NCBI GenBank assembly: GCA_963702475.1
Contig: CAVPCT010000003.1
Coordinates: 192,001 to 256,000 of the forward strand
Length of the DNA: 64,000 nucleotides
Source of the DNA: an uncultured Thermoleophilia bacterium
Lineage (GTDB): Bacteria; Actinomycetota; Thermoleophilia; UBA2241
Direction of reading: 5' to 3'
In this document: positions 1 to 64,000 of the stretch, one piece after another
Layout: each line of letters opens with the position of its first letter
Numbering within the stretch: the first letter of the stretch is position 1
Notes under the pieces: generated by a model
Database searches by the model: none
What the model saw: the letters and a program-made list of their open reading frames with translations, nothing else
What the model was told of the DNA's origin: nothing
Program-made: the position numbers and the translations under genes

Positions 1-2
1 AC

Positions 3-2441
3 GCACGTTCGCCGCGGACGGGGCGGCTGCTCTTCGCCAGCGAGATCAAGGCCCTGCTGCAGGATCCCGAGCTGGTGCCGCAGCCAGACGACCAGCTCCT
101 GTTCGAGTACCTGCAGCACGGCTTTCACGACCATCGCGCCGAGACGTTCTTTCGCGGCGTGTATCACGTGCCGGCGGCCACGTGGATGGAGCTGCCCCTC
201 GACGGCGCGGCCGGCGGCGCGCCGGACGAACGGGCCGCTGCGTCCGCGGAGGTGCCGGGCGGCGCCGGCGGCGAAGCCGCTCCGGCGCAGGCCTCCACCA
301 CCCCGGGCCCGCTCACGTCGCCGCTGCCGAGCACGGCCTACTGGACGCCGGTGCTGGGCACCGACGGTGCCGGCGACCCGGCCGATTTCCGGCGCCGCTT
401 TCGCGAGAGCGTCGAGCGGCGCCTCGTCTCCGAGGTGCCGGTGGGCTCGTGCCTCTCCGGCGGTCTGGACTCCACCACCATCGTCAGCTTCATGAGCGAG
501 CTGCTGCAGGAGGACGTGCCCGACGCGGCGTCGCTGCGCGGGCAGCTCAAGACCTTCAGCGCCGTGTTCGACGGCGACCCCATCGACGAGCGCGAGTACA
601 TCGAGACGGCTGTGGAGAGCACCGGCGCCGACACCACGTACACCAATCCCACCTCGCACGAGTTCATCGGCGAATTACGCGAGTTCGTCTGGCACCAGGA
701 GGAGCCGATCGTCAGCACCGGCCCGTACGCGCAGTGGTGTGTGATGCGCAGCGCGCGCGAGCAGGTCACGGTGCTGCTGGACGGCCAGGGCGGCGACGAA
801 CTGCTGGCCGGCTACGTGCCGTACCAGCTCGTCTACCTGCGCCAGCTGCGGCGCGAGGCCGAGTACGGCAAGCTGCGCGACGAAGCCCTGGACGCGCGCG
901 ACGTGCTCTGGCCGCTGGCCAAGAGGCGCATCGGCCAGCGGCGCAAGCGTCTGCGGGTCCGGCGCCTGCTGCGCCCGTCGTTTCTCGCGCGCGTCAGCGA
1001 CCCCGGGTACGGGCGCTCCCAGGACGACCTCAAGGAGCGCCTGCTCCAGGACCTGCTCACCTACAGCCTTCCGTGTCTGCTGCGCTACGAAGACCGCAAC
1101 TCCATGGCGTTCAGCATCGAGAGCCGCGTGCCGTATCTGGACCAGGAGCTGGTGGACCACATCCTCAGCCTGCCCGAGGACGCCATCATCCGCGATGGCT
1201 GGAGCCGCTGGATCCTGCGCGCGGCGCTCAAGGGCACGCTGCCGGAGAGGATCCGTCTGCGGCGCTGGAAGGTCGGGTTCACCACGCCGGAGATGCGCTG
1301 GATCAAGGCGCGTCGTGCCGCCTTCACCAGCCTGTACCAGTCGCCCTCGTTCCAGGCGCGTCCGTACTGGGACGGCGCCGCCGTGGTCGCCGCGTTCCGC
1401 GCCTGCTGCCGCGGTGAGGTCGAGGAGAGCATGCTGTTCTGGCGCGCGGCCAACGTCGAGCTGTGGCTGCGCGAGTTCGTGGACCGCAGCGCTGTGCTGG
1501 AGGACGCCGATGTGGAGGCGGCGCTCACGGCGCCGGCCGCTGTGGGGCCGCGCTCTCGCGGCTCCCTGGCCGAGGCCGGTGACGCGCGCGTGCCGGCGCT
1601 GCTGGCGGCGGCCGCGGGCCCGCAGGGCCCCGCCGCGGCCGCCGAGGCGCAGCGCCTGCTCGCTGAGTTCGCGCCCAACGAGGAGAAGCACCTGTTCGGC
1701 GCGCTGGACGGCAGCGTCTGGGCGCGCCTGCCGCTCCGCACCGAACTTGTGAAGCGCGGCGACGACCTGGACGACCTGCTGCGTCGCCAGGTGCTGCCGC
1801 ATGTGCGGCCCGGCGACATCGTGGTGATGGCCGAGAAGCCCATCGCCGCCAGCCAGGGCCGCAGCTACGCGCTCGACGAGATCAAGCCGACGGCGCTCGC
1901 GAAGCTGCTCAGCCGGTCGGTGACCAAGACGCCGCACGGCATCGGACTGGGTATCCCCGAGACCATGCAGCTGGCCATCGACGAGGCCGGCGCTCCGCGC
2001 ATCGTCGCCGCCGCGGCCGTGTCGGCCGCCGGCAAGGCCGTCGGCAGGCGCGGCCTTTTCTACAAGGTCGCCGGCGCCGACGTGGAGGCCATCGACGGCC
2101 CCACCTGGAACACGCTGCCGCCACACAACACGCACGCCAAGCTCGGCCCCAAGGACCCGGACGGCGTTGCCGGCCATCTTGCCGCGCTGCTGTCCAATGC
2201 CGTCCACGGCCGTGTGGACTTCGTCGTCATCGACGCCAACGACCTGACGGCGACGGTGCTCGGCGCCTCCCCCGGCACCGACCGCGAGCTCGCGCGGACG
2301 TTGATGCGCGACAATCCGCTCGGCCAGGGCCACGAGCAGACGCCGGTGTGCGTGCTGCGCCCGCTCGGCCCACTGACCGCCGCAGGCGAGTCGACGAGCG
2401 GCGCCTCGCAGGCGCACCGCCCACCGCCCCCGCAGAGCTGA
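3..2441 (+). CDS. asnB: Asparagine synthase (glutamine-hydrolysing) fused to a C-terminal F420-0:gamma-glutamyl ligase-like domain; 5' end lies outside the window
   Basis: The frame is open from base 3 (LLFASEIKALL). AsnB motifs CLSGGLDS, LDGQGGDE, EDRNSMAFSIESRVPYLD. The C-terminal ~230 aa (RLPLRTELVKRGDDL..GDIVVMAEKPIAASQGR..IDG..NPLGQGHEQTP) resembles the F420_ligase family. Confidence 0.88.
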   Translation, partial: ARSPRTGRLLFASEIKALLQDPELVPQPDDQLLFEYLQHGFHDHRAETFFRGVYHVPAATWMELPLDGAAGGAPDERAAASAEVPGGAGGEAAPAQASTTPGPLTSPLPSTAYWTPVLGTDGAGDPADFRRRFRESVERRLVSEVPVGSCLSGGLDSTTIVSFMSELLQEDVPDAASLRGQLKTFSAVFDGDPIDEREYIETAVESTGADTTYTNPTSHEFIGELREFVWHQEEPIVSTGPYAQWCVMRSAREQVTVLLDGQGGDELLAGYVPYQLVYLRQLRREAEYGKLRDEALDARDVLWPLAKRRIGQRRKRLRVRRLLRPSFLARVSDPGYGRSQDDLKERLLQDLLTYSLPCLLRYEDRNSMAFSIESRVPYLDQELVDHILSLPEDAIIRDGWSRWILRAALKGTLPERIRLRRWKVGFTTPEMRWIKARRAAFTSLYQSPSFQARPYWDGAAVVAAFRACCRGEVEESMLFWRAANVELWLREFVDRSAVLEDADVEAALTAPAAVGPRSRGSLAEAGDARVPALLAAAAGPQGPAAAAEAQRLLAEFAPNEEKHLFGALDGSVWARLPLRTELVKRGDDLDDLLRRQVLPHVRPGDIVVMAEKPIAASQGRSYALDEIKPTALAKLLSRSVTKTPHGIGLGIPETMQLAIDEAGAPRIVAAAAVSAAGKAVGRRGLFYKVAGADVEAIDGPTWNTLPPHNTHAKLGPKDPDGVAGHLAALLSNAVHGRVDFVVIDANDLTATVLGASPGTDRELARTLMRDNPLGQGHEQTPVCVLRPLGPLTAAGESTSGASQAHRPPPPQS

Positions 2442-3525
2442 CGGCCGCACGCACGGTCGGCCGCAGAGGGCGCCCGACGGGCGTCAGCCGGCCGTGTCGC
2501 CCGCAGAGCCGCCAGAAGTGGTACCGGTTTTGGCCGGAGAGGGCGTCCCACGCCATGATGTCCGAGATGGCGAACGTCTCGAGCAGCACGCCTTCCTTGG
2601 CGGAGCTCACAGCCGACCGCCAGTCGCTCACGTTGGCGGCCCATGCCACGGCTCCGCTGTCGACTGCGAAGACGCGCGGCGACTTGACGAGCCGCTTGCC
2701 GACGTTGATGAAGAACGGCTGCAACAGCCGGATCTGGTACGCGACCTGCAGGAGGCTGAGGTAGCGATCGGTCGTCGAGTAGGAGAGGCCGGCGTGGGAG
2801 GCCAGATCGCTCTTGTTGAGAAGTCCGCCGCTGCGGAGCAGGGCAAGGGTCATCAGACGTCCGAACTCGGGCACGGAGGCGATCTCCGAGAGCTGACGCA
2901 GGTCGCGCTCGAGGAACGTCACGCGGTAGCCGTCGTACCAGGCGCGGCGTCTGGGCAGGTCGAGCCCGAGCGTGGCCGGCCTGCCGCCGGCCAGTGCGAG
3001 CTCCCGAGCCGCTTTGGCTGCCTCGGGTGCCGCCGCCGGGAGCACCTGCAGGTACTCCGCGGCGTTCGCGGCCGCGAGCGCCTGGTCGATGGTCGTCGGC
3101 CGCGGCACCCCGATGGACTCCGACCACGAGAGCGGCAGCAGCTCGAGATAGCCTGCGCGTCCGGCCAGGGATTCACTGACGGTGCGCATGCGGAGCAGGT
3201 TCGCGGAGCCGGTGAGGAGAAAGCGCCCGGGACGCTGATCCCGATCCACGGTGAGCTTGACCGCGCGCAGCAGATCGGGCGCGCGCTGCACCTCGTCGAT
3301 CACGGTCAGTCCCTCGGCGCCGGCCACCAGGCCGTCCGGGTCCGAGAGCGCGGCCGCGAGTGTGGCAGGTTCGTCGAGCGTCAGGTAGGTGCCGCCCACG
3401 CGGTCGAGGACCTGCCGCGCGAGCGTGGACTTGCCCACCTGCCTGGCGCCGGTGACGACGACAGCGCGCATGAAGCCGAGCTGCCACAGCACTGTATCGG
3501 TCGCATGCCGGGCCAGCGTCTTCAC
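2227..3525 (-). pseudogene. AAA_14/DUF4143 ATP-binding protein, C-terminally truncated
   Basis: Walker A GARQVGKST, IDEVQR, LLTGSAN, ESLAGR, KRLVKSPR. Homology stops at YHFWR (~2510), where xxxEVD is expected, and the ORF runs on antisense into asnB. Confidence 0.75.
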
Positions 3526-3533
3526 TGCATGTT

Positions 3534-3556
3534 ATTTCACCACATAATGGTGAAAT
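3534..3556. promoter_or_regulatory. Perfect 9-bp inverted repeat (operator-like) just upstream of the AAA_14 gene
   Basis: ATTTCACCA-cataa-TGGTGAAAT, AT-rich in a GC-rich context. Confidence 0.6.
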
Positions 3557-3666
3557 TGCAGGCATGACTCAGGCTTGGACGGGCGGCGGGCACGTGCCCT
3601 AGTGACCGCCGCCCGCCCGTCGTGTATAACGAGGCTCGGCGTCGAGGCGGACGGGAGGAGCGGCCG

Positions 3667-4613
3667 GTGAGCATCGTCGCGGTCCACGACTTGAAGAAGC
3701 AGTACGACCCGCCCAAGGGTGTGGTGGCGGTGGACGGCGTCAGCTTCGACATCGCCGAGGGCGAGATCTTACAGCCTGCTGGGTCCCAACGGCGCCGGCA
3801 AGAGCACCACCATCTCCATGCTCTCCTGTCTCCTGCGGCCCAGCGGGGGGGACGCGACCGTCGCCGGGCACTCGGTCACGAGCGACGCGCGGGCGGTCAA
3901 GGAGCTCATCGGCGTCGTGCCCCAGGACATAGCCCTGTACCCGGACATGAGCGCCCGCGAGAACCTGGTGTTCTGGGGCAAGATGTACGGCCTCTCAGGG
4001 GCTGCGCTGCAGGCGCGCGTGGACGAGGTCCTCGAGCTCATCACGCTCACGGACCGGCAGAAGGACCGCGTGGAGAAGTACTCCGGCGGAATGAAACGGC
4101 GCGTGAACATCGGCGTGGCGCTGCTGCACAAGCCCAAGGTCCTGTACCTCGACGAGCCCACGGTCGGCATCGACCCGCAGAGCCGGCGCGTCGATCCTGG
4201 ACGGCATCCTGGCGCTGCGCGACCAGGGCATGACGATCCTCTACACCACCCACTACATGGCCGAGGCGCAGGAGCTCAGCGACCGCGTGGGCATCGTGGA
4301 CCACGGCAGGATGATCGCCACAGGCACGCACGAGGAACTCGTGCGGATCGTCGGCGAGGAGGCGCACGTGGACGTGCGCGTGGACCACTGCCTCGAGGGC
4401 ATGCTGGAGCGCTGGAGGCAGGTGGCCGGGGTCACCGACGCCTCGCTGGACGAGGATCACGGCGTCCTGCTGGTGCAGGACGCGAACGAGGTGCTGCCGC
4501 GGCTCTTCGAGGCCGCCGCTGCAGGCGGCTGCCGCATCACCGAGATCAACGTCACCGAGCCCAACCTCGAGATGGTGTTCCTGCATCTCACCGGTCGGGC
4601 GTTGCGTGAATGA
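3667..4613 (+). CDS. ABC-2 exporter ATP-binding subunit (two frameshifts, near 3770 and 4190)
   Basis: Pieces in three frames: AVDGVSF / LLGPNGAGKST..YSGGMKRR..LDEPTVGIDPQSR / TILYTTHYMAEA. Confidence 0.85.
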
Positions 4614-4631
4614 CCGTCGGCTCGGCCTGAC

Positions 4632-5880
4632 GTGAGACGCATCCTCGCCATCGCCCTCAAGGACCTGCGGAGCACGTTCCGCAACGTGCCCGCGCTCGCG
4701 ATGATGCTGGCGGCCCCGCTCGCGCTGTCGGCTCTGCTCGGCTTCGCCTTCGGTGGCGGCGGCAACTTCTCGATCACCGCCACCAAGGTCGCCGTGGTCA
4801 ACCTGGACACCGCGCCGTCGTCGACGCAGGCGGACATCGGCGGCACCATCGTCGACATCCTCAAGAGCCCGGGACTCAAGGACATCCTCACGGTGACGGA
4901 GAGGCAGTCGGCGGAGGCGGCCCGCGCCGGCGTGGACGACGGCGAGGACGTGGTGGCCGTCATCATCCCGCCCGACCTGACTGCGGCCATCTTCAACCCG
5001 AGCCCCGCCGCCGCGGCCGTCGAGCTGTACCAGGACCCGACGCAGGGTATAGGCCCCGCCATTACCGAGAGCGTGGTCGACCAGGCGCTGCTCACGTTCA
5101 ACGGAGCGCGCGCCGCGGCCGTGGCGGCGCAAGGCGTGGCCACGGCCAGCGGCGACGGCGACGGGGCGGGTGCGGCTGCGCAGAAGGCCGCGGCCGCCTT
5201 CATCCACGGTCAGGAGGGTGGCTCCAGCGGCTTGGACGTCGTCATGCGCCCGCCCGAGCTGCGCGGGGGCGAGGCGTCCAAGGACATCGGGGTCATCGGC
5301 CTCGTCCTCGCCGGCATGATGGTCTTCTTCATGTTCTTCGGGGCCTCGAACGTGGCCCGTACGATCATGACCGAGGAGCGTGACGGCACGTTGCCGCGGA
5401 TGTTCACCACGCCCTCGTCCAGGCAGGTGATCCTGGGCGGCAAGTTCGCCTCCACGTTCTTCACGGTGCTGGCCCAGGCGGTGATCCTGATCGTCTGTGG
5501 GCGCCTGTTCTTCGGTATCGACTGGGGCGCCCTGGATGCCGTCAGCCTCCTCATCCTGGTGGCCGCGGCCGTGGCCTCCAGCCTCGGCCTGCTGCTCGTC
5601 TCCCTGGTGCGCACGCCGGCCCAGGCCGGCGGCATCTCGGCCGGCGTCTTCCTCGTCCTCGCGCTGCTGGGCGGCAACTTCACCGGTACGGCGCAGAGCG
5701 GTACAACGTACGCCGTCGTTCAGCGGTTCACCCCCAACGGCTGGCTGCTGGTCGGCCTCAACGAGACGTTGCGCGGGGGCGGCCTTGGCGACGTGGTCCT
5801 CCCGCTCGTCGTGTCCCTCGCCTTCGCGGTGGTGTTCTTCAGCCGTAGCCGTGCTCAGGTTCAGGAGGCGGTACGCGTGA
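4632..5880 (+). CDS. ABC-2 exporter permease (probable frameshift near 5840)
   Basis: IALKDL N-terminus, extracytoplasmic loop, EERDGTLPR motif, six TM helices. The natural end AVAVLRFRRRYA lies in a shifted frame. Confidence 0.85.
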
Positions 5881-5887
5881 GGCGGCG

Positions 5888-7090
5888 ATGAACCGGGTCT
5901 GGACACTCGCTCGCAAGGACCTGCTGGAGACCCGGCGGGACCGCTTGGCCCTGCTCTTCACGCTGATCATGCCGCTGGCCTTCACGGCCTTCTTCGGCAT
6001 CATGTTCGGCGGAGGCAGCGACAGGCTGCCGCTGGCCGTGTGGAGCGGCGACGCCGGGCCTGCGGCCAAGCAGCTCATCGAGGCCGTGCAGGACGACGAC
6101 GTGCTCAGAGCGCACGCCATGGGCCGGGCCGAGGCGGAGCAGGCCGTGGCCGACAACGAGGTGGCGGCAGCTCTCGAGATCCCGGCCGGCTTCAGCGACG
6201 ACGTGGCCGCCGGCCGGCCGGCTACCGTGACCGTGGTCGGGGTATCCGGGTCCACAGGCGTGCAGACGGCGAGGACCGAGATCGCCGCTCTCGCCGGCCG
6301 CGTCGTGGCCGCCGAACAGGCCGCGCAGGCGGCCGTGGACGCGGCCGGCACCGGCGCCGCGCAGGGTGACGCCACCCCGGAGCAGTTGCGCGAGGCGGCA
6401 CTGCTGATGGCGCGGCCACTGGCGGCGCAGGCCCTCGCGCACCCCGCCGCGACCATCAAGGTCGTCGAGGCCGGCGCCGCCGCCGGTCAGATCCCCACGG
6501 GCTTCGACCTCAGCTCGCCGGGCATGATCGTCAACTTCATCCTGTTCAGCCTGATGACGGCCGGCATCGCGCTCGTCGAGGAACGCAAGAACTTCACCCT
6601 CCAGCGCCTCATGACCACGCACCTGCGGCGCTCGGAGCTCATCGGCGGCAAGGTCGTCGGCATGTTCCTGCTCACCTTCGTGCAGCAGATCATCCTGATC
6701 GCCGCCGGGCAGTTCCTCTTCGGCGTCGACTATCTGCGCGATCCCGCCGCGCTGCTGCTGATGATGGTCGCGCTCTCGTGCTTCGCCGCGACCCTCGGAC
6801 TGCTGATCGCGGCCGTCCTCAAGTCGGAGCAGGCGCTCATCGCCACCGTGGTGCTCACCTCGATGGCAGTGGCGTCGCTCTCCGGCGCCTGGTTCCCGCT
6901 CGAGATCACCGGCGAGACGTTCCAGTTCGTCGGGCACCTGCTGCCCACCGCGTGGATCCTCGACGGGATGCGCGGCATCGTGATGCGTGGCTTCGGCGTC
7001 GCCGATGTCGCGCCTGCGTTCGGCTACGGCCTCGCCTGGGCGGCAGGCCTGTTCGCCGTCGCGATCTGGCGGTTCAGGCTGACGGAGTGA
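5888..7090 (+). CDS. ABC-2 exporter permease
   Basis: LARKDL, EERKNFTLQRL, GAWFP..LPTAW motifs. Confidence 0.9.
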   Translation: MNRVWTLARKDLLETRRDRLALLFTLIMPLAFTAFFGIMFGGGSDRLPLAVWSGDAGPAAKQLIEAVQDDDVLRAHAMGRAEAEQAVADNEVAAALEIPAGFSDDVAAGRPATVTVVGVSGSTGVQTARTEIAALAGRVVAAEQAAQAAVDAAGTGAAQGDATPEQLREAALLMARPLAAQALAHPAATIKVVEAGAAAGQIPTGFDLSSPGMIVNFILFSLMTAGIALVEERKNFTLQRLMTTHLRRSELIGGKVVGMFLLTFVQQIILIAAGQFLFGVDYLRDPAALLLMMVALSCFAATLGLLIAAVLKSEQALIATVVLTSMAVASLSGAWFPLEITGETFQFVGHLLPTAWILDGMRGIVMRGFGVADVAPAFGYGLAWAAGLFAVAIWRFRLTE

Positions 7091-7104
7091 GGCTTCGGCG
7101 GCGG

Positions 7105-7166
7105 CCGCGCGGGCGCCGCGTCCGACCCGCGGCTCCGGACAGGCGCGGGTCGCGGATCGCGCGGTC
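7105..7166. terminator. GC hairpin between convergent genes
   Basis: GACCCGCG...CGCGGGTC core stem with extended imperfect pairing. Confidence 0.45.
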
Positions 7167-7169
7167 CCC

Positions 7170-8477
7170 TCAGACCCCGCAGAAACGGATGGCGATGAGC
7201 GCCATCGCGCAGGCGTGGTCGACGAGGTCCTGCACCGGGACGTACTCGTTCTCGCGGTGGGCCGACTCGAAGCCCCCGGGCCCGAACGACACGGTCGGCG
7301 TGCCGAAGCGCGTGAACGTGGCGGCGTCGTGCCAGGAGTCCAGCGCCGAGATGCGGCCCTCGCGGCCGAGCTCGGCGGCCGACGCCAGGGCCAGCCGCAC
7401 GATCTCGTGGTCGAGAGGGACCTCGGCCGGGGCCGTCTCTGCGATGAACGCGACCGTCACGGGGTGCTCGGCGAGCCACGGGTCGGACGCGGCCGCGGCC
7501 TGCAGCCGGGCCGCGATCTCCTCCCGCACTCCCTTGCCGTAGCCCTCAGGGTCCAGCCGCGCGGGCAGGTACTGCGCGTCGCACGTGATCACGCACGAGT
7601 CCGGGTAGGTGACCATCCACTCGCCGGCGTGCATCATGGTCGGCACGATGTCGGGCGGCGCCAGCAGGGGGTGCTGCCCGTCGTCCCGTGCGCGCCAGTC
7701 CTCGCGCAGGCGGCGGATGCCGTCGAGGACGATGCCGGCCTTCTCGATGGCGTTGACGGCGCCGCCCTCGCGCCACCCCGGCTGCGGCATCTCCGCGTGG
7801 CCGGTGCGGCCGGGCACGGTGATGCGCACGTTCTGGGTGCCGCGGCAGGCGGCCCACACGTCGAACCCCGTGGGCTCGCCGGTGATCCCGGCGTCGGCCG
7901 CCACGCCGTGCTCGGCTACGCGGATGCCGCCGGCGCCGCTCGACTCTTCGTCGGTGTTCGTGGCCACCAGCACGTCGCCGTGCAAGCGGACACCCTCAGC
8001 GCGCAGGCACTCGAGCACGTGCACGAACACCGCGATGGCGCCTTTCATGTCGTTGCTGCCGCGTCCGTACAGGCGGCCGTCACGCACGACGGCCTTCAGT
8101 GGGTGGCTCTGCCAGCGCTCGAGGTCGCCGTAGGGTACGGCGTCGATGTGACCGTTCAGCAGCAACGCCCGCCCGCCACCTGCACCCCTCAGGCGCGCGG
8201 CCAGCTGCGGGCGTCCGGCGAAGTCGAGGTCGTACGGGATGACTGGCGACTGTCCTGCGACGAACGGCTCGGGCTCCCACACCTCGACCTCGGCTCCGAG
8301 GTTCCGCAGCCGCGCGGCGAGGATGCCCTGCAGCTTGGCCTCGTCCCTCGCCGGCTCGCCGGCCTCCCTGGCCGTGGTGTCACAGGCGACGAGCTCGCCC
8401 AGCAACCCGATCAGCTCGTCGCGTCCCGCCCCCACGCGCTCGAGCACCCGCTCTTCGATCCGCGTCGCCTCGGTCAT
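7170..8477 (-). CDS. ArgE/DapE-family M20 metallo-deacylase
   Basis: LNGHIDAV, GRGSNDMKG, DEE, GEPT, AHRENE. Confidence 0.92.
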   Translation of the reverse strand: MTEATRIEERVLERVGAGRDELIGLLGELVACDTTAREAGEPARDEAKLQGILAARLRNLGAEVEVWEPEPFVAGQSPVIPYDLDFAGRPQLAARLRGAGGGRALLLNGHIDAVPYGDLERWQSHPLKAVVRDGRLYGRGSNDMKGAIAVFVHVLECLRAEGVRLHGDVLVATNTDEESSGAGGIRVAEHGVAADAGITGEPTGFDVWAACRGTQNVRITVPGRTGHAEMPQPGWREGGAVNAIEKAGIVLDGIRRLREDWRARDDGQHPLLAPPDIVPTMMHAGEWMVTYPDSCVITCDAQYLPARLDPEGYGKGVREEIAARLQAAAASDPWLAEHPVTVAFIAETAPAEVPLDHEIVRLALASAAELGREGRISALDSWHDAATFTRFGTPTVSFGPGGFESAHRENEYVPVQDLVDHACAMALIAIRFCGV

Positions 8478-8506
8478 CTGCTCCTCCGGACGTCCCTGTC
8501 TCTGAC

Positions 8507-8645
8507 TCAATCCGTCTCGCTGAGGCCGTACATGTCACGCGCCTGCGCGGGGCTCACGTAGCCGTCGCGCACGTCGGCCTGCACCTCGCTCCGGGACCGG
8601 CGCCGCGGGTCGCCCCAGCCGCCGCCGCTGGAGCGCAGGGCGAAC
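8507..8645 (-). pseudogene. C-terminal remnant of hydantoinase B/oxoprolinase
   Basis: SGGGWGDPRRRSRSEVQADVRDGYVSPAQARDMYG matches the family C-terminal GGGxGDP..V..DV.DGYVS motif. The rest of the gene is absent. Confidence 0.7.
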
Positions 8646-8797
8646 GGGCGCCCGGGCCGCCGCCGCCTGCGGCGCCGCACGGGCGCGTCTCGTCCATCAT
8701 GTCCCGCCTGTGGCAGGAGTGCGATGATGCCCACGAACATCAAGGACCCGGTGACCTGGCCGCCCGCGGAGGCCCGACAATCAGCGGACACAGCCGC

Positions 8798-8826
8798 GGC
8801 CGGCCGCGCATCCCGCGCGGCCGGCC
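8798..8826. terminator. Perfect 12-bp hairpin downstream of the DUF6951-like gene
   Basis: GGCCGGCCGCGC-atccc-GCGCGGCCGGCC. Confidence 0.55.
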
Positions 8827-8850
8827 TCGGCCGTTGTCGCGATGGGTCGG

Positions 8851-9168
8851 CTACTCCGCGCTCGGCTTGATACTGGCGTCCTTGGCCACGGCGAGCTGCG
8901 CCTCGACCTCTATGGCCTTGATGATCCCCGACGGCACGGGGCAGGCCGGGTGCACGAGGTGCTGGGACGCCAGACGCAGCGTCTTGGGCCCCTCGCCGCG
9001 GTAGCTGATCTCCGTGTACGGGTCCACCTCTGTCAGCTCGTCGGCGAGGTTCTGGACGTAGTCACAGTCGGACTCGAACTCGAGTGTCACGCACCGCATG
9101 TCTTTCTGGGTGGCCTTGACGGTGGTGCAGTAGCCGCACACACCGCTGTCGATGGTCGAGGACGCCAT
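8851..9168 (-). CDS. Small Cys-containing protein, DUF6951-like
   Basis: GVCG..ESDC..HPACPVPSGIIKAIEVEA; GGGAGA RBS. Confidence 0.7.
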   Translation of the reverse strand: MASSTIDSGVCGYCTTVKATQKDMRCVTLEFESDCDYVQNLADELTEVDPYTEISYRGEGPKTLRLASQHLVHPACPVPSGIIKAIEVEAQLAVAKDASIKPSAE

Positions 9169-9205
9169 GTGATCTCCCTGTCAGCGCGTTGAAAACGTCT
9201 GGGCG

Positions 9206-9439
9206 ATGGTACCCGCGGTGTGGCAGACGCATGCGCGCGACGGAACTTGCGCGACTGCTGCGGGAAGCGAGCCTGTCCGCGAGTGGCTGCTTGAGCTGTC
9301 GCGTGAAGACCGACGTGCCGTCGGATTCGACATCAAGACGGCGCAGCACGGCTGGCCGATCGGGATGCCGCTCGTCCGAAGGCCCGAGTCAGGTCTGTGG
9401 GAGGTGCGCTCCCATCTCGAAGACGGCATCGCCCGCTGA
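9206..9439 (+). pseudogene. RelE/ParE (Gp49-like) toxin, truncated
   Basis: GSEPVREWL..DIKTAQHGWPIGMPLVR..GLWEVRS..IAR followed by a stop; the C-terminal LLHGFIKK part is missing. Confidence 0.75.
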
Positions 9440-9641
9440 AGCAGTCGCCGTCAAGTTCGTGATCGCTTCTCACATCGCCCGCGAAACGGAGCGTGGACAC
9501 ATCTCCCAGTCGAAGCTCGCTCGACGCATGACGACGAGTCGCTCCGCGGTAGAGCGTCTGCTGGAGCCGACGAACCCCTCAGTGACCCTGCAGACGCTGG
9601 AGCGAGCCGCGAGCGCAGTCGGCAAGAGGCTCAAGATCCAG
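9436..9641 (+). pseudogene. XRE/HTH antitoxin fragment lacking its N-terminus
   Basis: AEAVAVK..LARRMTTSRSAVERLL..SVTLQTLERAASAVGKRLKIQ, nearly identical to 10762-11046. Confidence 0.75.
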
Positions 9642-9784
9642 CACGAGGACCGTCGACTCTCGTCAGGGTTCAACGTCACCCGTCCGGCCCGCTTGTCACC
9701 GGTGCTTCTCGGGCGATTGCACGGTAGCTTCGTTCCCATCCCGTACAGCAGGAGTCCCAGCGGGTCTCGCCCCATGCGCCGGTG

Positions 9785-9809
9785 GGTAAGGTAGTAAGGC
9801 AACCTTACC
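9785..9809. promoter_or_regulatory. Inverted/direct repeat operator upstream of the AbrB/MazE antitoxin
   Basis: GGTAAGG-ta-GTAAGG-caa-CCTTACC. Confidence 0.55.
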
Positions 9810-9828
9810 AACCTCACGGAGGCGGACC

Positions 9829-10065
9829 ATGTCCACGCGAGCGGTGAGCAAGATGACGAGCAAGAACCAGATCACCGTGCCGGCGGCCGTCCGCCGGGCC
9901 CTCTGCCTCGAGAACGGCGAGTCGCTGGTGTTCGCGATCGGCGACGACGGCGTGGTGACGGTGAGCAAGGCAGTGCCGCTGGACGTTCCCTTCGCCGAGG
10001 CGCTGGGCCCCCTGCTTGCGGAGTGGGACTCCGACGAGGACGACGAGGCCTACCGTGACCTTTGA
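9829..10065 (+). CDS. AbrB/MazE-family antitoxin
   Basis: SKMTSKNQITVPAAVR, acidic tail EWDSDEDDEAY; overlaps the toxin start. Confidence 0.88.
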   Translation: MSTRAVSKMTSKNQITVPAAVRRALCLENGESLVFAIGDDGVVTVSKAVPLDVPFAEALGPLLAEWDSDEDDEAYRDL

Positions 10066-10405
10066 GCAGTGGGACGTGGTCGTGGTGCCGTTCCCGTTCA
10101 CAGACCGGGCTGTGGCACGCCGCCGGCCGGCGCTCGTCATTTCGCGGCCGGCGCCGCTCGGCCCCGTCGTAGGGCACAGCGTCCTCGCGATGATCACCAG
10201 CGCCGGCCACCGGCGCTGGCCTCTGGACGTGCCGCTGAGCGATCTGCGGAGTGCCGGGCTGCCCGCACCCTCCGTTGTGCGCATGAAGCTCTTCACGCTC
10301 GACGACCGCCTCGTGGAGCGCACGGCGGGGAAGCTGACGCCGGGCGATGCTCGGGCCGTGACCGAGTCCCTGGCCGAGGTGCTCGGACCGCTGCCCGGGG
10401 ATTGA
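10055..10405 (+). CDS. PemK/MazF-family toxin
   Basis: DVVVVPFPFTD..RRPALVIS..AMITS..GLPAPSVVR. Confidence 0.9.
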   Translation: MTFEQWDVVVVPFPFTDRAVARRRPALVISRPAPLGPVVGHSVLAMITSAGHRRWPLDVPLSDLRSAGLPAPSVVRMKLFTLDDRLVERTAGKLTPGDARAVTESLAEVLGPLPGD

Positions 10406-10601
10406 GGAGTGGCTGCGTACTCTCGAATCCGGCCCGGCGCACCTCGGAGTCGGGGAAGGCGTCCTCACCTCCGTGGGTGCATCGCAGTGTCACTGCGCGA
10501 GCTGGCCGCAACCACGGCGCGCCACGAGGCGCGGCGTCGGCCGCAGCGTGTGGTCCAATCTGCACCCTGTCGCCAACGGCGACATGGGTGATGGTCGTAT
10601 A

Positions 10602-10619
10602 TGTACCGAAAGTGGTACA
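10602..10619. promoter_or_regulatory. Palindromic operator preceding the second RelE/XRE module
   Basis: TGTACC-gaaagt-GGTACA. Confidence 0.55.
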
Positions 10620-10623
10620 CTTT

Positions 10624-10745
10624 GTGAGTGAGCGGAGCGAGGGAGATCCCATCCTGGACGGCGCAGTACGGCTGGCCCCTCGGGATGCCGCTCATCGGCG
10701 AGTTCGAGCCAGGCCTGCGGGAGGTGCGCTCCCGCGTCGACCTGC
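10624..10745 (+). pseudogene. Second Gp49/RelE toxin remnant
   Basis: TAQYGWPLGMPLIGEFEPGLREVRS at 10658-10740 is a diverged copy of 9338-9420. Confidence 0.7.
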
Positions 10746-10761
10746 ACGAGAGGTGAGACGG

Positions 10762-11046
10762 ATGACCAGCAAGCACATCGGCGGCGATTTCGACGACTTC
10801 CTGCGCGACGAGGGCATCCTTGATGACGCCGAGGCGGTCGCGGTCAAGCGCACGATCGCCTTTCAGATCGCCCGAGAGATGGAACGTGAGCACATCTCCC
10901 GGTCGGAGCTCGCGCGACGCATGAAGACGAGCCGCTCTGCAGTCGAGCGCCTGCTTGATCCGATGAACCCCTCAGTGACGCTTCAGACGCTTGAGCGCGC
11001 CGCGAGCGCGGTCGGCAAGAGGCTGAAGATCCAGCTGACCACGTAG
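10762..11046 (+). CDS. XRE-family HTH antitoxin (intact)
   Basis: MTSKHIGGDFDDFLRDEG..ELARRMKTSRSAVERLLDP; GAGGTG RBS. Confidence 0.88.
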   Translation: MTSKHIGGDFDDFLRDEGILDDAEAVAVKRTIAFQIAREMEREHISRSELARRMKTSRSAVERLLDPMNPSVTLQTLERAASAVGKRLKIQLTT

Positions 11047-11098
11047 GGTGGAGCAGCGGCGGTCCACGCTTGGTCCGACGGATCTGGATTGGGCAGCG

Positions 11099-12535
11099 TC
11101 ACGGCAACGCCGCCACCGCCCGCTCGATGAGCCGCAGAAGCGGCGACGGGAACACGCCGAAGACGATGAGCGCGACGGTGAGGACGGCGAGGACGACGCC
11201 GGAGGCGGCGCCGACCGCCGTCCGCACGCTCTTCTCGTCGGGCTCGCGCACCCACATCGCCACGATGACCCGCGTGTAGTAGTAGATGCTCACGGCGCTG
11301 GTCAGCACCAGCACGATCACCAGCGCCCACAGCCCCGCCCCGGCGCCGGCCGTCACCAGATAGAACTTGCCGATGAAGCCCATCGTCAGCGGCATGCCGG
11401 CCAGCGACAGCAGGGCGACGGTGAATGCTGCGGCCGTCCAGCGGCGCGTGCGCGCGATGCCGCGGTAGTCGTCGATCCACTCGGCCTCGCGCTCCGGTAT
11501 GGACAGCGCCGTGACCACGCCGAACGCGACGAGCGACGTCGCGAAGTAGGCGAACAGGTAGAAGGTGACCGCCACAGGCGCGCGCTCGCCGGCCGCGAGG
11601 AACGCGACCAGGATGTACCCCAGGTGGGCGATGGACGAGTACGCCAGGATCCGCTTGACGTTGTCCTGGCGCAGCGCCAGCAGGTTGCCGGCCACCATGG
11701 AGGCGATGGCGACCGCGGCGAAGACCCAGAACAGCGTCGAGCCTGTGTCCTCGCTCACCGGGCTGAAATAGCGCAGCAGCAGGGCGACCATGGCGCCCTT
11801 GGACACGGTGGCGATGTACGCCGTCACCGGCGCGGGGGCGCCCTGGTAGACGTCCGGTGTCCACATGTGGAACGGGACGACGGCGAGCTTGAAGCCGACG
11901 CCTCCGAGCATGAGGACCACGCCGAGGACGACGACGGCGTCGGCGCCGGAGAGCCCCGACGCCAGGAGCGGCCGCAGGCCCTCGACCGTCATCTGGCCGG
12001 TCTGGGCGTAGACGAGCGCCATGCCGAACACGAGGAAGGCGGAGGTGGCTCCGGCCAGCACCAGGTACTTCACCGCGGCCTCCACCACCTTCTCGCGGTA
12101 GATGGGGTACACGATGAGCGCGTACAGCGACACGCTGAGGAGCTCGAGCCCCAGGAAGAAGGTGGCGAAGTGCGTGCTGGCCACCAGCGTGGCGCCGCCC
12201 AGCGTCGCCGTGAGCAGCAGCACGTAGTACTCCTCCGGCGGCACGCCGCGGCGCTGCAGGTACCGGTACGAGAGCAGCGCCACGGCTGCGGTCGCGCCGG
12301 CCAGCAGGCCGATGTAGAGCAGCGTGTAGTCGTCCATGAGGAGCATCGGCGTGACCTGGCGCTTGGCCTGGCCGGCGGCCACGAAGAGCGAGCCGACGGT
12401 GGCGGCGAGGCCGAGCAGCGTGAGGACGAGCGCCAGCAGGTGCGAGCGGTAGAACGCCGCGGCGAGCATCACCGCCACGGACGCGACCGTGAGCACCAGC
12501 AGGGGCAGCAGGGTGACGAGGTCGGCGGCGGTCAC
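11099..12535 (-). CDS. nuoN: NADH-quinone oxidoreductase subunit N
   Basis: EAAVKY, FKLAVVPFHMWTPDVYQGAP, KRILAYSSIAH. Confidence 0.97.
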   Translation of the reverse strand: MTAADLVTLLPLLVLTVASVAVMLAAAFYRSHLLALVLTLLGLAATVGSLFVAAGQAKRQVTPMLLMDDYTLLYIGLLAGATAAVALLSYRYLQRRGVPPEEYYVLLLTATLGGATLVASTHFATFFLGLELLSVSLYALIVYPIYREKVVEAAVKYLVLAGATSAFLVFGMALVYAQTGQMTVEGLRPLLASGLSGADAVVVLGVVLMLGGVGFKLAVVPFHMWTPDVYQGAPAPVTAYIATVSKGAMVALLLRYFSPVSEDTGSTLFWVFAAVAIASMVAGNLLALRQDNVKRILAYSSIAHLGYILVAFLAAGERAPVAVTFYLFAYFATSLVAFGVVTALSIPEREAEWIDDYRGIARTRRWTAAAFTVALLSLAGMPLTMGFIGKFYLVTAGAGAGLWALVIVLVLTSAVSIYYYTRVIVAMWVREPDEKSVRTAVGAASGVVLAVLTVALIVFGVFPSPLLRLIERAVAALP

Positions 12536-14166
12536 GGCGAGGCCTCCGACGCGGTGCCGCTCGCACCGTCGGCGGCGTCAGCGGTCGCGCCGCCAGCGCC
12601 GGCTTGCACGGCACCGGCCTGTGCGGCCTCAGCCTCACCCCGGTCGAGCGCACTCCCGGCCGTGAGCTGCTGCACGGCGGTCACCGCCTGCCGCGCCGTT
12701 GTGATCACCGGCTGCGGGTAGAACCCGAGCACCACGAGCGCCGCGATCATTGCGCCGAACATGCCCAACTCCCGCGGCCCCAGGTCCGGCATCTTCCAGC
12801 CGTGCGTCTCCTTGCCCTGGAAGGCGCGCTGCATGATCCATAGCGAGTAGACGGTCGCGAACACCAGGCCCACGGCGCCGAGCACGGTCGCCCACTTCGC
12901 CACCTGCCAGGTGCCGGCCAGGATGAGGAACTCGGCCACGAAGTTGCCCAGGCCGGGGATGCCGAGCGACGCCATGGCGAAGAACATGCCGACGCCGCCC
13001 ATCTTCGGCGCCACCCACCAGAGGCCGCCCATCTTGTCCATGTCGCGGGTGTGGATGCGGTCCTGCAGGGCGCCCACCAGGATGAAGAGGGCGCCCGTGG
13101 AGAGGGCGTGGCAGACGAGTTGCAGCACCACGCCCTGCAGCGCCAGCTCGTTCCAGGCGAAGATGCCGAGCAGGGCGAAGCCCATGTGGCTCACGCTGGT
13201 GTAGGCGACGAGCCGCTTCAGGTCGGTCTGCGCGTAGGCCATGATGGCGCCGTAGATGATGCCGATCACCGCGAGCACCATGCCGATGGTGCGGAACTCG
13301 GCGACCGCGTCGGGGAACAGCGGCACCATGAAGCGGATCATCCCGTAGGCGCCGATCTTGATGAGCACGCCGGCCAGGATGACGGAGCCGGCGGTCGGCG
13401 CCTCGGTGTGCGCGTCGGGCAGCCAGGTGTGCAGCGGGAAGGCCGGGAGCTTGACCGCGAAGGCCGCGAAGAAACCGAGCATCAGCAGCATTGCGGTTGA
13501 CGAAGCGAGGCGTGTCCCGAGCAACTGCGTGAAGTCGAAGGTGTACACGCCGGTCTGGCGCCCGTGGATGAAGTACAGGGCGAGGATGGCGAGCAGCATC
13601 AGCAGCCCGCTCGCCTGGGTGAAGATGAAGAACTTGACGGCCGCGTAGACGCGCCGCTCGTGGCCCCAGAGCGCGATCACGAAGTACATCGGGATGAGCA
13701 TCATCTCGAAGAAGAAGTAGAAGAGGAACAGGTCGAGGGAGAGGAACACGCCGGCCAGGGCGGCGACCGTCCAGAGCAGCACGAAGTGGAAGAGCCCGAC
13801 GCGCTTCGTGATGCCGCGCCAGGAGCAGAGCACGGCCAGGAGGCCGAGGGCGAACGTGAGCAGCAGCATGATGAGCGTGAGGCCGTCCTCGGCGACGAAG
13901 AAGCTGATGCCGAGCGACGGGATCCACTCGTAGCGCAGGTGTTCGAGCCAGGCGCCCTGGACGAGGCCCGCGGCGCCGGCGCCGCGGGCCGTGAAGGCGG
14001 CGCGCAGCGTGCCCGCCTCCGCCGCCCAGTGCCAGGCGACGAGCACGAGCGGCGCGGCCGTGCCGAGCACGGCGATCCAGCGCGCCGCCGCCGACGAGCG
14101 GCGGGCTACGAGCCAGGCGAGCGGCGCCGCCACGGCCGGGATGAGGATGTACGCGAGCATGATCAT
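12532..14166 (-). CDS. nuoM: NADH-quinone oxidoreductase subunit M
   Basis: FPLHTWLPDAHTEAPTAGS, DLKRLVAYTSVSHMG. Confidence 0.97.
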   Translation of the reverse strand: MIMLAYILIPAVAAPLAWLVARRSSAAARWIAVLGTAAPLVLVAWHWAAEAGTLRAAFTARGAGAAGLVQGAWLEHLRYEWIPSLGISFFVAEDGLTLIMLLLTFALGLLAVLCSWRGITKRVGLFHFVLLWTVAALAGVFLSLDLFLFYFFFEMMLIPMYFVIALWGHERRVYAAVKFFIFTQASGLLMLLAILALYFIHGRQTGVYTFDFTQLLGTRLASSTAMLLMLGFFAAFAVKLPAFPLHTWLPDAHTEAPTAGSVILAGVLIKIGAYGMIRFMVPLFPDAVAEFRTIGMVLAVIGIIYGAIMAYAQTDLKRLVAYTSVSHMGFALLGIFAWNELALQGVVLQLVCHALSTGALFILVGALQDRIHTRDMDKMGGLWWVAPKMGGVGMFFAMASLGIPGLGNFVAEFLILAGTWQVAKWATVLGAVGLVFATVYSLWIMQRAFQGKETHGWKMPDLGPRELGMFGAMIAALVVLGFYPQPVITTARQAVTAVQQLTAGSALDRGEAEAAQAGAVQAGAGGATADAADGASGTASEASP

Positions 14167-14173
14167 CCCGGCC

Positions 14174-16066
14174 TCACCTGAGCACCACGAACGCGAGCAG
14201 GACGACGAGTCCCACGCCGGCCACGCCGAGGTACAGGCGCAGCAGGCCGGTCTGCGTGGCGCTGAGCGCGCGCCAGGCGGCCACGTTGAGCCAGGCGATG
14301 CCTTCGACGGCCGGCTCCACGAGGTCGTGGCGCGCCCAGTGCGCGAACCACTTCACCGGGATCACGAAGACGTACTCGTAGGCCACGTCGAAGCCCCAGT
14401 CGGCGCGCCACCAGGCCGAGACGCCGGCCACGAACGGGCGCGCGGCGAACGCGTCGGTCCGCGCGCGCCAGCGCAGCCACAGGAGGTACGAGGCGTAGAT
14501 GCCCAGCGCCACCACGCCGATGGTGACGAGCGCCGCGGCCCAGGTCTCGGCCCACGCCCCCTCCGCCCACGGCATGTGCGGCAGGACGGTGTCGAGGAAG
14601 TCCTCCAGCGGGTGGAACCCGAGCAGCCACTCCGGCATCCACACGAGGCCGCCGAGCACGGCCAGCGTGGCCAACACGTAGAGCGGCACCATCTGCCGCC
14701 GGCGCGGCCGCCGCGTGACTTCCGTGTGCTGCTCGCCGAAGAAGACGATCCAGACGAGGCGGAACGAGTAGAGGGCCGTGACGAACGCCCCGATGATGGC
14801 CCCCGCGTAGAACCAGGCGCTGCCGTCCACGCTCCCGAGGCTGGCGGCGATGATGAGGTCCTTGCTGTAGAAGCCGTCGGTGACGAACGGCAGGGCGGCC
14901 AGGGCCGCGGCGCCGACGACGAACGTCCAGAACACGCCCGGCATCTGCTTGCGCAGGCCGCCCATCTTGAAGATGTCGTGCTCGTCCGCCAGCGCCTCGA
15001 TGATCACCCCGGCGCACAGGAACAGCAGGGCCTTGAAGAAGGCGTGCGTCATGAAGTGGAACACGCCGGCCTCCCAGCCCGACACGCCGAGAGCCAGGAA
15101 CATGTAGCCGATCTGGCTCACGGTGGAGTAGGCGAGGGCGCGCTTGAGGTCCTTCTGCACGAGCGCGCTGAAGCCGGCCAGCAGCAGCGTGACGGTACCG
15201 ACGATGGCGACCGTCAGCCGGGCGTCGGGTGCGAGGATGAAGATGACGTTCGTGCGCGCGATGAGGTACACGCCGGCCGTGACCATGGTGGCGGCGTGGA
15301 TGAGCGCGCTGACCGGCGACGGGCCGGCCATGGCGTCGGGGAGCCACGTCTGCAGGGGCACCTGGGCGGACTTGCCCACGGCTCCGCCCAGGATCAGCAT
15401 CCCGGCCCAGACGGCGACGGCGGAGCCGGGCGCCCACTGCGCCGCGGCGGCGTCCATGAGCGGCTGGATCTGCAGCGTGCCGAGCTGGGTGACCAACAGG
15501 AAGAGGCCGGCGATGAGCGCCGTGTCACCCACTCGGGTGACGATGAACGCCTTGCGGCCGCAGTACACGTTCTGCGGGTCCTCCTGCCAGAACGCGATGA
15601 GCAGGTAGCTGCAGAGACCGACGCCCTCCCAGCCCAGGTACAGGAGCAGGAGGTTGTCGGCCAGCACCAGGACGAGCATCGCGGCCACGAACAGGTTCAT
15701 GTACATGAAGAACCGCGTGTAGCCCTTGTCGTGCTCCATGTGCTCGGTGGCGTACAGGTGGATGAGGAAGCCGACGCCGGTGATGACCAGCACCCAGACG
15801 ACGCTGACAGCGTCCAGGTACAGGCCGATGGTGGGGGCGAAGCCGGCGACGCTGAACCAGGTCCACAGGACCTGGTGGTAGGCGTCGCCGGCCGGCGGCG
15901 AGGCGATGAAGCTGCCGCAGACGACGAAGGCGACCAGCGCCGAGAGTCCTACGGACCCGGCGCCGATCCACGCCGTGGCCGTGCGGCTCAGGCGGCCGTT
16001 GAGCAGCGTGAGCACGACGAAGCTCGCGGCGGGCAGGGCGGGCACGAGCCAGAGAAGCTGCAGCAT
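14174..16066 (-). CDS. nuoL: NADH-quinone oxidoreductase subunit L
   Basis: GKSAQVPLQTWLPDAMAGP, HAATMVTAG, HAFFKALLF. Confidence 0.97.
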   Translation of the reverse strand: MLQLLWLVPALPAASFVVLTLLNGRLSRTATAWIGAGSVGLSALVAFVVCGSFIASPPAGDAYHQVLWTWFSVAGFAPTIGLYLDAVSVVWVLVITGVGFLIHLYATEHMEHDKGYTRFFMYMNLFVAAMLVLVLADNLLLLYLGWEGVGLCSYLLIAFWQEDPQNVYCGRKAFIVTRVGDTALIAGLFLLVTQLGTLQIQPLMDAAAAQWAPGSAVAVWAGMLILGGAVGKSAQVPLQTWLPDAMAGPSPVSALIHAATMVTAGVYLIARTNVIFILAPDARLTVAIVGTVTLLLAGFSALVQKDLKRALAYSTVSQIGYMFLALGVSGWEAGVFHFMTHAFFKALLFLCAGVIIEALADEHDIFKMGGLRKQMPGVFWTFVVGAAALAALPFVTDGFYSKDLIIAASLGSVDGSAWFYAGAIIGAFVTALYSFRLVWIVFFGEQHTEVTRRPRRRQMVPLYVLATLAVLGGLVWMPEWLLGFHPLEDFLDTVLPHMPWAEGAWAETWAAALVTIGVVALGIYASYLLWLRWRARTDAFAARPFVAGVSAWWRADWGFDVAYEYVFVIPVKWFAHWARHDLVEPAVEGIAWLNVAAWRALSATQTGLLRLYLGVAGVGLVVLLAFVVLR

Positions 16067-16069
16067 CCC

Positions 16070-16381
16070 TCAGCCCTTCATCTCGTCGGCCTCGTCCACG
16101 TCCAGGCGCCCGAGCTGCTGCCGGTAGCGGATGGCGATGCCCAGGCCGACGGCCACCTCGGCCGCCGCCATGGCCAGGACGAAGATGAACATCACCTGGC
16201 CGTCGGCCTGGCCCCAGCGGGCGCCGGCCGCCACGAAGGCCAGGCCGGCGGCGTTCAGCATGATCTCGATGCAGGCGAGCACCACGATGAGGTTGCGCCG
16301 CACCAGCAGGCCGGCGAAGCCGATCACGAACAGCACGCCGGCCAGGATCAGGACCGTGTTGAGCGAGACGTTCGCCATCAC
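16070..16381 (-). CDS. nuoK: NADH-quinone oxidoreductase subunit K
   Basis: RRNLI..IEIMLNAA..AAAEVAVG. Confidence 0.96.
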   Translation of the reverse strand: MMANVSLNTVLILAGVLFVIGFAGLLVRRNLIVVLACIEIMLNAAGLAFVAAGARWGQADGQVMFIFVLAMAAAEVAVGLGIAIRYRQQLGRLDVDEADEMKG

Positions 16382-16977
16382 ACGGTCCTTCCGGTGTCGG
16401 TCGCTTCGGGCGTTTCGTCCGGAACCGACTCTTCGTCCGGACCGTCGTCCGTCCCGCGAGCCGCGGCCGGGACGTACTCCGGCGCCAGGTCGGCCGGCGC
16501 CGCGTCGGGCTGCGAGGCCACGTGCCGGGCCCCGACCAGGGCGGCGAGCAGCAGCATGCTGGCCAGCTCGACGCCCAGCACGTAGGGCCCGAACAGCGAG
16601 TCGCTGACGGCGGCTGGGCCCACTTCGACGCCGGCCAGGGCGTGGTCCGACAGCCGCACGCCGTACACCACCTCGGCGAGCAGCACGGCCACCAGCACCA
16701 CGGGGCCGATCCAGGCGCGCCGCGGCACCTTCATCTGCTCGTCGGCGCGCACGTTCAGCAGCATCACCGCGAAGATGAACAGCATCATGATCGCGCCGGC
16801 GTACACGATGACCTCGAGCGCGGCCACGAACGGCGCCCCGAGCGTGAAGAAGATCACGGCCACGGCGAACAACGAGACCACCAGGTACAGGAGCGCGTGC
16901 ACCAGGTTGCGTTGTGTCACGACCAGCAGGGTGGCGACAACGGCCACGGCGGCGGCGATGTAGAACAGGACGGTCAC
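16378..16977 (-). CDS. nuoJ: NADH-quinone oxidoreductase subunit J
   Basis: GTG start overlapping the nuoI stop; [28 protein letters not shown]. Confidence 0.95.
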
Positions 16978-17696
16978 GGCAGCAGGTCCCTCACGTCGCC
17001 GGGCGGCGCCTCCCGCTCGGCTTCGCCCTTGTCCTTGCCGCCGATGGCGAGCCCGGCCACCTTGTAGAAGTCGTGGGTGTGGCGCTTGCCCGTCCCCGCG
17101 ATCAGCAGGTCCCCCTTCTCGTACACCATGTTGCGGCGGTCGTACTCGCACATCTCCACGTCGGGCGTGAGCTGGATGGCGAACGTGGGGCACGCCTCCT
17201 CGCAGTAGCCGCAGAAGATGCAGCGCGAGAAGTTGATGCGGAACCACTCGGGGTAGCGGCGGCCGGTCTCGTCTTGTGTGGCCTGCAGGGCGATGCAGTC
17301 CACGGGGCAGGCCGCCGAGCACAGGTAGCACGCCACGCAGCGCTCGCCGCCGTCGGGGTCGCGGGTGAGCACGATGCGCCCGCGGTAGCGCGGCGGCAGG
17401 TACACCATCTCCTCGGGGTACTCGATGGTGTCGCGTCTGTGGAAGGCGTGGCCGATGATCGTGCCTATGCCGACCAGCGTGGAGAGTATCGTGCGGCCGG
17501 CGCGCGGCACCAGGCTCTGGCCGCGCCGCGCGAGCTTGCCGGTCACGACGACAGCGGTCGTCAGCGGCGGGTGCGTGACCTCCGGGCCGGCGGCCGCCGC
17601 GGGCCGGCCCTCCGGCAGCCCCGTGACGTCCGGCGACGGCGTCGTCGTCGCGGTGACCTTGAGGTGCATGCGGGTCTGCTCGGCGCTCATCGTCAC
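16974..17696 (-). CDS. nuoI: NADH-quinone oxidoreductase subunit I (start uncertain)
   Basis: [38 protein letters not shown]. Confidence 0.95.
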
Positions 17697-17700
17697 CGCC

Positions 17701-18654
17701 TCACTGGAAGCGCGCCACCACGACGGCGCCGGTCACGAGCAGGTTGACGAGGCTCAGCGGCAGCATCGCCTTCCAGCCCAGAGCCATGAGCTGGTCGTAG
17801 CGCGGCCGCGGGAAGGTGGCGCGCGCGATGATGAAGCAGCTGATGAAGATGAACGTCTTGATGAGGAACCACAGCCAGCCGGGCAGCCACGGTCCCAGCC
17901 AGCCGCCGAAGAACAGCGCGGTGATGAGCGCCGATATCAGGGTGATGGCCACGTACTCGCCGACCATGAACAGGCCGAACTTCATGCCCGAGTACTCGGT
18001 GTGGTAGCCGGCCACCAGCTCGCTCTCCGCCTCCACGAGGTCGAAGGGGATGCGCCGCGTCTCGGCCAGGGCGGCGACCACGAACACCACGAACCCGACG
18101 AACTGCGGGATCACGTACCAGACGCCCTGCTGTCCCTCCACGATGTCCTGCAGGTTGAAGCTCCCGGCCATGATGACGACGCCCACAAGCGAGAGCCCCA
18201 TGAAGACCTCGTAGCTCACCATCTGAGCGGCGGCGCGCAGGCCGCCGATGAGCGAGTACTTGCTGTGCGACGACCAGCCGGCAAGCACCACGCTGTACAC
18301 CGCCAGCGACGACATCGCGAGGATGAACAGCAGGCCGATGTTGATGTCGGCCACCACGACGCCCTGGTAGACCGGGACGACCATGAAGGACATCAGCGCC
18401 GTGATGAGCACGATGGACGGCGCCACGATGAACACGGCGCGGTCGGCGAACGGCGGCACCCAGTCCTCCTTGAAGAGGATCTTGAAGGTGTCGGCGAGCA
18501 CCTGCAGCAGGCCGGCGGGGCCGACGCGGTTGGGACCGAGGCGGTCCTGCACGAGGCCCAGCAGGCGCCGTTCGTACCAGATGAGGCCGGCGGCGACGGT
18601 CATCACCACGATGAGCACCCCGAGCACGGTGAGGAGCGACCAGTACCAGGCCAT
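17701..18654 (-). CDS. nuoH: NADH-quinone oxidoreductase subunit H
   Basis: [38 protein letters not shown]; own GGGGAG RBS. Confidence 0.95.
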
Positions 18655-21562
18655 CACACGGCTCCCCACGTCTGCTGCGGCGGGGCCGGCGGGCGCGGCA
18701 CGATACGGCCGCGCGCCGGCAAGCGCGATGTAGGGCACGCGCGGCAGGCCGACGGGCACGCCGGCGACGCCGTCCGGCAGCGACGGCAGCATGCGGAACG
18801 TGGTGGCGAAGTCCATCCAGGGCAGCCAGAGCGTGACGGGGTCGCCGTCGGCGAGGCCGAGCGCGGCTGCCGCTGCCGCGTTGGCGGCGACGTACGGTTG
18901 CGGGGCGCGAGCGGCGATCCCGGGCTCGCGCATGCTCAGGTCGTCGCTGCCGAAGATGTGGTGCACCGGCACGAGGAGGAGCTCGCCGCCGGGGTGCGGC
19001 GCGAACGGCGGCGGGGCCGGCACGTCCTGCGGCCGGCCGGCGGAGCCGCCGCTGCCGCCGTGGTGCGCCCCGTCCAGCAGGCGCACGCCGCTCGGTCCGC
19101 CGCGCAGCGGGCCCAGGACCTCCTCCTGCAGCTTGTGCAGGCCGTTGTTGGAGTTCCAGCCCGGCGACCACACGCGCGTGAGCAGGGGCGCCGGGGACTC
19201 GCACGGCCGCAGGCCTTCGAGCGAGTAGGCGAGCGGCGCGTCGGCGTCCTGCGACGGCGCCGGCTCCCACATGGTGCGGTCGGCGTCGAGCGCCGTCCGT
19301 CCGCTGTTGCGCTGCGTCTGACGGGCCACCCGGCGTCCGTCCTGCCGCCAGCCGGGCGGCGGCGACGCCGCGGCGACGCCGCGGAACTGCGGCAGGTCGT
19401 GCTCGAGCGCGGCCAGCACGTCGACGTCGTCGACCCAGCCGCGCACCTCCTTGACGTCGCCGCGCAGCATGAGGTCGCGGAGCCAGCGCCACGCCTCCTG
19501 TGTGTCGTCCCGTGGCGGCAGCACCGCGAACGAGCGCTGCGCCCTGCCCTCGTTGTTGACGTAGGTGCCGGTCGAGTCGGCGAAGGTGGGCACGGGGAGC
19601 ACGACGTCGGCGTGGCCTGTGACGGTGTCCTCGAGCGCGGCCAGCACGAGCAGGTCGGGCGCGCGCCGCACCAGGTCGTCGACCAGGAGCGGCGCGGCGC
19701 GCCGGTACAGGTCGTTGCCGAGCATCGCGACCACGTCCACCTCGCCGCGGGCGACGGCGGCGATGGCGTGCGACAGGGGGCGTGCCTCCATCATGCGGAG
19801 CCCGACGCTGTCGACCTCGGGCGCCGTGAGGATGAGGCGGGCGGACTCGCGCGGGGCGGCGAGGACCTCGGCGCGCGGGCTCTCGCCGGGCGCGCCGGCG
19901 CCGCCGTCCGGCCCGACGCCGCCGGCCGGCACCGCTGTCTCGCGCGGCAGCGCGGCCGCCAGCCGCGCGGCCGCGCGCACGAGCGTCGCGGAGCCGCCGG
20001 TCGTGCCGCTGATCACGACAGCCTTGCGGCTGTCCCTCAGCGGTCCGGCCCAGCGCGCCACGCGCGCGCCCTCGTCCGCGGACAGGTCCGGCACCTCGGG
20101 CGCGGCCGGATCCAGCTCGTGCGCGAGCGCCAGCGCCAGACGGGCGATGTCGCCGGGCGTCGCGCGCCAGGCCTCGGCGGCGATCTCGTCGAGCTTGGTG
20201 GCGTACGGCGTCGCCAGCCACAGCTTGCTCGGCTCATGCCGTTTCGCGCGTCCGACGGCGGCGTCGTTCCAGCTGCGGATGTGCGTGCGCTGCTCCTGCG
20301 CCGTCGGCCGCAGCCGGTTCCAGGTGCGCACCATGAGGTCGGCGAGCGGCGCCGTGTTCGTCAGGTCCTCGCCGAGCACCAGCACCACGTCGGCGCCCTG
20401 CACGTCGCCGAGGGCGCCGAGCCGCAGGCCGCTGCGCGCGACCTCGAGCACGACGCCGACCAGCTCGTGGTCGGCGTCGGACATGCCGTCGTAGAAGCAC
20501 GCCGGCCCGACCAGCGTACGCAGTGCGTGGTTGGCCTCCAGCGGCGCCCGCGGCGAGCCGATGCCGATCACGCGGCGGCCCCGTACCAGCGCCGCCGCCG
20601 CGTCCAGGGCGCGGTCGCGCCGCTTCTCCACGGGCTCCTGCCCGCCCTCGGCGGTCGAGCACCGGCGGCCGCCACGCCACGCGCGCGGCGCGGACCCGCT
20701 CGGGCGCGTTGACGTACGCGTAGCCGAAGCGCCCGCGGTCGCAGAGCCACATCTTGTTCACGTCGAGGTTGTAGCGGCTCGTGATGCGCCGCAGCTCGCC
20801 GTACCGCGCCCCGGGGTGCACGTTGCAGCCCAGGCCGCAGTGCTGGCACACCGCCGGCGCCGTCTGCAGGTCCCACTTGCGCGAGTAGTGCTGCGCCAGC
20901 GTCTTGTCGGTGAACACCCCGGTGGGGCAGACCTCCACCAGGTTGCCGCTGAACTCGCTCTCCAGCGTGCCCGACGAGGCCCGCCCGAAGTACACCTGGT
21001 TGCGCGAGCCGAAGGGGCCGAAGTCGTGACCGCCGGCGTAGTCGTTGTAGAAGCGCGTGCAGCGGTAGCAGGTGATGCAGCGGTTCATCTCGTGCGCCAC
21101 GAACGGGCCCAGGTCCTGGTTGCGGAAGGTGCGCTTGAGCCCGTCGTACCGCCGGTAGGCGTGCCCGGTCATCACCGTCATGTCCTGCAGGTGGCACTCG
21201 CCGCCCTCGTCGCACACCGGGCAGTCGTGCGGGTGGCTGAGCATCATCAGCTCGATCATGCGGCGGCGGAACACCGTCGCCTCCTCGTCGAGGATCGAGA
21301 TCTTGATGCCCTCCTGCGCCTCGGTCATGCAGGCCATGGCCAGGTCGCTCTTCTCGCTGCCGTCGCGCGCCGTCCACCACAGGCGCACGGCGCACTGGCG
21401 GCAGGCGCCGATGGAGCCCATCACGGGGTGCCAGCAGAAGAAGGGCAGGTCGTAGCCGAGCGAGAGCGCGATGTCGAGCATGTTGCGCCCCGCCTCCACG
21501 CGGTGCTCGGTGCCGTCGATGACGACGGTGACGAGCTCGCCGGTGCCGCCGGTGCCGCTCAC
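18655..21562 (-). CDS. nuoG: NADH-quinone oxidoreductase subunit G (frameshift near 20660; 3' end reads in frame into nuoH)
   Basis: [36 protein letters not shown]7 motif [13 protein letters not shown]; continues in the 976-aa ORF (WSPGWNS). Confidence 0.93.
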
Positions 21563-21608
21563 GCCGCCCCCCGGTCGCCGCGGGCCCCGCGCCGTCTCGT
21601 CGCGCCCG

Positions 21609-22952
21609 TCACGCCCACGTCGTCCCGCTCCTCACCGGCAGGCTGGACCCTCTGCGCGGGTAGCTGCAGCCGCCCTCGGCGATGTGCCGCTCGAAGTCCT
21701 CACGGAAGAGCCTGAGCCCCGACGCCAGCGGCTGCACGGCGCCCGGCGCCAGGTCGCAGAACGCGCGGTCGGGGCCCATGTACCAGCACTGGTCCTCGAG
21801 CAGCTCGAGGTACTCCGGCTTGCCGCGGCCCTCCTCGATGTCCTGGAGGAGCTTGACCGTCCACTGCAGGCCCTCGCGGCAGGGCGTGCACCAGCCGCAC
21901 GACTCCTGCGCGAAGAACTGCTGCATGTTGAGCAGCATGCCGATGGGGCAGGTCTGGTCGTCCAGCAGGACGATGGTGCCGGTGCCCAGGCGCGAGCCGA
22001 TGGCCTCCGTGTTGTCGAAGTCGAAGGGCACGTCGATGTCGGCCGCGGCGATGAAGGCCGTCGAGGCGCCTCCCGGTACGACGGCCTTGAGCTGGTAGCC
22101 CGGCAGCATGCCGCCGGCGTGCACCTCGATGAGCTCGCGCAGCGAGGCGCCCACCGGCAGCTCGACGCAGCCCGGCTTCGCCACGCGCCCGGAGACCCCG
22201 TAGATCTTGGTGCCACCCTCGGGCGTGAGGGCGACGCTTCTCCACCAGTCGACGCCGTTGCGCACGATGCCCGGCACGCAGGCGTAGCTCTCGACGTTGT
22301 TGACGACCGTCGGCTTGGAGTACAGGCCCGCCCCGGTCATGTGCGGGGGGCGGGCCCGCGGGTTCGGCCGCAGGCTCTCGAGCGCGTTGAGCATCGCGGA
22401 GGCCTCGCCGCAGATGTAGCGGCCGATGCTCTCGTGCAGGTTGATGTCGAAGGAGAAGCCGGTGCCCATGATGTCCCGACCCAGGTAGCCGCGCCCGCGC
22501 GCCTCGTCCAGGGCGTGCGCGAGTGCGTCCATGGGCTGGTCGTACTGGGCGCGCAGGAAGATGTACCCGGCGTCGGCCTGCACCGCGTACCCGGCGATCG
22601 TCATGCCCTCGATCAGCAGGTGCGGGTTGCGGCCCATCAGGAAGCGGTCCTTGATGCTGCCGGGCTCCATCTCGTCGGCGTTGCAGGCCACGTACTTGGG
22701 CCGCGGCGCGTCGTCGCCGAGCGGCATGGTGCTCCACTTGCGGCCGGTGTTGTAGCCCGCGCCGCCGCGGCCGCGCAGGCCGGAGTCCATGACCGCCTGC
22801 GTGACGTCGCGGGGCTCGAGCTCGTGCAGCGCCCGGTCGAGCCCTTCGTACCCGCCCGCGACGAGGTACTCGTCGAGCGTAGTTGGGCGGCCGTCGGCGC
22901 GCATGGCGCGCGTGAGCGGCCGCTCCCAGCCGTCTGTGCCGCGCGCTGTCAC
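21609..22952 (-). CDS. nuoF: NADH-quinone oxidoreductase subunit F
   Basis: [35 protein letters not shown]. Confidence 0.96.
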
Positions 22953-23416
22953 GGGTACCTCCCCAGCACGCCGGGCACATCGGCCGGCGCCAGCGGCCCG
23001 TGCAGGTCCTTGTCCACCATGATCGCCGGCCCGCGGTCGCAGGCGCCCAGGCAGACGATGGGCAGCAGGGTGAAGCGGTCGTCGGGCGTGGTCTCGCCCA
23101 TGCCCACGCCGAGCTCCTGCTCGATGGCCTCGAGCAGCTCGGCGTACCCCAGCGACCAGCAGGCGAAGCTGTCGCACACCAGCACGATGTGGCGCCCGAC
23201 CGGCCGGCGGAAGAGCATGTTGCCGAACGTCGCCAGGCTGTCCAGCTCCTCGACGCTCATGCCGAGGAACGCGCCCGCGTCGGCCACGGCCTCGTCGGAG
23301 AGCCAGCGCCGCCGGACCTGCATGGCCTTGAGCACGCTGCCGGCCGCCGCCCGGCGGTCGGGGTAGTGCGTCACCACGGTCTCCAGCTCACGGCGCTCGT
23401 CGTCGCTCAGGCTCAC
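22949..23416 (-). CDS. nuoE: NADH-quinone oxidoreductase subunit E
   Basis: [15 protein letters not shown] 2Fe-2S motif. Confidence 0.95.
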
Positions 23417-25203
23417 CGGTCCACGTCTCCCATGACGAAGTCGATGCTGCCGAGGATCGTCACCAGGTCGGCGATCTCGAAGCCGCGTGTGAGCAGCGGC
23501 AGCACCTGCAGGTGCGCGAACGACGGCGTGCGGATCTTCGTGCGGTACGAGGTGTTCTCGCCGTCGCTGATGGCGTAGTAGCTGTACTGGCCTTTGGTGC
23601 CCTCGGTGTAGATGCAGGCCTCGCCGGGCGGCACCACGGGGCCCCAGGTGACGCCCAGGAAGTGCGTGATGAGCGTCTCGATGTCGTGCATGGTGGCCGG
23701 TTCCTTGGACGGCGGTGTGGCCAGCGGGTGGTGTGACTTGTGCGGGCCGTCCGGCATGTGGTCCACGCACTGGCGGATGATGCGCAGGCTCTGGCGCATC
23801 TCTTCCACCCTCACGGCGATGCGGTCGTAGCTGTCGCCGGCGGTGCCGACGGGGACGTCGAAGTCGAACCAGTCGTAGTGGCTGTACGGGCGCTGCTTGC
23901 GCCAGTCCCAGGGGTAGCCGGCGGCGCGCAGGTTGGCGCCGGTGACGCCCCACTCCACCGCGTCCTCCACGGAGATCGGCCCGACGCCGACGGTGCGTGC
24001 CTTGAGGATGCGGTTGTCCATGATGAGGCGGTCGTACTCGTCGAGGCGCGCCGGCAGGTAGTCCAGGTAGTCGCGCACGCCCTCTTCCCAGCCGTTCGGC
24101 AGGCTCTGGGCGACGCCGCCGATGCGGAACCAGTTGGGGTGCATGCGCGCGCCGCAGATGGGCTCGATGACCTGGTCGAAGATGCGCTCGCGGTCCTCGA
24201 ACGTGTAGAAGACCGGCGAGAGCGCGCCGACGTCCTGGGCGAAGGTGCCGTAGAACACCAGGTGGCTGGCGATGCGGAAGAACTCGGCCAGCATGACGCG
24301 GATGACCTGGGCGCGGTCAGGGACCTCGATCCCGCAGAGCTGCTCCACCGTGAGCACCCAGGGGAAGTTGTTGCCCACGCCGCTCAGGTAGTCGATGCGG
24401 TCGGTGTAGGGGATGAAGCGGTGCCACGTCTGACGTTCGCTGATCTTCTCGGCGCCGCGGTGATGGAAGCCGATGTCGGGCAGGCAGTGGACGATCTCCT
24501 CGTCGCGCAGGCCCACGATGACGCGGAACGGGCCGTGGGTGGCGCCGTGCTGCGGCCCGATGTTGAGGTACATGAGCGTGGGGTCGTCCTCGGCGCTCGG
24601 CAGGCCCCACTTCTCGGGCGTGAAGCGCAGGTCCTCCATCCAGTCCTGGTACTGCTCCTCGGGCGCCTCGAACGGCCCGTACTCGGTGCCGCGGGCGGGG
24701 TGCTCCTTGCGCAGCGGGTGGCCCTTCCACCACGGCGGCATGAGGATGCGGCGCAGGTCGGGGTGGCCCTCGACGTGGATGCCGAACATGTCCCAGACCT
24801 CGCGCTCGTACCAGCCGGCGGCCGGCCAGAGGGGCGTGACGGATGCGATGGTCGGCGTGTCGCCGGCGAGCGCCACCTTGAGGCGCAGGTCGGCGTTCCG
24901 CTCGTAGGAGACGAGGTGGTAGAAGACGCTGAAGTCGGCCGCGGGCAGGCCGGCGCGGTGGGCGCGGTAGCGTTCGTCCACCGCGCCGAGGTCGTAGAGG
25001 AAACGGAAGGGGCGCTCGGCCTCGTGCTTCAGGTAGCCGAGCGCCTCGCGCACCAGGTCCTTCGACAGCCAGGCGGTCGGGATGCCGTCGGCGGTGACCT
25101 GCCCCGTCAGCTCCGCGCCGGGGAAGCGGGCGCGGAGCTCGTCGAGCACGTCCGCGGCCGCGGCGGCCGGCGTGGCGCCCGGTGTCTGCGTCGCGGCCGC
25201 CAC
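23413..25203 (-). CDS. nuoCD: NADH-quinone oxidoreductase fused subunit C/D
   Basis: [17 protein letters not shown] (C) joined to LNIGPQH..HHRGAEK..DRIDY..DVDR (D). Confidence 0.97.
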
Positions 25204-25204
25204 G

Positions 25205-25858
25205 TCACACCTCGTCCGGCGCCCGCAGCTCGCCGGTTCCCAGCACCTGCGGGCGCCGCAGGTCGCGCAGCGACACCTTGGGCGCCTCGGTCACGTTCTC
25301 CTGGCCGACCACCCAGCTGAGCGGCCGCCGCTCGGTGGCGACCTGGGCCTGCAGCAGCAGCAGGCCCTCCATGAGCGCTGTGGGCGCCGGCGGGCAGCCC
25401 TGGATGTACACGTCCACCGGCAGGAACGAGTCCACGCCCTGCACCACGCTGTACACGTCGTACATGCCGCCGGAGTTGGCGCACGAGCCCATGCTGAGGA
25501 CCCAGCGCGGCGCCATCATCTGGCGGTGCAGCTGGATCACGGTGGGCACCATCTTCTTGAACACCGTGCCGGCGACGAGCATCACGTCGGCCTCGCGGGG
25601 GGAGATGCGCAGCACTTCCGCGCCGAAGCGAGCGATGTCGTAGCGCGGTGTGAGGCTCGTGGCCATCTCCACGAAGCAGCAGGAGAGGCCGAAGCCAAAG
25701 GGCCACAGCGAGTACTTGCGCCCCCAGGCGATGAGCGCCTGCAGGCTGCCCATGACGATGCCGCCCTCGGGTCCGGCGACGAGCGGCTGCTCCGACTCCA
25801 GCATGGAGTGGAGGGCGATGCCGGTGCGCGAGGGCACGTCGCCGCGACGGGGGGTCAC
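25205..25858 (-). CDS. nuoB: NADH-quinone oxidoreductase subunit B
   Basis: [28 protein letters not shown]. Confidence 0.96.
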
Positions 25859-26388
25859 GTGAGCTGCTCCCGCTGGAGATCGCCGGCGGTCGCGGCAGGC
25901 TCCGGCCGCTCGAGACCGGACGCGCCCCGCTCGAGCCGCGCGGCGAGGCGATCCTTGCGCCTGCGTCGCCCGGCCGCGCCCCAGTCGAGCCCGCCGGCCT
26001 TCCACAGGTACACGAGACCGGCCAGCAGCAGCGCGACGAACACGACGATCTCGGCGTAACCCGCCCAGCCGAGCTTTCGCGCGTTCACCGCCCAGGCGAA
26101 GATGAACACGGCCTCCAGGTCGAAGATCACGAAGAAGAGGGCGACCTGGTAGAACTCCACACTGAGGCGTCGCGGCAGCGGACCGGCCGGCTCGAGCCCG
26201 GACTCGTACGGCGTGCAGCGGTCGCGCCCGCCTCGGCGGCGCTCGCCGAGGACCGCCGAGAGCACCAGGATGAGCGCGGCGAGGCCCAGCACGAGCACGG
26301 CGTACAGGGCAGCCGGCCAGATGGTGATGGCGACGAGACCCTCCGTGGCAACCCCCTGCCGTTCGTTCGCGTCCTGTGCATCCGCCAT
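25855..26388 (-). CDS. nuoA: NADH-quinone oxidoreductase subunit A
   Basis: [21 protein letters not shown]. Confidence 0.95.
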
Positions 26389-26594
26389 CCCCTACCATGC
26401 TGGACGCGAGGTTCAGTGCATGGTAGTAGAACAATCACTATCAAGGGCGGAGGCTCCTGTCACGTTTCTGACGCCATTTGCTCTCGATGAAACGGGGTAG
26501 GTGTCTGTCGTCACGGCCGCACGGAGGGATGCGGCCGGGGAGCAGAGGGGGCCGCGTGAGGAGCTGTGGGCGTTGGCGACACGAGCGCCGGGGT

Positions 26595-27326
26595 GTGCCT
26601 CCGGTCGCTCGCTGCGTCGCGCTGACGCTCGTCCTTCTCGCCGCCGCGGTGTCCACCGCCTCCGCCGGGGCGGCGACTGAGGCCACGCCGGCGTCTTCGG
26701 GCTCCCCGGTGGGTCAGCCGGTCTCCGGCGAGGCCGTCTACGTCCAGAACTGCTCGGGCTGCCACGGCGTGAAGGGCGAGGGTGCGTTCGGGCCGCCGCT
26801 GGCCCCGGCGGGCTTCGCCGAGCTGGTCGGCCCCATGGTCTTGCAGGGCGGCATCCAGATGCCGGCGTTCCGCGACGCGCTCACGCAGGACCAGATAGAC
26901 GCCGTCGCGCACTACGTGGCGACCAGCGTGGCCGACCCGGCGTCGCACGAAGCCGAGCTGGGGCGCGGCGGCGAGCTGTACCGCCTGTACTGCTCCGCCT
27001 GCCACAGCGCGACCGGGCGCGGTGGTGCGCTCACCGCGGGGCAGAACGCGCCCAACATCGCTCAGTACCCGGCGGCCGAGGCGCTCGCCGCCATGATCCT
27101 CGGCCGCCGGGAGATGCCGGTGTTCGCCGGCAACACCTTCGACGTCACGCAACAGACCTCTGTCGCGCTGTACGTGGACCGGCTCATCGAGCCCGAGTCC
27201 CCGGGCGGCGCCGGCCTGTGGTACCTGGGGCCGGTGCCCGAGGGTCTCTTCGGCGGGATCGGCCTGGTGATCCTTGTCGTGCTGGCCGTATGGCTGGCCT
27301 GGAAGTCGCGCAAGGCGGCGCCTTGA
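26595..27326 (+). CDS. qcrC: Diheme cytochrome c subunit of the bcc complex
   Basis: Signal peptide, CSGCH and CSACH, GPVPEG, C-terminal TM helix. Confidence 0.88.
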   Translation: MPPVARCVALTLVLLAAAVSTASAGAATEATPASSGSPVGQPVSGEAVYVQNCSGCHGVKGEGAFGPPLAPAGFAELVGPMVLQGGIQMPAFRDALTQDQIDAVAHYVATSVADPASHEAELGRGGELYRLYCSACHSATGRGGALTAGQNAPNIAQYPAAEALAAMILGRREMPVFAGNTFDVTQQTSVALYVDRLIEPESPGGAGLWYLGPVPEGLFGGIGLVILVVLAVWLAWKSRKAAP

Positions 27327-28231
27327 GCGGCTCGCCGCCCGTGAACCCGCCCGGCGAGCCGCCGGCCGCGCCGCCGCCACGGCGTCCCTCGGGCCCGCCC
27401 ACGTGGCCGGTCGGCCTCGGTCTGGTCGCGACCATCGCCGGCGCCATCGGGTTCGCGGTGTCGTTCGTCGTCGGCGCCGGCAACGGCTGGATCGGCGGCT
27501 TTCTGGCCGCGGCCCTGCTTGGGCTCGGCGTAGCTCTCGCCTACTGGGGCCGCGACCTGGCCGGCGACGAGGTCATCACCGCGCCGTACCCGGTGCCGCA
27601 CGAGGACCCCGAGGGCCGCGGCGAGCTCGCCGACGCCCTGGAGCGGGACGCCGGCGTGCTCACGCGCCGGCGCTTCCTGTTCCGTCTGCTCATCGTGGGC
27701 GGCGCGGTGTTCGCCTTCAGCCAGATCGTGCTGCTCGGCGCCTTGGGGCCGCGCCCGAAGAACTCGCTGCGCACCACCGCCTGGACGCCGGGCGCCCGTC
27801 TTGTGGACTCGGAGGGCGTGCCCATCACCAGGGACGCGCTGGCCACAGGCGGCACCCTGGTCGCCTTTCCCGAGGGGCATGTGGGCTCGGCCGACGCGCA
27901 GGTGGCCCTCTTCCATTTCGTCAACGGCGACTTCAAGCCCCAGCCGGGGCGCGAGACGTGGAGCCCTGAAGCGTTCGTCGCCTACTCACGGATCTGCACG
28001 CACGTCGGCTGCGTCGTGGCGCAGTACGAGGACGAGTCCCAGCGCCTGGTGTGCCCCTGCCACCAGTCGAGCTTCGACCTGCTCGACGGCGCCAGGGTGG
28101 TCTTCGGACCGGCCGGCCGCCCGCTGCCGCAGCTGCCCCTGGCCATCGACGAGCAGGGCTACCTGGTCGCGCAGGACGACTTCACCGAGCCGGTCGGCCC
28201 GGGCTTCTGGAACGAGGGGTGGCAGGGGTGA
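27323..28231 (+). CDS. qcrA: Rieske Fe-S subunit of the bcc complex
   Basis: Three N-terminal TM helices, RRRFL, CTHVGC, CPCHQS, GPAGRPLPQL. Confidence 0.93.
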   Translation: MSGSPPVNPPGEPPAAPPPRRPSGPPTWPVGLGLVATIAGAIGFAVSFVVGAGNGWIGGFLAAALLGLGVALAYWGRDLAGDEVITAPYPVPHEDPEGRGELADALERDAGVLTRRRFLFRLLIVGGAVFAFSQIVLLGALGPRPKNSLRTTAWTPGARLVDSEGVPITRDALATGGTLVAFPEGHVGSADAQVALFHFVNGDFKPQPGRETWSPEAFVAYSRICTHVGCVVAQYEDESQRLVCPCHQSSFDLLDGARVVFGPAGRPLPQLPLAIDEQGYLVAQDDFTEPVGPGFWNEGWQG

Positions 28232-29592
28232 GCCGCCGCCGGCTCCTCAACAGCCTGGGTAGCGCTTTCGGCGTACGCCGCTCGCCGCTGCGCCCGGCGG
28301 CGCGCTGGGCCGACCGCAACCTCGGCGGCGGCTCCCGGCTGATCAAGGAGGAGCTGCGCCATGTGTTCCCCGACAGCTGGGCCTTCTTCCTCGGCGAGAT
28401 CGCCCTCTACTGCTTCGTGATCCTCGTGGTCACCGGCGTCTTCCTCTCCCTGTTCTTCGAGGCGTCGCAGGTGCCCACCGTGTACGAGGGCGTGTACGAG
28501 CCGCTGGTGGGGACCGAGGTGACGGCGGCGTACGGCTCGGTACTGGACCTCAGTCTCGAGGTGCGCGCCGGGCTGCTGGTGCGGCAGGTGCACCACTGGG
28601 CGGCGCTCGTGTTCGTCGCCGCCCTCATGATCCATTTGCTGCGCATGTTCTTCACCGGCGCGTACCGCAAGCCGCGCGTGATCAACTGGCTCATCGGCAT
28701 CGTCCTGCTGATCATGGTCGGCATGAACGGGTTGTTCGGCTACTCGCTGCCCGACGACCTGCTCTCGGGGGTGGGCCTGCGTGTGGCGTACTCCATCACC
28801 GAGTCCATCCCGTTCCTGGGGCCGTGGCTGGCGTCCATCATGTTCGGCGGCGAGTTCCCCACTGAGGGCATCATCGCCCGCATCTACCCGGTGCACATCC
28901 TGCTGCTTCCGCTCGGCATCATGGGGCTGCTGGGGCTGCACATGGGCATCATGTGGTTCCAGCGCCACACCGAGTTCCCCGGCCCGTCCCGTGACGACCG
29001 CACCATGGTCGGCACGCCCATGGTGCCCGCCTACGCGCTGCGCACACTGGGCTACTTCCTGCTCATCGCCGGCGTGCTCACCGCATTCGGCGCCTTTCTG
29101 CAGATCAACCCGGTGTGGTTGTACGGGCCGTACACGCCCTGGGACGCGACCACACAGGCGCAGCCCGACTGGTACATGGGCTGGATGGAGGGCGGCCTGC
29201 GGCTCATGCCCGGCTGGGACATCCGTATCGGGTGGTTCGTGCTGCCGGCCGTGTTCTGGCCGGCGGTCATCCTGCCCGGCCTGGTGTTCACGCCGCTGCT
29301 CATCTGGCCGTTCGTGGATCAGTGGGCGCTGCGCGACCACGGCTACCACAACGTGCTCACCTGGCCCACGGAGCGCCCCGGCCGCATGGCGGTGGGCGCG
29401 GGCTTCGTGACCTTTCTCACGGTGCTGCTGCTGGGCGGAGCCAACGACGTGTTCGCCAACGTGTGGGGCCTCGACGTGGTCACGGTGGTGTACGTGCTGC
29501 GCGCCATGGTGTTCGTGGCACCGCCGCTGGTGGCCGCCGCCACCTACGCGGTCGCCCGCGGGAGGGCGGAGCGGTGGGCGAGGGGGCGGTGA
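28228..29592 (+). CDS. qcrB: Cytochrome b subunit of the bcc complex
   Basis: FPDSWAFFLGEIALY, RQVHHWAA, GYSLPDDLLSG, QPDWY. Confidence 0.95.
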   Translation: MSRRRLLNSLGSAFGVRRSPLRPAARWADRNLGGGSRLIKEELRHVFPDSWAFFLGEIALYCFVILVVTGVFLSLFFEASQVPTVYEGVYEPLVGTEVTAAYGSVLDLSLEVRAGLLVRQVHHWAALVFVAALMIHLLRMFFTGAYRKPRVINWLIGIVLLIMVGMNGLFGYSLPDDLLSGVGLRVAYSITESIPFLGPWLASIMFGGEFPTEGIIARIYPVHILLLPLGIMGLLGLHMGIMWFQRHTEFPGPSRDDRTMVGTPMVPAYALRTLGYFLLIAGVLTAFGAFLQINPVWLYGPYTPWDATTQAQPDWYMGWMEGGLRLMPGWDIRIGWFVLPAVFWPAVILPGLVFTPLLIWPFVDQWALRDHGYHNVLTWPTERPGRMAVGAGFVTFLTVLLLGGANDVFANVWGLDVVTVVYVLRAMVFVAPPLVAAATYAVARGRAERWARGR

Positions 29593-29663
29593 GCGGAGCG
29601 GGGACAGGCGGCGCGGTGACGCGGACGCGGCGCCCCGCCCGGGCGGCCGCGCCGGCCGGGCGC

Positions 29664-30503
29664 CTACAGCAGGTGGTCGAGCACCGCGGCCGCCAGCACC
29701 ACGGCGAGGTACGGTCCGGACACCTTGAAGAGAGTCCAGGCGCGGCTCGGCGCGGGCGCAGCCAGCAGCCGCGCCACGTAGATCCACAGCACCGCCGTCG
29801 CGGCGAACGCCACGACGGCATACAGGACGCCGTAGAGGCCGGCCGCCCAGGCCGCCGCCACGACGGCCGTGAGCGCCGCGCAGAAGCCCGCGATCAGCAG
29901 ACGGGCCGGCCGCTCGCCGTACCGCAGAGCTGGGGTGGGGATGCCGCTGGCGCGGTAGTCGTCCTCACGGGCCAGGCTGAGGGCCCAGAAGTGCGGCGGC
30001 GACCAGAGCAGGATCACGCCGCACAGGAACAGGACCTGGGCGGAGAAGGCCTGGCCGGTGGCGGCCCAGCCGATGAGGGCCGGGAACACGCCGGCCAGCG
30101 CGCCGGGCACGGAGCTGAGCGCCGTGTGTGGCTTGAGCACCAGCGTGTAGAAGAGCGCGTAGTAGGCCGCGCCGGTCAGGGCGAGCACGGCCGCCAGGGG
30201 GCCGGCGACCGCCCACAGGGCCACCGCGCCGGCCGTGACGGCCACGAGTGCCGTCGTGAGGGCGCGGCCGGGAGGCAGCGCGCCGGAGGCCGTCGGGCGC
30301 CGGCGCGTACGCTCCATGCGCGCGTCCACGGCGCGCTCCAGCACGTTGTTGATGACGGCGGCGCCGGCCACGGTGAGGCCGGTCGCGGCCAGCACGGCGA
30401 GGCTCTGGGCCACGCCCGGCGCGCCGCCCAGCAGCAGCGCCGCCAGGACGGTCAGCAGAAAGAGCCCTACGATGCGCGGCTGCGCCGCCCTCACGTAGTC
30501 CAT
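29664..30503 (-). CDS. ctaB: Protoheme IX farnesyltransferase (heme o synthase)
   Basis: NNVLERAVDARMERTRRRP, WSPPHFWAL, DY..GIP. Confidence 0.93.
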   Translation of the reverse strand: MDYVRAAQPRIVGLFLLTVLAALLLGGAPGVAQSLAVLAATGLTVAGAAVINNVLERAVDARMERTRRRPTASGALPPGRALTTALVAVTAGAVALWAVAGPLAAVLALTGAAYYALFYTLVLKPHTALSSVPGALAGVFPALIGWAATGQAFSAQVLFLCGVILLWSPPHFWALSLAREDDYRASGIPTPALRYGERPARLLIAGFCAALTAVVAAAWAAGLYGVLYAVVAFAATAVLWIYVARLLAAPAPSRAWTLFKVSGPYLAVVLAAAVLDHLL

Positions 30504-30579
30504 ACGGCCATTCTCCCGCATAGGTGCGGACTCGTGCGAAGATGTGACCGGGGTGCATGCGGAGGAGGTGAGCGCCGTC

Positions 30580-31608
30580 GTGACGTGTGAGCGGTCCAGA
30601 CAGCCGGCCGGCCGGCGCCGGCTCCTGCTGCTCGTGCTCCTCGCCGTCGTCCTCGCCGCCCTCGTGCTGCCGGCCGTTGCCGGCGCTGCCTCGCCCAACA
30701 TGTGGCGCCCGCACGGCTCGTCCGGCGAGACCATCCGCACACTCGGCATCCAGATGTTCGCCATCCTCGCCGGCGTGGCCGTGACCGTGTGGGGCATCCT
30801 TGTCTACGTGATCATCAGGGGCCGCCGGCGCAAGGAGAGCGAGGTCGCGGACACCAAGGGCAACCTGACCCTCGAGATCGTCTGGACCCTGATCCCGGCG
30901 GCCATCGTCACCGTGCTCTTCATCCTCACGCTGCTGGCCACGCAGCAGATCGCGCGCCCCGACCCGGGGGCGCAGTTCACGGCCGTCGGCCACCGCTGGT
31001 GGTGGGAGTTCGACTTCACCGACCTGGGCTTCAAGACCGCGAACGAGGTGTACGTGGCGGAGGGCCGGCCCACGTCCATCGACGTCGAGTCTGTCGACGT
31101 GATCCACTCGTTCTGGGTGCCGCAGATGGGCGGCAAGGTGGACATGATCCCCGGGCGCGTGAACCACATCTACTTCGTGCCGCTCAGGGAGGGCAGGTAC
31201 CTGGGCGAGTGCTCCGAGTACTGCGGGCAGCAGCACGGCAACATGCGCTTTCTGTTCGTCGTGGTCTCGACGGAGGCGTACTCGGACTGGGTCAACCACC
31301 AGGCGCAGCCGGCCGCGGAACCCACCGGCGCGGAGGCCGTCGAGGGCCGTAAGCTCATCGAGACGGTGGGGTGCGGCGGGTGTCACACCATCCGCGGTAC
31401 CCCGCTCAAGGGCACGTTCGGGCCGGATCTCACGCACTTCGGCAGCCGCAGCGGCATCGCCGCGTACACGCTGCCGAACACCCCCCAGAACCTGTACGAG
31501 TGGCTCAAGGACCCGCAGGCGGTGAAGGAAGAGGTGCTGATGCCGCTCACGCCGCTGCCCGAGCAGTCGCTGTGGCAGCTCGTCGCTTACCTGGAAGAGC
31601 TGAAGTGA
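30580..31608 (+). CDS. coxB: Cytochrome c oxidase subunit II with fused cytochrome c (caa3-type)
   Basis: LEIVWT, DVIHSFWVP, CuA motif CSEYCGQQHGNM, heme c motif CGGCH. Confidence 0.95.
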   Translation: MTCERSRQPAGRRRLLLLVLLAVVLAALVLPAVAGAASPNMWRPHGSSGETIRTLGIQMFAILAGVAVTVWGILVYVIIRGRRRKESEVADTKGNLTLEIVWTLIPAAIVTVLFILTLLATQQIARPDPGAQFTAVGHRWWWEFDFTDLGFKTANEVYVAEGRPTSIDVESVDVIHSFWVPQMGGKVDMIPGRVNHIYFVPLREGRYLGECSEYCGQQHGNMRFLFVVVSTEAYSDWVNHQAQPAAEPTGAEAVEGRKLIETVGCGGCHTIRGTPLKGTFGPDLTHFGSRSGIAAYTLPNTPQNLYEWLKDPQAVKEEVLMPLTPLPEQSLWQLVAYLEELK

Positions 31609-33998
31609 GCGACGTCGTCGTCGGGATCCCCGCCGCGCACGAGACCCGCGGCGGCATCGGCAGGTGGCTCACGACCACCGACCACAAGGACATCGGCCTG
31701 CTCTACATCTGCACGTCGCTGGCGTTCTTCCTGGTGGCCGTGGCTTTCGCCATGCTGATGCGCACGCAGCTCATGAAGCCGGGCATGGACCTGCTCTCGC
31801 CGGAGGCCTACAACCAGATCTTCACCATGCACGGCACCACGATGATCTTCCTCTTCGGCATGCCGCTGATCATCGGGGTCTCGAACTACGTGGTGCCGCT
31901 GCAGCTGGGCGCGCGCGACATGGCTTTTCCGCGCGCCAACGCCCTGAGCTACTGGCTGTTCCTGTTCGGCGGGCTGTTGCTGTACAGCAGCTTCCTGTTC
32001 GGCGGCGCAGTGGACACCGGCTGGTTCAGCTACGCGCCGCTCACCCTGAAGGCGTACTCACCGCACGACGGCGTGACCTTCTGGGTGGTCTCGCTGGTCG
32101 TGCTGGGCGGCTCGTCCATCCTGGGCGCGATCAACTTCATCGTCACCTGCCTGCGCTTCCGCGCCAGAGGGATGCGGCTACGGGACATGCCCATCTTCAG
32201 CATCGCCACGTTCATCAACTCGTTCCTGATCCTCTTCGCCTTCCCCAGCCTGTCGGCGGCCATCGCCCTGCTCTACTTCGACCGGGTGTTCGGCACGAGC
32301 TTCTTCGACCCCGCCGGGGGCGGCGATCCCATCATCTGGCAGCACCTGTTCTGGTTCTTCGGCCACCCCGAGGTGTACATCCTCGTGCTGCCGGCCTTCG
32401 GCGTGATGAGCGAGGTGGTGCCGATCTACTCGCGCAAGCAGCTGTTCGGGCGCGAGTCCATGATCATCATGCTGGCCGTGATCGGGTTCCTGGGCTTCAT
32501 GGTGTGGGCGCACCACATGTTCGCGGCCGGCCTGCCCACGTACTTCAACGTCATCATGGCCGGCACCAGCATGCTCATCGCCATCCCCACGGGCGTGAAG
32601 ATCTTCAACTGGCTGGCGACCATGTGGGGCGGGTCGCTGCGCTTTCAGACCCCGCTGCTCTTCGCCTGCGGACTGATCGCCCTGTTCACGGTGGGCGGCA
32701 TCACCGGCGTCACCCTGGCCGTGGTGCCGTTCGACTGGCAGGTCACCGATACGTACTACGTGGTGGGTCACTTCCACAACGTGCTCTTCGCCGGCACGGT
32801 GTTCGCGTTGTTCGCCGGCATCTACTACTGGTTCCCCAAGATGTTCGGCCGCAAGATGGACGACCGTCTGGGCAAGTGGCACTTCTGGCTGATCGCCATC
32901 GGCTTTCTCGTCACGTTCATGCCCATGTACATCCTCGGCTTTCTCGGCATGCCGCGCCGCGTGTACACCTACGCGTCGGACGTGGGCTGGAACGACCTGA
33001 ACATGGTCTCGTCCGTCGGCGGCTGGGTGATCGCCGTGTCGATCCTCATCTTCCTGTACAACTTCCTGAAGAGCATGCGCTCCGGCGAGGTGGCCGGCGA
33101 GAACCCATGGCGCGCCTGGACGCTGGAGTGGGCCACCACCTCGCCGCCGCCGCACGGCAACTTCACCACCCTGCCGGTGGTCCACGGCGACAGGCCGTTG
33201 TACGACCTGGAGCGGGAGCGGGCGGCGGAGGCCGATGGCGGGCCGGCGCCGGACGTGTACATGCTGCCGCCGGAGCCCCTGCAGACCTCGGCGGCACCCT
33301 TCTGGCTTGCTTTGGCCATCCTCGTCATGGCCGTCGGGCTGCTCACCAACTGGGTGGTGTTCGCCATCGGCGCGGCGTTCCTGCTGGTGGTGCTGGCTGT
33401 GTGGATGTCGGCCTCATGGACGGAGCCCGAACTGGAGGACGCGGACGGGCATCGCTTCTCCTTCGTCGGCGCCGGCACGCTGGCGTTCATCGGCTCCGAG
33501 TCGGTGTTCTTCGCCTCGATCATCGCCGCGGCGGTGCACCTGCGCATCCACAACCACACGCTCGGCGAGCAGACCTTCGACGCCGTGTTTCCCGCCATCA
33601 ACACGATCGTCCTGTTCGTCAGCGGCGTGACGGCGCACTACATGCAGACGGCGTATCGTAGGCGCAGGTCCGGCACCTTCTTCCTGCTGCTCGTGCTCAC
33701 TCTGGTCCTGGGTGCCGCGTTCCTCGGCGGCCAGGCCTACGAGTACGCTCACCTGGGGCTCGGCCTGACGGAGAACCTGGCCGTGTCCAGTTTCTTCGTG
33801 ATGACCGGCTTCCACGGCTTCCACGTGCTCTGCGGTCTCGTGGTGCTGCTGTACCTGCTCGTGCGCGCCGCCCGCGAGCGCCGCGTGCGCACCGGCGGCT
33901 CGCCGAGAACCGCCGCCCTGGTGGACTCGGGCACCTACTACTGGCACTTCGTGGACGCCGTGTGGGTGGCCGTGTTCGTCGTCGTGTACCTGCTGTAG
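31605..33998 (+). CDS. coxA: Cytochrome c oxidase subunit I fused to subunit III
   Basis: TTDHKDIG, GHPEVY (A1 type), WAHHM, GHFH; C-terminal TGFHGFHV..YWHFVDAVW. Confidence 0.95.
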   Translation: MSDVVVGIPAAHETRGGIGRWLTTTDHKDIGLLYICTSLAFFLVAVAFAMLMRTQLMKPGMDLLSPEAYNQIFTMHGTTMIFLFGMPLIIGVSNYVVPLQLGARDMAFPRANALSYWLFLFGGLLLYSSFLFGGAVDTGWFSYAPLTLKAYSPHDGVTFWVVSLVVLGGSSILGAINFIVTCLRFRARGMRLRDMPIFSIATFINSFLILFAFPSLSAAIALLYFDRVFGTSFFDPAGGGDPIIWQHLFWFFGHPEVYILVLPAFGVMSEVVPIYSRKQLFGRESMIIMLAVIGFLGFMVWAHHMFAAGLPTYFNVIMAGTSMLIAIPTGVKIFNWLATMWGGSLRFQTPLLFACGLIALFTVGGITGVTLAVVPFDWQVTDTYYVVGHFHNVLFAGTVFALFAGIYYWFPKMFGRKMDDRLGKWHFWLIAIGFLVTFMPMYILGFLGMPRRVYTYASDVGWNDLNMVSSVGGWVIAVSILIFLYNFLKSMRSGEVAGENPWRAWTLEWATTSPPPHGNFTTLPVVHGDRPLYDLERERAAEADGGPAPDVYMLPPEPLQTSAAPFWLALAILVMAVGLLTNWVVFAIGAAFLLVVLAVWMSASWTEPELEDADGHRFSFVGAGTLAFIGSESVFFASIIAAAVHLRIHNHTLGEQTFDAVFPAINTIVLFVSGVTAHYMQTAYRRRRSGTFFLLLVLTLVLGAAFLGGQAYEYAHLGLGLTENLAVSSFFVMTGFHGFHVLCGLVVLLYLLVRAARERRVRTGGSPRTAALVDSGTYYWHFVDAVWVAVFVVVYLL

Positions 33999-34008
33999 GA
34001 GGCCCCGC

Positions 34009-35670
34009 GTGAGGCGCGTGGTGTGGTCTCTGCTGCTTGGGCTCGTTCTGGCCGTCGTCCTGGCGGCGGCATCGGCGTGCGCCACCCCGGCCGCCTGGGC
34101 GCACGCCGGGCTCACGGCCTCCGACCCGGCTGCGGGCTCGTCGGTGGCCGAGTCGCCGGCGACGATCGTCATGTCGTTCGCCGAGCAGCCCGACGCCTCG
34201 CTCTCGCTGGTGAAGGTGCTGGACTCGTCCGGTCGCGAGGTGCCGGGCGTGTCGGAGCCGGAGCTCGTGCTCGGCAGGCCGGGCGACCTCCAGGTGTCCC
34301 TCGCCAAGGAGCTCTCCGAGGGGGTCTACACCGTGAACTGGCGCTCCGTCTCGACCGTGGACGGCCACATCGAGACCGGCGCCTTCGCCTTCGGCATCGG
34401 CGTCGAGCCCACGCCGGGCAGCGAGAGGACGGTCGAGCTGCTGAACACCTCGCCCTGGGCGAGCGGCCTGGGGGTAGCGGGCCGCTGGCTGCTGTACGCC
34501 GGCCTCGTGCTGCTGGTCGGAGCCGCCTCCACCTGCCTCTTCGTGCTGGCCGGCAGGGTTCCGCGCGGCGGCGTCTCGCTCTCGCGCTGGGCGCTCGTGA
34601 CCGCGGCCGTCGGCCTCGCCCTTATGGCGTGGTCGCAGCGCGACCTGGTGGGCGCGCCGTCGCTGCTGCCGCTGTTCCAGACCCCGCAGGGCCAGTGGCT
34701 GCTGTGGCTGGGCCTGGCCCTGGTCGTGTGTCTTGTGGCGGCGGTCGCGGTGGACCTCTACCCCGGACGCGCGACCCTGTGGGTGCTGGGCGCGGCCGCG
34801 GCCTCCGCGGTGTTCGTGCACGTCGTGGCCGGTCACGCGGCCGGCCCTTCGAGCCTGCGGGCGCTCAACGTGCTCGTCCAGGGGGTGCACATGTCTGCCA
34901 TAGGCGTGTGGCTCGGTGGCCTCGTCTGGCTGCTCCTGGGCATCCGCGGGATGCACCGGAGCGAGCGTGCCGGCGCGGTGCGCGGCTTCTCGCGGGTAGC
35001 CACGATCACCCTGGTGGTGGTGCTCGTGACCGGCGTGGCGCGCGGACTCGTGGAGGTCGGATCGCCGGCGGCGCTGTTCGCTACCGGCTACGGGATCACC
35101 CTCGTCGTGAAGGTCGGTCTCGTGGCGGTGCTCGTCGCACTCGGCGCCCTCAATCACTTCCGTCTGGTGCCGGCGCTACCCGACCGCGACGGTGCGGCGC
35201 GCTCCTTCCGCTTCAACTCCGGCGGCGAGCTGGCAGTCGCCGCCGGGGTCCTGCTCGCGACGGCAGTGCTGACCGGGCTGGCGCCCGCCTCGGGCGTCGC
35301 CTCGTCCACCGGGCTGGCGCCGGCCGCCACAGGCGTCACGGCCGCGGGCAACGACTACGCCACCACGATGCGCGTGACGCTGAACGTGACGCCGGGCAAG
35401 GCCGGGGCGAACGAGTACACGGCAAAGCTGGCCGACTACGACACCGGCCGGCCGCCGGACAAGGTCAGGGCCGTCACGCTGGAGCTCTCACTGCCGGACA
35501 AGCCGGGGCTGGGGACGTCGCGGGTCGAGTTGAAGGAGACGGGCGCGGGCGTCTGGTCCGCCTCCGGCATGGAACTGGCGGTCGCCGGCACCTGGGAGGT
35601 GACGGTGGTGGTCCAGCTGACCAGCGGCGGCGTGAGCGTGCCGCTGGAGGTACGGATCGGCGCTCCCTGA
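34009..35670 (+). CDS. CopC/CopD copper uptake fusion with C-terminal YtkA/FixH-like domain
   Basis: AWAHAGL, W..VS.VDGH, GHA..VH..WLGGL, YG..L..K. Confidence 0.9.
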   Translation: MRRVVWSLLLGLVLAVVLAAASACATPAAWAHAGLTASDPAAGSSVAESPATIVMSFAEQPDASLSLVKVLDSSGREVPGVSEPELVLGRPGDLQVSLAKELSEGVYTVNWRSVSTVDGHIETGAFAFGIGVEPTPGSERTVELLNTSPWASGLGVAGRWLLYAGLVLLVGAASTCLFVLAGRVPRGGVSLSRWALVTAAVGLALMAWSQRDLVGAPSLLPLFQTPQGQWLLWLGLALVVCLVAAVAVDLYPGRATLWVLGAAAASAVFVHVVAGHAAGPSSLRALNVLVQGVHMSAIGVWLGGLVWLLLGIRGMHRSERAGAVRGFSRVATITLVVVLVTGVARGLVEVGSPAALFATGYGITLVVKVGLVAVLVALGALNHFRLVPALPDRDGAARSFRFNSGGELAVAAGVLLATAVLTGLAPASGVASSTGLAPAATGVTAAGNDYATTMRVTLNVTPGKAGANEYTAKLADYDTGRPPDKVRAVTLELSLPDKPGLGTSRVELKETGAGVWSASGMELAVAGTWEVTVVVQLTSGGVSVPLEVRIGAP

Positions 35671-35805
35671 TCTGTCCTGCCGCGAGCGCGGCTGCGCCGG
35701 CCGGCGGCCTGTCGTCCTGCGGCCGGGCAGTTTTGGCCGCACCCGGCCGGGGCAGGTTTGTGCCAGTCTGTGTGGAGTGCGCAAGTCGATCCGGGAGGAG
35801 TTGCC

Positions 35806-36453
35806 ATGAACGTGCGTGCCGTCCTGCTGACCGTGGCCGCGTGCCTTACCGCCCTGGTGGTCGTCGTGCCGGCCCTCGCCCACGAGACCAACGAGGTCGG
35901 GGAGCTTGCGTTGGAGATCGGGTGGGGCGTGGAACCGGCCTACGTGGGACAGCTGAACAGCGTGCAGCTCATCGTCACCCACAAGGCCGACGGCGGCCCG
36001 GTCGAAGACGCGGGCGCCGACCTCGAGGCGACCGTCACGTACGGCGACGAGGAAGTCGTTGTGACACTGGCGCCCAACTTCCAGGAGCGCGCGGGCGAGT
36101 ACAGGGCGTTGCTGATCCCCACCGCTCCCGGCGACTACACGTTCAGGATCAGAGGGACGGTCGAGGGCCAGAAGGTCGACGAGAAGGTGTCGAGCTCGCC
36201 GGACACGTTCTCGCCGGTGGAGGCCGCCGCCGCGGTGCAGTTCCCCGTCAAGGAGCCCTCCACGGCCGAGATCGCCGTCCGGCTGGACGCCGAGATCGCC
36301 AGGGTCGCCGGCCAGGGCGCCGAGGTCGACAGCGGGCCGTCGCAGAGCGCCGTTGACAGCGCCCGCACAATGGGTCTGGTCGGTATCGCCGTGGGGGCGG
36401 TGGGCATCGTGCTCGCCGTGGTCGCGCTGCTGGTGCGGCGCCCGACCGCCTGA
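35806..36453 (+). CDS. Exported membrane-anchored protein with N-terminal His (possible copper-binding protein)
   Basis: Signal peptide ending ALA-H, IGW..EP, PT.PGDY, C-terminal TM helix; GGGAGG RBS. Confidence 0.65.
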   Translation: MNVRAVLLTVAACLTALVVVVPALAHETNEVGELALEIGWGVEPAYVGQLNSVQLIVTHKADGGPVEDAGADLEATVTYGDEEVVVTLAPNFQERAGEYRALLIPTAPGDYTFRIRGTVEGQKVDEKVSSSPDTFSPVEAAAAVQFPVKEPSTAEIAVRLDAEIARVAGQGAEVDSGPSQSAVDSARTMGLVGIAVGAVGIVLAVVALLVRRPTA

Positions 36454-36650
36454 CGGCCGCCGGCGCGGCCGGGAGCGACCTACCGCGGTAGCGCCGAGCT
36501 TCCGGGGCCGCGCCGTTGGACCTGGTCCATACTGGTACGTGGGGGCAGACTGGTCAGGGGGCGAGGTGACCGAACGTGCGGGTGGACGAGGCGCGGTCCG
36601 GGGTGGCGGTTGTGCCAAGAAGTGAGTGCGCGCATACTCGAAATCCTGTG

Positions 36651-37763
36651 ATGCGCGCTTTCTCCGCCACTCGCCTTCTCACCTCCAGACACTGGCGCTG
36701 GATCTTCGTCGCTGCCCTGCTGTCGGCGCTGATGCTCACCCTCGTGGGGCGCGGCGAGCTCAGGCCCATGGTCGCGGCGGTCGTGGGCGCCGACTGGCGC
36801 TGGGTGGTGGCGGCACTCGGCCTGATGCTCGTCTCCCTCGTCCTGCGGAGCCTCGCTCTCACGCTCGTCGGCCGGGCCTGCGAGGCGCAGCCTCGGCTGC
36901 GCGACTCGTTCTCGTCGACCAGCATCGGGCTGCTGGCCAACGCCGTGGCGCCGGTGCGCATCGGGGCCCTGCTGAATCCCTACGTGCTGTTCCTGCTGCT
37001 GCGGCGGCGCGGCGTGCGCGTGCCCTTCGCGACCACACTGGGGATGACGGTGACCGAGCAGCTGTTCTCGGCGGGGACGTTCGTCCTGCTGGGTCTGGCT
37101 TGCGTCCCGCTTCTGGCGGCGCCGGCCTGGGCCGAGTCGGCGCTCGTCGCGTGCGCCGTCGGGCTCGGCCTGCTGTTCGCGGCGGCGACGCTGGTCCAGG
37201 TGCGGCGCGAGCGACGGCGAGCGGCGGGCCTGCCGGGAGCCACCTCCGCCTTCGCGGCCGGCCACCACCTGCGCGGCTGGCGCCGCACCCTGGTGGCCGC
37301 GCTGCCGCACTTCGCCGACGCGCAGAGGGTGCTGGCGCGCCCGTGGCTGGCGCTGCTCGTCGGCGCCGTCCAGGCGGGTGCCTGGGCCATCCAGCTCGCC
37401 GCGGCGGTGGCGGTGTTGCACGCCGTCCACATCGGCGATGCCGGCTGGGCCGGAGCGGCCCTCGTGCTGTTGCTCACCAACCTCATCGGCATCCTGCCGC
37501 TCACGCCGGGCAACGTGGGCACCTTCCAGGTCGCGGCGACGGCGGCGCTGGCCGCCGCGGGCGTCCCGGCAGGCCCGGCCCTGGCCTTCGCGCTCGGTCT
37601 GCAGGCGCTCCAGCTCCTGGTGGGCGTGAGCGCCGGCCTTGCGTCACTCAGCCTGCAGGGCCTCAGCTACTCCGAGTTGGCCGGCAAGACGCGGGAGGCG
37701 GCCGACCTGTGGCGCCGCGGCGCCGCGCCGCCTGCGCCGGCCGAGCCTCAGACCGGCGCCTGA
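36651..37763 (+). CDS. Lysylphosphatidylglycerol synthase-TM (flippase-like) membrane protein
   Basis: IGLLANAVAPVRIG, LPLTPGNVGTFQ. Confidence 0.8.
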   Translation: MRAFSATRLLTSRHWRWIFVAALLSALMLTLVGRGELRPMVAAVVGADWRWVVAALGLMLVSLVLRSLALTLVGRACEAQPRLRDSFSSTSIGLLANAVAPVRIGALLNPYVLFLLLRRRGVRVPFATTLGMTVTEQLFSAGTFVLLGLACVPLLAAPAWAESALVACAVGLGLLFAAATLVQVRRERRRAAGLPGATSAFAAGHHLRGWRRTLVAALPHFADAQRVLARPWLALLVGAVQAGAWAIQLAAAVAVLHAVHIGDAGWAGAALVLLLTNLIGILPLTPGNVGTFQVAATAALAAAGVPAGPALAFALGLQALQLLVGVSAGLASLSLQGLSYSELAGKTREAADLWRRGAAPPAPAEPQTGA

Positions 37764-37835
37764 CGCCGGCACGCGCCGGGCGGAGCGCCGGCAGGTCCGC
37801 ACGGCCGCGGGCCGGACTTCAGCCGCGCGGCCGCG

Positions 37836-38651
37836 TCAGCAGCCGCTGAAGTTGCAGACGGGGATCCTGGCGCAGGTCTCGCAGGGCACTTCGGCGCCGG
37901 CGGCGCGTGAGCCGGCCGGGGCTTGAGCCCCGGACTCACTCGCGCCGTCACGGGCCGCGTCCGCACCATCTTCCCGGCGCTTCGCGCCCACCCCGATGGC
38001 GAACGTGACGGATGTCACCGGGCGGACGATCGCGTACTCGTCGAGCCACAGCGTCCCGCCGCCCGCCTCGTGCGCCCCGTCCTGCCCCAGCAGGGCGAAG
38101 ATCTGCCGCTGGGCCTCCTCGTTCGGCCAGATCGCGGACCCGGGCCAGCACAGCACCCCGCACTCGCCGGCCTCGCTGGCCGGCAGGGAGATGCTCCTGC
38201 AGGCCTGCACCGCGAGGTCCTCGGCGGCGGCGGCGCCCACGCCCTGCATGCCGAGGGCGAGTAGCGGGTCGCCCGCCTCGGCGACCTCCACGGCGTGGTC
38301 GAGCAGATCGTCGCCCACCGTCGCGCCCACCACGATGAGGCGCTCGGCGCCGGCGAGGCGTGCGGCGACAGCCTCGCCGCAGCGGAACTCGCCGCCCTCG
38401 AGCACGAGGCCGTCCGGCTCGTGCCGCACCACCCGGTACTCACGTGAGACGACGCGCGGCCGCAGCAGGCCGCGTCCCTTCTCCATGGCCTCCTCCGCGG
38501 CCGCGACGATGCGCGGCGAGCGCGCCTTCACCGGCTCGGGGTCCATGCCCTGCCCGCGCAGTACCGTGTCTACCTGCAGGCCTATCGTCCAGTCCGTGTC
38601 GTCGTTGGCCATCGTCACCATCTCCCGCTCGTGCCGCATACCGGCGGCCAT
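37836..38651 (-). CDS. Stand-alone MetH activation-domain-like protein
   Basis: GATVG..G.AAAE..PG..WP.EAQ.QIF.LL..P..SV..IG and terminal CETC..C. Confidence 0.65.
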   Translation of the reverse strand: MAAGMRHEREMVTMANDDTDWTIGLQVDTVLRGQGMDPEPVKARSPRIVAAAEEAMEKGRGLLRPRVVSREYRVVRHEPDGLVLEGGEFRCGEAVAARLAGAERLIVVGATVGDDLLDHAVEVAEAGDPLLALGMQGVGAAAAEDLAVQACRSISLPASEAGECGVLCWPGSAIWPNEEAQRQIFALLGQDGAHEAGGGTLWLDEYAIVRPVTSVTFAIGVGAKRREDGADAARDGASESGAQAPAGSRAAGAEVPCETCARIPVCNFSGC

Positions 38652-38757
38652 GGTCCATCACTGAGGTGCACAGGTCATTCCCGCTCGCGACCGCGTGGTC
38701 ACCCCGGGCGGATCTGATCGCCGCCGGACGGGGCCGGGCGCCCACGAGGACCGGAGT

Positions 38758-40617
38758 CTACTCCCTGAGGGGAGGCGCCGGCATCTCCTCGGGGTCGGAA
38801 GAGTCGTCCACGTCGCCGTAGTCGTCGATCCAGCGCACCGGGTCCCGGCCGACGCTCGTGAGGTACTCGCTCACGGCGTGGTCGAGGGTGGAGAAGAAGT
38901 TGTGGCCGCCGATCTGCTGCTCCAGCCCGTACCGGCGCAGGCGGTCGCGTACCGGGCCTTTGAACTCGGCGAAGCCGACGCTCGTGCCGACGGCTCCGAG
39001 GTCCTCCAGCAGGTCCTTGAGGACGTCGACGCCTGTGGTGTCGACGTCGGTGATGGGCTCGCCGCTGATGATGACGTGGTGCACCGGCTCGCCGCGTTCG
39101 GCCACGTGCCTTTTGACCTCGCGCGCGAAGTGCTCGGCGTTGGCGAAGAAGAGCGGTGCGTCGAAGCGGTACAGCACCACGCCCGGGATCTGGCGGGCCT
39201 CCGGGTGGCGCTCGACGTCGTGGTAGCCGTGGCGGCCCTTGACGCGACCGAGGGTCGCGTCGTACGGCCGCCACAACCGGTGCAGGAACGCGAGGACCGA
39301 CAGCACGATGGCGATGACGATGCCCTGCAGCACGCCGACGAGGGCGACCCCGGCGAGCGCCGCCAGGCACAGTACGAACTCCGTGCGGCGCACCTTCCAC
39401 AGCCAGCGCATCGCCCCGAGGTCGAACAGCGAGGTGCCGGCGACGATGACGATGGCGGCCAGAGACGCCTGCGGCAGGTCGGTGGTCAGGCCCCCGGCGA
39501 AGAGCAGCAGGACCACGATGGCGGCGGCGCCGACGACGCCGACGAGCTGGCTGCGGCCCCCGGCCGCCTCGGCGACCGCGGTGCGCGAGCTGCTGGCGCT
39601 CACCGGGAAGCCCTGGAAGAACGCGGCGGCGATGTTGGCCGCGCCCAGGGCGACGATCTCCTGGCTTGGGTCGACCTCCTGATCGTACTTGATGGCGAAC
39701 GTGCGCGAGAGTGCGGACGTGTCGGCGAGCGTGATGAAGGCCATGCCGACGGCGGCGAGCACCAGCTCGGGGATATCGCCCAGGGGAAAGGTGGGGAGGG
39801 CCGGTGTGGGGAACCCGCTGGGCACCGGCCCGACCACCGCCACGCCGTAGGCCGTCAACCCGAGCGCGGCGACCGCCACGGTCCCTCCGACGAACGCGAA
39901 CAACACCGCGGGGACCCTCGGCTTCCAAAGCCGGAAGGCGAACAGCATGATGAGGCAGGCGGCGCCGATGGCGAAGGCGTACCAGTTGGTCTCGCCGGCG
40001 GCCACTCCCTGCGCGAAGTCCACGAGCTTGCCTTGGGTGCTGTCGGCCTCCACGCTGAACCCGAAGAGCTTGGGCAGCTGGCTCACCACCACGACGACGG
40101 CGATGCCGTTGAGGTAGCCCACGCGCAGGGGCTTGGAGAGGAACTCGGTGACGATCCCGAGGCGGGCGAAGCCGGCGACGAGGCAGATGAGACCCATGAG
40201 GAGGGCCAGGGCGGATGCCAGCGCGACCGCCTTGGCGGGATCGCCGCCGGCCCCGACGAGGGGCAGTACGGCGGCCAGGATCATCGGCGCGAGCGCCGAG
40301 TCGGGGCCGAGCACCAGGATGCGGGAGGGTCCGAACACGGCGTAGGCGAGCAGGGCGAGGACGGTGGTGTAGAGGCCGGTCACCGCAGGCAGACCGGCCA
40401 GCTCGGCGTACGCCATGCCCTGCGGCACCAGCAGCGCCGTCACCGCCAGTCCGGCGACGAGGTCGCCGCGGAGCTGGCGGCGCTTGTACGTGCGCGCCAC
40501 CGCGAGGCCGGGCAGCCAGCGCGCGAGGCCCGAGGGGCGCCGCGGCAGGAGCCTCGCGGCGGCCGACGGCGGGGGTGTGGCCGGCGTGGGAGGCTGGGAC
40601 GCGGGAGGCGCGCTCAT
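38758..40617 (-). CDS. SulP-family anion permease with STAS domain
   Basis: GDLVAG..VPQGMAYA, GPDS, SASSSRT, RFDAPLFFANA, DVDTT. Confidence 0.95.
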   Translation of the reverse strand: MSAPPASQPPTPATPPPSAAARLLPRRPSGLARWLPGLAVARTYKRRQLRGDLVAGLAVTALLVPQGMAYAELAGLPAVTGLYTTVLALLAYAVFGPSRILVLGPDSALAPMILAAVLPLVGAGGDPAKAVALASALALLMGLICLVAGFARLGIVTEFLSKPLRVGYLNGIAVVVVVSQLPKLFGFSVEADSTQGKLVDFAQGVAAGETNWYAFAIGAACLIMLFAFRLWKPRVPAVLFAFVGGTVAVAALGLTAYGVAVVGPVPSGFPTPALPTFPLGDIPELVLAAVGMAFITLADTSALSRTFAIKYDQEVDPSQEIVALGAANIAAAFFQGFPVSASSSRTAVAEAAGGRSQLVGVVGAAAIVVLLLFAGGLTTDLPQASLAAIVIVAGTSLFDLGAMRWLWKVRRTEFVLCLAALAGVALVGVLQGIVIAIVLSVLAFLHRLWRPYDATLGRVKGRHGYHDVERHPEARQIPGVVLYRFDAPLFFANAEHFAREVKRHVAERGEPVHHVIISGEPITDVDTTGVDVLKDLLEDLGAVGTSVGFAEFKGPVRDRLRRYGLEQQIGGHNFFSTLDHAVSEYLTSVGRDPVRWIDDYGDVDDSSDPEEMPAPPLRE

Positions 40618-40684
40618 GATGTGCGCATCCTATCCCGGCCGGGCGCGCGCGGGGAGGACGTACGCTCGCGCCGCCGCGGGAGCG

Positions 40685-41299
40685 TCAGATAGCGAACAGG
40701 TCCAACAGGTCCTGCGGCTCGTGCGCGAGCCGGTCCGGGTCCACTCGCCCGAGCCGCTCCGGTCCGTGCCAGCCCCAGGCCGCTCCGACGGTGCGCACGC
40801 CGGCCTCGCGCGCCTCGATGATGTCGCCCGCGGTGTCGCCTACATACCAGGCGGGTCGCTCGGGGCCGAAACGGCCGCGAGCGGCCTTGATGCGCCGCGT
40901 CTTGCTGACATCCCTGTCGGAGCCGATCACCTCCGCCACGGCGGTGACGCCGTGCTCCTTGAGGACGCGCTCCACGAAGCCGGTGCGGCTTGAGGTGATG
41001 ACGACGACGGTGTGCTTCTCCGCGAGGTGCTCCATGACCGCTGCCATGCCCGCGAAGAGCTTCGGGCTGGGAAGCTCGCCTATGGAGTCGTCGACCTGCC
41101 CGGCCACGTTCCGCGGCACGCCGGCGGCCGCCAGCGCGGCGAACCAGTTGCCGTCGAGTAGGTCGAGGAACTGCTCGGGCGACGCGAGGTGGTGGAACCC
41201 GTGCTCCTCCATGGTGTCGACGAAGGCTCCGCTCTGGCCGTCAAGGGAGTCGGCGATGACGCCGTCGAAGTCGAACATGAGGAGGTGAGGCTCGGACAT
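40685..41299 (-). CDS. HAD-family hydrolase
   Basis: FDFDGVIADS, ITSS, YVGDT.GD, WGWH. Confidence 0.92.
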   Translation of the reverse strand: MSEPHLLMFDFDGVIADSLDGQSGAFVDTMEEHGFHHLASPEQFLDLLDGNWFAALAAAGVPRNVAGQVDDSIGELPSPKLFAGMAAVMEHLAEKHTVVVITSSRTGFVERVLKEHGVTAVAEVIGSDRDVSKTRRIKAARGRFGPERPAWYVGDTAGDIIEAREAGVRTVGAAWGWHGPERLGRVDPDRLAHEPQDLLDLFAI

Positions 41300-41391
41300 C
41301 CGCGACACGGTACCGCCACCGCGCCGGTGCAGGCAACCGGAGCGGCGGCCGGCCGTGCGTGGAGTGCCGCGTCGCGGGTACTATCGTCGCC

Positions 41392-42399
41392 ATGAACGGC
41401 GACAGTCCACCCGGTCCACAGTCCGGTGGCGCCGGCGACCGACGGTCGGTCGTCGGCGACGACGGCCTGCGGGCCACCATGGATGCCATGCTCGACCCGC
41501 ACGTGGTCTTCGTGGCCGTGCGGGACGACTCCGGCGCCATCATCGACTTCCGCTACGCGGACGCCAACGCCGCGGCTTGCGCGTACGACCGCCTGTCGCG
41601 CCGGGACCTCGTCGGGGGCCGGCTGTTGCAGCGTCTGCCGGGCGTGCGCCCCTCCGGGCTGTTCGCGGCGTACTGCCGTGTGGTCGAGACCGGAGAGCCG
41701 CTCGTGCTCGACGGGGTGACGTACGAGTCGGACCTGTTCGGCGACGAGCAGCTGTTCTACGACCTTCGCGGCGCCAAGGTGGGCGACGGGCTGTCTCTCA
41801 CGTGGCGCGACGTCACCGACAGGCACCTCGCGTCCGAGTCCCTGCGGGCCCAGCGCGACCTCGCCGTCGCGCTCAGCGGCGCCGGCGACCTCGCGGAGGC
41901 GCTCCAGCTCATCATGGAGGCGGCACTCGGGCTCGACGGCGTGGACGCAGGGGGCGCCTACCTGGTGGACCCCGAGAGCGGTGACCTGCGACTCGCGGCG
42001 CATGCCGGGCTCTCCCCCGGGTTCGTCGGCGAGGTGTCGCGGTTCAGCGCGGCGGCCAAGCAGGCGCGGATCGCGAAGGCAGGCGTCTCGATCTTCGCGT
42101 CACGGCGTGACCTGCTCCGTGAACCGGGCACGCGTCGCGAGGTCGAGGAGGGGTTGCGTGCTCTCGCGGCTCTCCCAGTACGCCACGAAGGCATGGTCAT
42201 CGCCGTCGTGAATCTGGCGTCGCGCTCCGCGGACGAGTTCACCCGGCAGCAGAGCAGCCTCATGGAGACGCTCGCCGCCCAGGTCGGCGGGGTCGTTGGC
42301 CGGCTGCGTGGCGAGGCGCAGCTGCGCGAGGAGCTCGCGCGGCTGCGGGCACGGGTGGCGGTCGGGGACGCGGCTGAGCCTGCGGCCGGCCGCGCGTAG
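41392..42399 (+). CDS. PAS + GAF domain protein without an output domain
   Basis: AVRD..G.I.DFRY..AN..WRDVTD (PAS); L.L.AH.GL..LPV..V..LAS (GAF). Confidence 0.75.
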   Translation: MNGDSPPGPQSGGAGDRRSVVGDDGLRATMDAMLDPHVVFVAVRDDSGAIIDFRYADANAAACAYDRLSRRDLVGGRLLQRLPGVRPSGLFAAYCRVVETGEPLVLDGVTYESDLFGDEQLFYDLRGAKVGDGLSLTWRDVTDRHLASESLRAQRDLAVALSGAGDLAEALQLIMEAALGLDGVDAGGAYLVDPESGDLRLAAHAGLSPGFVGEVSRFSAAAKQARIAKAGVSIFASRRDLLREPGTRREVEEGLRALAALPVRHEGMVIAVVNLASRSADEFTRQQSSLMETLAAQVGGVVGRLRGEAQLREELARLRARVAVGDAAEPAAGRA

Positions 42400-42529
42400 C
42401 CACGCCGGCTCGTCGCCTGACCGGAGCGGACGGCTCGGCCCGGACGACGAGAGGGCCGGCGGCGGGAGCGCGCGCAAGGACTCCCACCGCCGGCCCCACG
42501 CAGGCACGGGCCGGCGTGGTCGCCTCGGT

Positions 42530-43072
42530 TCAGAGGCGAGCGAGCTGTCGCTCGAACGCGCGCAGGTGGTTGCGGCTGGCGTTCTGCAGATTGGTGTAGA
42601 CGCGCTTGACGTCGGCGTGCGTGGTGCGGGCGATGCACGCCTGGAGGTCGTCGATGTCGAGCTTCTCGATGGTGACCCCTACCTGGAGCGCCGCCGTGAG
42701 CGAGGTGCTTCCCCGGGCCACGAGGGCGTTGTACAGCTGCTGCATCCCGGGATCGGTGAAGACGCCGGGGACGGCGGTGGCGACGGGGTCGGGTACGCTG
42801 TACGCGGTGAGCAGACGCTTCACGGCGAGGGTGTGCCTGTTCTCTGACTTCGCGATGGTGCGGAACACGCGCACCGAGGTCCCGTACCTGGCGTCGAGGA
42901 CCGTGTACACGTCGCGGGCGAGTTTCTCTTCTTCACGCATGTGCTGCAGGTCGGCCGCTTCGGTGCCGCTGAGCGTCGCGGCCGACGCGGGGGTCGCCGC
43001 GGCGACGGTGGCGCCGAAGACGGCGAACACGGTCAGCGCCATGGCGGCGAGGAGCAGTAGGGGACGCTTCAT
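42530..43072 (-). CDS. Secreted DUF2202 ferritin-like protein
   Basis: MREEEKLARDVY, SE..H, IE..DI.DL, S.NHLRAF. Confidence 0.88.
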   Translation of the reverse strand: MKRPLLLLAAMALTVFAVFGATVAAATPASAATLSGTEAADLQHMREEEKLARDVYTVLDARYGTSVRVFRTIAKSENRHTLAVKRLLTAYSVPDPVATAVPGVFTDPGMQQLYNALVARGSTSLTAALQVGVTIEKLDIDDLQACIARTTHADVKRVYTNLQNASRNHLRAFERQLARL

Positions 43073-43212
43073 GTGGATCCTCCGTGGTCGATCGGGGTGT
43101 GCATCCCTCACAACGCACACGGGGCGGCAGCGTTACACCGTCGCGTGGCCTCGCGGCACGGGTCGCGCGGCCGGCCGCCCCGGCCGACGGCGGGTCTCTT
43201 CAGCCCGACGCG

Positions 43213-43500
43213 TCAGTGCTGCGAGGAGAAGACTTCCTGGAAGACCGTGAGCCTGGTGGTCGGCGCGGTGGCGCTCGACCAGTCCAGCGCCTGTTGTGTC
43301 TCGAACGAGCCGGCGAACGCCTCGGCGTGCTCCACGGTGTCCCACTCGAGCAGCACGCACACGTTCAACGGGTCCTCCGTCGCTCGCCAGATGTGCCCGC
43401 GGAGACAGCCCATGGCCTCGCGCCGGGCCTCGTCGTCCAGGTAGACCTGCTTGAGCATGTCGAAGTCACGGATCTCGTGTTCGATGAGTACCCACGCCAT
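43213..43500 (-). CDS. Small dimeric alpha/beta-barrel-like hypothetical protein
   Basis: H.I.DF..R..G..DP..V..LEWD..A.AF; RBS present. Confidence 0.65.
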   Translation of the reverse strand: MAWVLIEHEIRDFDMLKQVYLDDEARREAMGCLRGHIWRATEDPLNVCVLLEWDTVEHAEAFAGSFETQQALDWSSATAPTTRLTVFQEVFSSQH

Positions 43501-43846
43501 CGTCGTCGCCTTTCTCCGGGAGGCCGGTCCGCCTGAGTGTATCGGCTCGACCGGTGGGCGCGCTGAGGGGCCGGGGCAGCCGGCTCAGCGCCGTTCCCCG
43601 GCCGGCTCGAGGCCGAACGGCCGACGGAGCCCGGGATTGCGGGCGGCGCAGCCTGAGATCGCGCGCGACGGACCCGAGGCCGAGCGCGCGACGGAGCGGC
43701 GCGCCGATCCATCCGGCGGCCTGGTGGCCGCCGTCCCGTCCCCGCGTCTCGACAGGACCACGCCCGGGTACGTGACGTACGTGACGGCAGGCGCGCCGTG
43801 CGAGCAGAATGGGCGCGATGCGTGTCGTGGGAGAGGGGGAGGGCGC

Positions 43847-45157
43847 GTGGGTCACTCGTCGTTCGTAGTCAAGGAGTACGGTGCGCTGGCCGACCGTCTC
43901 GGGCGCGGGCCCGTCGCCATGGCGGAACCGAAGGACCCGGCGGCCCGGCGAGCGTGGCGTGACATCATGGCGACGCTGTTCACGCCCGAAGACGCGGCCT
44001 TGGCCGCCGTCATGCCGGTTCAGCCGATAGTCCCGGAGCGGCTGTGCGGTCGCACCGGCCTGGACGCTGAGACGCTGCGTGTGCGCCTCGACGCGATGGC
44101 CGACAGGGGCCTGGTGCTCGACCTGCGGGACGCCCGCACCGGTGAGGTGACGTACATGCTGGCGCCGCCGGTCGTCGGCTTCTTCGAGTTCTCGATGATG
44201 AGGCTGGACGACGGCCTCCCCAAGGCCCGGCTGGCGCGTGCCTACGAGGCGTATGTCCACAGGGACACGTCCTTCTTCGAAGAGCTGTCTCTGGGCACGG
44301 CGGTCGGACGCGCGCTCGTCCACGAGACGGCGCTCGCCGACGACCTCGTTTCCGAGGTGCTGGACTGGGAGCGGGTCACGGCCCTGGTGGAGCAGGCCCG
44401 CACGGTGGGCCTGACGAACTGCATGTGCCGACACGGCGCCCAGCACCTGGGCACGGTCTGCGAGGCGCCGCTGGAGACGTGCATGAGCCTGGGGACCGCC
44501 GCGGAGATGCTCGTCCGTCACGGCCTGGCCCGGCAGGTCAGCACTGCAGAAGGCCTCGATGTGCTGCACGCAGCGCGGGAGCGAGGCCTCGTGCACATCG
44601 GCGACAACGTGCAACGGGACGTTACGTACATCTGCAGCTGCTGCTCGTGCTGCTGCCACGAGCTTCGTTCGGCGCAGGTCGGCCTCCCGATGGTCCAGGG
44701 GAGCGGCTTCGAGCCCGTGGTGGACCAAGACGTCTGCAGTGGCTGTGGTCGCTGCGTGAGGGTCTGTCCCGTGCAGGCGATGTCGCTCGTCGCTCGCGGC
44801 CCCGCATCGCGCGATGCGGACGGAGACGGGTCCCGGCGGCGCCTTCTGGGCAGGATCGACCCGGGCCGCTGCCTGGGCTGTGCCGTGTGCGTGGGGTCGT
44901 GTCGCGACGGGGCGCTGGCGATGAGGCGGCGGACGGCGCCACCGCACGTGCCCGTGAACGCGATAGAGGTCGTCACGCGCCGCATGATCGAGCGCGGCCG
45001 GCTTGCTGATCTGCTGGTCGACGGGGCCGCGGGCAGGGGGCCCAGGTTCGTCCAGGGTGTGCTGGCCGCGGTGCTCGCTCTCCCGCCGGCCGAGCGCGTG
45101 CTGGCGCGCGAGCAGGTACGGTCGCGCTTCGTCGACTTCGTCCTCGCGCGACGATAG
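43847..45157 (+). CDS. 4Fe-4S binding protein with N-terminal HTH-like region
   Basis: CMCR, ICSCCSCCC, CSGCGRCVRVCP, CLGCAVCVGSC. Confidence 0.85.
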   Translation: MGHSSFVVKEYGALADRLGRGPVAMAEPKDPAARRAWRDIMATLFTPEDAALAAVMPVQPIVPERLCGRTGLDAETLRVRLDAMADRGLVLDLRDARTGEVTYMLAPPVVGFFEFSMMRLDDGLPKARLARAYEAYVHRDTSFFEELSLGTAVGRALVHETALADDLVSEVLDWERVTALVEQARTVGLTNCMCRHGAQHLGTVCEAPLETCMSLGTAAEMLVRHGLARQVSTAEGLDVLHAARERGLVHIGDNVQRDVTYICSCCSCCCHELRSAQVGLPMVQGSGFEPVVDQDVCSGCGRCVRVCPVQAMSLVARGPASRDADGDGSRRRLLGRIDPGRCLGCAVCVGSCRDGALAMRRRTAPPHVPVNAIEVVTRRMIERGRLADLLVDGAAGRGPRFVQGVLAAVLALPPAERVLAREQVRSRFVDFVLARR

Positions 45158-45178
45158 CCGGTCTGCGAGCGTCGCACC

Positions 45179-45766
45179 GTGACCGCGGCCTCGGACGAGA
45201 GCTTCGAGCAGAAGCTCCGCCGCGTTCTGGCGGAGCGCATCGAGATCGTCGAGTACGACCCGTCCTGGCCGGAGGTGTTCGCGGCCGAGGCCGCGCGGCT
45301 CCGGCCCTTTTTTCCGCCGGGCTGCATCCGGCGCCTCGAGCACATCGGCAGTACCGCCGTCCCCGGCCTGGCCGCCAAACCGGTGGTCGACATCTTGGTA
45401 GGGGTCGAGGACGTCGAGCCGGTGCGGAGCGAGGTGGCCCCTCGCATGGAGGCGGCCGGGTACGACTACTTCTGGCGGCCGACCAGCGGGGACGACGGCG
45501 GCCCGTTCTACCCGTGGTTCATCGGCAGGGACGTCGCCGGCCGGCGAGTCTCGCACATCCACGTGGTGACCCTGGACAACGCCGAGCAGTGGGACCGGGT
45601 CGCCTTTCGCGACCATCTCCGGGCGCATCCGGCCGTCGCCGCCGAGTACGCCGCGCTCAAACGCGAGCTGGCCTCGCGCCACGGCGGTGATCGCGAGGCG
45701 TACACGCAGGCGAAGACGGCATTCATCCTGCGCGTTACCGCGCTGGCCGTGCGGGAGGCGTCGTGA
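45179..45766 (+). CDS. GrpB-family (UPF0157) protein
   Basis: YDPSWP, EHIGSTAVPGLAAKPVVDI, FRDHLR, Y..AK. Confidence 0.92.
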   Translation: MTAASDESFEQKLRRVLAERIEIVEYDPSWPEVFAAEAARLRPFFPPGCIRRLEHIGSTAVPGLAAKPVVDILVGVEDVEPVRSEVAPRMEAAGYDYFWRPTSGDDGGPFYPWFIGRDVAGRRVSHIHVVTLDNAEQWDRVAFRDHLRAHPAVAAEYAALKRELASRHGGDREAYTQAKTAFILRVTALAVREAS

Positions 45767-45805
45767 CGACACGCTTGGCGCCCCTGAAGACCCGAGAAAC
45801 AAGAA

Positions 45806-45853
45806 TGGTGCCCCCAACGGAATTCGAATCCGTGCCGCCGGCTTGAAAGGCCG
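45806..45853 (-). mobile_element. 3' half of tRNA-Glu(TTC); att-like boundary of an integrative element
   Basis: Minus strand reads CGGC-CTTTCAA-GCCG-GCGGC-ACGGA-TTCGAAT-TCCGT-TGGGGGC-A-CCA (anticodon arm, T arm, acceptor 3' strand, CCA). There is no D arm or 5' GCCCCCA upstream. Confidence 0.85.
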
Positions 45854-46262
45854 CACCTGCATGCCTCAGCGGCTGTCTCTGGCTGCGCTTTCGAGGCTGA
45901 GACTTAGGGACTGAGGGGCGTCGGCAGCGCCGATTGACGCCCGTTTGTCCATCGTTATCAGCGTCTGTGGCAACACGGAGGGCAACAGCTCAAGGAGCTA
46001 CTGGGATGACCGCTGGACGGGGTCAACGGACTCTGGGCTCTATGGTCCCTGTCGATAGGGTCGCACCCAACGGTGAGCAGGCTTGGCTGTCGGCCACCGC
46101 TGGTCTAGCATGGCGCCCCAGCTGCTCCCTCAGATGCCCACCGGCTGCGTCGCCCGTGTGGTCCTCTCTGTCGGTAACATCAAGGAGTGTCGTTGTCAGT
46201 ATCGTTCACGGGTCTCGCGTCAACTCGAGTCGAGAAGACCTGCGACGGGCGAGAGCGCTAGC

Positions 46263-46675
46263 ATGACGCCCGCATCCAAGAGCAGTCCATGCGTCCCTCA
46301 GGGCTGCGCCTCAGGACCCCATGACTCAGGCCTCCCCAGTGAGAGTCTCGACCGGGTCGCGCGCGTCGCACAAGCTCTCTCGGACCCCATCCGCCTGCGG
46401 ATGCTCGATCTCATGACGCGAGGCAGGGGCGACTGCGCGATGCCCGGGGCCTGTGTCCGTGGAATGCCCGGACCAGATATGCCGCTGGGCCTCTGCGTCT
46501 GCGAGTTCCAGGCGCAGTTGGGACTCGCCCAGTCGAGGGTCTCCTCCATGCACGGATACTCCGCGATGCAGGCCTGATCCTCAGCGAGACGCGCGGGAAG
46601 TGGAGTTTCTACACCGTCGATCGCGTGGCCGTCGACGAAGCCCTGTCGGCTTTTCGGGCGCTGTTCGACGTCTGA
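46263..46675 (+). CDS. arsR: ArsR/SmtB regulator with Cys-rich insert (frameshift near 46545)
   Basis: ALSDPIRLRML..LCVCEF..QSRVS, then HARILRDAGLI..RGKWSFY in a shifted frame. Confidence 0.82.
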
Positions 46676-46994
46676 TCGAGTGCGCAGCGCCTTCGCTTGG
46701 CGCTGTCTTCCCCCGGCACTGCCGTAGCCCGAAGGTCACCGGCCATCCGCATCTGCGGTAGCCGGCAGCACACCTCGTACTACTCAGCTGGTGCAATTGG
46801 CGCCCGAATCCGACAATGTGTATCGCTTCACTTGCCCCATCCCATTTTCTTGCTGTATCGTCCCCGGCCATGGCGGCATCGGCTCGCTTGCTGGCGTCCA
46901 CTGACTGAGCGTTGCGACGGGACCGGCACGTCTGCTCACTCGTGCGCTGGCCTAATGAGGGGCCTCTGGGCCGGCCCGGGGGGGAAGGGAGAGC

Positions 46995-47898
46995 AGTGGA
47001 AGGAGTTCCAGGAGCAACGAGAGCACCCGGCGCGAGTTCCTGAAGAACGCCGGTGATCGCGGGGGCGTCAGCGGTCGCGCTGACGATCGGCGGCTCGCTC
47101 ACCGATGGGACGCCTGTGGCGGCAGCCATCACGGGCACACCCAGAAACGACACGGTCCGCATGGTGCAGGACCTCCAGCGCGCACTCACCCGCCCCGTCG
47201 GGTCACGCCGCTGGGGGATGGTCATCGACCCACGGCGCTGCATCGGCTGTCACGCCTGCACCGTGGCCTGCATCGCGCAGAACGGGTTGCCGGTGGGCGT
47301 CACCTATCGCACCGTCCCCGAGGTCGAGTCCGGCTCGTACCCAGCGGTCGAGCGCTTCTTCATGCCGGCCAACTGCATGCAGTGCGAGAAAGCCCCGTGC
47401 ATCAAGGCGGCGAACACCATCGTCAAGGGCTCCATGGCTCGCCGCCCGGACGGCATCGTGATCATCGATTACTCCCGCATGAAGGGCAAGAAGGTGTTCA
47501 AGGCGGCCGACAAGGCGTGCCCCTACGACAACGCCCTCTACTACGACGCAGGCCGCAGCTGGACAAGCGGCACGCCTGCCCTGCAGCCCTACGACAAGCG
47601 CGGCTCCCACGAATACGGCAAGACCTGGTCGAGGGCCAAGACCAAGGGCGCGACGCGCAAGTGCCACTTCTGCACGGAGCGCATCGACGCGGGCCTGCTG
47701 CCCGCGTGCGTGGCGACGTGCACAGGGCAGGCCATGCACTTCGGCGACCTGAGTGATTCGCAGAGCCTCGTGGCCGAGCTCGTGGCCGCCAGGACGACCC
47801 TGATCATCGAGAAGGGCGCGAGCACGGCGCCGCGCGTGATCTACGTCGACGATCCGTTGGAGGGGTCCGCCATGACCTGCTCCACGTGTCACGGCTGA
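46995..47898 (+). CDS. TtrB/DmsB-like Fe-S subunit with Tat signal (frameshifted 5' end, start uncertain) and terminal CXXCH
   Basis: STRREFLK near 47025; WGMVID..CIGCHACTVAC, CMQCEKAPC, ACPY, KCHFC..PACVATC, ending CSTCHG. Confidence 0.82.
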
Positions 47899-47909
47899 GA
47901 GGAGGACCG

Positions 47910-50900
47910 ATGCAGAACGACGATTCCCTGGACCTCCTCGAGACGGGCGTGTCCACGAGCGAGGCGCTGAGCGAGTCCACGAGCAAGCCCGCCGGCAAGT
48001 CCCGGCGTGAGTTCCTGTGCGCCGGCGGGCTCGTGATGGGTGCTGCCTTCCTCGGCAGTCGCTTCCTCACGGCCTCGCAGGCCGTGGCCGGTGAGGCGGG
48101 TGCGAACGTGACGCAGGCCGGCACGACCGCAGGCAACCCCATCCACACGGTGTGCCTGCAGTGCAACACCGGCTGCGGCATCAAGGTCACCGTGGACAAG
48201 GGCGTCGCGACCAAGATCGAGGGCAACCCGTACAGCCCCTGGACTATGGTCCCCGCGCTGCCCTACGCGACGCCGCTGGCTGAGGCCCTCCCCATCCAGG
48301 GCGCCCTCTGCCCCAAGGGGCAGGCCGGCCTCGAGACCGCGTATGACCCGTACCGCATCGTCAAGGTGCTCAAGCGCGCCGGCAAGCGCGGCGAGAACAA
48401 GTGGATCACGTCCCCTCGACCAGGCCGTGACGGAGGTCGTCGAGGGCGGCAGGCTGTTCACGTCCGTGCAGGGCGAGGAGCAGCGCCAGGTCACGGGTCT
48501 CCGTGGAGATCTGGGCACTGCGTGACAAGAAGGTGGCCTCGGACATGTCCGCCGCCGTGGACGCTATCCGCGCCAAGAAGCCGGAGGAGCGCGCCGCGGC
48601 CATCGCCGAGTTCAAGACGAAGTTCGCCGCCGACCTCGACAAGCTCATCGACCCGGACCACCCGGACTTCGGCCCCAAGAACAACCAGCTCGTCTTCGCC
48701 TGGGGTCGCCTGAAAGCCGGGCGCTCGGAACTCATCAAGCGCTTCGTGCAGGAGTCATTCGGCTCGACCAACGCCCACGGCCACACGACCGTCTGCCAGG
48801 GCTCGCTCTACTTCACCGGCATGGCGATGAGCGACCAGTTCACCGAGGGCAAGTTCACCGGCGGCTCCAAGGCCTACTGGCAGGCCGACACGAGCGACGT
48901 TGAGTTCCTGCTCGCCATCGGCTCCGCGTACCTGGAGGGCGGCTACGGGCCCTCGCATCACGCCCGTAAGCTGATGAAGAACCTCGTCGACGGCAAGCTT
49001 AAGATCGCCGTCGTCGACCCGAGGTTCTCGAAGATCGCCTCGAAGGCGGGAAGTGGGTGCCCATCAAGCCCGGCGCCGACGCGGCCCTGGCGCTCGGCGT
49101 GATCCGCTGGATCCTCGAGAACGACAAGCACGACAAGAAGTTCCTCGGTGCCGCGAACAAGGCCGCCGCGACCGCCGCGGGCGAGGGCTCCTACACCAAC
49201 GCCGCCTGGCTCGTGAAGGACGACGGCAAGTTCCTGCGCGCCTCGAGATGGCCTGGCGGAGAAGGAGACCCGCGCGACCGCCGCCGGCGGCACCTGGGTC
49301 TTCGATACGTTCGTCGCCGTCAAGGATGGTGCTCCCGTCGCCCTCGACCCCAACGACACCAGCAAGGCGGTCGTGGGCGACCCGCTCTACAGCGGCACGA
49401 TCGGCGGCAAGAACGTGAAGACCGTGCTGCAGACGGTGCTGGACACGGCCAAGCAGAAGACCATCGAAGAGTGGGCGGCCGTCTGCGGCATCGTAGCCGG
49501 CGACATCGTCGAGCTCGCCCAGGAGTTCACCTCCCACGGCAAGAAGGCCGTCGCCGACCTACACCGCGGCGTCGCGCAGCACACCAACGGCTTCTACAAC
49601 GTGCTCGCCGTGTACACACTGAACACGCTGGTCGGCAACTGGGACCACCCGGCGGGCTCCTCAAGCTCACCACCTACACGTCGACGGCTCGAAGGACAAC
49701 CAGCCCTTCGCACTCGGTAAGCTGCACTCTGGCCGCAAGCCGTTCGGCCTCAGCATCATCCGTCACAACACCAAGTACGAGGACAGCACGATCTTCGCGG
49801 GCTACCCCGCCAAACGCAACTGGTACCCCTTCGCCAGCGACGTCTACGAGGAGATCGTCCCCTCCATCGGCGACGCCTATCCCTACCCGGTGAAGGCGCT
49901 GATCACGTACATGGCCGCGGCCCCGTACTCGCTGCCGGGCGGCCAGACCAACATCGAGTCCTCTCCGACGTCGAGAAGCTGCCGCTGTACATCGCCAACG
50001 ACACCAGCATCGGCGAGATGTCGATGTACGCGGACTACATCTTCCCCGACGTCTCGTACCTGGAGCGCTGGGAGTTCCACGGCAGTCACCCCTCCATCGG
50101 GGAGAAGGTGCAGCCGGTCCGCAATCCCGTCATCGCGCCGCTCACGGACGACGTGGCCGTCTACGGCGAGCAGCAGCCGAGCTCCCTCGAGGCGATGCTG
50201 CTCGGCTTCGCCGAGAAGCTGGCCTCCCGGGCTTCGGCCCGGACGGCTTCGGCACCGGTCTCGCCCTCACGCGCGGCGACGACTTCTATCTGCGCATGGT
50301 CGCCAACCTGGCGGCCGGCGACAAGACCGGTGAGGAGGCGCCCGACGCGGATGACGCCGAGCTCGCCATGTTCCTGGACGCGCGCAAGCACCTGCCCGCC
50401 ACCGTCTTCGACGCGGCGCGCTGGCAGAAGATCGTCGGCGACACGTACTGGCGCAAGGTCGTCTACGTGCTCAACCGCGGCGGCCGCTTCCAGGACGTCG
50501 AGAAGGCGTACACCGGCGACGTCTTCAACAACAAGTACGGCAAGCTGGTCAACATGTACATCGAGAAGGCCGTGAGCACGAAGTCCGCGATCACGGGCAA
50601 GGCGTTCCTGCCAACGGCCTCGTACCTGCCCATCAGGAACGTACAGGACCAGGTCGTGGACGACTCGGCCGAGGGCTACGATCTGTCGCTCATCACCTTC
50701 CGCGACATCCTCATGACCAAGAGCCGGACGATCGTCGACTACTGGCTCACCGCGATCCTGCCCGAGAACTCTATCGTCCTCGGCGCGCAGGACGCCTCGC
50801 GCCTCGGCCTCAAGACGGGCGACAGCGTGCGCGTGACCTCCAAGTCGAACCCGACCGGGGAGTGGGACCTGGGCGCCGCCGGCACCAAGCCCATGGTCGG

Positions 50901-51156
50901 CAAGGTGAAGGTCGTGCAGGGCATGCGGCCCGGCATCGTCGGCTTCTGCCTCGGCTACGGCCACTGGGCCAATGGCGCCGGCAACGTGACGGTCAACGGC
51001 AGGCTCGTCAAGGGCGACAAGCGTCGCGCCACGGGCGTGCACGCCAATGCCGCCATGCGCCTCGACGACTACCTCAAGAACACCTGCATGCTGGACCCGG
51101 TGGGGGGCAGCGTCTCCTTCTACGACACCAAGGTGAAGCTCGTGAAGCAGAGCTGA
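47910..51156 (+). CDS. TtrA-clade molybdopterin oxidoreductase catalytic subunit (about 9 frameshifts)
   Basis: Tat SRREFL; [19 protein letters not shown]; DPYR..LKR.GKRGE.KW; EVVEGG.LF; [16 protein letters not shown]; GHTTVC; YLERW; GYGHW. Confidence 0.88.
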
Positions 51157-51178
51157 CGACCAGCTCTGCCGAAGAAGT

Positions 51179-51259
51179 GCGGGGGACGGCGCCACCGTCG
51201 CCGTCCCCCGCCACTCAGACGACCTGTCGCCGGTTTGCGGATTCCGGTGGCAGGTCGTC
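51179..51259. terminator. Two tandem hairpins between convergent operons
   Basis: GCGGGGGACGGCG/CGCCGTCCCCCGC and GACGACCTGTCGCCGG/CCGGTGGCAGGTCGTC. Confidence 0.65.
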
Positions 51260-51268
51260 GCACTCCGC

Positions 51269-51964
51269 CTACTTGACGAGCAGGTAGACCCCGGCGAGCA
51301 CGACGAGGGCCCCGCAGGCACGGCGCACCCAGCGCGTGACGCCCGAGCGACCGCCCCATGAGACGACCGTCTGGGCCCTCTGGGCGGCTGTGCCCGCCGC
51401 GACGATGACGCCGCAGTGACCGAGGGCGAACGCCCCGAGAAGGGCGACGGCGAGCCCGTAGTCTATCTCGGGCCTGCCCGAAGACGATCATTAGCAGCGG
51501 CGCCAAGAAGGCGAAGGAGCAGGGGCCGAGCCCGACACCGAACACGAGGCCCAGCCCCAGCGCGGCCGGCATGCCGCGGCGGTGGGTCGTCGATGGGAAC
51601 GACGTCCAGCGGAGCGGCAGCAGGTCCATGAGGTAGAGGCCGAAGACGAAGAAGACCACGGCCACGGCGACGTTTCCGACTGGCGCCGAGGTCGCCGACC
51701 AGGCGGCCCAGCGAGGCGGTGATCAGGCCGATCAGCGCGATCGAGGCCAGGACGCCGAGCGAGAAGACGAGTGACAGCCTGAAGGCGCGCCTGGTCGAGG
51801 CGTCTTCCTGCGTGGAGATGAAGCCGACGATCGAGGGGCACACTGGCCAGGTGGCACGGGCTGAAGACGATGCTGACGACGCCCCAGGCAAAGGCCGCGA
51901 GCAGGGCCCAGCCGAGCGACTCGCTGAGGCCGTTGCTCAGGCTGGTGAGGACCTGCTCGAGCAT
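51269..51964 (-). CDS. ccdA: CcdA/DsbD-family thiol transporter (several frameshifts)
   Basis: FSPCHLASVP and LGPCSFAF motifs in different frames. Confidence 0.8.
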
Positions 51965-51973
51965 GGCTCGACG

Positions 51974-52415
51974 CTACTGCGTCGTGACCTTCTCGAGGCC
52001 GTGCTCGATGAGCAGCGCCTCGATCGTCTCCTGAGGATAGAAGCCGGTGTGCCGGTGGAACTCGGCGCCCTTTTCGTCGAGGAAGACCTGGGTGGGGATA
52101 TACTGGATGCCGTATGCCGCGCCGGTGCGTCGTCTTCCCAGACGTCGTAGAAGACGACCTCACCTGGTCGCCGAAGGTCTGCTGCGATGCCGTCCATGAC
52201 CGGGCGCATCTCCTTGCAGGGGATGCACGTGTCGGAGCCGAGTTCGACGAACGTCACCTTCGCTGTGGCGCTCGGGCGCCGGGTGCGGCGAGGGTACGGC
52301 GGAGGAGCCGGCTGCGCCCGCGCTCCGCCGCACCCCGTGAGCGCGACGACGCCGAGCCAGGAGACAGTGCAGCGCAAGAGGACGAAGCAGGCCGCGTGCG
52401 CGCCGCGCGAGTCAT
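51974..52415 (-). CDS. Exported thioredoxin-like lipoprotein (frameshifted)
   Basis: LTGC lipobox, ELGSDTCIPCKEM, FYDVW, PTQVF..RHTGF. Confidence 0.75.
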
Positions 52416-52693
52416 CCCTGAGCGGCCAGCGCCGTCGTGATCATCGAGCTGACCTCGGACTGCGACGGCACCTTGCCGCTCATCACGACCTCGCCGTCGA
52501 TGACGAGGGCGGGCGTGGACATCACGCCGTAGGCCATGATCGTGGGGAAGTCCTCGACTTTGACGAGCTCGGCGTCGGCCATGCCGAGGTCGCGCAGGGC
52601 CGCCTCGGTGATCGCCATCAGCTTCTGGCAGTTGGCGCAGCCTGAGCCAAGGATCTCGAGCTCACGTGCAACTCTCCTTCTTGTAGTGGTCAT
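52412..52693 (-). CDS. Small redox-active disulfide protein (MTH895-like thioredoxin)
   Basis: ILGSGCANC..YGVMSTPALVIDG..GKVP. Confidence 0.9.
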   Translation of the reverse strand: MTTTRRRVARELEILGSGCANCQKLMAITEAALRDLGMADAELVKVEDFPTIMAYGVMSTPALVIDGEVVMSGKVPSQSEVSSMITTALAAQG

Positions 52694-53076
52694 GACGCGT
52701 TGCGTCGCGCCGGCTTGTTCGCCGCCGTCGCGCAGGCGCTGGCGGCTTGCTGGGGGTCGCCGGGGCAGTCGCGCAGGCGCTGTACGTAGTCGAGGAAGCC
52801 CTTGAGGTCGCCGTCGAAGCGCTCCCAGTCGATGGAGTAGTAGGTGCGCGTGCCCTCGTTGCGCATACGCAGCAGGCCGGCATCGCGCAGAAGTGCGAGG
52901 TGGTGCGAGACCAGCGGCTGGCTTTGATCGAGCGGCCCCGTCATCTCGCAGACGCAGCGCTCGCCGCCCAGCAGGAACTCGACGATCTGCGCGCGTATGG
53001 GGTTGCAGAACGACTTGAAGAACGGGACGAAGTCGACGATGCTGCCGGCCTCTGCGGGGTCTTTGGCGATCTTCAT
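52690..53076 (-). CDS. arsR: ArsR/SmtB-family regulator
   Basis: NPIR..ERCVCE..SQPLVSHHLALLRDAGL; extra C-terminal cysteines. Confidence 0.9.
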   Translation of the reverse strand: MKIAKDPAEAGSIVDFVPFFKSFCNPIRAQIVEFLLGGERCVCEMTGPLDQSQPLVSHHLALLRDAGLLRMRNEGTRTYYSIDWERFDGDLKGFLDYVQRLRDCPGDPQQAASACATAANKPARRNAS

Positions 53077-53077
53077 A

Positions 53078-54193
53078 TCAGCTCCTCGGTGGGTCGCAGG
53101 CGACCTCGTTGGCACCGGCGGCGACCGCCGCCGGCACAGGTTCGTCGGTCATGCCCCAGTACTTGCTGCCGAGCCAGAGCGCCACGCTCACAAGGCCGAT
53201 GAGCACCGGCACCTCGACGAGCGGGCCGATGACGCTCGCGAACGCCTCGCCTGAGTTGAGGCCGAAGACGGCGATGCTGACCGCGATCGCGAGCTCGAAG
53301 TTGTTGCTCGCGGCGGTGAAGCACAGGGTCGCCGTCTTCGAGTAGTCGGCGCCGATGCGACGGCCCATGAAGAAGCTCACGAAGAACATGATCACGAAGT
53401 ACAGGGACAGCGGGATGGCGATGAGGAGCACGTCCAGGGGCAGCTCGACGATGAGGTCGCCCTTGAGGCTGAACATCACGAAGATCGTGAACAGCAGGGC
53501 GATCAGCGTGAGCGGGCTGATCCGCGGGATGAACTTGTGCTCGTACCAGTCGCGGCCCTTGGTCTTGAGCCCGATGTAGCGGCTGACCATGCCGGCGATG
53601 AACGGGATGCCGAGGTAGATGAAGACGCTCTTGGCGATCTGCCCGATGGTGATGTCGACGGCCACGCCCTCGAGGCCGAAGAGCGGCGGCAGCTTGGTCA
53701 CGAACACCCAGGCGAACACGCTGTAGAAGAGCACCTGGAAGACGCTGTTGAAGGCCACGAGGCCGGCGGCGTACTCGGTGTCGCCCTTGGCCAGCTGGTT
53801 CCAGACGATCACCATGGCGATGCAGCGCGCCAGGCCCATCATGATGAGCCCGACCATGTACTCGGGGTAGTTGTGCAGGAAGATGATCGCCAGGAAGAAC
53901 ATCACGAACGGCCCGATGAGCCAGTTCTGGACGAGCGAGAGGCCGAGTATCTTGTAGTCGCGGAAGACGTCCCCGAGCTCCTCGTAGCGCACCTTGGCGA
54001 GCGGCGGATACATCATCACGATGAGGCCGATGGCGATGGGGATGTTGGTGGTGCCCACCGTCCAGCGGTCGATGAACTCGGGCACGGAGACGAACGCCCA
54101 GCCGACGCCGACGCCGATGAACATCGCGAGGAAGATCCACAGCGTCAGGTAGCGGTCGAGGAACGAGAGGCGCGTTGTCGCGGTTTCGGCCAT
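53078..54193 (-). CDS. acr3: ACR3-family arsenite efflux transporter
   Basis: [49 protein letters not shown]. Confidence 0.96.
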
Positions 54194-54249
54194 TGGCTGA
54201 CTCCTCCTCGAAGCGTGTGCATGTCCTGGGTGCCTGACCACGAGGCTAC

Positions 54250-54282
54250 ATTGACATCCGTTGATGGTCAAGCTAAGTTGAT
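54250..54282 (+). promoter_or_regulatory. sigma70-like promoter overlapped by two ArsR-type boxes (acr3/arsD divergent region)
   Basis: TTGACA-17 bp-TAAGTT; ATTGA-N6-TTGAT and GTCAA-N6-TTGAT. Confidence 0.7.
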
Positions 54283-54317
54283 ATAAACGTTTCCCTATGA
54301 AATCCCAGGAGGTCGTC

Positions 54318-54946
54318 GTGACGCTCGTGCAAGTGTTCGACCCTGCCATGTGCTGCTCGACCGGGGTCTGCGGACCTTCGGTCGACCCGCAGCTCGTGCG
54401 CTTCGCCGCCGACCTCGACTGGCTGAAGGGCCAGGGGGTCTCGGTCGAGCGCTTCAACCTCGCCCAGGAGCCGCGCGCGTTCGCCGAGAACGCCGCCGTC
54501 AAGGACGCCCTCGAGGTCACGGGCGAGGCCGCACTGCCGCTCGTGGAGGTGGACGGCGAGGTCAAGAGCCGCGGCGTGTACCCGTCGCGCGACGAGCTCG
54601 CCCTGTGGGCCGGCGTCGCAGCGCCCGCCGCGAGCCTCTTCACCGACGAGGTCGCCGAGCTGGTGGCCATCGGCGCCGCCATCGCGTCCAACTGCGAGCC
54701 CTGCTTCAAGTTCCACTATGCGGCGGCGCGCAAGCTCGGCGTGTCGCGAGAGGACATGGCCTCCGCCGTCACCATGGCTCAGCGCGTCAAGGACACGCCT
54801 GCCCAGTCGATCCTCATGCTCGCCGACCGCATCCTCAAGCCCGGAGCCGAGGGCGACGAGGCCGATGGCCGAAGCGCCGCAGGCGGCGGCCAGGCTCCTG
54901 CTGTGGCGGAGCACCGACAGAGGCCAAGGCCGGCGGATGCTGCTAG
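54318..54946 (+). CDS. arsD: ArsD metallochaperone fused to an AhpD/carboxymuconolactone decarboxylase-like domain (frameshift near 54885)
   Basis: [22 protein letters not shown], then [20 protein letters not shown]; tail GSCC..GGCC in a shifted frame. Confidence 0.88.
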
Positions 54947-54962
54947 CAGCCAGGGCAACACG

Positions 54963-56706
54963 ATGATCGACCGATCCCACGCCGATCCTCTTCTTCACCG
55001 GCAAGGGCGGCGCCGGCAAGACGACGACCGCCTGCGCCACCGCCATCGCCCTCGCCGACGCCGGCAGTCGCGTGCTCCTGGTCAGCACCGACCCGGCCTC
55101 GAACCTCGACGAGGTGCTCGGTGTCGAGCTCTCCGGGGCGCCGGAAGGCGTCCCGTTCGTGCCGCGCTTGTCGGCCCTCAACATCGATCCGGAGGCGGCC
55201 GCCCGCGACTACCGCGAGCGCGTCGTCGGCCCCTATCGCGGCGTACTGCCGGAGGCTGCGGTGGCGAGCATCGAGGAGCAGCTCTCCGGAGCCTGCACGA
55301 TGGAGATCGCCGCGTTCGATGAGTTCTCCAAGCTGCTCGGGGACGAGGCCGCGACGGAGGCGTTCGACTACGTGGTCTTCGACGCCGCGCCGACCGGGCA
55401 CACGCTGCGCCTGCTGGAGCTGCCGGCGGCATGGTCCGACTTCATCGAGACGAACGTGGGCGGCACATCGTGTCTGGGTCCGCTCGCCGGGCTGGAGGCG
55501 CAGAAGGAGCTCTACGCCGCCACCAACGCCGCGCTGCGCGACGCGGCGAGGACGACCCTCGTCCTGGTGGCTCGACCGGAGGCTTCCTCACTGCGTGAAG
55601 CCGAGCGCACCCGCGGTGAACTGGCGCAGCTCGGAATCGGCAATGTCCGGCTGATCGTCAACGGGGTGTTTCGGGCCACTGACCCAGGCGATGCGACGGC
55701 GCTCGCGATGCAAGCTCGCGGCGAGGCAGCGCTCGAGGGCATGCCCGGGGCCCTTCGCGGACTTGAGCGCGTCGGAGGTCCCGCTCCTCCCTACGGCCTC
55801 GTCGGCGTCGATGCGCTGAGGAGCATGAGCGGTCGCGCTCCCTTCGACGTGGCCGCGGACGCGGCCGACTCGGATGGCTTTGCGGCCGGCGGCCTCGCGG
55901 ACCTCGTTGGAGCAGATCGCTGCTCAGGGCAAAGGCGTGGTCATGACGATGGGCAAGGGCGGCGTGGGCAAGACGACCGTCGCGGCTCGCATCGCGACGA
56001 TGCTCGCCCAGCGGGGGTTTGGCGTCACGCTGACGACGACTGATCCGGCGGCGCACGTCGAAGCGGCCCTCGGCGAGAGGCCGGAGACGCTCCGCGTGAC
56101 GCGCATCGATCCCGCTCTCGAGACGCAGCGCTACACCGAAGAGGTGGTCGCCACCGCGGGCGAAGGCCTCGACGCCCAAGGGCCTTGCGCTCCTCGAAGA
56201 GGACCTGCGCTCGCCGTGCACCGAGGAGATCGCGGTGTTCCGGGCCTTCGCCGAGACGGTCGCGCAGGGCAGGGAGCAGTTCGTCGTCATCGACACGGCG
56301 CCGACCGGCCACACGCTGCTCCTGCTCGACGCTGCCGAGGCGTACCACCGCGAGGTGCTGCGCAAGTCCAGCGGCAGCCCGGAGGCGGTCCAGCACCTGC
56401 TGCCGCGCCTGCGAGACCCGTCCTTCACGAGCGTGGTCCTGGTCACGCTTCCGGAGGCCACCCCGATCCACGAGGCGATGCAGCTCGAGCGCGGACCTGG
56501 CCCGCGCCGGCATCAAGCCCTTCTCCTGGGTCGTGAATCAGAGCCTGACGCCACTCGAGGTCAGTGACCCGGTCCTGGTCTCGAGGCGTTCCCACGAGGG
56601 CACTCATCTGCGCGAGCTTGTGGCTCACGCCGAGCGCATCGTCCTGGAGCCTTGGGCATCCCCGACCTCGCGACGTAGTACGGCAGAGGCCGCGACCCCG
56701 CTCTGA
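54963..56706 (+). CDS. arsA: Arsenical pump-driving ATPase (several frameshifts)
   Basis: FTGKGGAGKTT, STDPASNL, EQLSGACT, APTGHTLRLL, MGKGGVGKTT, DLRSPCTEE, DTAPTGH. Confidence 0.92.
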
Positions 56707-56753
56707 GCGGGCCTGGCTGTCACCCCCACGTTGACCCCTGAGAGGTAGACCCC

Positions 56754-57515
56754 GTGAAGACCATCCAGATCGAGCAGCCGTTCGCCGTCTTCTCCGACGT
56801 GCACGGCAACCTGCCCGGACTCGAGGCGATCCTCGCCGATATCGCGCGGCGCGAGGTGCCGGCGACCATCTCGCCTCGGCGACCTGGTCGGCTACGGACC
56901 CTCCCCGAACGAGGTCGCCCTGCTTGTCCGCGACCGCGGCATCCCCTCGCTGATGGGCAACTACGACCAAGGGCATCGGCTTCGAACTCGGCGACTGCGG
57001 CTGCGTCTACAAGACCGACGAGCAGCGCGCCGAAGGAGCCGCCTCGCTCGCCTGGACGCAGGAGGCGGTGACCGACGAGGTCAAGGCGTATCTGCGCACG
57101 CTCGAGGACCACTTCACGCTCGAGACGTCGGCGCGGCGAACTGCTCGCCGTGCACGGCAGCCCGCGGCGCATCAACGAGTACCTCTTCGAGGACCGGCCG
57201 GAGTACGCCATGGTGCGCATGGCCGACGAGTATCCCTACCCGGCGATCTTCTTCGGCCACACGCACGTGCCCTACGCGCGGCTGGTGGGCGAGACGACCT
57301 TCGTGAACGTTGGCAGCGGCGGCCGGCCCAAGGACGGCGACTGGCGCGTGTGCTACGCGTCGTCGATCCCGCACGGCTGGGACGCCCGGCTTCGTCGAGT
57401 TCGTGCGCGTGCCCTACGACTACGAGAGGTTGAGCGGGAGCTGGCCGCGACGCCGTTGATCACGAGCTTCGCGGGTCCGCCACCCGCGGTCGAAGGGGTG
57501 ACCGGTCATGAGTGA
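56754..57515 (+). CDS. Metallophosphoesterase (frameshifted)
   Basis: SDVHGN, GDLVGYGP, GNYD, HGSP, GHTH, NVGS.G.PKDGD. Confidence 0.85.
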
Positions 57516-57954
57516 GCACGCCCTCGAGGGTGAGCACGTCCAGGGAGCATCCACTCTGGCAGAAGGAGGACAGCAGATGGAGGCGCAGCGCCCCGGGCTT
57601 GTCATGTGCGTCTGCACCGGCAAGTGCCCCGGTTTCGAGCAGCTGGACATCTGGGACTTCATCAACCAGGTGCGGGTGGAGCTGCCGGTCGAGTTCGGGA
57701 TGATCCATCCGCAGCTGTGCGAGGAGGACGGCGACCGCTTTCTGGCCGACCTCCTTCTCGCCGGGCGCCCGCTGGTCATCGCGGGATGCGCCCCGAACAT
57801 GCAGTACAAGCTGTTCCGCGATGCTTTTGCCGAGCGAGGCATGGACATCAAGAAGGACATGGTCCCACTCGACATCCGTGACATGCCGACCGACCAGGCA
57901 GTGAAGAAGGTCGCCGACGCGCTGCACAGCATGGGGGTCGAGGGCGATGTCTGA
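57508..57954 (+). CDS. Stand-alone HdrA N-terminal-like Cys domain protein
   Basis: VMCVCTGKCP..HPQLC..VIAGCAP..DIR pattern of the HdrA N-domain. Confidence 0.7.
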   Translation: MSEHALEGEHVQGASTLAEGGQQMEAQRPGLVMCVCTGKCPGFEQLDIWDFINQVRVELPVEFGMIHPQLCEEDGDRFLADLLLAGRPLVIAGCAPNMQYKLFRDAFAERGMDIKKDMVPLDIRDMPTDQAVKKVADALHSMGVEGDV

Positions 57955-58237
57955 GAACACGTTCATGGGAGTGGCGCGGGAGAGCATCCCCTGGGCGCCC
58001 CTCATCGACTACGAGAAGTGCGACTTCTGCATGGAGTGCGACGAGTTCTGTCCCCACCGGGTCTTTGAGCGCCGGGAAGGCGACGTCAAGCTGGTGGTCG
58101 CCAATCCGAACAACTGCGTGGTGTTCTGCCGCGCCTGCTCGAAGACCTGTGGCCCCGATGCCATCACGTTCCCCGACAAGCCCGAGACGATCAAGCTGAT
58201 CAAGGAGCTGCGCAAGGCGGAAGGCGGGCCGACATGA
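57947..58237 (+). CDS. 2x[4Fe-4S] ferredoxin
   Basis: CDFCMECDEFCP and CVVFCRACSKTC. Confidence 0.9.
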   Translation: MSENTFMGVARESIPWAPLIDYEKCDFCMECDEFCPHRVFERREGDVKLVVANPNNCVVFCRACSKTCGPDAITFPDKPETIKLIKELRKAEGGPT

Positions 58238-59079
58238 GCTACGCCGTCCTTGCCTGCAACGGCGTGGACAAGATGGAGGGTGCGCTGGCGCGGGAGGTGG
58301 GGCTTCAGGTCGCTGAGGCGACGGGGGCAGACATCATCTGTCCGGTCCTCCTCAATCGCGCCCCGGACCACTACGAGAAAGCGCTCGGCGAGGACGCCCT
58401 GATCGTCGTCGACGGCTGTGGCACGAGGTGTGCCTCGAAGCTCGCCGCCGCGGTGGGGGCCAAGCCGAAGCAGAAGGTCCTCGTCTCGAAGCTCGTGAAG
58501 GCGTCCGGAGAGCATCTCCAGGCTTCACTGCGCCTCGGGCCCGACGGGACGGCGCTCGCCGAGCGCATCGTGGCGGACGTCGTCGCAGCCTTGGACGCAT
58601 CGGGACACCAGGCGACGCCGGCTGCATGGGAGGCGCCGACAGACTTCTTCGTCGTCGTCTTCAACAAGTTCGAATTCCACATCCCCACACAGGGTTACTG
58701 GTTCAGCGAGAACGACACCTGGGCCCGCCAGATGGGGAACCGGGCACGAGTCGGCATCTCCGACTACCTGCAGCAGCAACTCACCGACATCCTGTACTTC
58801 AACCCGCCGGAGCTCGGGACGCTGGTGGAGCAGTTCGGGGAGCTGGGGGAGGTCGAATCGTCGAAGGCGATCTTCGAGATCATCGCGCCGGTGAGCGGCA
58901 CTGTCGTGGCGGTCAATGAGACGGTGGTGGGAGAGAGCCCTGAGCTCGTCAATGCGGATCCCTACGGCGAAGGGTGGCTCGTCGAGGTCGAGTTGAGCGC
59001 CTGGGCGGAGGAGAGCGAGCTGCTCCTGGACGGGCCCGCCTACCGCGACACAGTCGGACCCAAGGCTGCGGACTATTGA
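58234..59079 (+). CDS. DGC (putative Zn-binding) domain fused to a GcvH-like lipoyl-carrier domain
   Basis: LACNG..ICP..VDGCGTRCA; W......ARVGISDY.Q..L.DI..VESSKA..APVSG.V..VN..VNADPYGEGWL. Confidence 0.88.
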   Translation: MSYAVLACNGVDKMEGALAREVGLQVAEATGADIICPVLLNRAPDHYEKALGEDALIVVDGCGTRCASKLAAAVGAKPKQKVLVSKLVKASGEHLQASLRLGPDGTALAERIVADVVAALDASGHQATPAAWEAPTDFFVVVFNKFEFHIPTQGYWFSENDTWARQMGNRARVGISDYLQQQLTDILYFNPPELGTLVEQFGELGEVESSKAIFEIIAPVSGTVVAVNETVVGESPELVNADPYGEGWLVEVELSAWAEESELLLDGPAYRDTVGPKAADY

Positions 59080-59101
59080 CGGGTTGAGAGAGGTCGGTCA
59101 T

Positions 59102-59530
59102 ATGGAAAGCGAAGCAGGCAAGAACCCCGTTCTCGTCATACCGTGCAGCGGGATCGGCAAGGTGCAGGGCCTCCTCAGCAGGGAGGCGACCTACCTTGCG
59201 ACGGACGAAGTGGCCACGGGCGTGACCGACACGCTGTGTCTGGCCTTGCTGGTCAAGGGCGATGCGGACGCGGTGGCCAGGGTCCGGACGCACGAGTGCA
59301 TCACCATCGACGGTTGCGCAAAGGCCTGTGCCAGGAAGAACACGGAGATCGCCGGCGGACGGGTCGCCAAGGCGGTGCAGGTCGCGGCCGCGCTGAAGAA
59401 CCACCGCGGGGTGCAGCCGGGCACGTCAGAGATCCTGACGGTCGACGGCTGGTCCGTCGCCCGGGAGATCGCCGAAACGGTCGCCGTCGATGCCGAACGT
59501 CTGCAGGCCGGCGACGAGGTGGCCCCATGA
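59102..59530 (+). CDS. DGC-domain protein
   Basis: IPCSG..LCL..IDGCAKACA. Confidence 0.85.
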   Translation: MESEAGKNPVLVIPCSGIGKVQGLLSREATYLATDEVATGVTDTLCLALLVKGDADAVARVRTHECITIDGCAKACARKNTEIAGGRVAKAVQVAAALKNHRGVQPGTSEILTVDGWSVAREIAETVAVDAERLQAGDEVAP

Positions 59531-59979
59531 GTGACCCGGCGAGCGCCGACACCATCAAGGTCGGCATCATCTCCTGCAGTGGTGAGGAGATCCCCGAGGG
59601 CACCATCTCGCGCCTCGCGACGCTCCGCGTCCTTCGGACGCTGCGCCCAGAGGCGAGCGTGACGATCTGCCTGCCCCTGTTCCTCGCCGGAGAGGGAGGC
59701 GAGCGCAACTTCGCCAAGACCCACCCGACGATCACCGTCGATGGCTGCGATAAGCAGTGCGCCAGGTGGGGCACCGAGAAGTACAGCGGGCCGGTGGCCC
59801 GCGCGCTGGTGGTCTCGGACATGCTGGGGACCGACTCTGCCGACTGTCAACGATCGACGCGATCGCCCGGCCACGCGGACGAGGAGGCCGTGCGCGTCGT
59901 CTCCGAGAAGATCGTGTGCGCCCTCGACGAGGTCCTCCAGGAGCAGGGCACGGCATCACGCGGTGGGGACGACGGATAA
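59527..59979 (+). CDS. DGC-domain protein
   Basis: ISCSG..ICLP..VDGCDKQCA. Confidence 0.85.
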   Translation: MSDPASADTIKVGIISCSGEEIPEGTISRLATLRVLRTLRPEASVTICLPLFLAGEGGERNFAKTHPTITVDGCDKQCARWGTEKYSGPVARALVVSDMLGTDSADCQRSTRSPGHADEEAVRVVSEKIVCALDEVLQEQGTASRGGDDG

Positions 59980-60018
59980 GTCGAAGCGCGATTTGACCGC
60001 GAACGAGGAGCCTCGCGC

Positions 60019-60822
60019 ATGGACACGCTGACCACCTTCACCGACCGCAAGGAGTTCGAGCGGGCGATCGCACTGCTCCGGCGCCTGCGGATCGACCACC
60101 AGGTCGTCTCGCCGGATCCCGCCTACAGTGCCGTGGGCTCTCCCGCTCTGGTGCTCTCTCCCGAAGACAGGGCGGCGTTTCTGGACGGGGGCGGCGTCGA
60201 CCTTGTCAACGCCGGCTGGGTGGACTACCGGCTTCCTCCAGAGGACGTGCCGCAAGCGGAGCCGCGCGAGTTCGTCGAGGACATGGTCGGCAGGGTCGCC
60301 ATCGTCGTGCTCGCGACCTGCATCGCAGACGCGGCCCGGCTGCGCCTCATTGCGCACTTCTCCGGGGACGTGGCGGAGGCCTTGCCGTACCTCAACGGCG
60401 AGTTCCTTCAAGGCTCCTACGTGCCCGCGATGCCCGTCTTCACCTACATGGACGGCCACCGCATGGTCTCGCTGTTCCGCGACCGCATCGGCATCGCCAA
60501 GGCCGACGACATCGTCGACGCCTGGGCGAGCCTGGAGCGCGTCCGCTGCCTCGTCAACGACGTCTGGGCGCGGCGCGCGCAGATCACACCCTCGACGGAG
60601 ACGCGACGCCGGCCACCGGCCCTGGAGATCTACAAGCGTCTGCCGGGCACCAACTGCAAGGACTGCGGCGAAGCCACGTGCATGGCCTTCGCCTGGGCGG
60701 TGTGGCGCGGCGACGCCGAGCCGCGTGAGTGCCTTCCAGTCTTCGTGGGTGAGCGCGCCGATCTCAAGGATGCGCTGCTCGCCATCTGCGCCGGACTCGG
60801 GCTGGCGGAGGACGACACGTGA
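60019..60822 (+). CDS. Fe-S cluster protein with C-terminal RnfB/AcsC-type FeS domain
   Basis: LPYLN core; LPGTNCKDCGEATCMAFA..C.P. Confidence 0.82.
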   Translation: MDTLTTFTDRKEFERAIALLRRLRIDHQVVSPDPAYSAVGSPALVLSPEDRAAFLDGGGVDLVNAGWVDYRLPPEDVPQAEPREFVEDMVGRVAIVVLATCIADAARLRLIAHFSGDVAEALPYLNGEFLQGSYVPAMPVFTYMDGHRMVSLFRDRIGIAKADDIVDAWASLERVRCLVNDVWARRAQITPSTETRRRPPALEIYKRLPGTNCKDCGEATCMAFAWAVWRGDAEPRECLPVFVGERADLKDALLAICAGLGLAEDDT

Positions 60823-60926
60823 TGGCGGTCGCTACCATCACGGTGTCGTCCCCGGTCTTCTGAGCCAGCCGGCAGCGGAGGCCTCCACGATTCATGCACT
60901 TGTGTTTATGAACTGCGGGGTAGATA

Positions 60927-60942
60927 ATCAGCAAATGTTGAT
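60927..60942 (+). promoter_or_regulatory. ArsR-type palindrome upstream of the fmdE operon
   Basis: ATCAG-CAAATG-TTGAT in an AT-rich patch; same form as the 54250-54282 boxes. Confidence 0.62.
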
Positions 60943-61028
60943 GAACTAAGCCGCAGTGTGCGCCTCGAGATGGCGCTGCGAACCGGTCCTCGACCTCGTC
61001 ACGTGAGCGTCTTCCAAGGAGGAGTGTC

Positions 61029-61646
61029 ATGACCACGCCGTACGCGCCGCCCGAGTGGGCCTTCGAGTTTCATGGCCACCGCTGCCCGTTCATGCCGATC
61101 GGGTACCGCATGGGCAGGCTCGCCATGCAGCGCCTCGGCGTCGAACGCGAGAAGGACCACGGCTTCTACGTGGTCGCCGAGCTCGGCGAGGGCCATCCCC
61201 AGACCTGCATGATGGACGGCATCCAGGCAGCCACCGGCGCCACCTACGGCAAGCTGCTGCTCTCACGCACCTTCTGGGGCAAGCTGGCGGCCGTGTTCGC
61301 CCATCCCGAGAAGGGCGCGGTGCGCTACGCGCTCAACGCCGACTTCATGGACGAGATGGGCAAGCACGAGTTCTTCGCCTACCGCAAACGCGGCATCGAG
61401 CCCTCCGAGACACCCGCGGAGATCACCGAGGACCTGGTGGCATGGATCGCCGAGCTGCCCGACCAGACGGTCTTCAAGGTCGAGGACATGCCGGGCTACG
61501 TCTACACGCCGGTGAAGGGCTCGTTCAACAAGACCAGGTGCTCGAGCTGCGGCGAGTACGTCTTCGACCGCTACGTGCGCACCAAGGACGGCGCGCCTGT
61601 CTGCATCCCGTGCTCGGGGTACGAACCCGCGCCGCAGCGGAAGTAG
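61029..61646 (+). CDS. FmdE-family protein with Zn finger
   Basis: FHGHRCP..G, C..DGIQ..GATYGK, CSSCGE..CIPC. Confidence 0.88.
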   Translation: MTTPYAPPEWAFEFHGHRCPFMPIGYRMGRLAMQRLGVEREKDHGFYVVAELGEGHPQTCMMDGIQAATGATYGKLLLSRTFWGKLAAVFAHPEKGAVRYALNADFMDEMGKHEFFAYRKRGIEPSETPAEITEDLVAWIAELPDQTVFKVEDMPGYVYTPVKGSFNKTRCSSCGEYVFDRYVRTKDGAPVCIPCSGYEPAPQRK

Positions 61647-61659
61647 AGGGGAGGCACCG

Positions 61660-62487
61660 ATGAAGGATCCGACCGTTGTCGCAGGCGCCGGCGAGGCTGC
61701 CGCAGCGCCCGACCTGCAGACTATCGCCGACGAGATGGAGCAAACCATCGGGCTCGACGGTGCACCGGTGGCCGTGTTCCTGCTAGCTCCCGGGGCCGAC
61801 ATGTCGCCGTTCGCCGGTTGGGAAGCGGTGGAACGCCATCGCTACTGCCAGGCCCTGATGAAGGCGCGCGCCGGCGAGTGCGTCATCCTCGAGCCCGAGG
61901 AGCTGGCCTGCCCGGCGGCGGCCCGCGCCTTTGGCTTCAAGCCGTTGCCGCCGGCTCTGCAGACGGGCAAGGGCCTGGTCGGCTTCGGCATCGTCGCCAA
62001 ACCTGAGAGCGGCGCCACCATGTTTGACGGCATGAGCTGCCTCGAGCCGGGCACGGTGGCGCGCCTTGCGCTCTGCCCGCTGGCCGAGGCGCCGGCGCTG
62101 CCGGACGTGGTCGTTGTGGAAGGTCCTCCGGAGCAGCTCATGTGGCTGCTGCTGGCCGAGGTGAACCTGCGCGGCGGCGAACGTCTCACCGGCAGCACCG
62201 CCGTGCTGCAGGCGACCTGCGTCGACGCCACCGTCATCCCGCACCTCGAGCAGCGCCTGAACTTCACGATGGGCTGCTACGGCTGCCGCGAAGCCACCGA
62301 CATGGCGCCCGCCGAGACGGTCGTCGGCTTCCCTGGCTCTCGCCTCATGCAGCTCGTCGACAGCCTCGCCTTCCTCGGCGTCAAGGCGATTCCACGCTCG
62401 CGCGCCAAGCACGCCCACGAGGCACTCGTCAGTGGGTGCGCACCGAACGCTGACGCGCCGTCACCCTTCAGTCGGCGGGCAGAGTGA
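61660..62487 (+). CDS. DUF169-family protein
   Basis: PVAV..RYCQA..A..CP..G; PDVV..P.Q; ATC..GCYGCR. Confidence 0.85.
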   Translation: MKDPTVVAGAGEAAAAPDLQTIADEMEQTIGLDGAPVAVFLLAPGADMSPFAGWEAVERHRYCQALMKARAGECVILEPEELACPAAARAFGFKPLPPALQTGKGLVGFGIVAKPESGATMFDGMSCLEPGTVARLALCPLAEAPALPDVVVVEGPPEQLMWLLLAEVNLRGGERLTGSTAVLQATCVDATVIPHLEQRLNFTMGCYGCREATDMAPAETVVGFPGSRLMQLVDSLAFLGVKAIPRSRAKHAHEALVSGCAPNADAPSPFSRRAE

Positions 62488-62541
62488 CGCCGTCTCAATC
62501 CGCTTCCATCGTCCACCCATTCTCCGTCCAGAGGAGTCACC

Positions 62542-63138
62542 ATGCTTGATAAGGACCTGCTCGACCTCGGCCTCAGGTTCCACGGCCACAGGTGCCCGGC
62601 CATGCCCATGGGCCTGCGCGCCGGCGTCGCCGCAATGGAGGCCCTCGGCGTCGAGCGCGCGCCCGACGGCCAGCTCGTCGCCCTCGTCGAGATCGACGAG
62701 GACCACTGCGCCACCTGCTTCGCCGATGGTATCCAGGTCGCCACCGGCTGCACCTTCGGCAAGGGCAACATCCGTCGCCTCGGCTACGGCAAGTTCGGCC
62801 TCACACTGGTCGACAAGCGCACGCAGCGCGCCGTGCGCGTCGTGCCCAAGGGCAGCGTGATGATGAAGAACCGCGAGTCCGAGTTCATGAAGCTCCGCAG
62901 CTCCGGCATGCCGGCCTCGCAGATCCCCTCCGAACTCGTCGCCCCGCTGATCGCCAACGTCTCCTCGGCCCCCGACGCGGCGATCCTCGACGTCGGCGAG
63001 GTCAGCGCCTACGAGTGGCATGACGGACCGCACACCTTCGAGGCCTTCCTCTGCCCCGAGTGCGGTGAGATGGTCGTCGAGCGCAATGCGCGCGTCAAGG
63101 GCGGCGTCGCCGTCTGCCGTCCCTGCGCCGAGCGTTAG
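62542..63138 (+). CDS. FmdE-family protein with Zn finger (second paralog)
   Basis: FHGHRCP.MP.G, CFADGIQ..GCTFGKGN, CPECGE..CRPC. Confidence 0.88.
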   Translation: MLDKDLLDLGLRFHGHRCPAMPMGLRAGVAAMEALGVERAPDGQLVALVEIDEDHCATCFADGIQVATGCTFGKGNIRRLGYGKFGLTLVDKRTQRAVRVVPKGSVMMKNRESEFMKLRSSGMPASQIPSELVAPLIANVSSAPDAAILDVGEVSAYEWHDGPHTFEAFLCPECGEMVVERNARVKGGVAVCRPCAER

Positions 63139-63159
63139 GCCGCGGGGGAAGGTGCGCAC

Positions 63160-63902
63160 ATGACGAGCACCTACCTCATCGCCGCGCTCGTGACGCTCGC
63201 CTTCACGATCGTGCTCACCGTGGCCGGTCTCGGCGCGGCCTTCATCCTGGTGCCGGTCTACCTGGCTCTAGGAGTGGAGTTGCACTCGGCGCAGGCCACA
63301 GCGCTGCTACTCAACGCCATCGCCATGGCCTTCGCCTGCGCGCGCTACATCCCGGCGAAGCTGGTCGACTTCCGTATCGCCATCCCCATCGTCATCGTGG
63401 CTACGATCGTCTCGCCGCTCGGGGCCTACACCAGCTCCTTTGTGCCGGTAACGACGCTGAAGTGGATGTTCATCGGCTTCCTCGTCTTCGCCGGGGCGAT
63501 GATGCTCTTCTACAGGCCCAAGCCGCACGAGGTGGCCGGCCGGGGCGAGGTCGTCGGCGTGGGCTTGGGTGTCGGCGGCGCGGCCGGCTCCTCGGCGGCA
63601 TGCTGGCGTCGGCGCGGCAACTTCAGCGTCCCCGCGCTCGTGCGGCTCGGACTCGACCCAAACGCGCCTCCGGCACCACCGCGTTGCTGGTATTCGCCTC
63701 GTTCACGGGCTTCCTCGGCCAGGCCTCAGTCGCCACCATCGACCTCACACTGCTCGGCTGGACCGCCGCCGCCGCGATCATCGGTGCCCTGATCGGCTCG
63801 TGGCTCATGCACCGCAAGCTCCAGGCGGCGCAGGTGAAGACGTCCATCGGCGTGCTGCTCTTCTTCATCGCTGCGACGATGGCGTGGCAACTGCTGGCGT
63901 GA
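63160..63902 (+). CDS. TauE/SafE-family sulfur-compound exporter (frameshifts near 63585-63690)
   Basis: AGLGAAFILVP and repeated helical pattern; C-terminal half in a shifted frame. Confidence 0.8.
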
Positions 63903-63964
63903 CCAGACCAACTGGAACAGCCACGGTGGCTGGACAGGACAGTGCGACGAGCAGGGAGGCGACC

Positions 63965-64000
63965 ATGCAAGCGCGAGCAGAGATCGATCCCGGCACCTGC
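63965..64000 (+). CDS. Start of a probable DUF6951-like protein (runs off the window)
   Basis: GGGAGG RBS; MQARAEIDPGTC resembles MASSTIDSGVC of 8851-9168. Confidence 0.45.
   Translation, partial: MQARAEIDPGTC

Follow-up and report, generated by a model that had tools for sequence, protein, structure and literature searches.

The window analyzed here is a 64,000-nucleotide stretch of DNA from an uncultured Thermoleophilia bacterium. It holds a divergent ars locus and, downstream on the forward strand, six genes that are referred to as genes 1 to 6 herein:

51463..52377, minus strand: membrane thiol transporter of the DsbD/CcdA type with a thioredoxin-like lipoprotein, each frameshifted; end of the acr3-arsR-trx operon
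52412..52693, minus strand: small Trx-fold protein of the MTH895/ArsE family, CxxC (PF13192 E 1.9e-26; TIGR00412 97.3 bits, cut-off 62)
52690..53115, minus strand: ArsR/SmtB repressor with an ERCVCEM site (PF01022 E 1.5e-13; NF033788 77.3 bits, cut-off 55)
53078..54192, minus strand: Acr3 arsenite efflux permease (ORF and start codon read; 84.7% identical to the L081 homologue)
54247..54288, no strand: conserved 42-bp promoter/operator block of the divergent ars promoter (alignment of divergent regions)
54297..54946, plus strand: ArsD metallochaperone with a fused AhpD-like CMD domain, CxxC (PF06953 E 3.5e-42; PF02627 E 1.3e-9; NF033727 129.4 bits, cut-off 90)
54963..56706, plus strand: ArsA ATPase with at least four single-base frameshifts in the assembly (tblastn; frame-restoring indels in relatives)
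56754..57515, plus strand: metallophosphoesterase with at least five single-base frameshifts (PF12850 on a fragment and in the unbroken homologue from L162)
57508..57954, plus strand: gene 1, predicted HdrA N-terminal-domain-like Fe-S protein (profile match to the HdrA N-domain)
57947..58237, plus strand: gene 2, 2x[4Fe-4S] ferredoxin (PF00037 25.8 bits, cut-off 21.1)
58234..59079, plus strand: gene 3, fusion of a DGC domain and a lipoyl carrier of GcvH type (PF08859 E 1.6e-16; PF01597, GCV_H, E 1e-28)
59084..59530, plus strand: gene 4, DGC protein (PF08859 E 3.3e-13)
59527..59979, plus strand: gene 5, DGC protein and paralogue of gene 4 (PF08859 E 1.8e-14)
60019..60822, plus strand: gene 6, three-domain protein with a ferredoxin-like N-domain, a TBP-like fold and a [4Fe-4S] motif (PF04060 E 1.4e-13)
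61029..63902, plus strand: FmdE with Zn-ribbon, DUF169, FmdE and TauE (frameshifted), continuing the Thermoleophilia backbone block

ArsR, an arsenite pump, ArsD and ArsA were identified in one locus, as in canonical ars operons, with the CVC motif read in the ArsR translation, Acr3 having a homologue in L090 that matches PF01758, and ArsD and ArsA following on the opposite strand. Several frames are broken in the assembly. The Cys-rich tail of arsD that ends at 54946 stands in another frame, so its 3′ end is probably frameshifted, and when the intact ArsA proteins of L097 and L102 were compared to the window by tblastn, the match ran through frames 1, 2, 3 and 1. Single-base indels that restore the frame occur in contigs of environmental relatives at 54971, 55773, 56178, 56493, 56969, 57133, 57378 and 57432. 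Since arsA is frameshifted here, linkage to a working arsDA pump is uncertain in this strain. On the minus strand, PF02683 matches 51463-51891 (E 4.6e-6), and the thioredoxin match on 51937-52377 is weak (E 0.0063). The metallophosphoesterase gene does not appear in the sequence-only reading of this DNA.

As that reading described, the six genes are uninterrupted ORFs with overlapping or very short junctions (-8, -4, +4, -4 and +39 nt), and a GC3 frame plot shows a single frame for each. Its statement that they continue the arsD-arsA operon holds as to strand and downstream position, but the metallophosphoesterase gene intervenes. The region from 52.3 to 64 kb yielded neither a sigma-70-like promoter nor an intrinsic terminator, so co-transcription of the six genes with the upstream ars genes is plausible only. 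Genes 1 to 6 match no ars-named NCBIfam model, in keeping with the earlier statement that none belongs to a canonical ars operon.

To characterize the encoded proteins, we used profile searches and family alignments, which upheld the domain calls made earlier. Gene 1 likely starts at 57574, encodes 126-148 amino acids and has no Pfam match; the absence of Pyr_redox or FAD matches means that it has no FAD thioredoxin-reductase-like core. Its 41-sequence profile matched HdrA residues 3-93 in PDB 7bkb (E 2.4e-4), 9sfi (E 2.4e-3) and 5odc (E 0.07). Five Cys residues (C12, C14, C18, C49 and C72) are invariant in these 41 sequences, and C12, C14, C49 and C72 align with HdrA Cys residues (7bkb_A, E 2.4e-4), following the CxC...C...C pattern of the N-domain in the HdrABC-MvhAGD complexes. 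The corresponding Cys residues of the HdrA N-domain bind a [4Fe-4S] cluster. Gene 1 differs from HdrA in standing alone, in its fifth invariant Cys (C18) and in having none of the other HdrA domains, and clustering at 90% identity divides its family into at least 1255 groups. The top NCBIfam matches of gene 2 are HgcB-like, with scores far under cut-off.

Alignment of 48 gene 3 sequences revealed invariant C8, C36, D60-G61-C62 and C66 in the DGC domain and an invariant lipoyl lysine, K211, within an ES.K motif. The carrier falls under the GcvH equivalog cut-offs (PRK01202, 112.4 against 117 bits; TIGR00527, 102.2 against 115.85) and is 44% identical to the housekeeping GcvH of the same genome, which is encoded elsewhere. 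The three DGC domains scored 60.7, 50 and 54.1 bits against a PF08859 cut-off of 27, and the four DGC Cys residues and the DGC motif were invariant in alignments A3, A4 and A7. Genes 4 and 5 align with each other at an hhalign probability of 99.7%. The AF2 model of gene 4 (pLDDT 92.8) is an alpha/beta fold of three layers whose structural match is nonspecific, the best being 3pu6 at Z 8.1.

Conservation was assessed at 84 loci, comprising the best 80 of 322 matches plus four; many are from Acidobacteriota, and counts over these loci are not phylogenetically independent. The order of genes 1 to 5 was invariant, being complete at 79/84 loci with the other five cut by contig ends. Carriers fall under at least eight phylum-level labels, and gene 1 is 59-89% identical among them. 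Genes 1 to 5 are thus a self-contained, widespread five-gene cassette centred on a lipoyl carrier, of which we found no description in the literature searched. The six-gene unit proposed earlier has to be shortened by one, since conservation of the neighbourhood extends to genes 1 to 5 and not to gene 6, found at only 8/84 loci. The label "anaerobic" had to be dropped too: a haem-copper oxidase is encoded inside the window itself, nor did the label suit 31 of the 50 carrier genomes sampled. Because many hosts encode such an oxidase, the cassette is not confined to anaerobes.

Upon analysis of gene 6, we found that PF04060 ("FeS") covers residues 208-240 (50.8 bits, cut-off 23), and that the AF2 model (pLDDT 89.1) superimposes on 1mp9_B with Z 11.0 and an rmsd of 2.4 Å over 93 residues. 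Subfamily scores lie below those required for RnfB (22.4 against 68.7) or ACDS gamma (53 against 306), with which only the PF04060 domain is shared. The cassette was absent from 7 of 12 loci examined that carry full-length relatives of gene 6, and a second copy in the host genome likewise stands without it. Gene 6 is therefore outside the conserved cassette and part of the ars backbone of this lineage. Together with the FmdE/DUF169/TauE genes, whose order is the same in L163 and L165 and partial in L164, L167 and L169, it makes up a block of this operon that is distinct and specific to the lineage.

Comparison with Thermoleophilia relatives showed how variable the placement of the cassette is. 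The 42-bp block is near-invariant in 6/6 aligned divergent regions, and it precedes arsD in the window and L161, the phosphoesterase gene in the host's own contig C5, L162 and L169, and cassette gene 1 in L081. The ars divergon occurs without the cassette in L161, L162, L164-L167 and L169; in one relative genome (loci L081 and L163) the cassette lies directly behind the conserved promoter block, and contigs running from acr3 to the phosphoesterase without arsDA were found in three DNA runs. In the window, the cassette stands in the arsD-arsA-phosphoesterase operon at the spot that an ArsP permease gene occupies in relatives. Because the same divergon in close relatives either lacks the cassette or has it at another position, the cassette moves as a unit, and we read it as horizontally mobile.

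We then considered what accompanies genes 1 to 5. An ArsR homologue is present at 59/84 loci, on the same strand and within 500 bp upstream of gene 1 at 22/84, and 57 of the 59 have a CxC site. A small Trx-fold protein (Trx_3, PF13192) is encoded at 58/84 loci and directly upstream of gene 1 at 47/84. Genes for Acr3 occur at 27, ArsP at 7, ArsA at 5 and ArsD at 4 of the 84 loci, an LMW-phosphatase ArsC-like gene at 18 and an AhpD-like CMD gene at 17. The earlier proposal of a link to arsenic genes was borne out, as Acr3, ArsA or ArsD was found within ~8 kb at 30/84 cassette loci and, with the same queries, at 0/76 control loci harboring housekeeping gcvH; a Fisher P of 3e-8, computed from an earlier count of 24/84, is indicative only, as the loci are phylogenetically non-independent. 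Since 54/84 loci lack Acr3, ArsA and ArsD in their flanks, linkage with the ars structural genes is common without being obligatory. An ars-type neighbour is present at 78/84, the remaining six all being cut to 2.5-11 kb.

These counts bear on whether a ferredoxin-lipoyl enzyme system with a housekeeping role and no relation to metals was inserted beside arsDA by chance. A mobile insert whose position varies among close relatives, next to an arsA that is frameshifted in the window, is what such an event might leave behind. However, the ars-type context recurs over many phyla and in none of the controls, and the host has a separate housekeeping GcvH/Lpd locus (C3:126-132 kb). Given the neighbourhood counts, chance juxtaposition is disfavoured, and we regard it as very improbable.

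A more serious, though still unlikely, alternative is that the cassette answers thiol/disulfide or soft-metal stress in general, regenerating protein dithiols when electrophiles or any thiophilic metal (Cd, Zn, Pb, Hg) are present, and that it keeps company with ars genes only through clustering of ArsR/SmtB regulons. CxC ArsR/SmtB sensors also respond to Cd, Pb, Zn, Sb and Bi, and the site occurs in CadC-type sensors as well. CDF cation-efflux genes were found at 12/84 loci, with ArsR-CDF pairs adjoining the cassette in L002 and L003; pairs of a Trx-like gene and DsbD_2 (at 21 and 23 of the 84 loci) serve generically to export reductant; and the loci without Acr3, ArsA or ArsD fit this explanation too. 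Against it, the arsenic-specific genes outnumber CDF genes and are missing from the controls, and the Thermoleophilia cassette can stand behind a promoter block common to acr3. Moreover, a DGC gene belongs to an operon of Pseudodesulfovibrio mercurii ND132 (arsR5-arsP-arsE-DGC) that is reported as up-regulated in arsenic RNA-seq, the function of its DGC protein being left open by the authors in the part of the preprint consulted (bioRxiv 10.1101/2022.10.17.512643). That operon resembles cassette loci in being ArsR-led and in pairing a PF13192 Trx-fold "ArsE" with a PF08859 protein, but as described there its one DGC gene stands alone, and genes for a lipoyl carrier, a ferredoxin or an HdrA-N-like protein are missing.

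Lipoate ligase genes occur at 39/84 loci, directly 3′ of gene 5 at 32, and the L001 ligase passes TIGR00545. The flavoprotein of L003, a locus of the cultured carrier Desulfosporosinus metallidurans, is a dihydrolipoyl dehydrogenase equivalog (516.9 bits, cut-off 408.8) with homologues at 8/84 loci. Because the lipoyl lysine is invariant and these ligase and Lpd-type genes recur, the gene 3 carrier looks functional from its sequence. No dedicated lipoate ligase was found in the window or elsewhere in the host genome, whose sole LplA/B-type (PF21948) match adjoins the housekeeping Lpd and GcvH genes.

The sHdr-LbpA system of sulfur oxidation (Cao et al. 2018, eLife, PMC6067878, consulted in part) likewise has a GcvH-like lipoyl carrier set apart from central metabolism, with genes for Hdr-related Fe-S proteins and an LplA-like ligase beside it, and the analogy drawn earlier with that system is apt. 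It would also suit a role in sulfur/selenium trafficking, in which the lipoyl arm ferries persulfide or perselenide among DGC proteins for cofactor synthesis or detoxification; the parallel extends to LbpA having its own ligase, loci L002, L003, L115 and L157 have genes for a cysteine desulfurase and a PF11823 Se/S carrier upstream of their cassettes, and a TauE exporter gene lies downstream in the window. Such neighbours are rare, however, at 6/84 loci for the desulfurase, 4/84 for the carrier gene and 6/84 for TauE. In addition, HdrB/HdrC CCG domains were absent from the 12 window proteins scanned (Pfam, E <= 0.01), and no rhodanese, TusA or DsrE was seen among the window genes scanned. The cassette thus has a free 125-aa HdrA-N-like domain without CCG domains or the HdrA FAD core, three DGC domains instead, one fused to the carrier, and an ArsR/ars context in place of sulfur-oxidation genes; the LplA-like ligase is absent from the window, being present at the 39 loci above. 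Lastly, 57 of the 59 adjacent regulators have a vicinal CxC site, whereas persulfide sensors such as BigR/SqrR use a distant Cys pair. We consider trafficking of this kind improbable.

Taken together, we favor the reading that genes 1 to 5 are a mobile accessory cassette for the ArsR-controlled defence of the cell against arsenic or some other thiophilic metalloid, and give it about even credence. The mechanism we infer is a lipoyl dithiol relay, fed by iron-sulfur proteins, that would serve this defence against arsenic. In this scheme, the ferredoxin and the HdrA-N-like [4Fe-4S] protein would pass electrons to the three DGC domains, whose four invariant Cys residues at the top of a flavodoxin-like sheet are taken as metal or Fe-S ligands, and the DGC domains would hold the lipoyl arm of the fused H-protein as a dithiol. 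The dihydrolipoyl arm could then chelate As(III) for delivery to ArsD/ArsA/Acr3, or it could reduce Trx-fold (ArsE-like) and AhpD-fold CxxC partners and, through them, Trx-coupled ArsC. Lipoic acid, the classic cellular target of arsenic, may in this way be turned to defence against it.

Electron flow from a lipoyl protein to AhpD has a precedent in the Mycobacterium tuberculosis relay NADH -> Lpd -> DlaT -> AhpD -> AhpC (review PMC12028322, consulted in part), where a protein-bound lipoyl dithiol reduces a CxxC protein of CMD/AhpD fold. AhpD-like domains lie beside the cassette at the 17 loci noted above and, in the window, are represented by the ArsD fusion (PF02627, 38.3 bits, cut-off 23). 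The mycobacterial relay draws on NADH via Lpd and ends in a peroxiredoxin, as described there, whereas Fe-S proteins always accompany the cassette, no AhpC was seen, and an Lpd gene is adjacent at 8/84 loci but not in the window.

Thiol-reductant genes under ArsR control beside acr3 and arsC are likewise a feature of thioredoxin-coupled ars operons with LMW-phosphatase-type ArsC, which use NADPH-thioredoxin reductase. We know of no such operon with a lipoyl carrier or DGC proteins. The sequence-only reading had the module standing in for ArsC; because LMW-phosphatase-type ArsC-like genes adjoin the cassette at 18/84 loci, the arrangement points to cooperation with ArsC more than to its replacement.

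The candidate arsenic genes lie in a region of ~68% GC content, in which a 104-bp intergenic region separates divergent minus-strand and plus-strand genes.

Genes of the divergon (window positions)
52412-52693, minus strand: small Trx-fold gene of the MTH895/ArsE family
52690-53115, minus strand: arsR, with an ERCVCEM site
53078-54192, minus strand: acr3
Behind these three, minus strand: two frameshifted genes, one for a thioredoxin-like lipoprotein and one of DsbD/CcdA type
Plus strand, in order: arsD-CMD, arsA, metallophosphoesterase, genes 1-6, FmdE with a Zn ribbon, DUF169, FmdE, TauE
57508-59979, plus strand: genes 1-5 (the cassette): gene 1, HdrA-N-like protein; gene 2, 2x[4Fe-4S] ferredoxin; gene 3, DGC (PF08859) plus GCV_H (PF01597); genes 4 and 5, DGC
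60019-60822, plus strand: gene 6, Fe-S protein with a PF04060 motif at residues 208-240

The sequence-only reading had genes 1-6 directly continuing arsD-arsA, and this must be amended: a metallophosphoesterase gene, absent from that account, intervenes. Its list of domains was right, since Pfam and NCBIfam results for genes 2-6 and a profile match for gene 1 agree with it. The six ORFs are uninterrupted, keep one frame per gene in a GC3 frame plot, and are joined by junctions of -8, -4, +4, -4, and +39 nt. Between 52.3 and 64 kb, neither strand showed a sigma-70-like promoter or an intrinsic terminator (0.5 and 3.3, respectively, were expected from shuffles), which makes the predicted single long transcript plausible. 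ArsD (54297-54946) is fused to an AhpD-like CMD domain that carries CxxC. This CMD part has a match, under the cut-off, to 'arsenite methyltransferase/AhpD domain selenoprotein' of NCBIfam, showing that AhpD domains occur in arsenic proteins elsewhere.

To assess conservation of the gene neighborhood, we compared 84 loci. A search seeded with the DGC-GcvH fusion protein, limited by its word patterns, gave four full-length loci, all with genes 1-5 in the same order and without gene 6. With a gene 1 profile, 322 relatives were recovered from the GTDB species representatives; the 80 best were retained and added to these four. Genes 1-5 were complete and in order, with gene 3 as the DGC-GcvH fusion, in 79 of the 84 loci; the remaining five are cut by a contig end. 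Hence, of the six-gene unit that had been proposed, genes 1-5 hold together while gene 6 falls outside the conserved part. The conserved set is fixed: two Fe-S-type proteins, three four-Cys DGC domains, and one lipoyl carrier. According to record titles, the carriers are Thermoleophilia, other Actinomycetota, Acidobacteriota, Armatimonadota, Bacillota (Desulfosporosinus, Peptococcaceae, Clostridiaceae, and Negativicutes), Desulfovibrio, Bacteroidales, Planctomycetaceae, and a 'Cyanobacteria' MAG. The cassette thus occurs in at least eight phylum-level groups, with gene 1 identities of 59-89% across carriers. The gene 1 family comprises at least 1255 clusters at 90% identity, whose source names are 'heterodisulfide reductase subunit A-like polyferredoxin' or 'hypothetical protein'; a search of 72,556 plasmids gave no match to gene 1.

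The genes flanking the cassette link it to arsenic genes.

Neighbors of the cassette, counted in flanks of up to 8-10 kb on each side of 84 phylogenetically non-independent loci
ArsR homologue: 59 loci (CxC in 57 of the 59; same strand and at most 500 bp upstream of gene 1 in 22 of 84)
Trx_3/ArsE-like: 58 loci (directly upstream of gene 1 in 47)
LplA/B-type ligase: 39 loci (directly downstream of gene 5 in 32)
Acr3: 27 loci (28 matches; L117, at 26% identity, excluded)
DsbD_2: 23 loci
Trx-like gene: 21 loci
LMW-phosphatase ArsC-like: 18 loci
AhpD-like CMD: 17 loci
CDF: 12 loci
Lpd-like flavoprotein: 8 loci
ArsP: 7 loci
Cysteine desulfurase: 6 loci
ArsA: 5 loci
ArsD: 4 loci

Acr3, ArsA, or ArsD accompanied the cassette in 30 of the 84 loci, a count that rose to 36 when ArsP and the ArsC-like protein were added. 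Only six loci had no ars-type neighbor of any kind, each of these being truncated to 2.5-11 kb. When the same queries were run on 76 control loci of housekeeping gcvH (1.26 Mb), ArsR, Trx_3, Acr3, ArsA, ArsD, the ArsC-like protein, and CMD were found in none. The cassette is therefore enriched beside arsenic genes, and in seven of the eight named phylum-level labels core ars genes lie beside it in at least one locus. The position of the CxC-bearing ArsR genes further places the cassette under their putative control. Among the lipoyl-related neighbors, the D. metallidurans flavoprotein encoded immediately before gene 1 scores above the cut-off of the dihydrolipoyl dehydrogenase equivalog model (516.9 bits vs 408.8), and the ligase of locus L001 passes TIGR00545 (292.7 vs 280). 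In an Acidobacterium locus (L090), a single strand reads arsR-acr3-arsC-arsR-trx, genes 1-5, ligase, two further genes, dsbD, and CMD; the two genes after the ligase have no Pfam match and are Trx-like by similarity.

Sister loci show how the arrangement seen in the window varies. Full-length relatives of gene 6 were found in about a dozen loci, mostly of Thermoleophilia, which share a backbone of trx, arsR, and acr3 on one strand and a phosphoesterase gene leading to gene 6 on the other; several continue with TauE, FmdE, or DUF169. The cassette is absent from this backbone in L161, L162, L164-L167, and L169, and L161 reads arsD-arsA-phosphoesterase-gene 6. In one genome (loci L081 and L163) the cassette precedes the phosphoesterase gene, and in the window it follows that gene, in the place where L162 and contig C5 of the window's own genome carry a 399-aa ArsP permease (PF03773). 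This C5 locus (L205, C5:219500-230500) is a second copy of the backbone without arsDA or the cassette, ordered trx, arsR, and acr3 on one side and, on the other, phosphoesterase, ArsP, and a paralogue of gene 6 at 76% identity. In environmental contigs from three runs, acr3 likewise adjoins the phosphoesterase gene, with no arsDA present. A 42-bp block at 54247-54288 is near-invariant in all six aligned divergent regions (Thermoleophilia relatives and the own C5 locus), and the gene that follows it is arsD in the window and L161, phosphoesterase in the own C5 locus, L162, and L169, and cassette gene 1 in L081. The block is probably the promoter together with an ArsR operator. Its end lies 8 bp from the arsD ATG, pointing to a leader that is very short or absent. 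From this comparison of backbones and promoters, we conclude that gene 6 is part of a lineage-specific ars block. The cassette is a mobile unit inserted under the same promoter as that block.

Behind the ars promoter of Thermoleophilia, a block of phosphoesterase-ArsP-gene 6-(TauE)-FmdE-DUF169-FmdE-TauE recurs (window 56754-57515 and 60019-63902; L162-L169). To our knowledge, none of the genes in this phosphoesterase-ArsP-gene 6-FmdE-DUF169-TauE block has a known arsenic role, and we found no link of DUF169 or FmdE to arsenic in open-access PMC or bioRxiv papers. The gene 6 model (pLDDT 89.1) has three parts, namely a ferredoxin-like N-domain, a TBP-like middle domain, and the PF04060 motif. 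The middle domain, which contains an invariant Cys, superimposes on 1mp9_B with a Z of 11.0 and an rmsd of 2.4 Å over 93 residues. The PF04060 [4Fe-4S] motif is common to corrinoid Fe-S proteins and RnfB. In L146 and L150, short gene 6 forms of ~185 aa immediately precede gene 1, and L155 has a similar stretch at that place.

Gene 1 had no match in Pfam or NCBIfam. Its profile (41 sequences) aligned over residues 3-93 with the HdrA N-terminal domain of 7bkb (E 2.4e-4), 9sfi (2.4e-3), and 5odc (0.07), and four of its five invariant cysteines align with HdrA cysteines. The gene 4 DGC model (pLDDT 92.8) is a three-layer alpha/beta domain with four invariant cysteines. The secondary structure puts them where strands 1-3 reach their C-terminal ends and where the next helix begins, as would be typical of a metal or cluster site. 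Searches of the PDB with this model returned generic flavodoxin-like matches only, none at E <= 0.001 by Foldseek and with a top VIA Z of 8.1 (3pu6), and the DGC profile had no credible match among PDB sequences. An LMW-phosphatase/ArsC fold was considered for DGC and lies within the noise band (Foldseek E 0.15, Z 6.4). Comparison by hhalign identifies genes 4 and 5 as paralogues (probability 99.7%) and shows no relationship between DGC and gene 1 (0.2%). In many Acidobacteriota (L087-L132 and other loci), gene 5 encodes ~233 aa vs the usual ~150, and the extension of ~85 residues has a CxC pair near its end.

The sequence-only reading also took the pathway to be anaerobic, a view that the host genomes do not bear out. 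At 31689-33029 the window encodes haem-copper oxidase subunit I (PF00115, E 1.4e-162), which makes oxygen respiration by the host probable. Among 50 of the 84 carrier genomes, hand-picked to spread over taxa and including incomplete MAGs, 31 had a match to PF00115, a family that includes NO reductases too, and 20 had one at E <= 1e-100.

From the composition of the cassette and its neighbors, we infer a route in which electrons from the ferredoxin and gene 1 would pass to the DGC centers and from there to the lipoyl disulfide. The dihydrolipoyl arm could then bind As(III), a branch that draws on the established affinity between dihydrolipoamide and As(III). Alternatively, it could reduce the accompanying Trx-fold and AhpD-fold CxxC proteins, for which PMC12028322 offers a precedent in the relay NADH to Lpd to DlaT to AhpD to AhpC. 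An operon of P. mercurii ND132 reported to be arsenic-induced includes a stand-alone DGC gene (bioRxiv 10.1101/2022.10.17.512643), and this operon was the only published expression evidence that our searches of open-access PMC and bioRxiv turned up. In its fullest form, the idea is speculative and we hold it to be rather unlikely as a whole: DGC proteins would be a new class of metal- or Fe-S-dependent disulfide reductases, driven by ferredoxin, that maintain the lipoyl arm of a dedicated H-protein in its reduced state, and this arm would capture arsenite, or reduce arsenate or organoarsenicals, for transfer to ArsD/ArsA/Acr3. Lipoic acid, arsenic's classic target, would thereby serve as a means of resistance, passed from phylum to phylum in a five-gene cassette.

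Few detoxification systems have been mapped as well as arsenic resistance. Despite the number of gene 1 clusters and phylum-level groups, our searches of open-access PMC and bioRxiv papers turned up no description of the cassette. If arsenic is handled via a protein-bound lipoyl dithiol, this would be a new biochemical principle for metalloid defense; it would also give the orphan DGC domain a function and lipoate a third non-metabolic role, in addition to those in sHdr-LbpA and the AhpD relay of mycobacteria. The proposal can be tested directly in cultured carriers, Desulfosporosinus among them. The window itself contributes a Thermoleophilia-like actinobacterial host with a haem-copper oxidase and a cassette inserted inside an arsD-arsA operon, together with a comparison to sister loci that lack the cassette or carry it elsewhere, and the distinction of gene 6 from the unit.

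Several genes around the cassette are frameshifted. arsA passes through frames 1, 2, 3, and 1 with its start region also shifted, the phosphoesterase gene has at least five frame changes, and the molybdopterin oxidoreductase (47.9-51.2 kb), DsbD, Trx-lipoprotein, and TauE genes are fragmented as well. Since the Cys-rich CC...CC tail of ArsD lies in another frame, the 3' end of arsD also appears to be shifted. Single-base indels were seen in contigs of relatives from three DNA runs at 54971, 55773, 56178, 56493, 56969, 57133, 57378, and 57432. The arsA pieces are 81-92% identical to L161 ArsA, and each is one aligned stretch within its frame. We consider it likely that the frameshifts are assembly consensus errors rather than decay. 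Over arsA and phosphoesterase, contigs of relatives pile up to a much greater depth than over the cassette, and therefore cross-mapping of relatives during polishing may explain the clustering. Of the words sampled from 54200-61000, at most 15% were present in any one public sequencing run. The metatranscriptome X23 yielded contigs 85% alike gene 2 (57992-58177), 94% alike gene 3 (58611-58833), and 99.5% alike arsA (56286-56492), a weak hint, with DNA carry-over as a possible source, that relatives transcribe these genes. The frameshifts fall in clusters at 47886-52377, 54880-57450, and 63500-63700, and the 5.6-kb stretch spanning gene 1 to the second FmdE is free of them. The molybdopterin oxidoreductase at 47053-51156 consists of an Fe-S subunit and a frameshifted catalytic subunit; its top matches, all far below cut-off, are to TtrB/ArrB and TtrA models.

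Follow-up and report, generated by a model that had tools for sequence, protein, structure and literature searches.

What might an H-protein domain do when it is fused to a four-cysteine DGC domain and encoded among arsenic-resistance genes, away from the glycine-cleavage system? The question was raised by a single ORF in the 64 kb stretch of DNA analysed here (the window; positions 192001-256000 of contig C3 in genome coordinates). An earlier note on this DNA had proposed that the encoded protein is a lipoyl decoy or carrier that scavenges As(III), either protecting lipoate enzymes or passing arsenic to the DGC cysteines or to ArsD. The features of the locus are listed in Table 1.

Table 1. 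Features of the module and its surroundings, with positions counted from the first nucleotide of the window
Feature	Position	Strand	Evidence
ArsR/SmtB-family repressor, GERCVCE motif	52690..53115	-	Pfam HTH_5; NF033788 77.3 bits, cut-off 55
ACR3-type arsenite efflux permease (SBF family)	53078..54140	-	Pfam SBF 8.4e-64
ArsD metallochaperone fused to AhpD/CMD-like domain	54297..54950	+	Pfam ArsD 3.4e-42 and CMD 1.3e-9
ArsA ATPase	55072..56706	+	PF02374 on ORFs 55072-56043 and 55874-56536, in different frames
HdrA N-terminal-domain protein, stand-alone (gene 1)	57577..57954	+	~125 aa; fold and profile
Ferredoxin, 96 aa (gene 2)	57947..58237	+	Pfam Fer4 / Fer4_10 / Fer4_7
DGC-GcvH fusion (gene 3)	58234..59079	+	Open ORF, 281 aa; Pfam, alignment and fold
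DGC protein 2, 148 aa (gene 4)	59084..59530	+	Pfam DGC 3.3e-13
DGC protein 3, 150 aa (gene 5)	59527..59979	+	Pfam DGC 1.8e-14
267 aa protein, C-terminal PF04060 'putative Fe-S cluster' domain	60019..60822	+	Pfam FeS 1.4e-13

The DGC-GcvH fusion and the canonical glycine-cleavage genes

Pfam placed a DGC domain (PF08859) at aa 4-96 of the fusion ORF (E 1.6e-16; 60.7 bits against a cut-off of 27) and a GCV_H domain (PF01597) at aa 157-274 (E 1e-28; 100.1 bits against 22.2). The sequence carries the DGC cysteines Cys8, Cys36, Cys62 (within VVDGCGTRC) and Cys66, and the lipoyl-lysine, Lys211, in the motif VESSKA. None of these residues varied across the 28 fusions that were aligned, nor did D60-G61, which bears out the architecture described in the earlier note. 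A motif check of 120 homologues among the matches listed found every cysteine motif and the lysine in 117; the misses comprised two truncated entries and one VKSTKA entry in which the lysine is retained, and the lysine was present in every full-length homologue. Homologues of 280-297 aa contained both Pfam domains and matched the fusion over its full length, with identities reaching 94 %, indicating that it is no assembly artefact.

The H domain has the canonical fold, superposing on 1dxm_A with Z 22.6 and an rmsd of 1.1 across 131 residues, with a Foldseek TMt of 0.93 to several solved H proteins, E 4.7e-13 to 3klr, and 29-39 % identity with solved H proteins. It thus shares with canonical GcvH (PF01597 / TIGR00527) both the fold and the lipoyl-lysine hairpin. 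Unlike canonical GcvH, the fusion is 281 aa long, carries a Cys4 DGC domain at its N-terminus, falls short of both equivalog cut-offs for GcvH (TIGR00527, 102.2 bits against 115.85; NF002270, 112.4 against 117) and never adjoins gcvT or gcvP in 23 related loci. The DGC part gave only generic flavodoxin-like matches in a whole-model fold search, the best being 3pu6_A (Z 8.8), which counts against the relay proposed below, and a DGC2/DGC3 profile returned zero matches to PDB sequences at E up to 10. Kinship with ArsC was considered and rejected, the LMW-phosphatase/ArsC chains (Z ~7) occurring among many unrelated folds. Zinc binding by the four cysteines is a presumption of Pfam.

As the earlier note had stated, no gcvT, gcvP or lpd was found within the 64 kb window, these families matching elsewhere in the genome only. 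A gcvT match lies at C4:256111-256851, gcvP matches at C3:126869-129201 and C5:836005, lpd at C3:130575-131966 (TIGR01350, over cut-off) and a separate canonical gcvH at C3:126481-126840. A gcvH-gcvPA-gcvPB-ligase-lpd cluster is situated ~120 kb upstream, and the canonical glycine-cleavage set of the genome is complete outside the window. The fusion is an additional, specialised H protein. A comparable case is found in Streptococcus pyogenes, whose GcvH-L (PDB 5a35; Z 14.4 and 20 % identity to the H domain) is also a specialised H-like lipoyl protein, additional to the ordinary one and encoded apart from glycine-cleavage genes. GcvH-L, which we take to be a member of an ADP-ribosylation (sirtuin/macrodomain) operon, differs from the fusion in being without DGC or Fe-S partners.

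A conserved module of five genes

The fusion is the third gene of a module whose order (HdrA-N-like, ferredoxin, DGC-GcvH, DGC2, DGC3) was constant in all 23 related loci, 12 and 11 of which came from two surveys and which span 32-68 % GC. These loci derive from Desulfosporosinus, a Clostridiaceae MAG, a Cyanobacteria-labelled MAG, five genomes of the window's phylum and metagenome contigs. Some are akin, so that the 23 are not independent, which counts against the relay proposed below: two Desulfosporosinus genomes supply four of them, L213, L215, L216 and L217 seem to belong to a single lineage, and the window and L095 likewise seem to share one. Within a single sample of 301 genomes from the phylum of the window, both the fusion and the HdrA-N-like gene were present in the identical six genomes and absent from the other 295. 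Pattern scans of genome and metagenome contigs recovered four and three full-length fusion loci, respectively, the ADPYGEGW pattern drawing mostly canonical GcvH. The organisms that hold the module look anaerobic. In the window, genes 1 and 2 overlap by 8 nt, whilst genes 2 and 3 and genes 4 and 5 each overlap by 4 nt.

Gene 1 lies in an ORF open from 57508, and its homologues begin at the methionine at 57577. It had no match in Pfam or NCBIfam, yet at least 1267 homologues were found, mostly of 125 aa and sharing 63-94 % identity. Five cysteines are invariant (in CxCxxxC, HPQLC and AGCAP), and the product is presumed to be an Fe-S protein. Its AF2 model (pLDDT 84.8) matched residues ~2-139 of HdrA in seven chains (VIA), with Z 11.0-12.9, rmsd 2.4-2.5 across 115-117 residues and 19-23 % identity, the next unrelated match reaching Z 8.6. 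The gene 1 profile also matched the N-termini of three longer, HdrA-type proteins with FAD and Fer4 domains. In its predicted model, gene 1 has the HdrA N-terminal-domain fold, with a candidate cysteine-ligated cluster site. It resembles methanogen HdrA (PDB 5odc, 7bkb, 8rvy) in this fold, the profile link being weak but significant, and differs from it in standing alone, without the FAD and ferredoxin domains and with a cofactor that is presumed. Homology between the DGC and HdrA-N-like families was also considered; hhalign of the two profiles gave a probability of 0.5 % and the idea was dropped.

The ferredoxin encoded by gene 2 has two cysteine motifs, CDFCMECDEFCP and CVVFCRACSKTCGP, of the 2x[4Fe-4S] type. 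It displayed 60-91 % identity across all 23 related loci, and its best NCBIfam similarities were to HgcB-type ferredoxins, all under cut-off. Gene 4 starts with TTG at 59084, with an alternative in-frame ATG at 59102 that is preceded by GAGAGG. Each of the three module DGC domains keeps four invariant cysteines, which the gene 4 alignment shows as C21, C52, D76-G77-C78 and C82, and the only three DGC domains of the genome are those of the adjacent genes 3, 4 and 5. Some Firmicute DGC3 proteins additionally bear Cys-rich C-terminal tails. Complex prediction for the fusion and the HdrA-N-like protein, each supplied as an alignment, gave a score of 0.01, which makes no call either way. In sum, the free-standing decoy of the earlier note does not fit a protein that is always accompanied by an HdrA-N-like protein, a ferredoxin and two further DGC proteins (23/23 loci; 6/301 genomes), and the constancy of these Fe-S and DGC partners points to redox chemistry.

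Lipoate, metal(loid) and redox genes near the module

Of the 23 tabulated loci, among which the window is counted, eight have a lipoate-protein ligase gene within 10 kb, and in six of these it follows immediately on the module; the ligase of L097 exceeded the TIGR00545 cut-off (305.8 against 280). Seven of the loci have an lpd within 10 kb, which in six immediately precedes the module on its upstream side, and the Lpd of L011 is bona fide (TIGR01350, 516.9 against a cut-off of 408.8). Neither a ligase nor lpd adjoins the module in the window itself, which counts against the relay proposed below; the ligase-family genes of this genome are at C3:130040 and C5:789810. The invariant lysine, the canonical fold and the ligase genes near the module make it very probable, as judged from sequence, that the H-protein domain is lipoylated, in keeping with the lipoyl arm supposed in the earlier note.

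ArsR-family genes were present within 10 kb of the module in 19 of the 23 tabulated loci. A CVC motif was carried by 14 of 20 module-adjacent ArsR proteins and CAC by three more (17/20 together), and these proteins matched only the general NCBIfam family, with no effector assigned. ACR3 was found within 10 kb in 8/23 loci, and ACR3 or ArsP in 10/23 (window included); arsenic-specific transporters are hence this close in under half of the loci, several of which have CDF cation-efflux and cysteine desulfurase genes instead, and this counts against an arsenic reading. Thioredoxin-like genes of the MTH895/ArsE family lie near the module in 8/23 loci. The PF04060 protein is a frequent accessory, with relatives within 3 kb of the fusion in 8/23 loci (window included). 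The arsenic and soft-metal context thus recurs across loci and is not peculiar to the window. This does not extend to ArsD. The window's ArsD scored 129.5 bits against NF033727 (cut-off 90), and elsewhere near the module only a short, 77 aa tblastn match to the ArsD-CMD query was found, in L095, so ArsD is not a conserved partner. With the iron-sulfur partners obligatory and ArsD not conserved, a passive decoy is not supported.

Frameshifts are present in genes neighbouring the fusion within the window; ArsA is spread over at least three frames, reflecting either assembly frameshifts or a broken gene. An LMW-phosphatase-type (ArsC-like) gene, LMWPc, lies ~14 kb off at C3:265059-265448, whilst PF03960 ArsC was not found in the genome (93.8 % complete). 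The idea that the module substitutes for ArsC is weakened for this genome by the LMWPc gene, since with an ArsC-like gene nearby the island does not depend on the module for arsenate reduction. A promoter and terminator scan of 52000-64000 returned zero promoter-like sites and one terminator-like site (52049-52068), a count below that of shuffled sequences, and is uninformative for DNA of 70 % GC. A search of sequencing runs for the window's DNA listed no RNA run, and the shares in metagenome DNA were at most 0.19.

Possible functions of the module

We propose tentatively, with a confidence a little short of even, that the five proteins constitute a thiol/electron relay that depends on a lipoyl arm and is inducible by thiophilic metalloids, in which the fusion is the lipoyl-carrier subunit. 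Translational coupling would join the genes in a single operon, controlled by a repressor of the ArsR type with thiophilic metal(loid)s as its signal. A lipoate-protein ligase would load the lipoyl arm onto Lys211, and the arm would alternate between disulfide and dithiol. Its reduction might be achieved by dihydrolipoyl dehydrogenase and NAD(P)H, in loci that also encode lpd, or by low-potential electrons that travel through the ferredoxin and HdrA-like protein and on to the Cys4 DGC sites and their presumed cofactors. At the DGC cysteines or close to them, the reduced arm would then act on a species of arsenic or of another soft metal, whether by capture and hand-over of As(III) or by reduction of a bound or oxidised species, and efflux by ACR3, ArsP or ArsA would follow. 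Two points of background argue against an arsenic-specific form of this relay: ArsR-family regulators sense sulfane sulfur and other metals too, and As(III) usually occupies three-Cys sites, whereas the four cysteines of DGC better suit zinc or an Fe-S cluster. We are more doubtful of a bolder form, in which the dihydrolipoyl arm, regenerated by a miniature Hdr-like Fe-S chain and three Cys4 DGC sites, is the working dithiol of an inducible arsenic or soft-metalloid detoxification enzyme of anaerobes. Such an enzyme may possibly catalyse the reduction or thiol exchange of pentavalent or thiolated (organo)arsenicals, and we know of no Ars enzyme that handles such arsenic species without oxygen.

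Two other explanations give the arm a role outside carbon metabolism. We regard it as rather unlikely that, along the lines of the earlier note, the module acts passively, as a sink or chaperone for As(III). The dithiol, possibly helped by the DGC cysteines, would bind As(III) whilst the Fe-S proteins reduce the arm or are incidental, so that other dithiol proteins are spared or arsenic is given to ArsD/ArsA or ACR3. Vicinal dithiols, dihydrolipoamide among them, bind As(III), and binding by the arm or transfer to the DGC cysteines is possible. The recurrent ArsR (CVC) and ACR3/ArsP context, the invariance of Lys211, the ligase and Lpd neighbours that would supply a reduced arm and the Cys-rich tails of some DGC3 proteins are all consistent with a sink. 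However, two Fe-S and two extra DGC proteins, always co-inherited, exceed the needs of a sink, stoichiometric binding would be costly compared with efflux, and ArsD is near the module only in the window, apart from the short L095 match. Protection of lipoate enzymes, as put forward in the earlier note, does not suit some holders: the E2 of 2-oxoacid dehydrogenases was detected in none of the five holder genomes searched, and in the genome G564, whose locus comes with an Lpd and a ligase of its own, neither GcvT nor a further GcvH was detected, leaving little to protect (these genomes may be incomplete). A sulfane-sulfur or persulfide module, which we consider slightly less likely still, would have the arm carry sulfur between the Cys4 DGC sites and Hdr-like Fe-S centres; its ArsR-type regulators would sense persulfide, and arsenic genes would be near through the detoxification of soft metals by sulfur chemistry or through shared islands. 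Several neighbours accord with this, namely a cysteine desulfurase within 5 kb in 7/23 loci, a PF11823 Se/S-carrier adjoining cysteine desulfurase in L010 and L011 (by Pfam) and L220 (by tblastn), a TtrBCA-like molybdoenzyme near the module in 5/23 loci, window included, and a TauE sulfite-exporter-family gene at 63160-63792. The regulators adjacent to the module nonetheless bear the CVC pair, presumably a typical As/Cd/Pb-type site, the neighbours ACR3, ArsP, ArsD and ArsA recur, and the anaerobic-looking holders show no gene sets for sulfur oxidation within the stretches examined.

The closest analogy for a sulfur carrier is sHdr-LbpA, an Hdr-like sulfur-oxidation complex in which, according to Cao et al. 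2018 (PMC6067878), GcvH-like lipoate-binding proteins (LbpA), dedicated LplA-like ligases and Hdr-type Fe-S proteins cooperate and dihydrolipoamide dehydrogenase is linked to archaeal hdr clusters. Control of such genes by ArsR-type sulfane-sulfur sensors is also reported (PMC12423496). The module likewise encodes a GcvH-like lipoyl protein outside carbon metabolism together with Hdr-related Fe-S proteins and has ArsR-type regulators close by; an LplA-type ligase gene lies near it in 8/23 loci, though not in the window. It differs in that hdrC1B1A-hyp-hdrC2B2 specifies a full-length flavoprotein HdrA and a CCG-domain HdrB, whereas the module has only the N-terminal ~125 aa of HdrA; Pfam scans of the module genes, the window neighbours and 107 neighbours in other loci detected no full-length HdrA or its flavin domain, HdrB/C (CCG), DsrE, TusA or rhodanese, which weighs against the sulfur reading. 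Its lipoyl protein is moreover fused to DGC, two further DGC proteins are obligatory, and its neighbours are genes of arsenic and soft-metal resistance, not sulfur oxidation. Least probable by far is an ordinary or spare H protein of glycine cleavage or lipoyl relay, with a zinc-binding domain fused by chance and no metal(loid) role. The H domain is near canonical (NF002270, 112.4 against 117; TMt 0.93) and its JGI label is 'glycine cleavage system H protein', but this account has to accommodate a separate canonical gcvH within a gcvH-gcvPA-gcvPB-ligase-lpd cluster, scores under both equivalog cut-offs, and a fusion that in the 23 related loci has neither gcvT nor gcvP next to it and is always embedded in the five-gene module.

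Our literature search, which covered sources other than subscription journals, found neither the DGC-GcvH fusion nor the five-gene module described, and found a DGC gene in an ars operon once, in the arsR5-arsP-arsE-DGC operon of Pseudodesulfovibrio mercurii ND132 (bioRxiv 10.1101/2022.10.17.512643). There, as in the module, a PF08859 protein adjoins arsR, arsP and an ArsE-type thioredoxin-like gene; unlike the module, that operon is reported with a single DGC protein, and the passage on it mentions neither an H-protein fusion nor Fe-S partners. The five-gene module is present in cultured Desulfosporosinus strains, so direct testing of the proposed relay is feasible.

A lipoyl carrier encoded with Hdr-like Fe-S proteins under arsenic-type repressors hints that lipoic acid may have a further task. 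To our knowledge, the roles of lipoate are confined to the 2-oxoacid dehydrogenases, glycine cleavage and lipoyl relay, with sulfur oxidation by sHdr-LbpA as the latest addition. If the proposed relay is true, it would add a further, undescribed biological role for lipoate, and would provide a first function both for the DGC domain (PF08859) and for a 125 aa family that has no Pfam model and retains 63-94 % identity across phyla. The lipoate dithiol is a classic cellular target of arsenite, and our results suggest that some anaerobes may exploit the very chemistry behind arsenite toxicity, turning a weakness into a tool.

The fusion and its module

The ORF encoding the fusion was open over 281 aa, and both of its Pfam domains, DGC (aa 4-96, E 1.6e-16) and GCV_H (aa 157-274, E 1e-28), scored well above their gathering scores. 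Direct reading of the sequence placed the four cysteines of the DGC part at positions 8, 36, 62 (inside the DGC motif) and 66 and the lipoyl lysine of the H part at K211, in VESSKA, bearing out the earlier note's description of a four-Cys DGC domain joined to an H-protein domain that keeps its lipoylation Lys. Among the 5.8 billion proteins searched, 683 matched the fusion. Because nearly all of the best 120 of these were 280-297 aa long and contained both domains, with full-length identity running from 94% down to 56%, the architecture is genuine and widespread rather than an artefact of a frameshift-prone assembly. When 28 fusions from widely differing genomes were aligned, C8, C36, D60-G61-C62, C66, E208 and K211 proved invariant, and all motifs were found in 117 of the 120 listed homologues, the exceptions being two truncated entries and one protein with VKSTKA, in which the Lys was retained. 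The AlphaFold2 model (pLDDT 90.2) comprised two parts. The H-protein part was canonical (Z 22.6, rmsd 1.1 over 131 residues against 1dxm_A), and Foldseek matched the model to many H proteins with E about 1e-12; the DGC part displayed a flavodoxin-like alpha/beta fold with generic matches, the best being 3pu6_A (Z 8.8).

In a compact run of five genes the fusion comes third, with overlaps of 8 nt between genes 1 and 2 and of 4 nt between genes 2 and 3 and genes 4 and 5. Genes 3, 4 and 5 hold all three DGC domains of the genome. Gene 1 belongs to a family that, grouped at 90% identity, comprises at least 1267 clusters of mostly 125-aa proteins, which JGI names 'heterodisulfide reductase subunit A-like polyferredoxin'; five cysteines, in CxCxxxC, HPQLC and AGCAP, were invariant in 34/34 sequences. 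Its model (pLDDT 84.8), also run through Foldseek, matched the HdrA N-terminal domain (chain residues about 2-139) of seven solved chains with Z 11.0-12.9 and 19-23% identity; 115-117 residues superposed at an rmsd of 2.4-2.5. The next, unrelated structural match scored Z 8.6. A gene 1 profile gave 137 matches at E <=1e-3 among 1.84 billion representatives, mostly 110-135 aa or fragments; in three longer matches a gene 1-like N-terminus preceded FAD/Pyr_redox_2 and Fer4 domains, as in HdrA. Because of the fold match and these profile matches, gene 1 is a stand-alone HdrA N-terminal domain. In HdrA this domain carries a single [4Fe-4S] cluster, through which electrons pass on their way to the flavin.

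The TtrA-like (47886-51156), DsbD/CcdA-like, arsA and metallophosphoesterase genes upstream are split over two or three frames, which could reflect genuine decay or, in DNA of 70% GC, indel errors of long-read sequencing; unlike these neighbours, the five module genes are intact. By NCBIfam, the ArsD-CMD protein weakly resembled the AhpD domains found in arsenite-methyltransferase selenoproteins. The resistance island does not stop at the window's end but extends into the region designated L229 (C3:255001-272000).

Features of the module, its surroundings and related loci (unprefixed coordinates, window; C3 and C4, contigs of the window's genome; L-numbers, other loci)
Feature	Coordinates	Remark
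TtrB/TtrA-like molybdoenzyme	47053-51156	Upstream of module; frameshifted
DsbD/CcdA-like membrane protein	51120-51964	Upstream; identified by eye, fragments without Pfam match
Thioredoxin-like gene		Upstream, listed with DsbD/CcdA-like protein
MTH895/ArsE-family thioredoxin-like gene	52412-52693	Upstream
arsR	52690-53115	Upstream
acr3	53078-54140	Upstream
arsD-AhpD/CMD domain fusion	54297-54950	Upstream; Pfam ArsD 3.4e-42, CMD (carboxymuconolactone-decarboxylase) 1.3e-9
arsA	about 55072-56706	Upstream; at least three frames
Metallophosphoesterase	56754-57515	Upstream; two frames
Gene 1	57577-57954	ORF open from 57508; small protein without Pfam or NCBIfam match
Gene 2	57947-58237	Ferredoxin, two Cys motifs
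Gene 3	58234-59079 (+)	DGC-GcvH fusion
Gene 4	59084-59530	DGC protein
Gene 5	59527-59979	DGC protein
PF04060 Fe-S protein	60019-60822	Downstream
FmdE, DUF169, FmdE	61029-63138	Downstream; both FmdE proteins with zinc-ribbon ends
TauE-family exporter		Downstream, after FmdE/DUF169/FmdE
HMA-domain proteins, P-type ATPase fragments, ferredoxin and radical-SAM genes		L229
Methyltransf_31 (SAM-methyltransferase) fragment		L229; possibly ArsM-like
LMW-phosphatase (ArsC-like) gene	C3:265059-265448	L229
gcvH, canonical	C3:126481-126840	
gcvP halves	C3:126869-129201	
Ligase-family gene	C3:130040	In canonical glycine-cleavage cluster
lpd	C3:130575-131966	Above TIGR01350 cut-off
gcvT	C4	Apart from C3 cluster
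TtrBCA-like molybdoenzyme	L212:14873-19400; L217:14505-19850; L175; L216	Related loci
FmdE-DUF169 pair	L095:11677-13254	Close relative; 73-78% identity
Third DGC protein with Gly/Cys-rich tail	L009:11228-11698; L010:11261-11755; L011:11261-11740; L097:11225-11692	Firmicute-type loci

Conservation and distribution

We gathered 23 related loci, each with a full-length fusion, from species genomes (four loci), metagenomes (three loci), the window's own phylum (five loci) and a Bacillota-type phylum (11 loci, to which two Desulfosporosinus genomes contributed second copies). With the window's proteins as tblastn queries, the same five genes were found in the same order in 23/23 loci (12/12 and 11/11), one of which is cut by a contig end. 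GC content ranged from 32% to 68%. Judged by identity to the window's proteins, genes 1 (54-89%) and 2 (60-91%) are better conserved than the fusion (about 39-87%). A single sample of 301 genomes from the window's phylum contained six with the fusion, the window's own among them, and gene 1 was found in those six and in no others. The distribution of the fusion is patchy: it was present in 5/300 other genomes of the window's phylum and 9/400 of the phylum of G302, a Desulfosporosinus genome, and was not found among 250 other genomes of the phylum of G301, another holder of the fusion. The Desulfosporosinus genomes G302 (L010, L210) and G303 (L011, L220) each carried two full copies in differing contexts, one with lpd directly upstream and the other beside arsR, a cysteine desulfurase, a Se/S-carrier gene and a CDF exporter. 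In several Firmicute-type loci gene 5 encodes a Gly/Cys-rich C-terminal tail with up to four consecutive cysteines, absent from the window's protein and suggestive of soft-metal or cluster binding.

Lipoyl partners and metal(loid)-related neighbours

The earlier note was correct that the window, which corresponds to C3:192001-256000, lacks glycine-cleavage partners; in the window's genome (4.3 Mb, 9 contigs, 93.8% complete, 6.5% contamination) the canonical cluster lies elsewhere (C3:126481-131966), which makes the fused protein an additional, specialised H protein. Its scores fell just short of the NCBIfam GcvH equivalog cut-offs (102.2 vs 115.85; 112.4 vs 117). A plain glycine-cleavage role is thus very improbable. 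Four of five holder genomes searched (G301, G304, G350, G352 and G564; completeness not reported) had a separate canonical gcvH and gcvT, and 2-oxoacid dehydrogenase E2 was found in none of the five. The exception was G564 (1.9 Mb; completeness not reported), where the fusion was the sole GcvH-like gene detected, gcvT was not found, and lpd and a lipoate ligase both flank the module (L214). If that genome is complete, lipoate there would serve the module alone.

Neighbours within 10 kb were counted by Pfam, NCBIfam and tblastn of flanks in 23 tabulated loci, which are the window and 22 related loci and are not independent (L096 was excluded as a fragment like L097). A lipoate-protein ligase was present in 8/23, directly after gene 5 in six, and a dihydrolipoyl dehydrogenase in 7/23, directly before gene 1 in six; that of L011 scored 516.9, above the TIGR01350 cut-off of 408.8. 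An ArsR-family gene occurred in 19 loci, ACR3 in eight (leaving uncounted a weaker, unverified match in L009) and ACR3 or ArsP in ten. MTH895/ArsE-family thioredoxin-like genes and PF04060 Fe-S proteins were each found in 8/23, cysteine desulfurase in 7/23, and CDF cation-efflux genes and TtrBCA-like molybdoenzymes each in 5/23, the latter including the window. These molybdopterin oxidoreductases scored 514-548 bits for TtrA, well short of the 1750-bit equivalog cut-off, and just 93-142 bits for ArrA. Module-adjacent ArsR proteins, which NCBIfam assigned to the general family only, displayed GExCVC(E/D) in 14/20 and CAC in 3/20, a Cys pair characteristic of As(III)/Cd/Pb-type sites. ArsC, DsrE, TusA, rhodanese and CCG-domain proteins were not found among the 107 neighbours scanned.

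Proposed function and relation to known systems

Its regulators and neighbours connect the module with stress from thiophilic metal(loid)s and, in roughly half of the loci, with arsenic, which supports the arsenic link proposed in the earlier note. The same note had cast the fusion as a lipoyl decoy or carrier that scavenges As(III). As a passive sink this is unlikely: the fixed module, with two Fe-S proteins and three Cys4 DGC sites, fits better with a dedicated lipoate-using machine than with a lone decoy. Such a machine would comprise a lipoyl arm on an invariant Lys, served by a dedicated ligase and in many cases by a dedicated E3; three DGC sites of four Cys each, of which one is attached to that arm; and a pair of Hdr/ferredoxin-type Fe-S proteins. 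Given this make-up and the metal(loid)-type regulators and neighbours, we tentatively favour a lipoyl-dependent thiol/electron relay acting on arsenic or soft-metal species, within which we infer the DGC cofactor, the direction of electrons and the substrate.

The nearest described system is sHdr-LbpA (PMC6067878), in which a GcvH-like lipoyl protein likewise occurs together with Hdr-type proteins and specific ligases. The hdrC1B1A-hyp-hdrC2B2 genes that define sHdr-LbpA, and sulfurtransferases, are missing among the module genes and the neighbours scanned, and the module was ruled out as a member because of it. A sulfane-sulfur role of that kind is, beside the passive sink, the main rival of the relay; we regard it as unlikely, if anything slightly more so than the sink. 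The remaining weight lies with an explanation of a kind not yet conceived.

A DGC gene within an ars operon is mentioned in passing in one preprint (bioRxiv 10.1101/2022.10.17.512643), and the full-text literature searched, mostly outside subscription journals, yielded no paper describing either the fusion or the module. We place the module among the lipoyl-carrier systems outside central metabolism.
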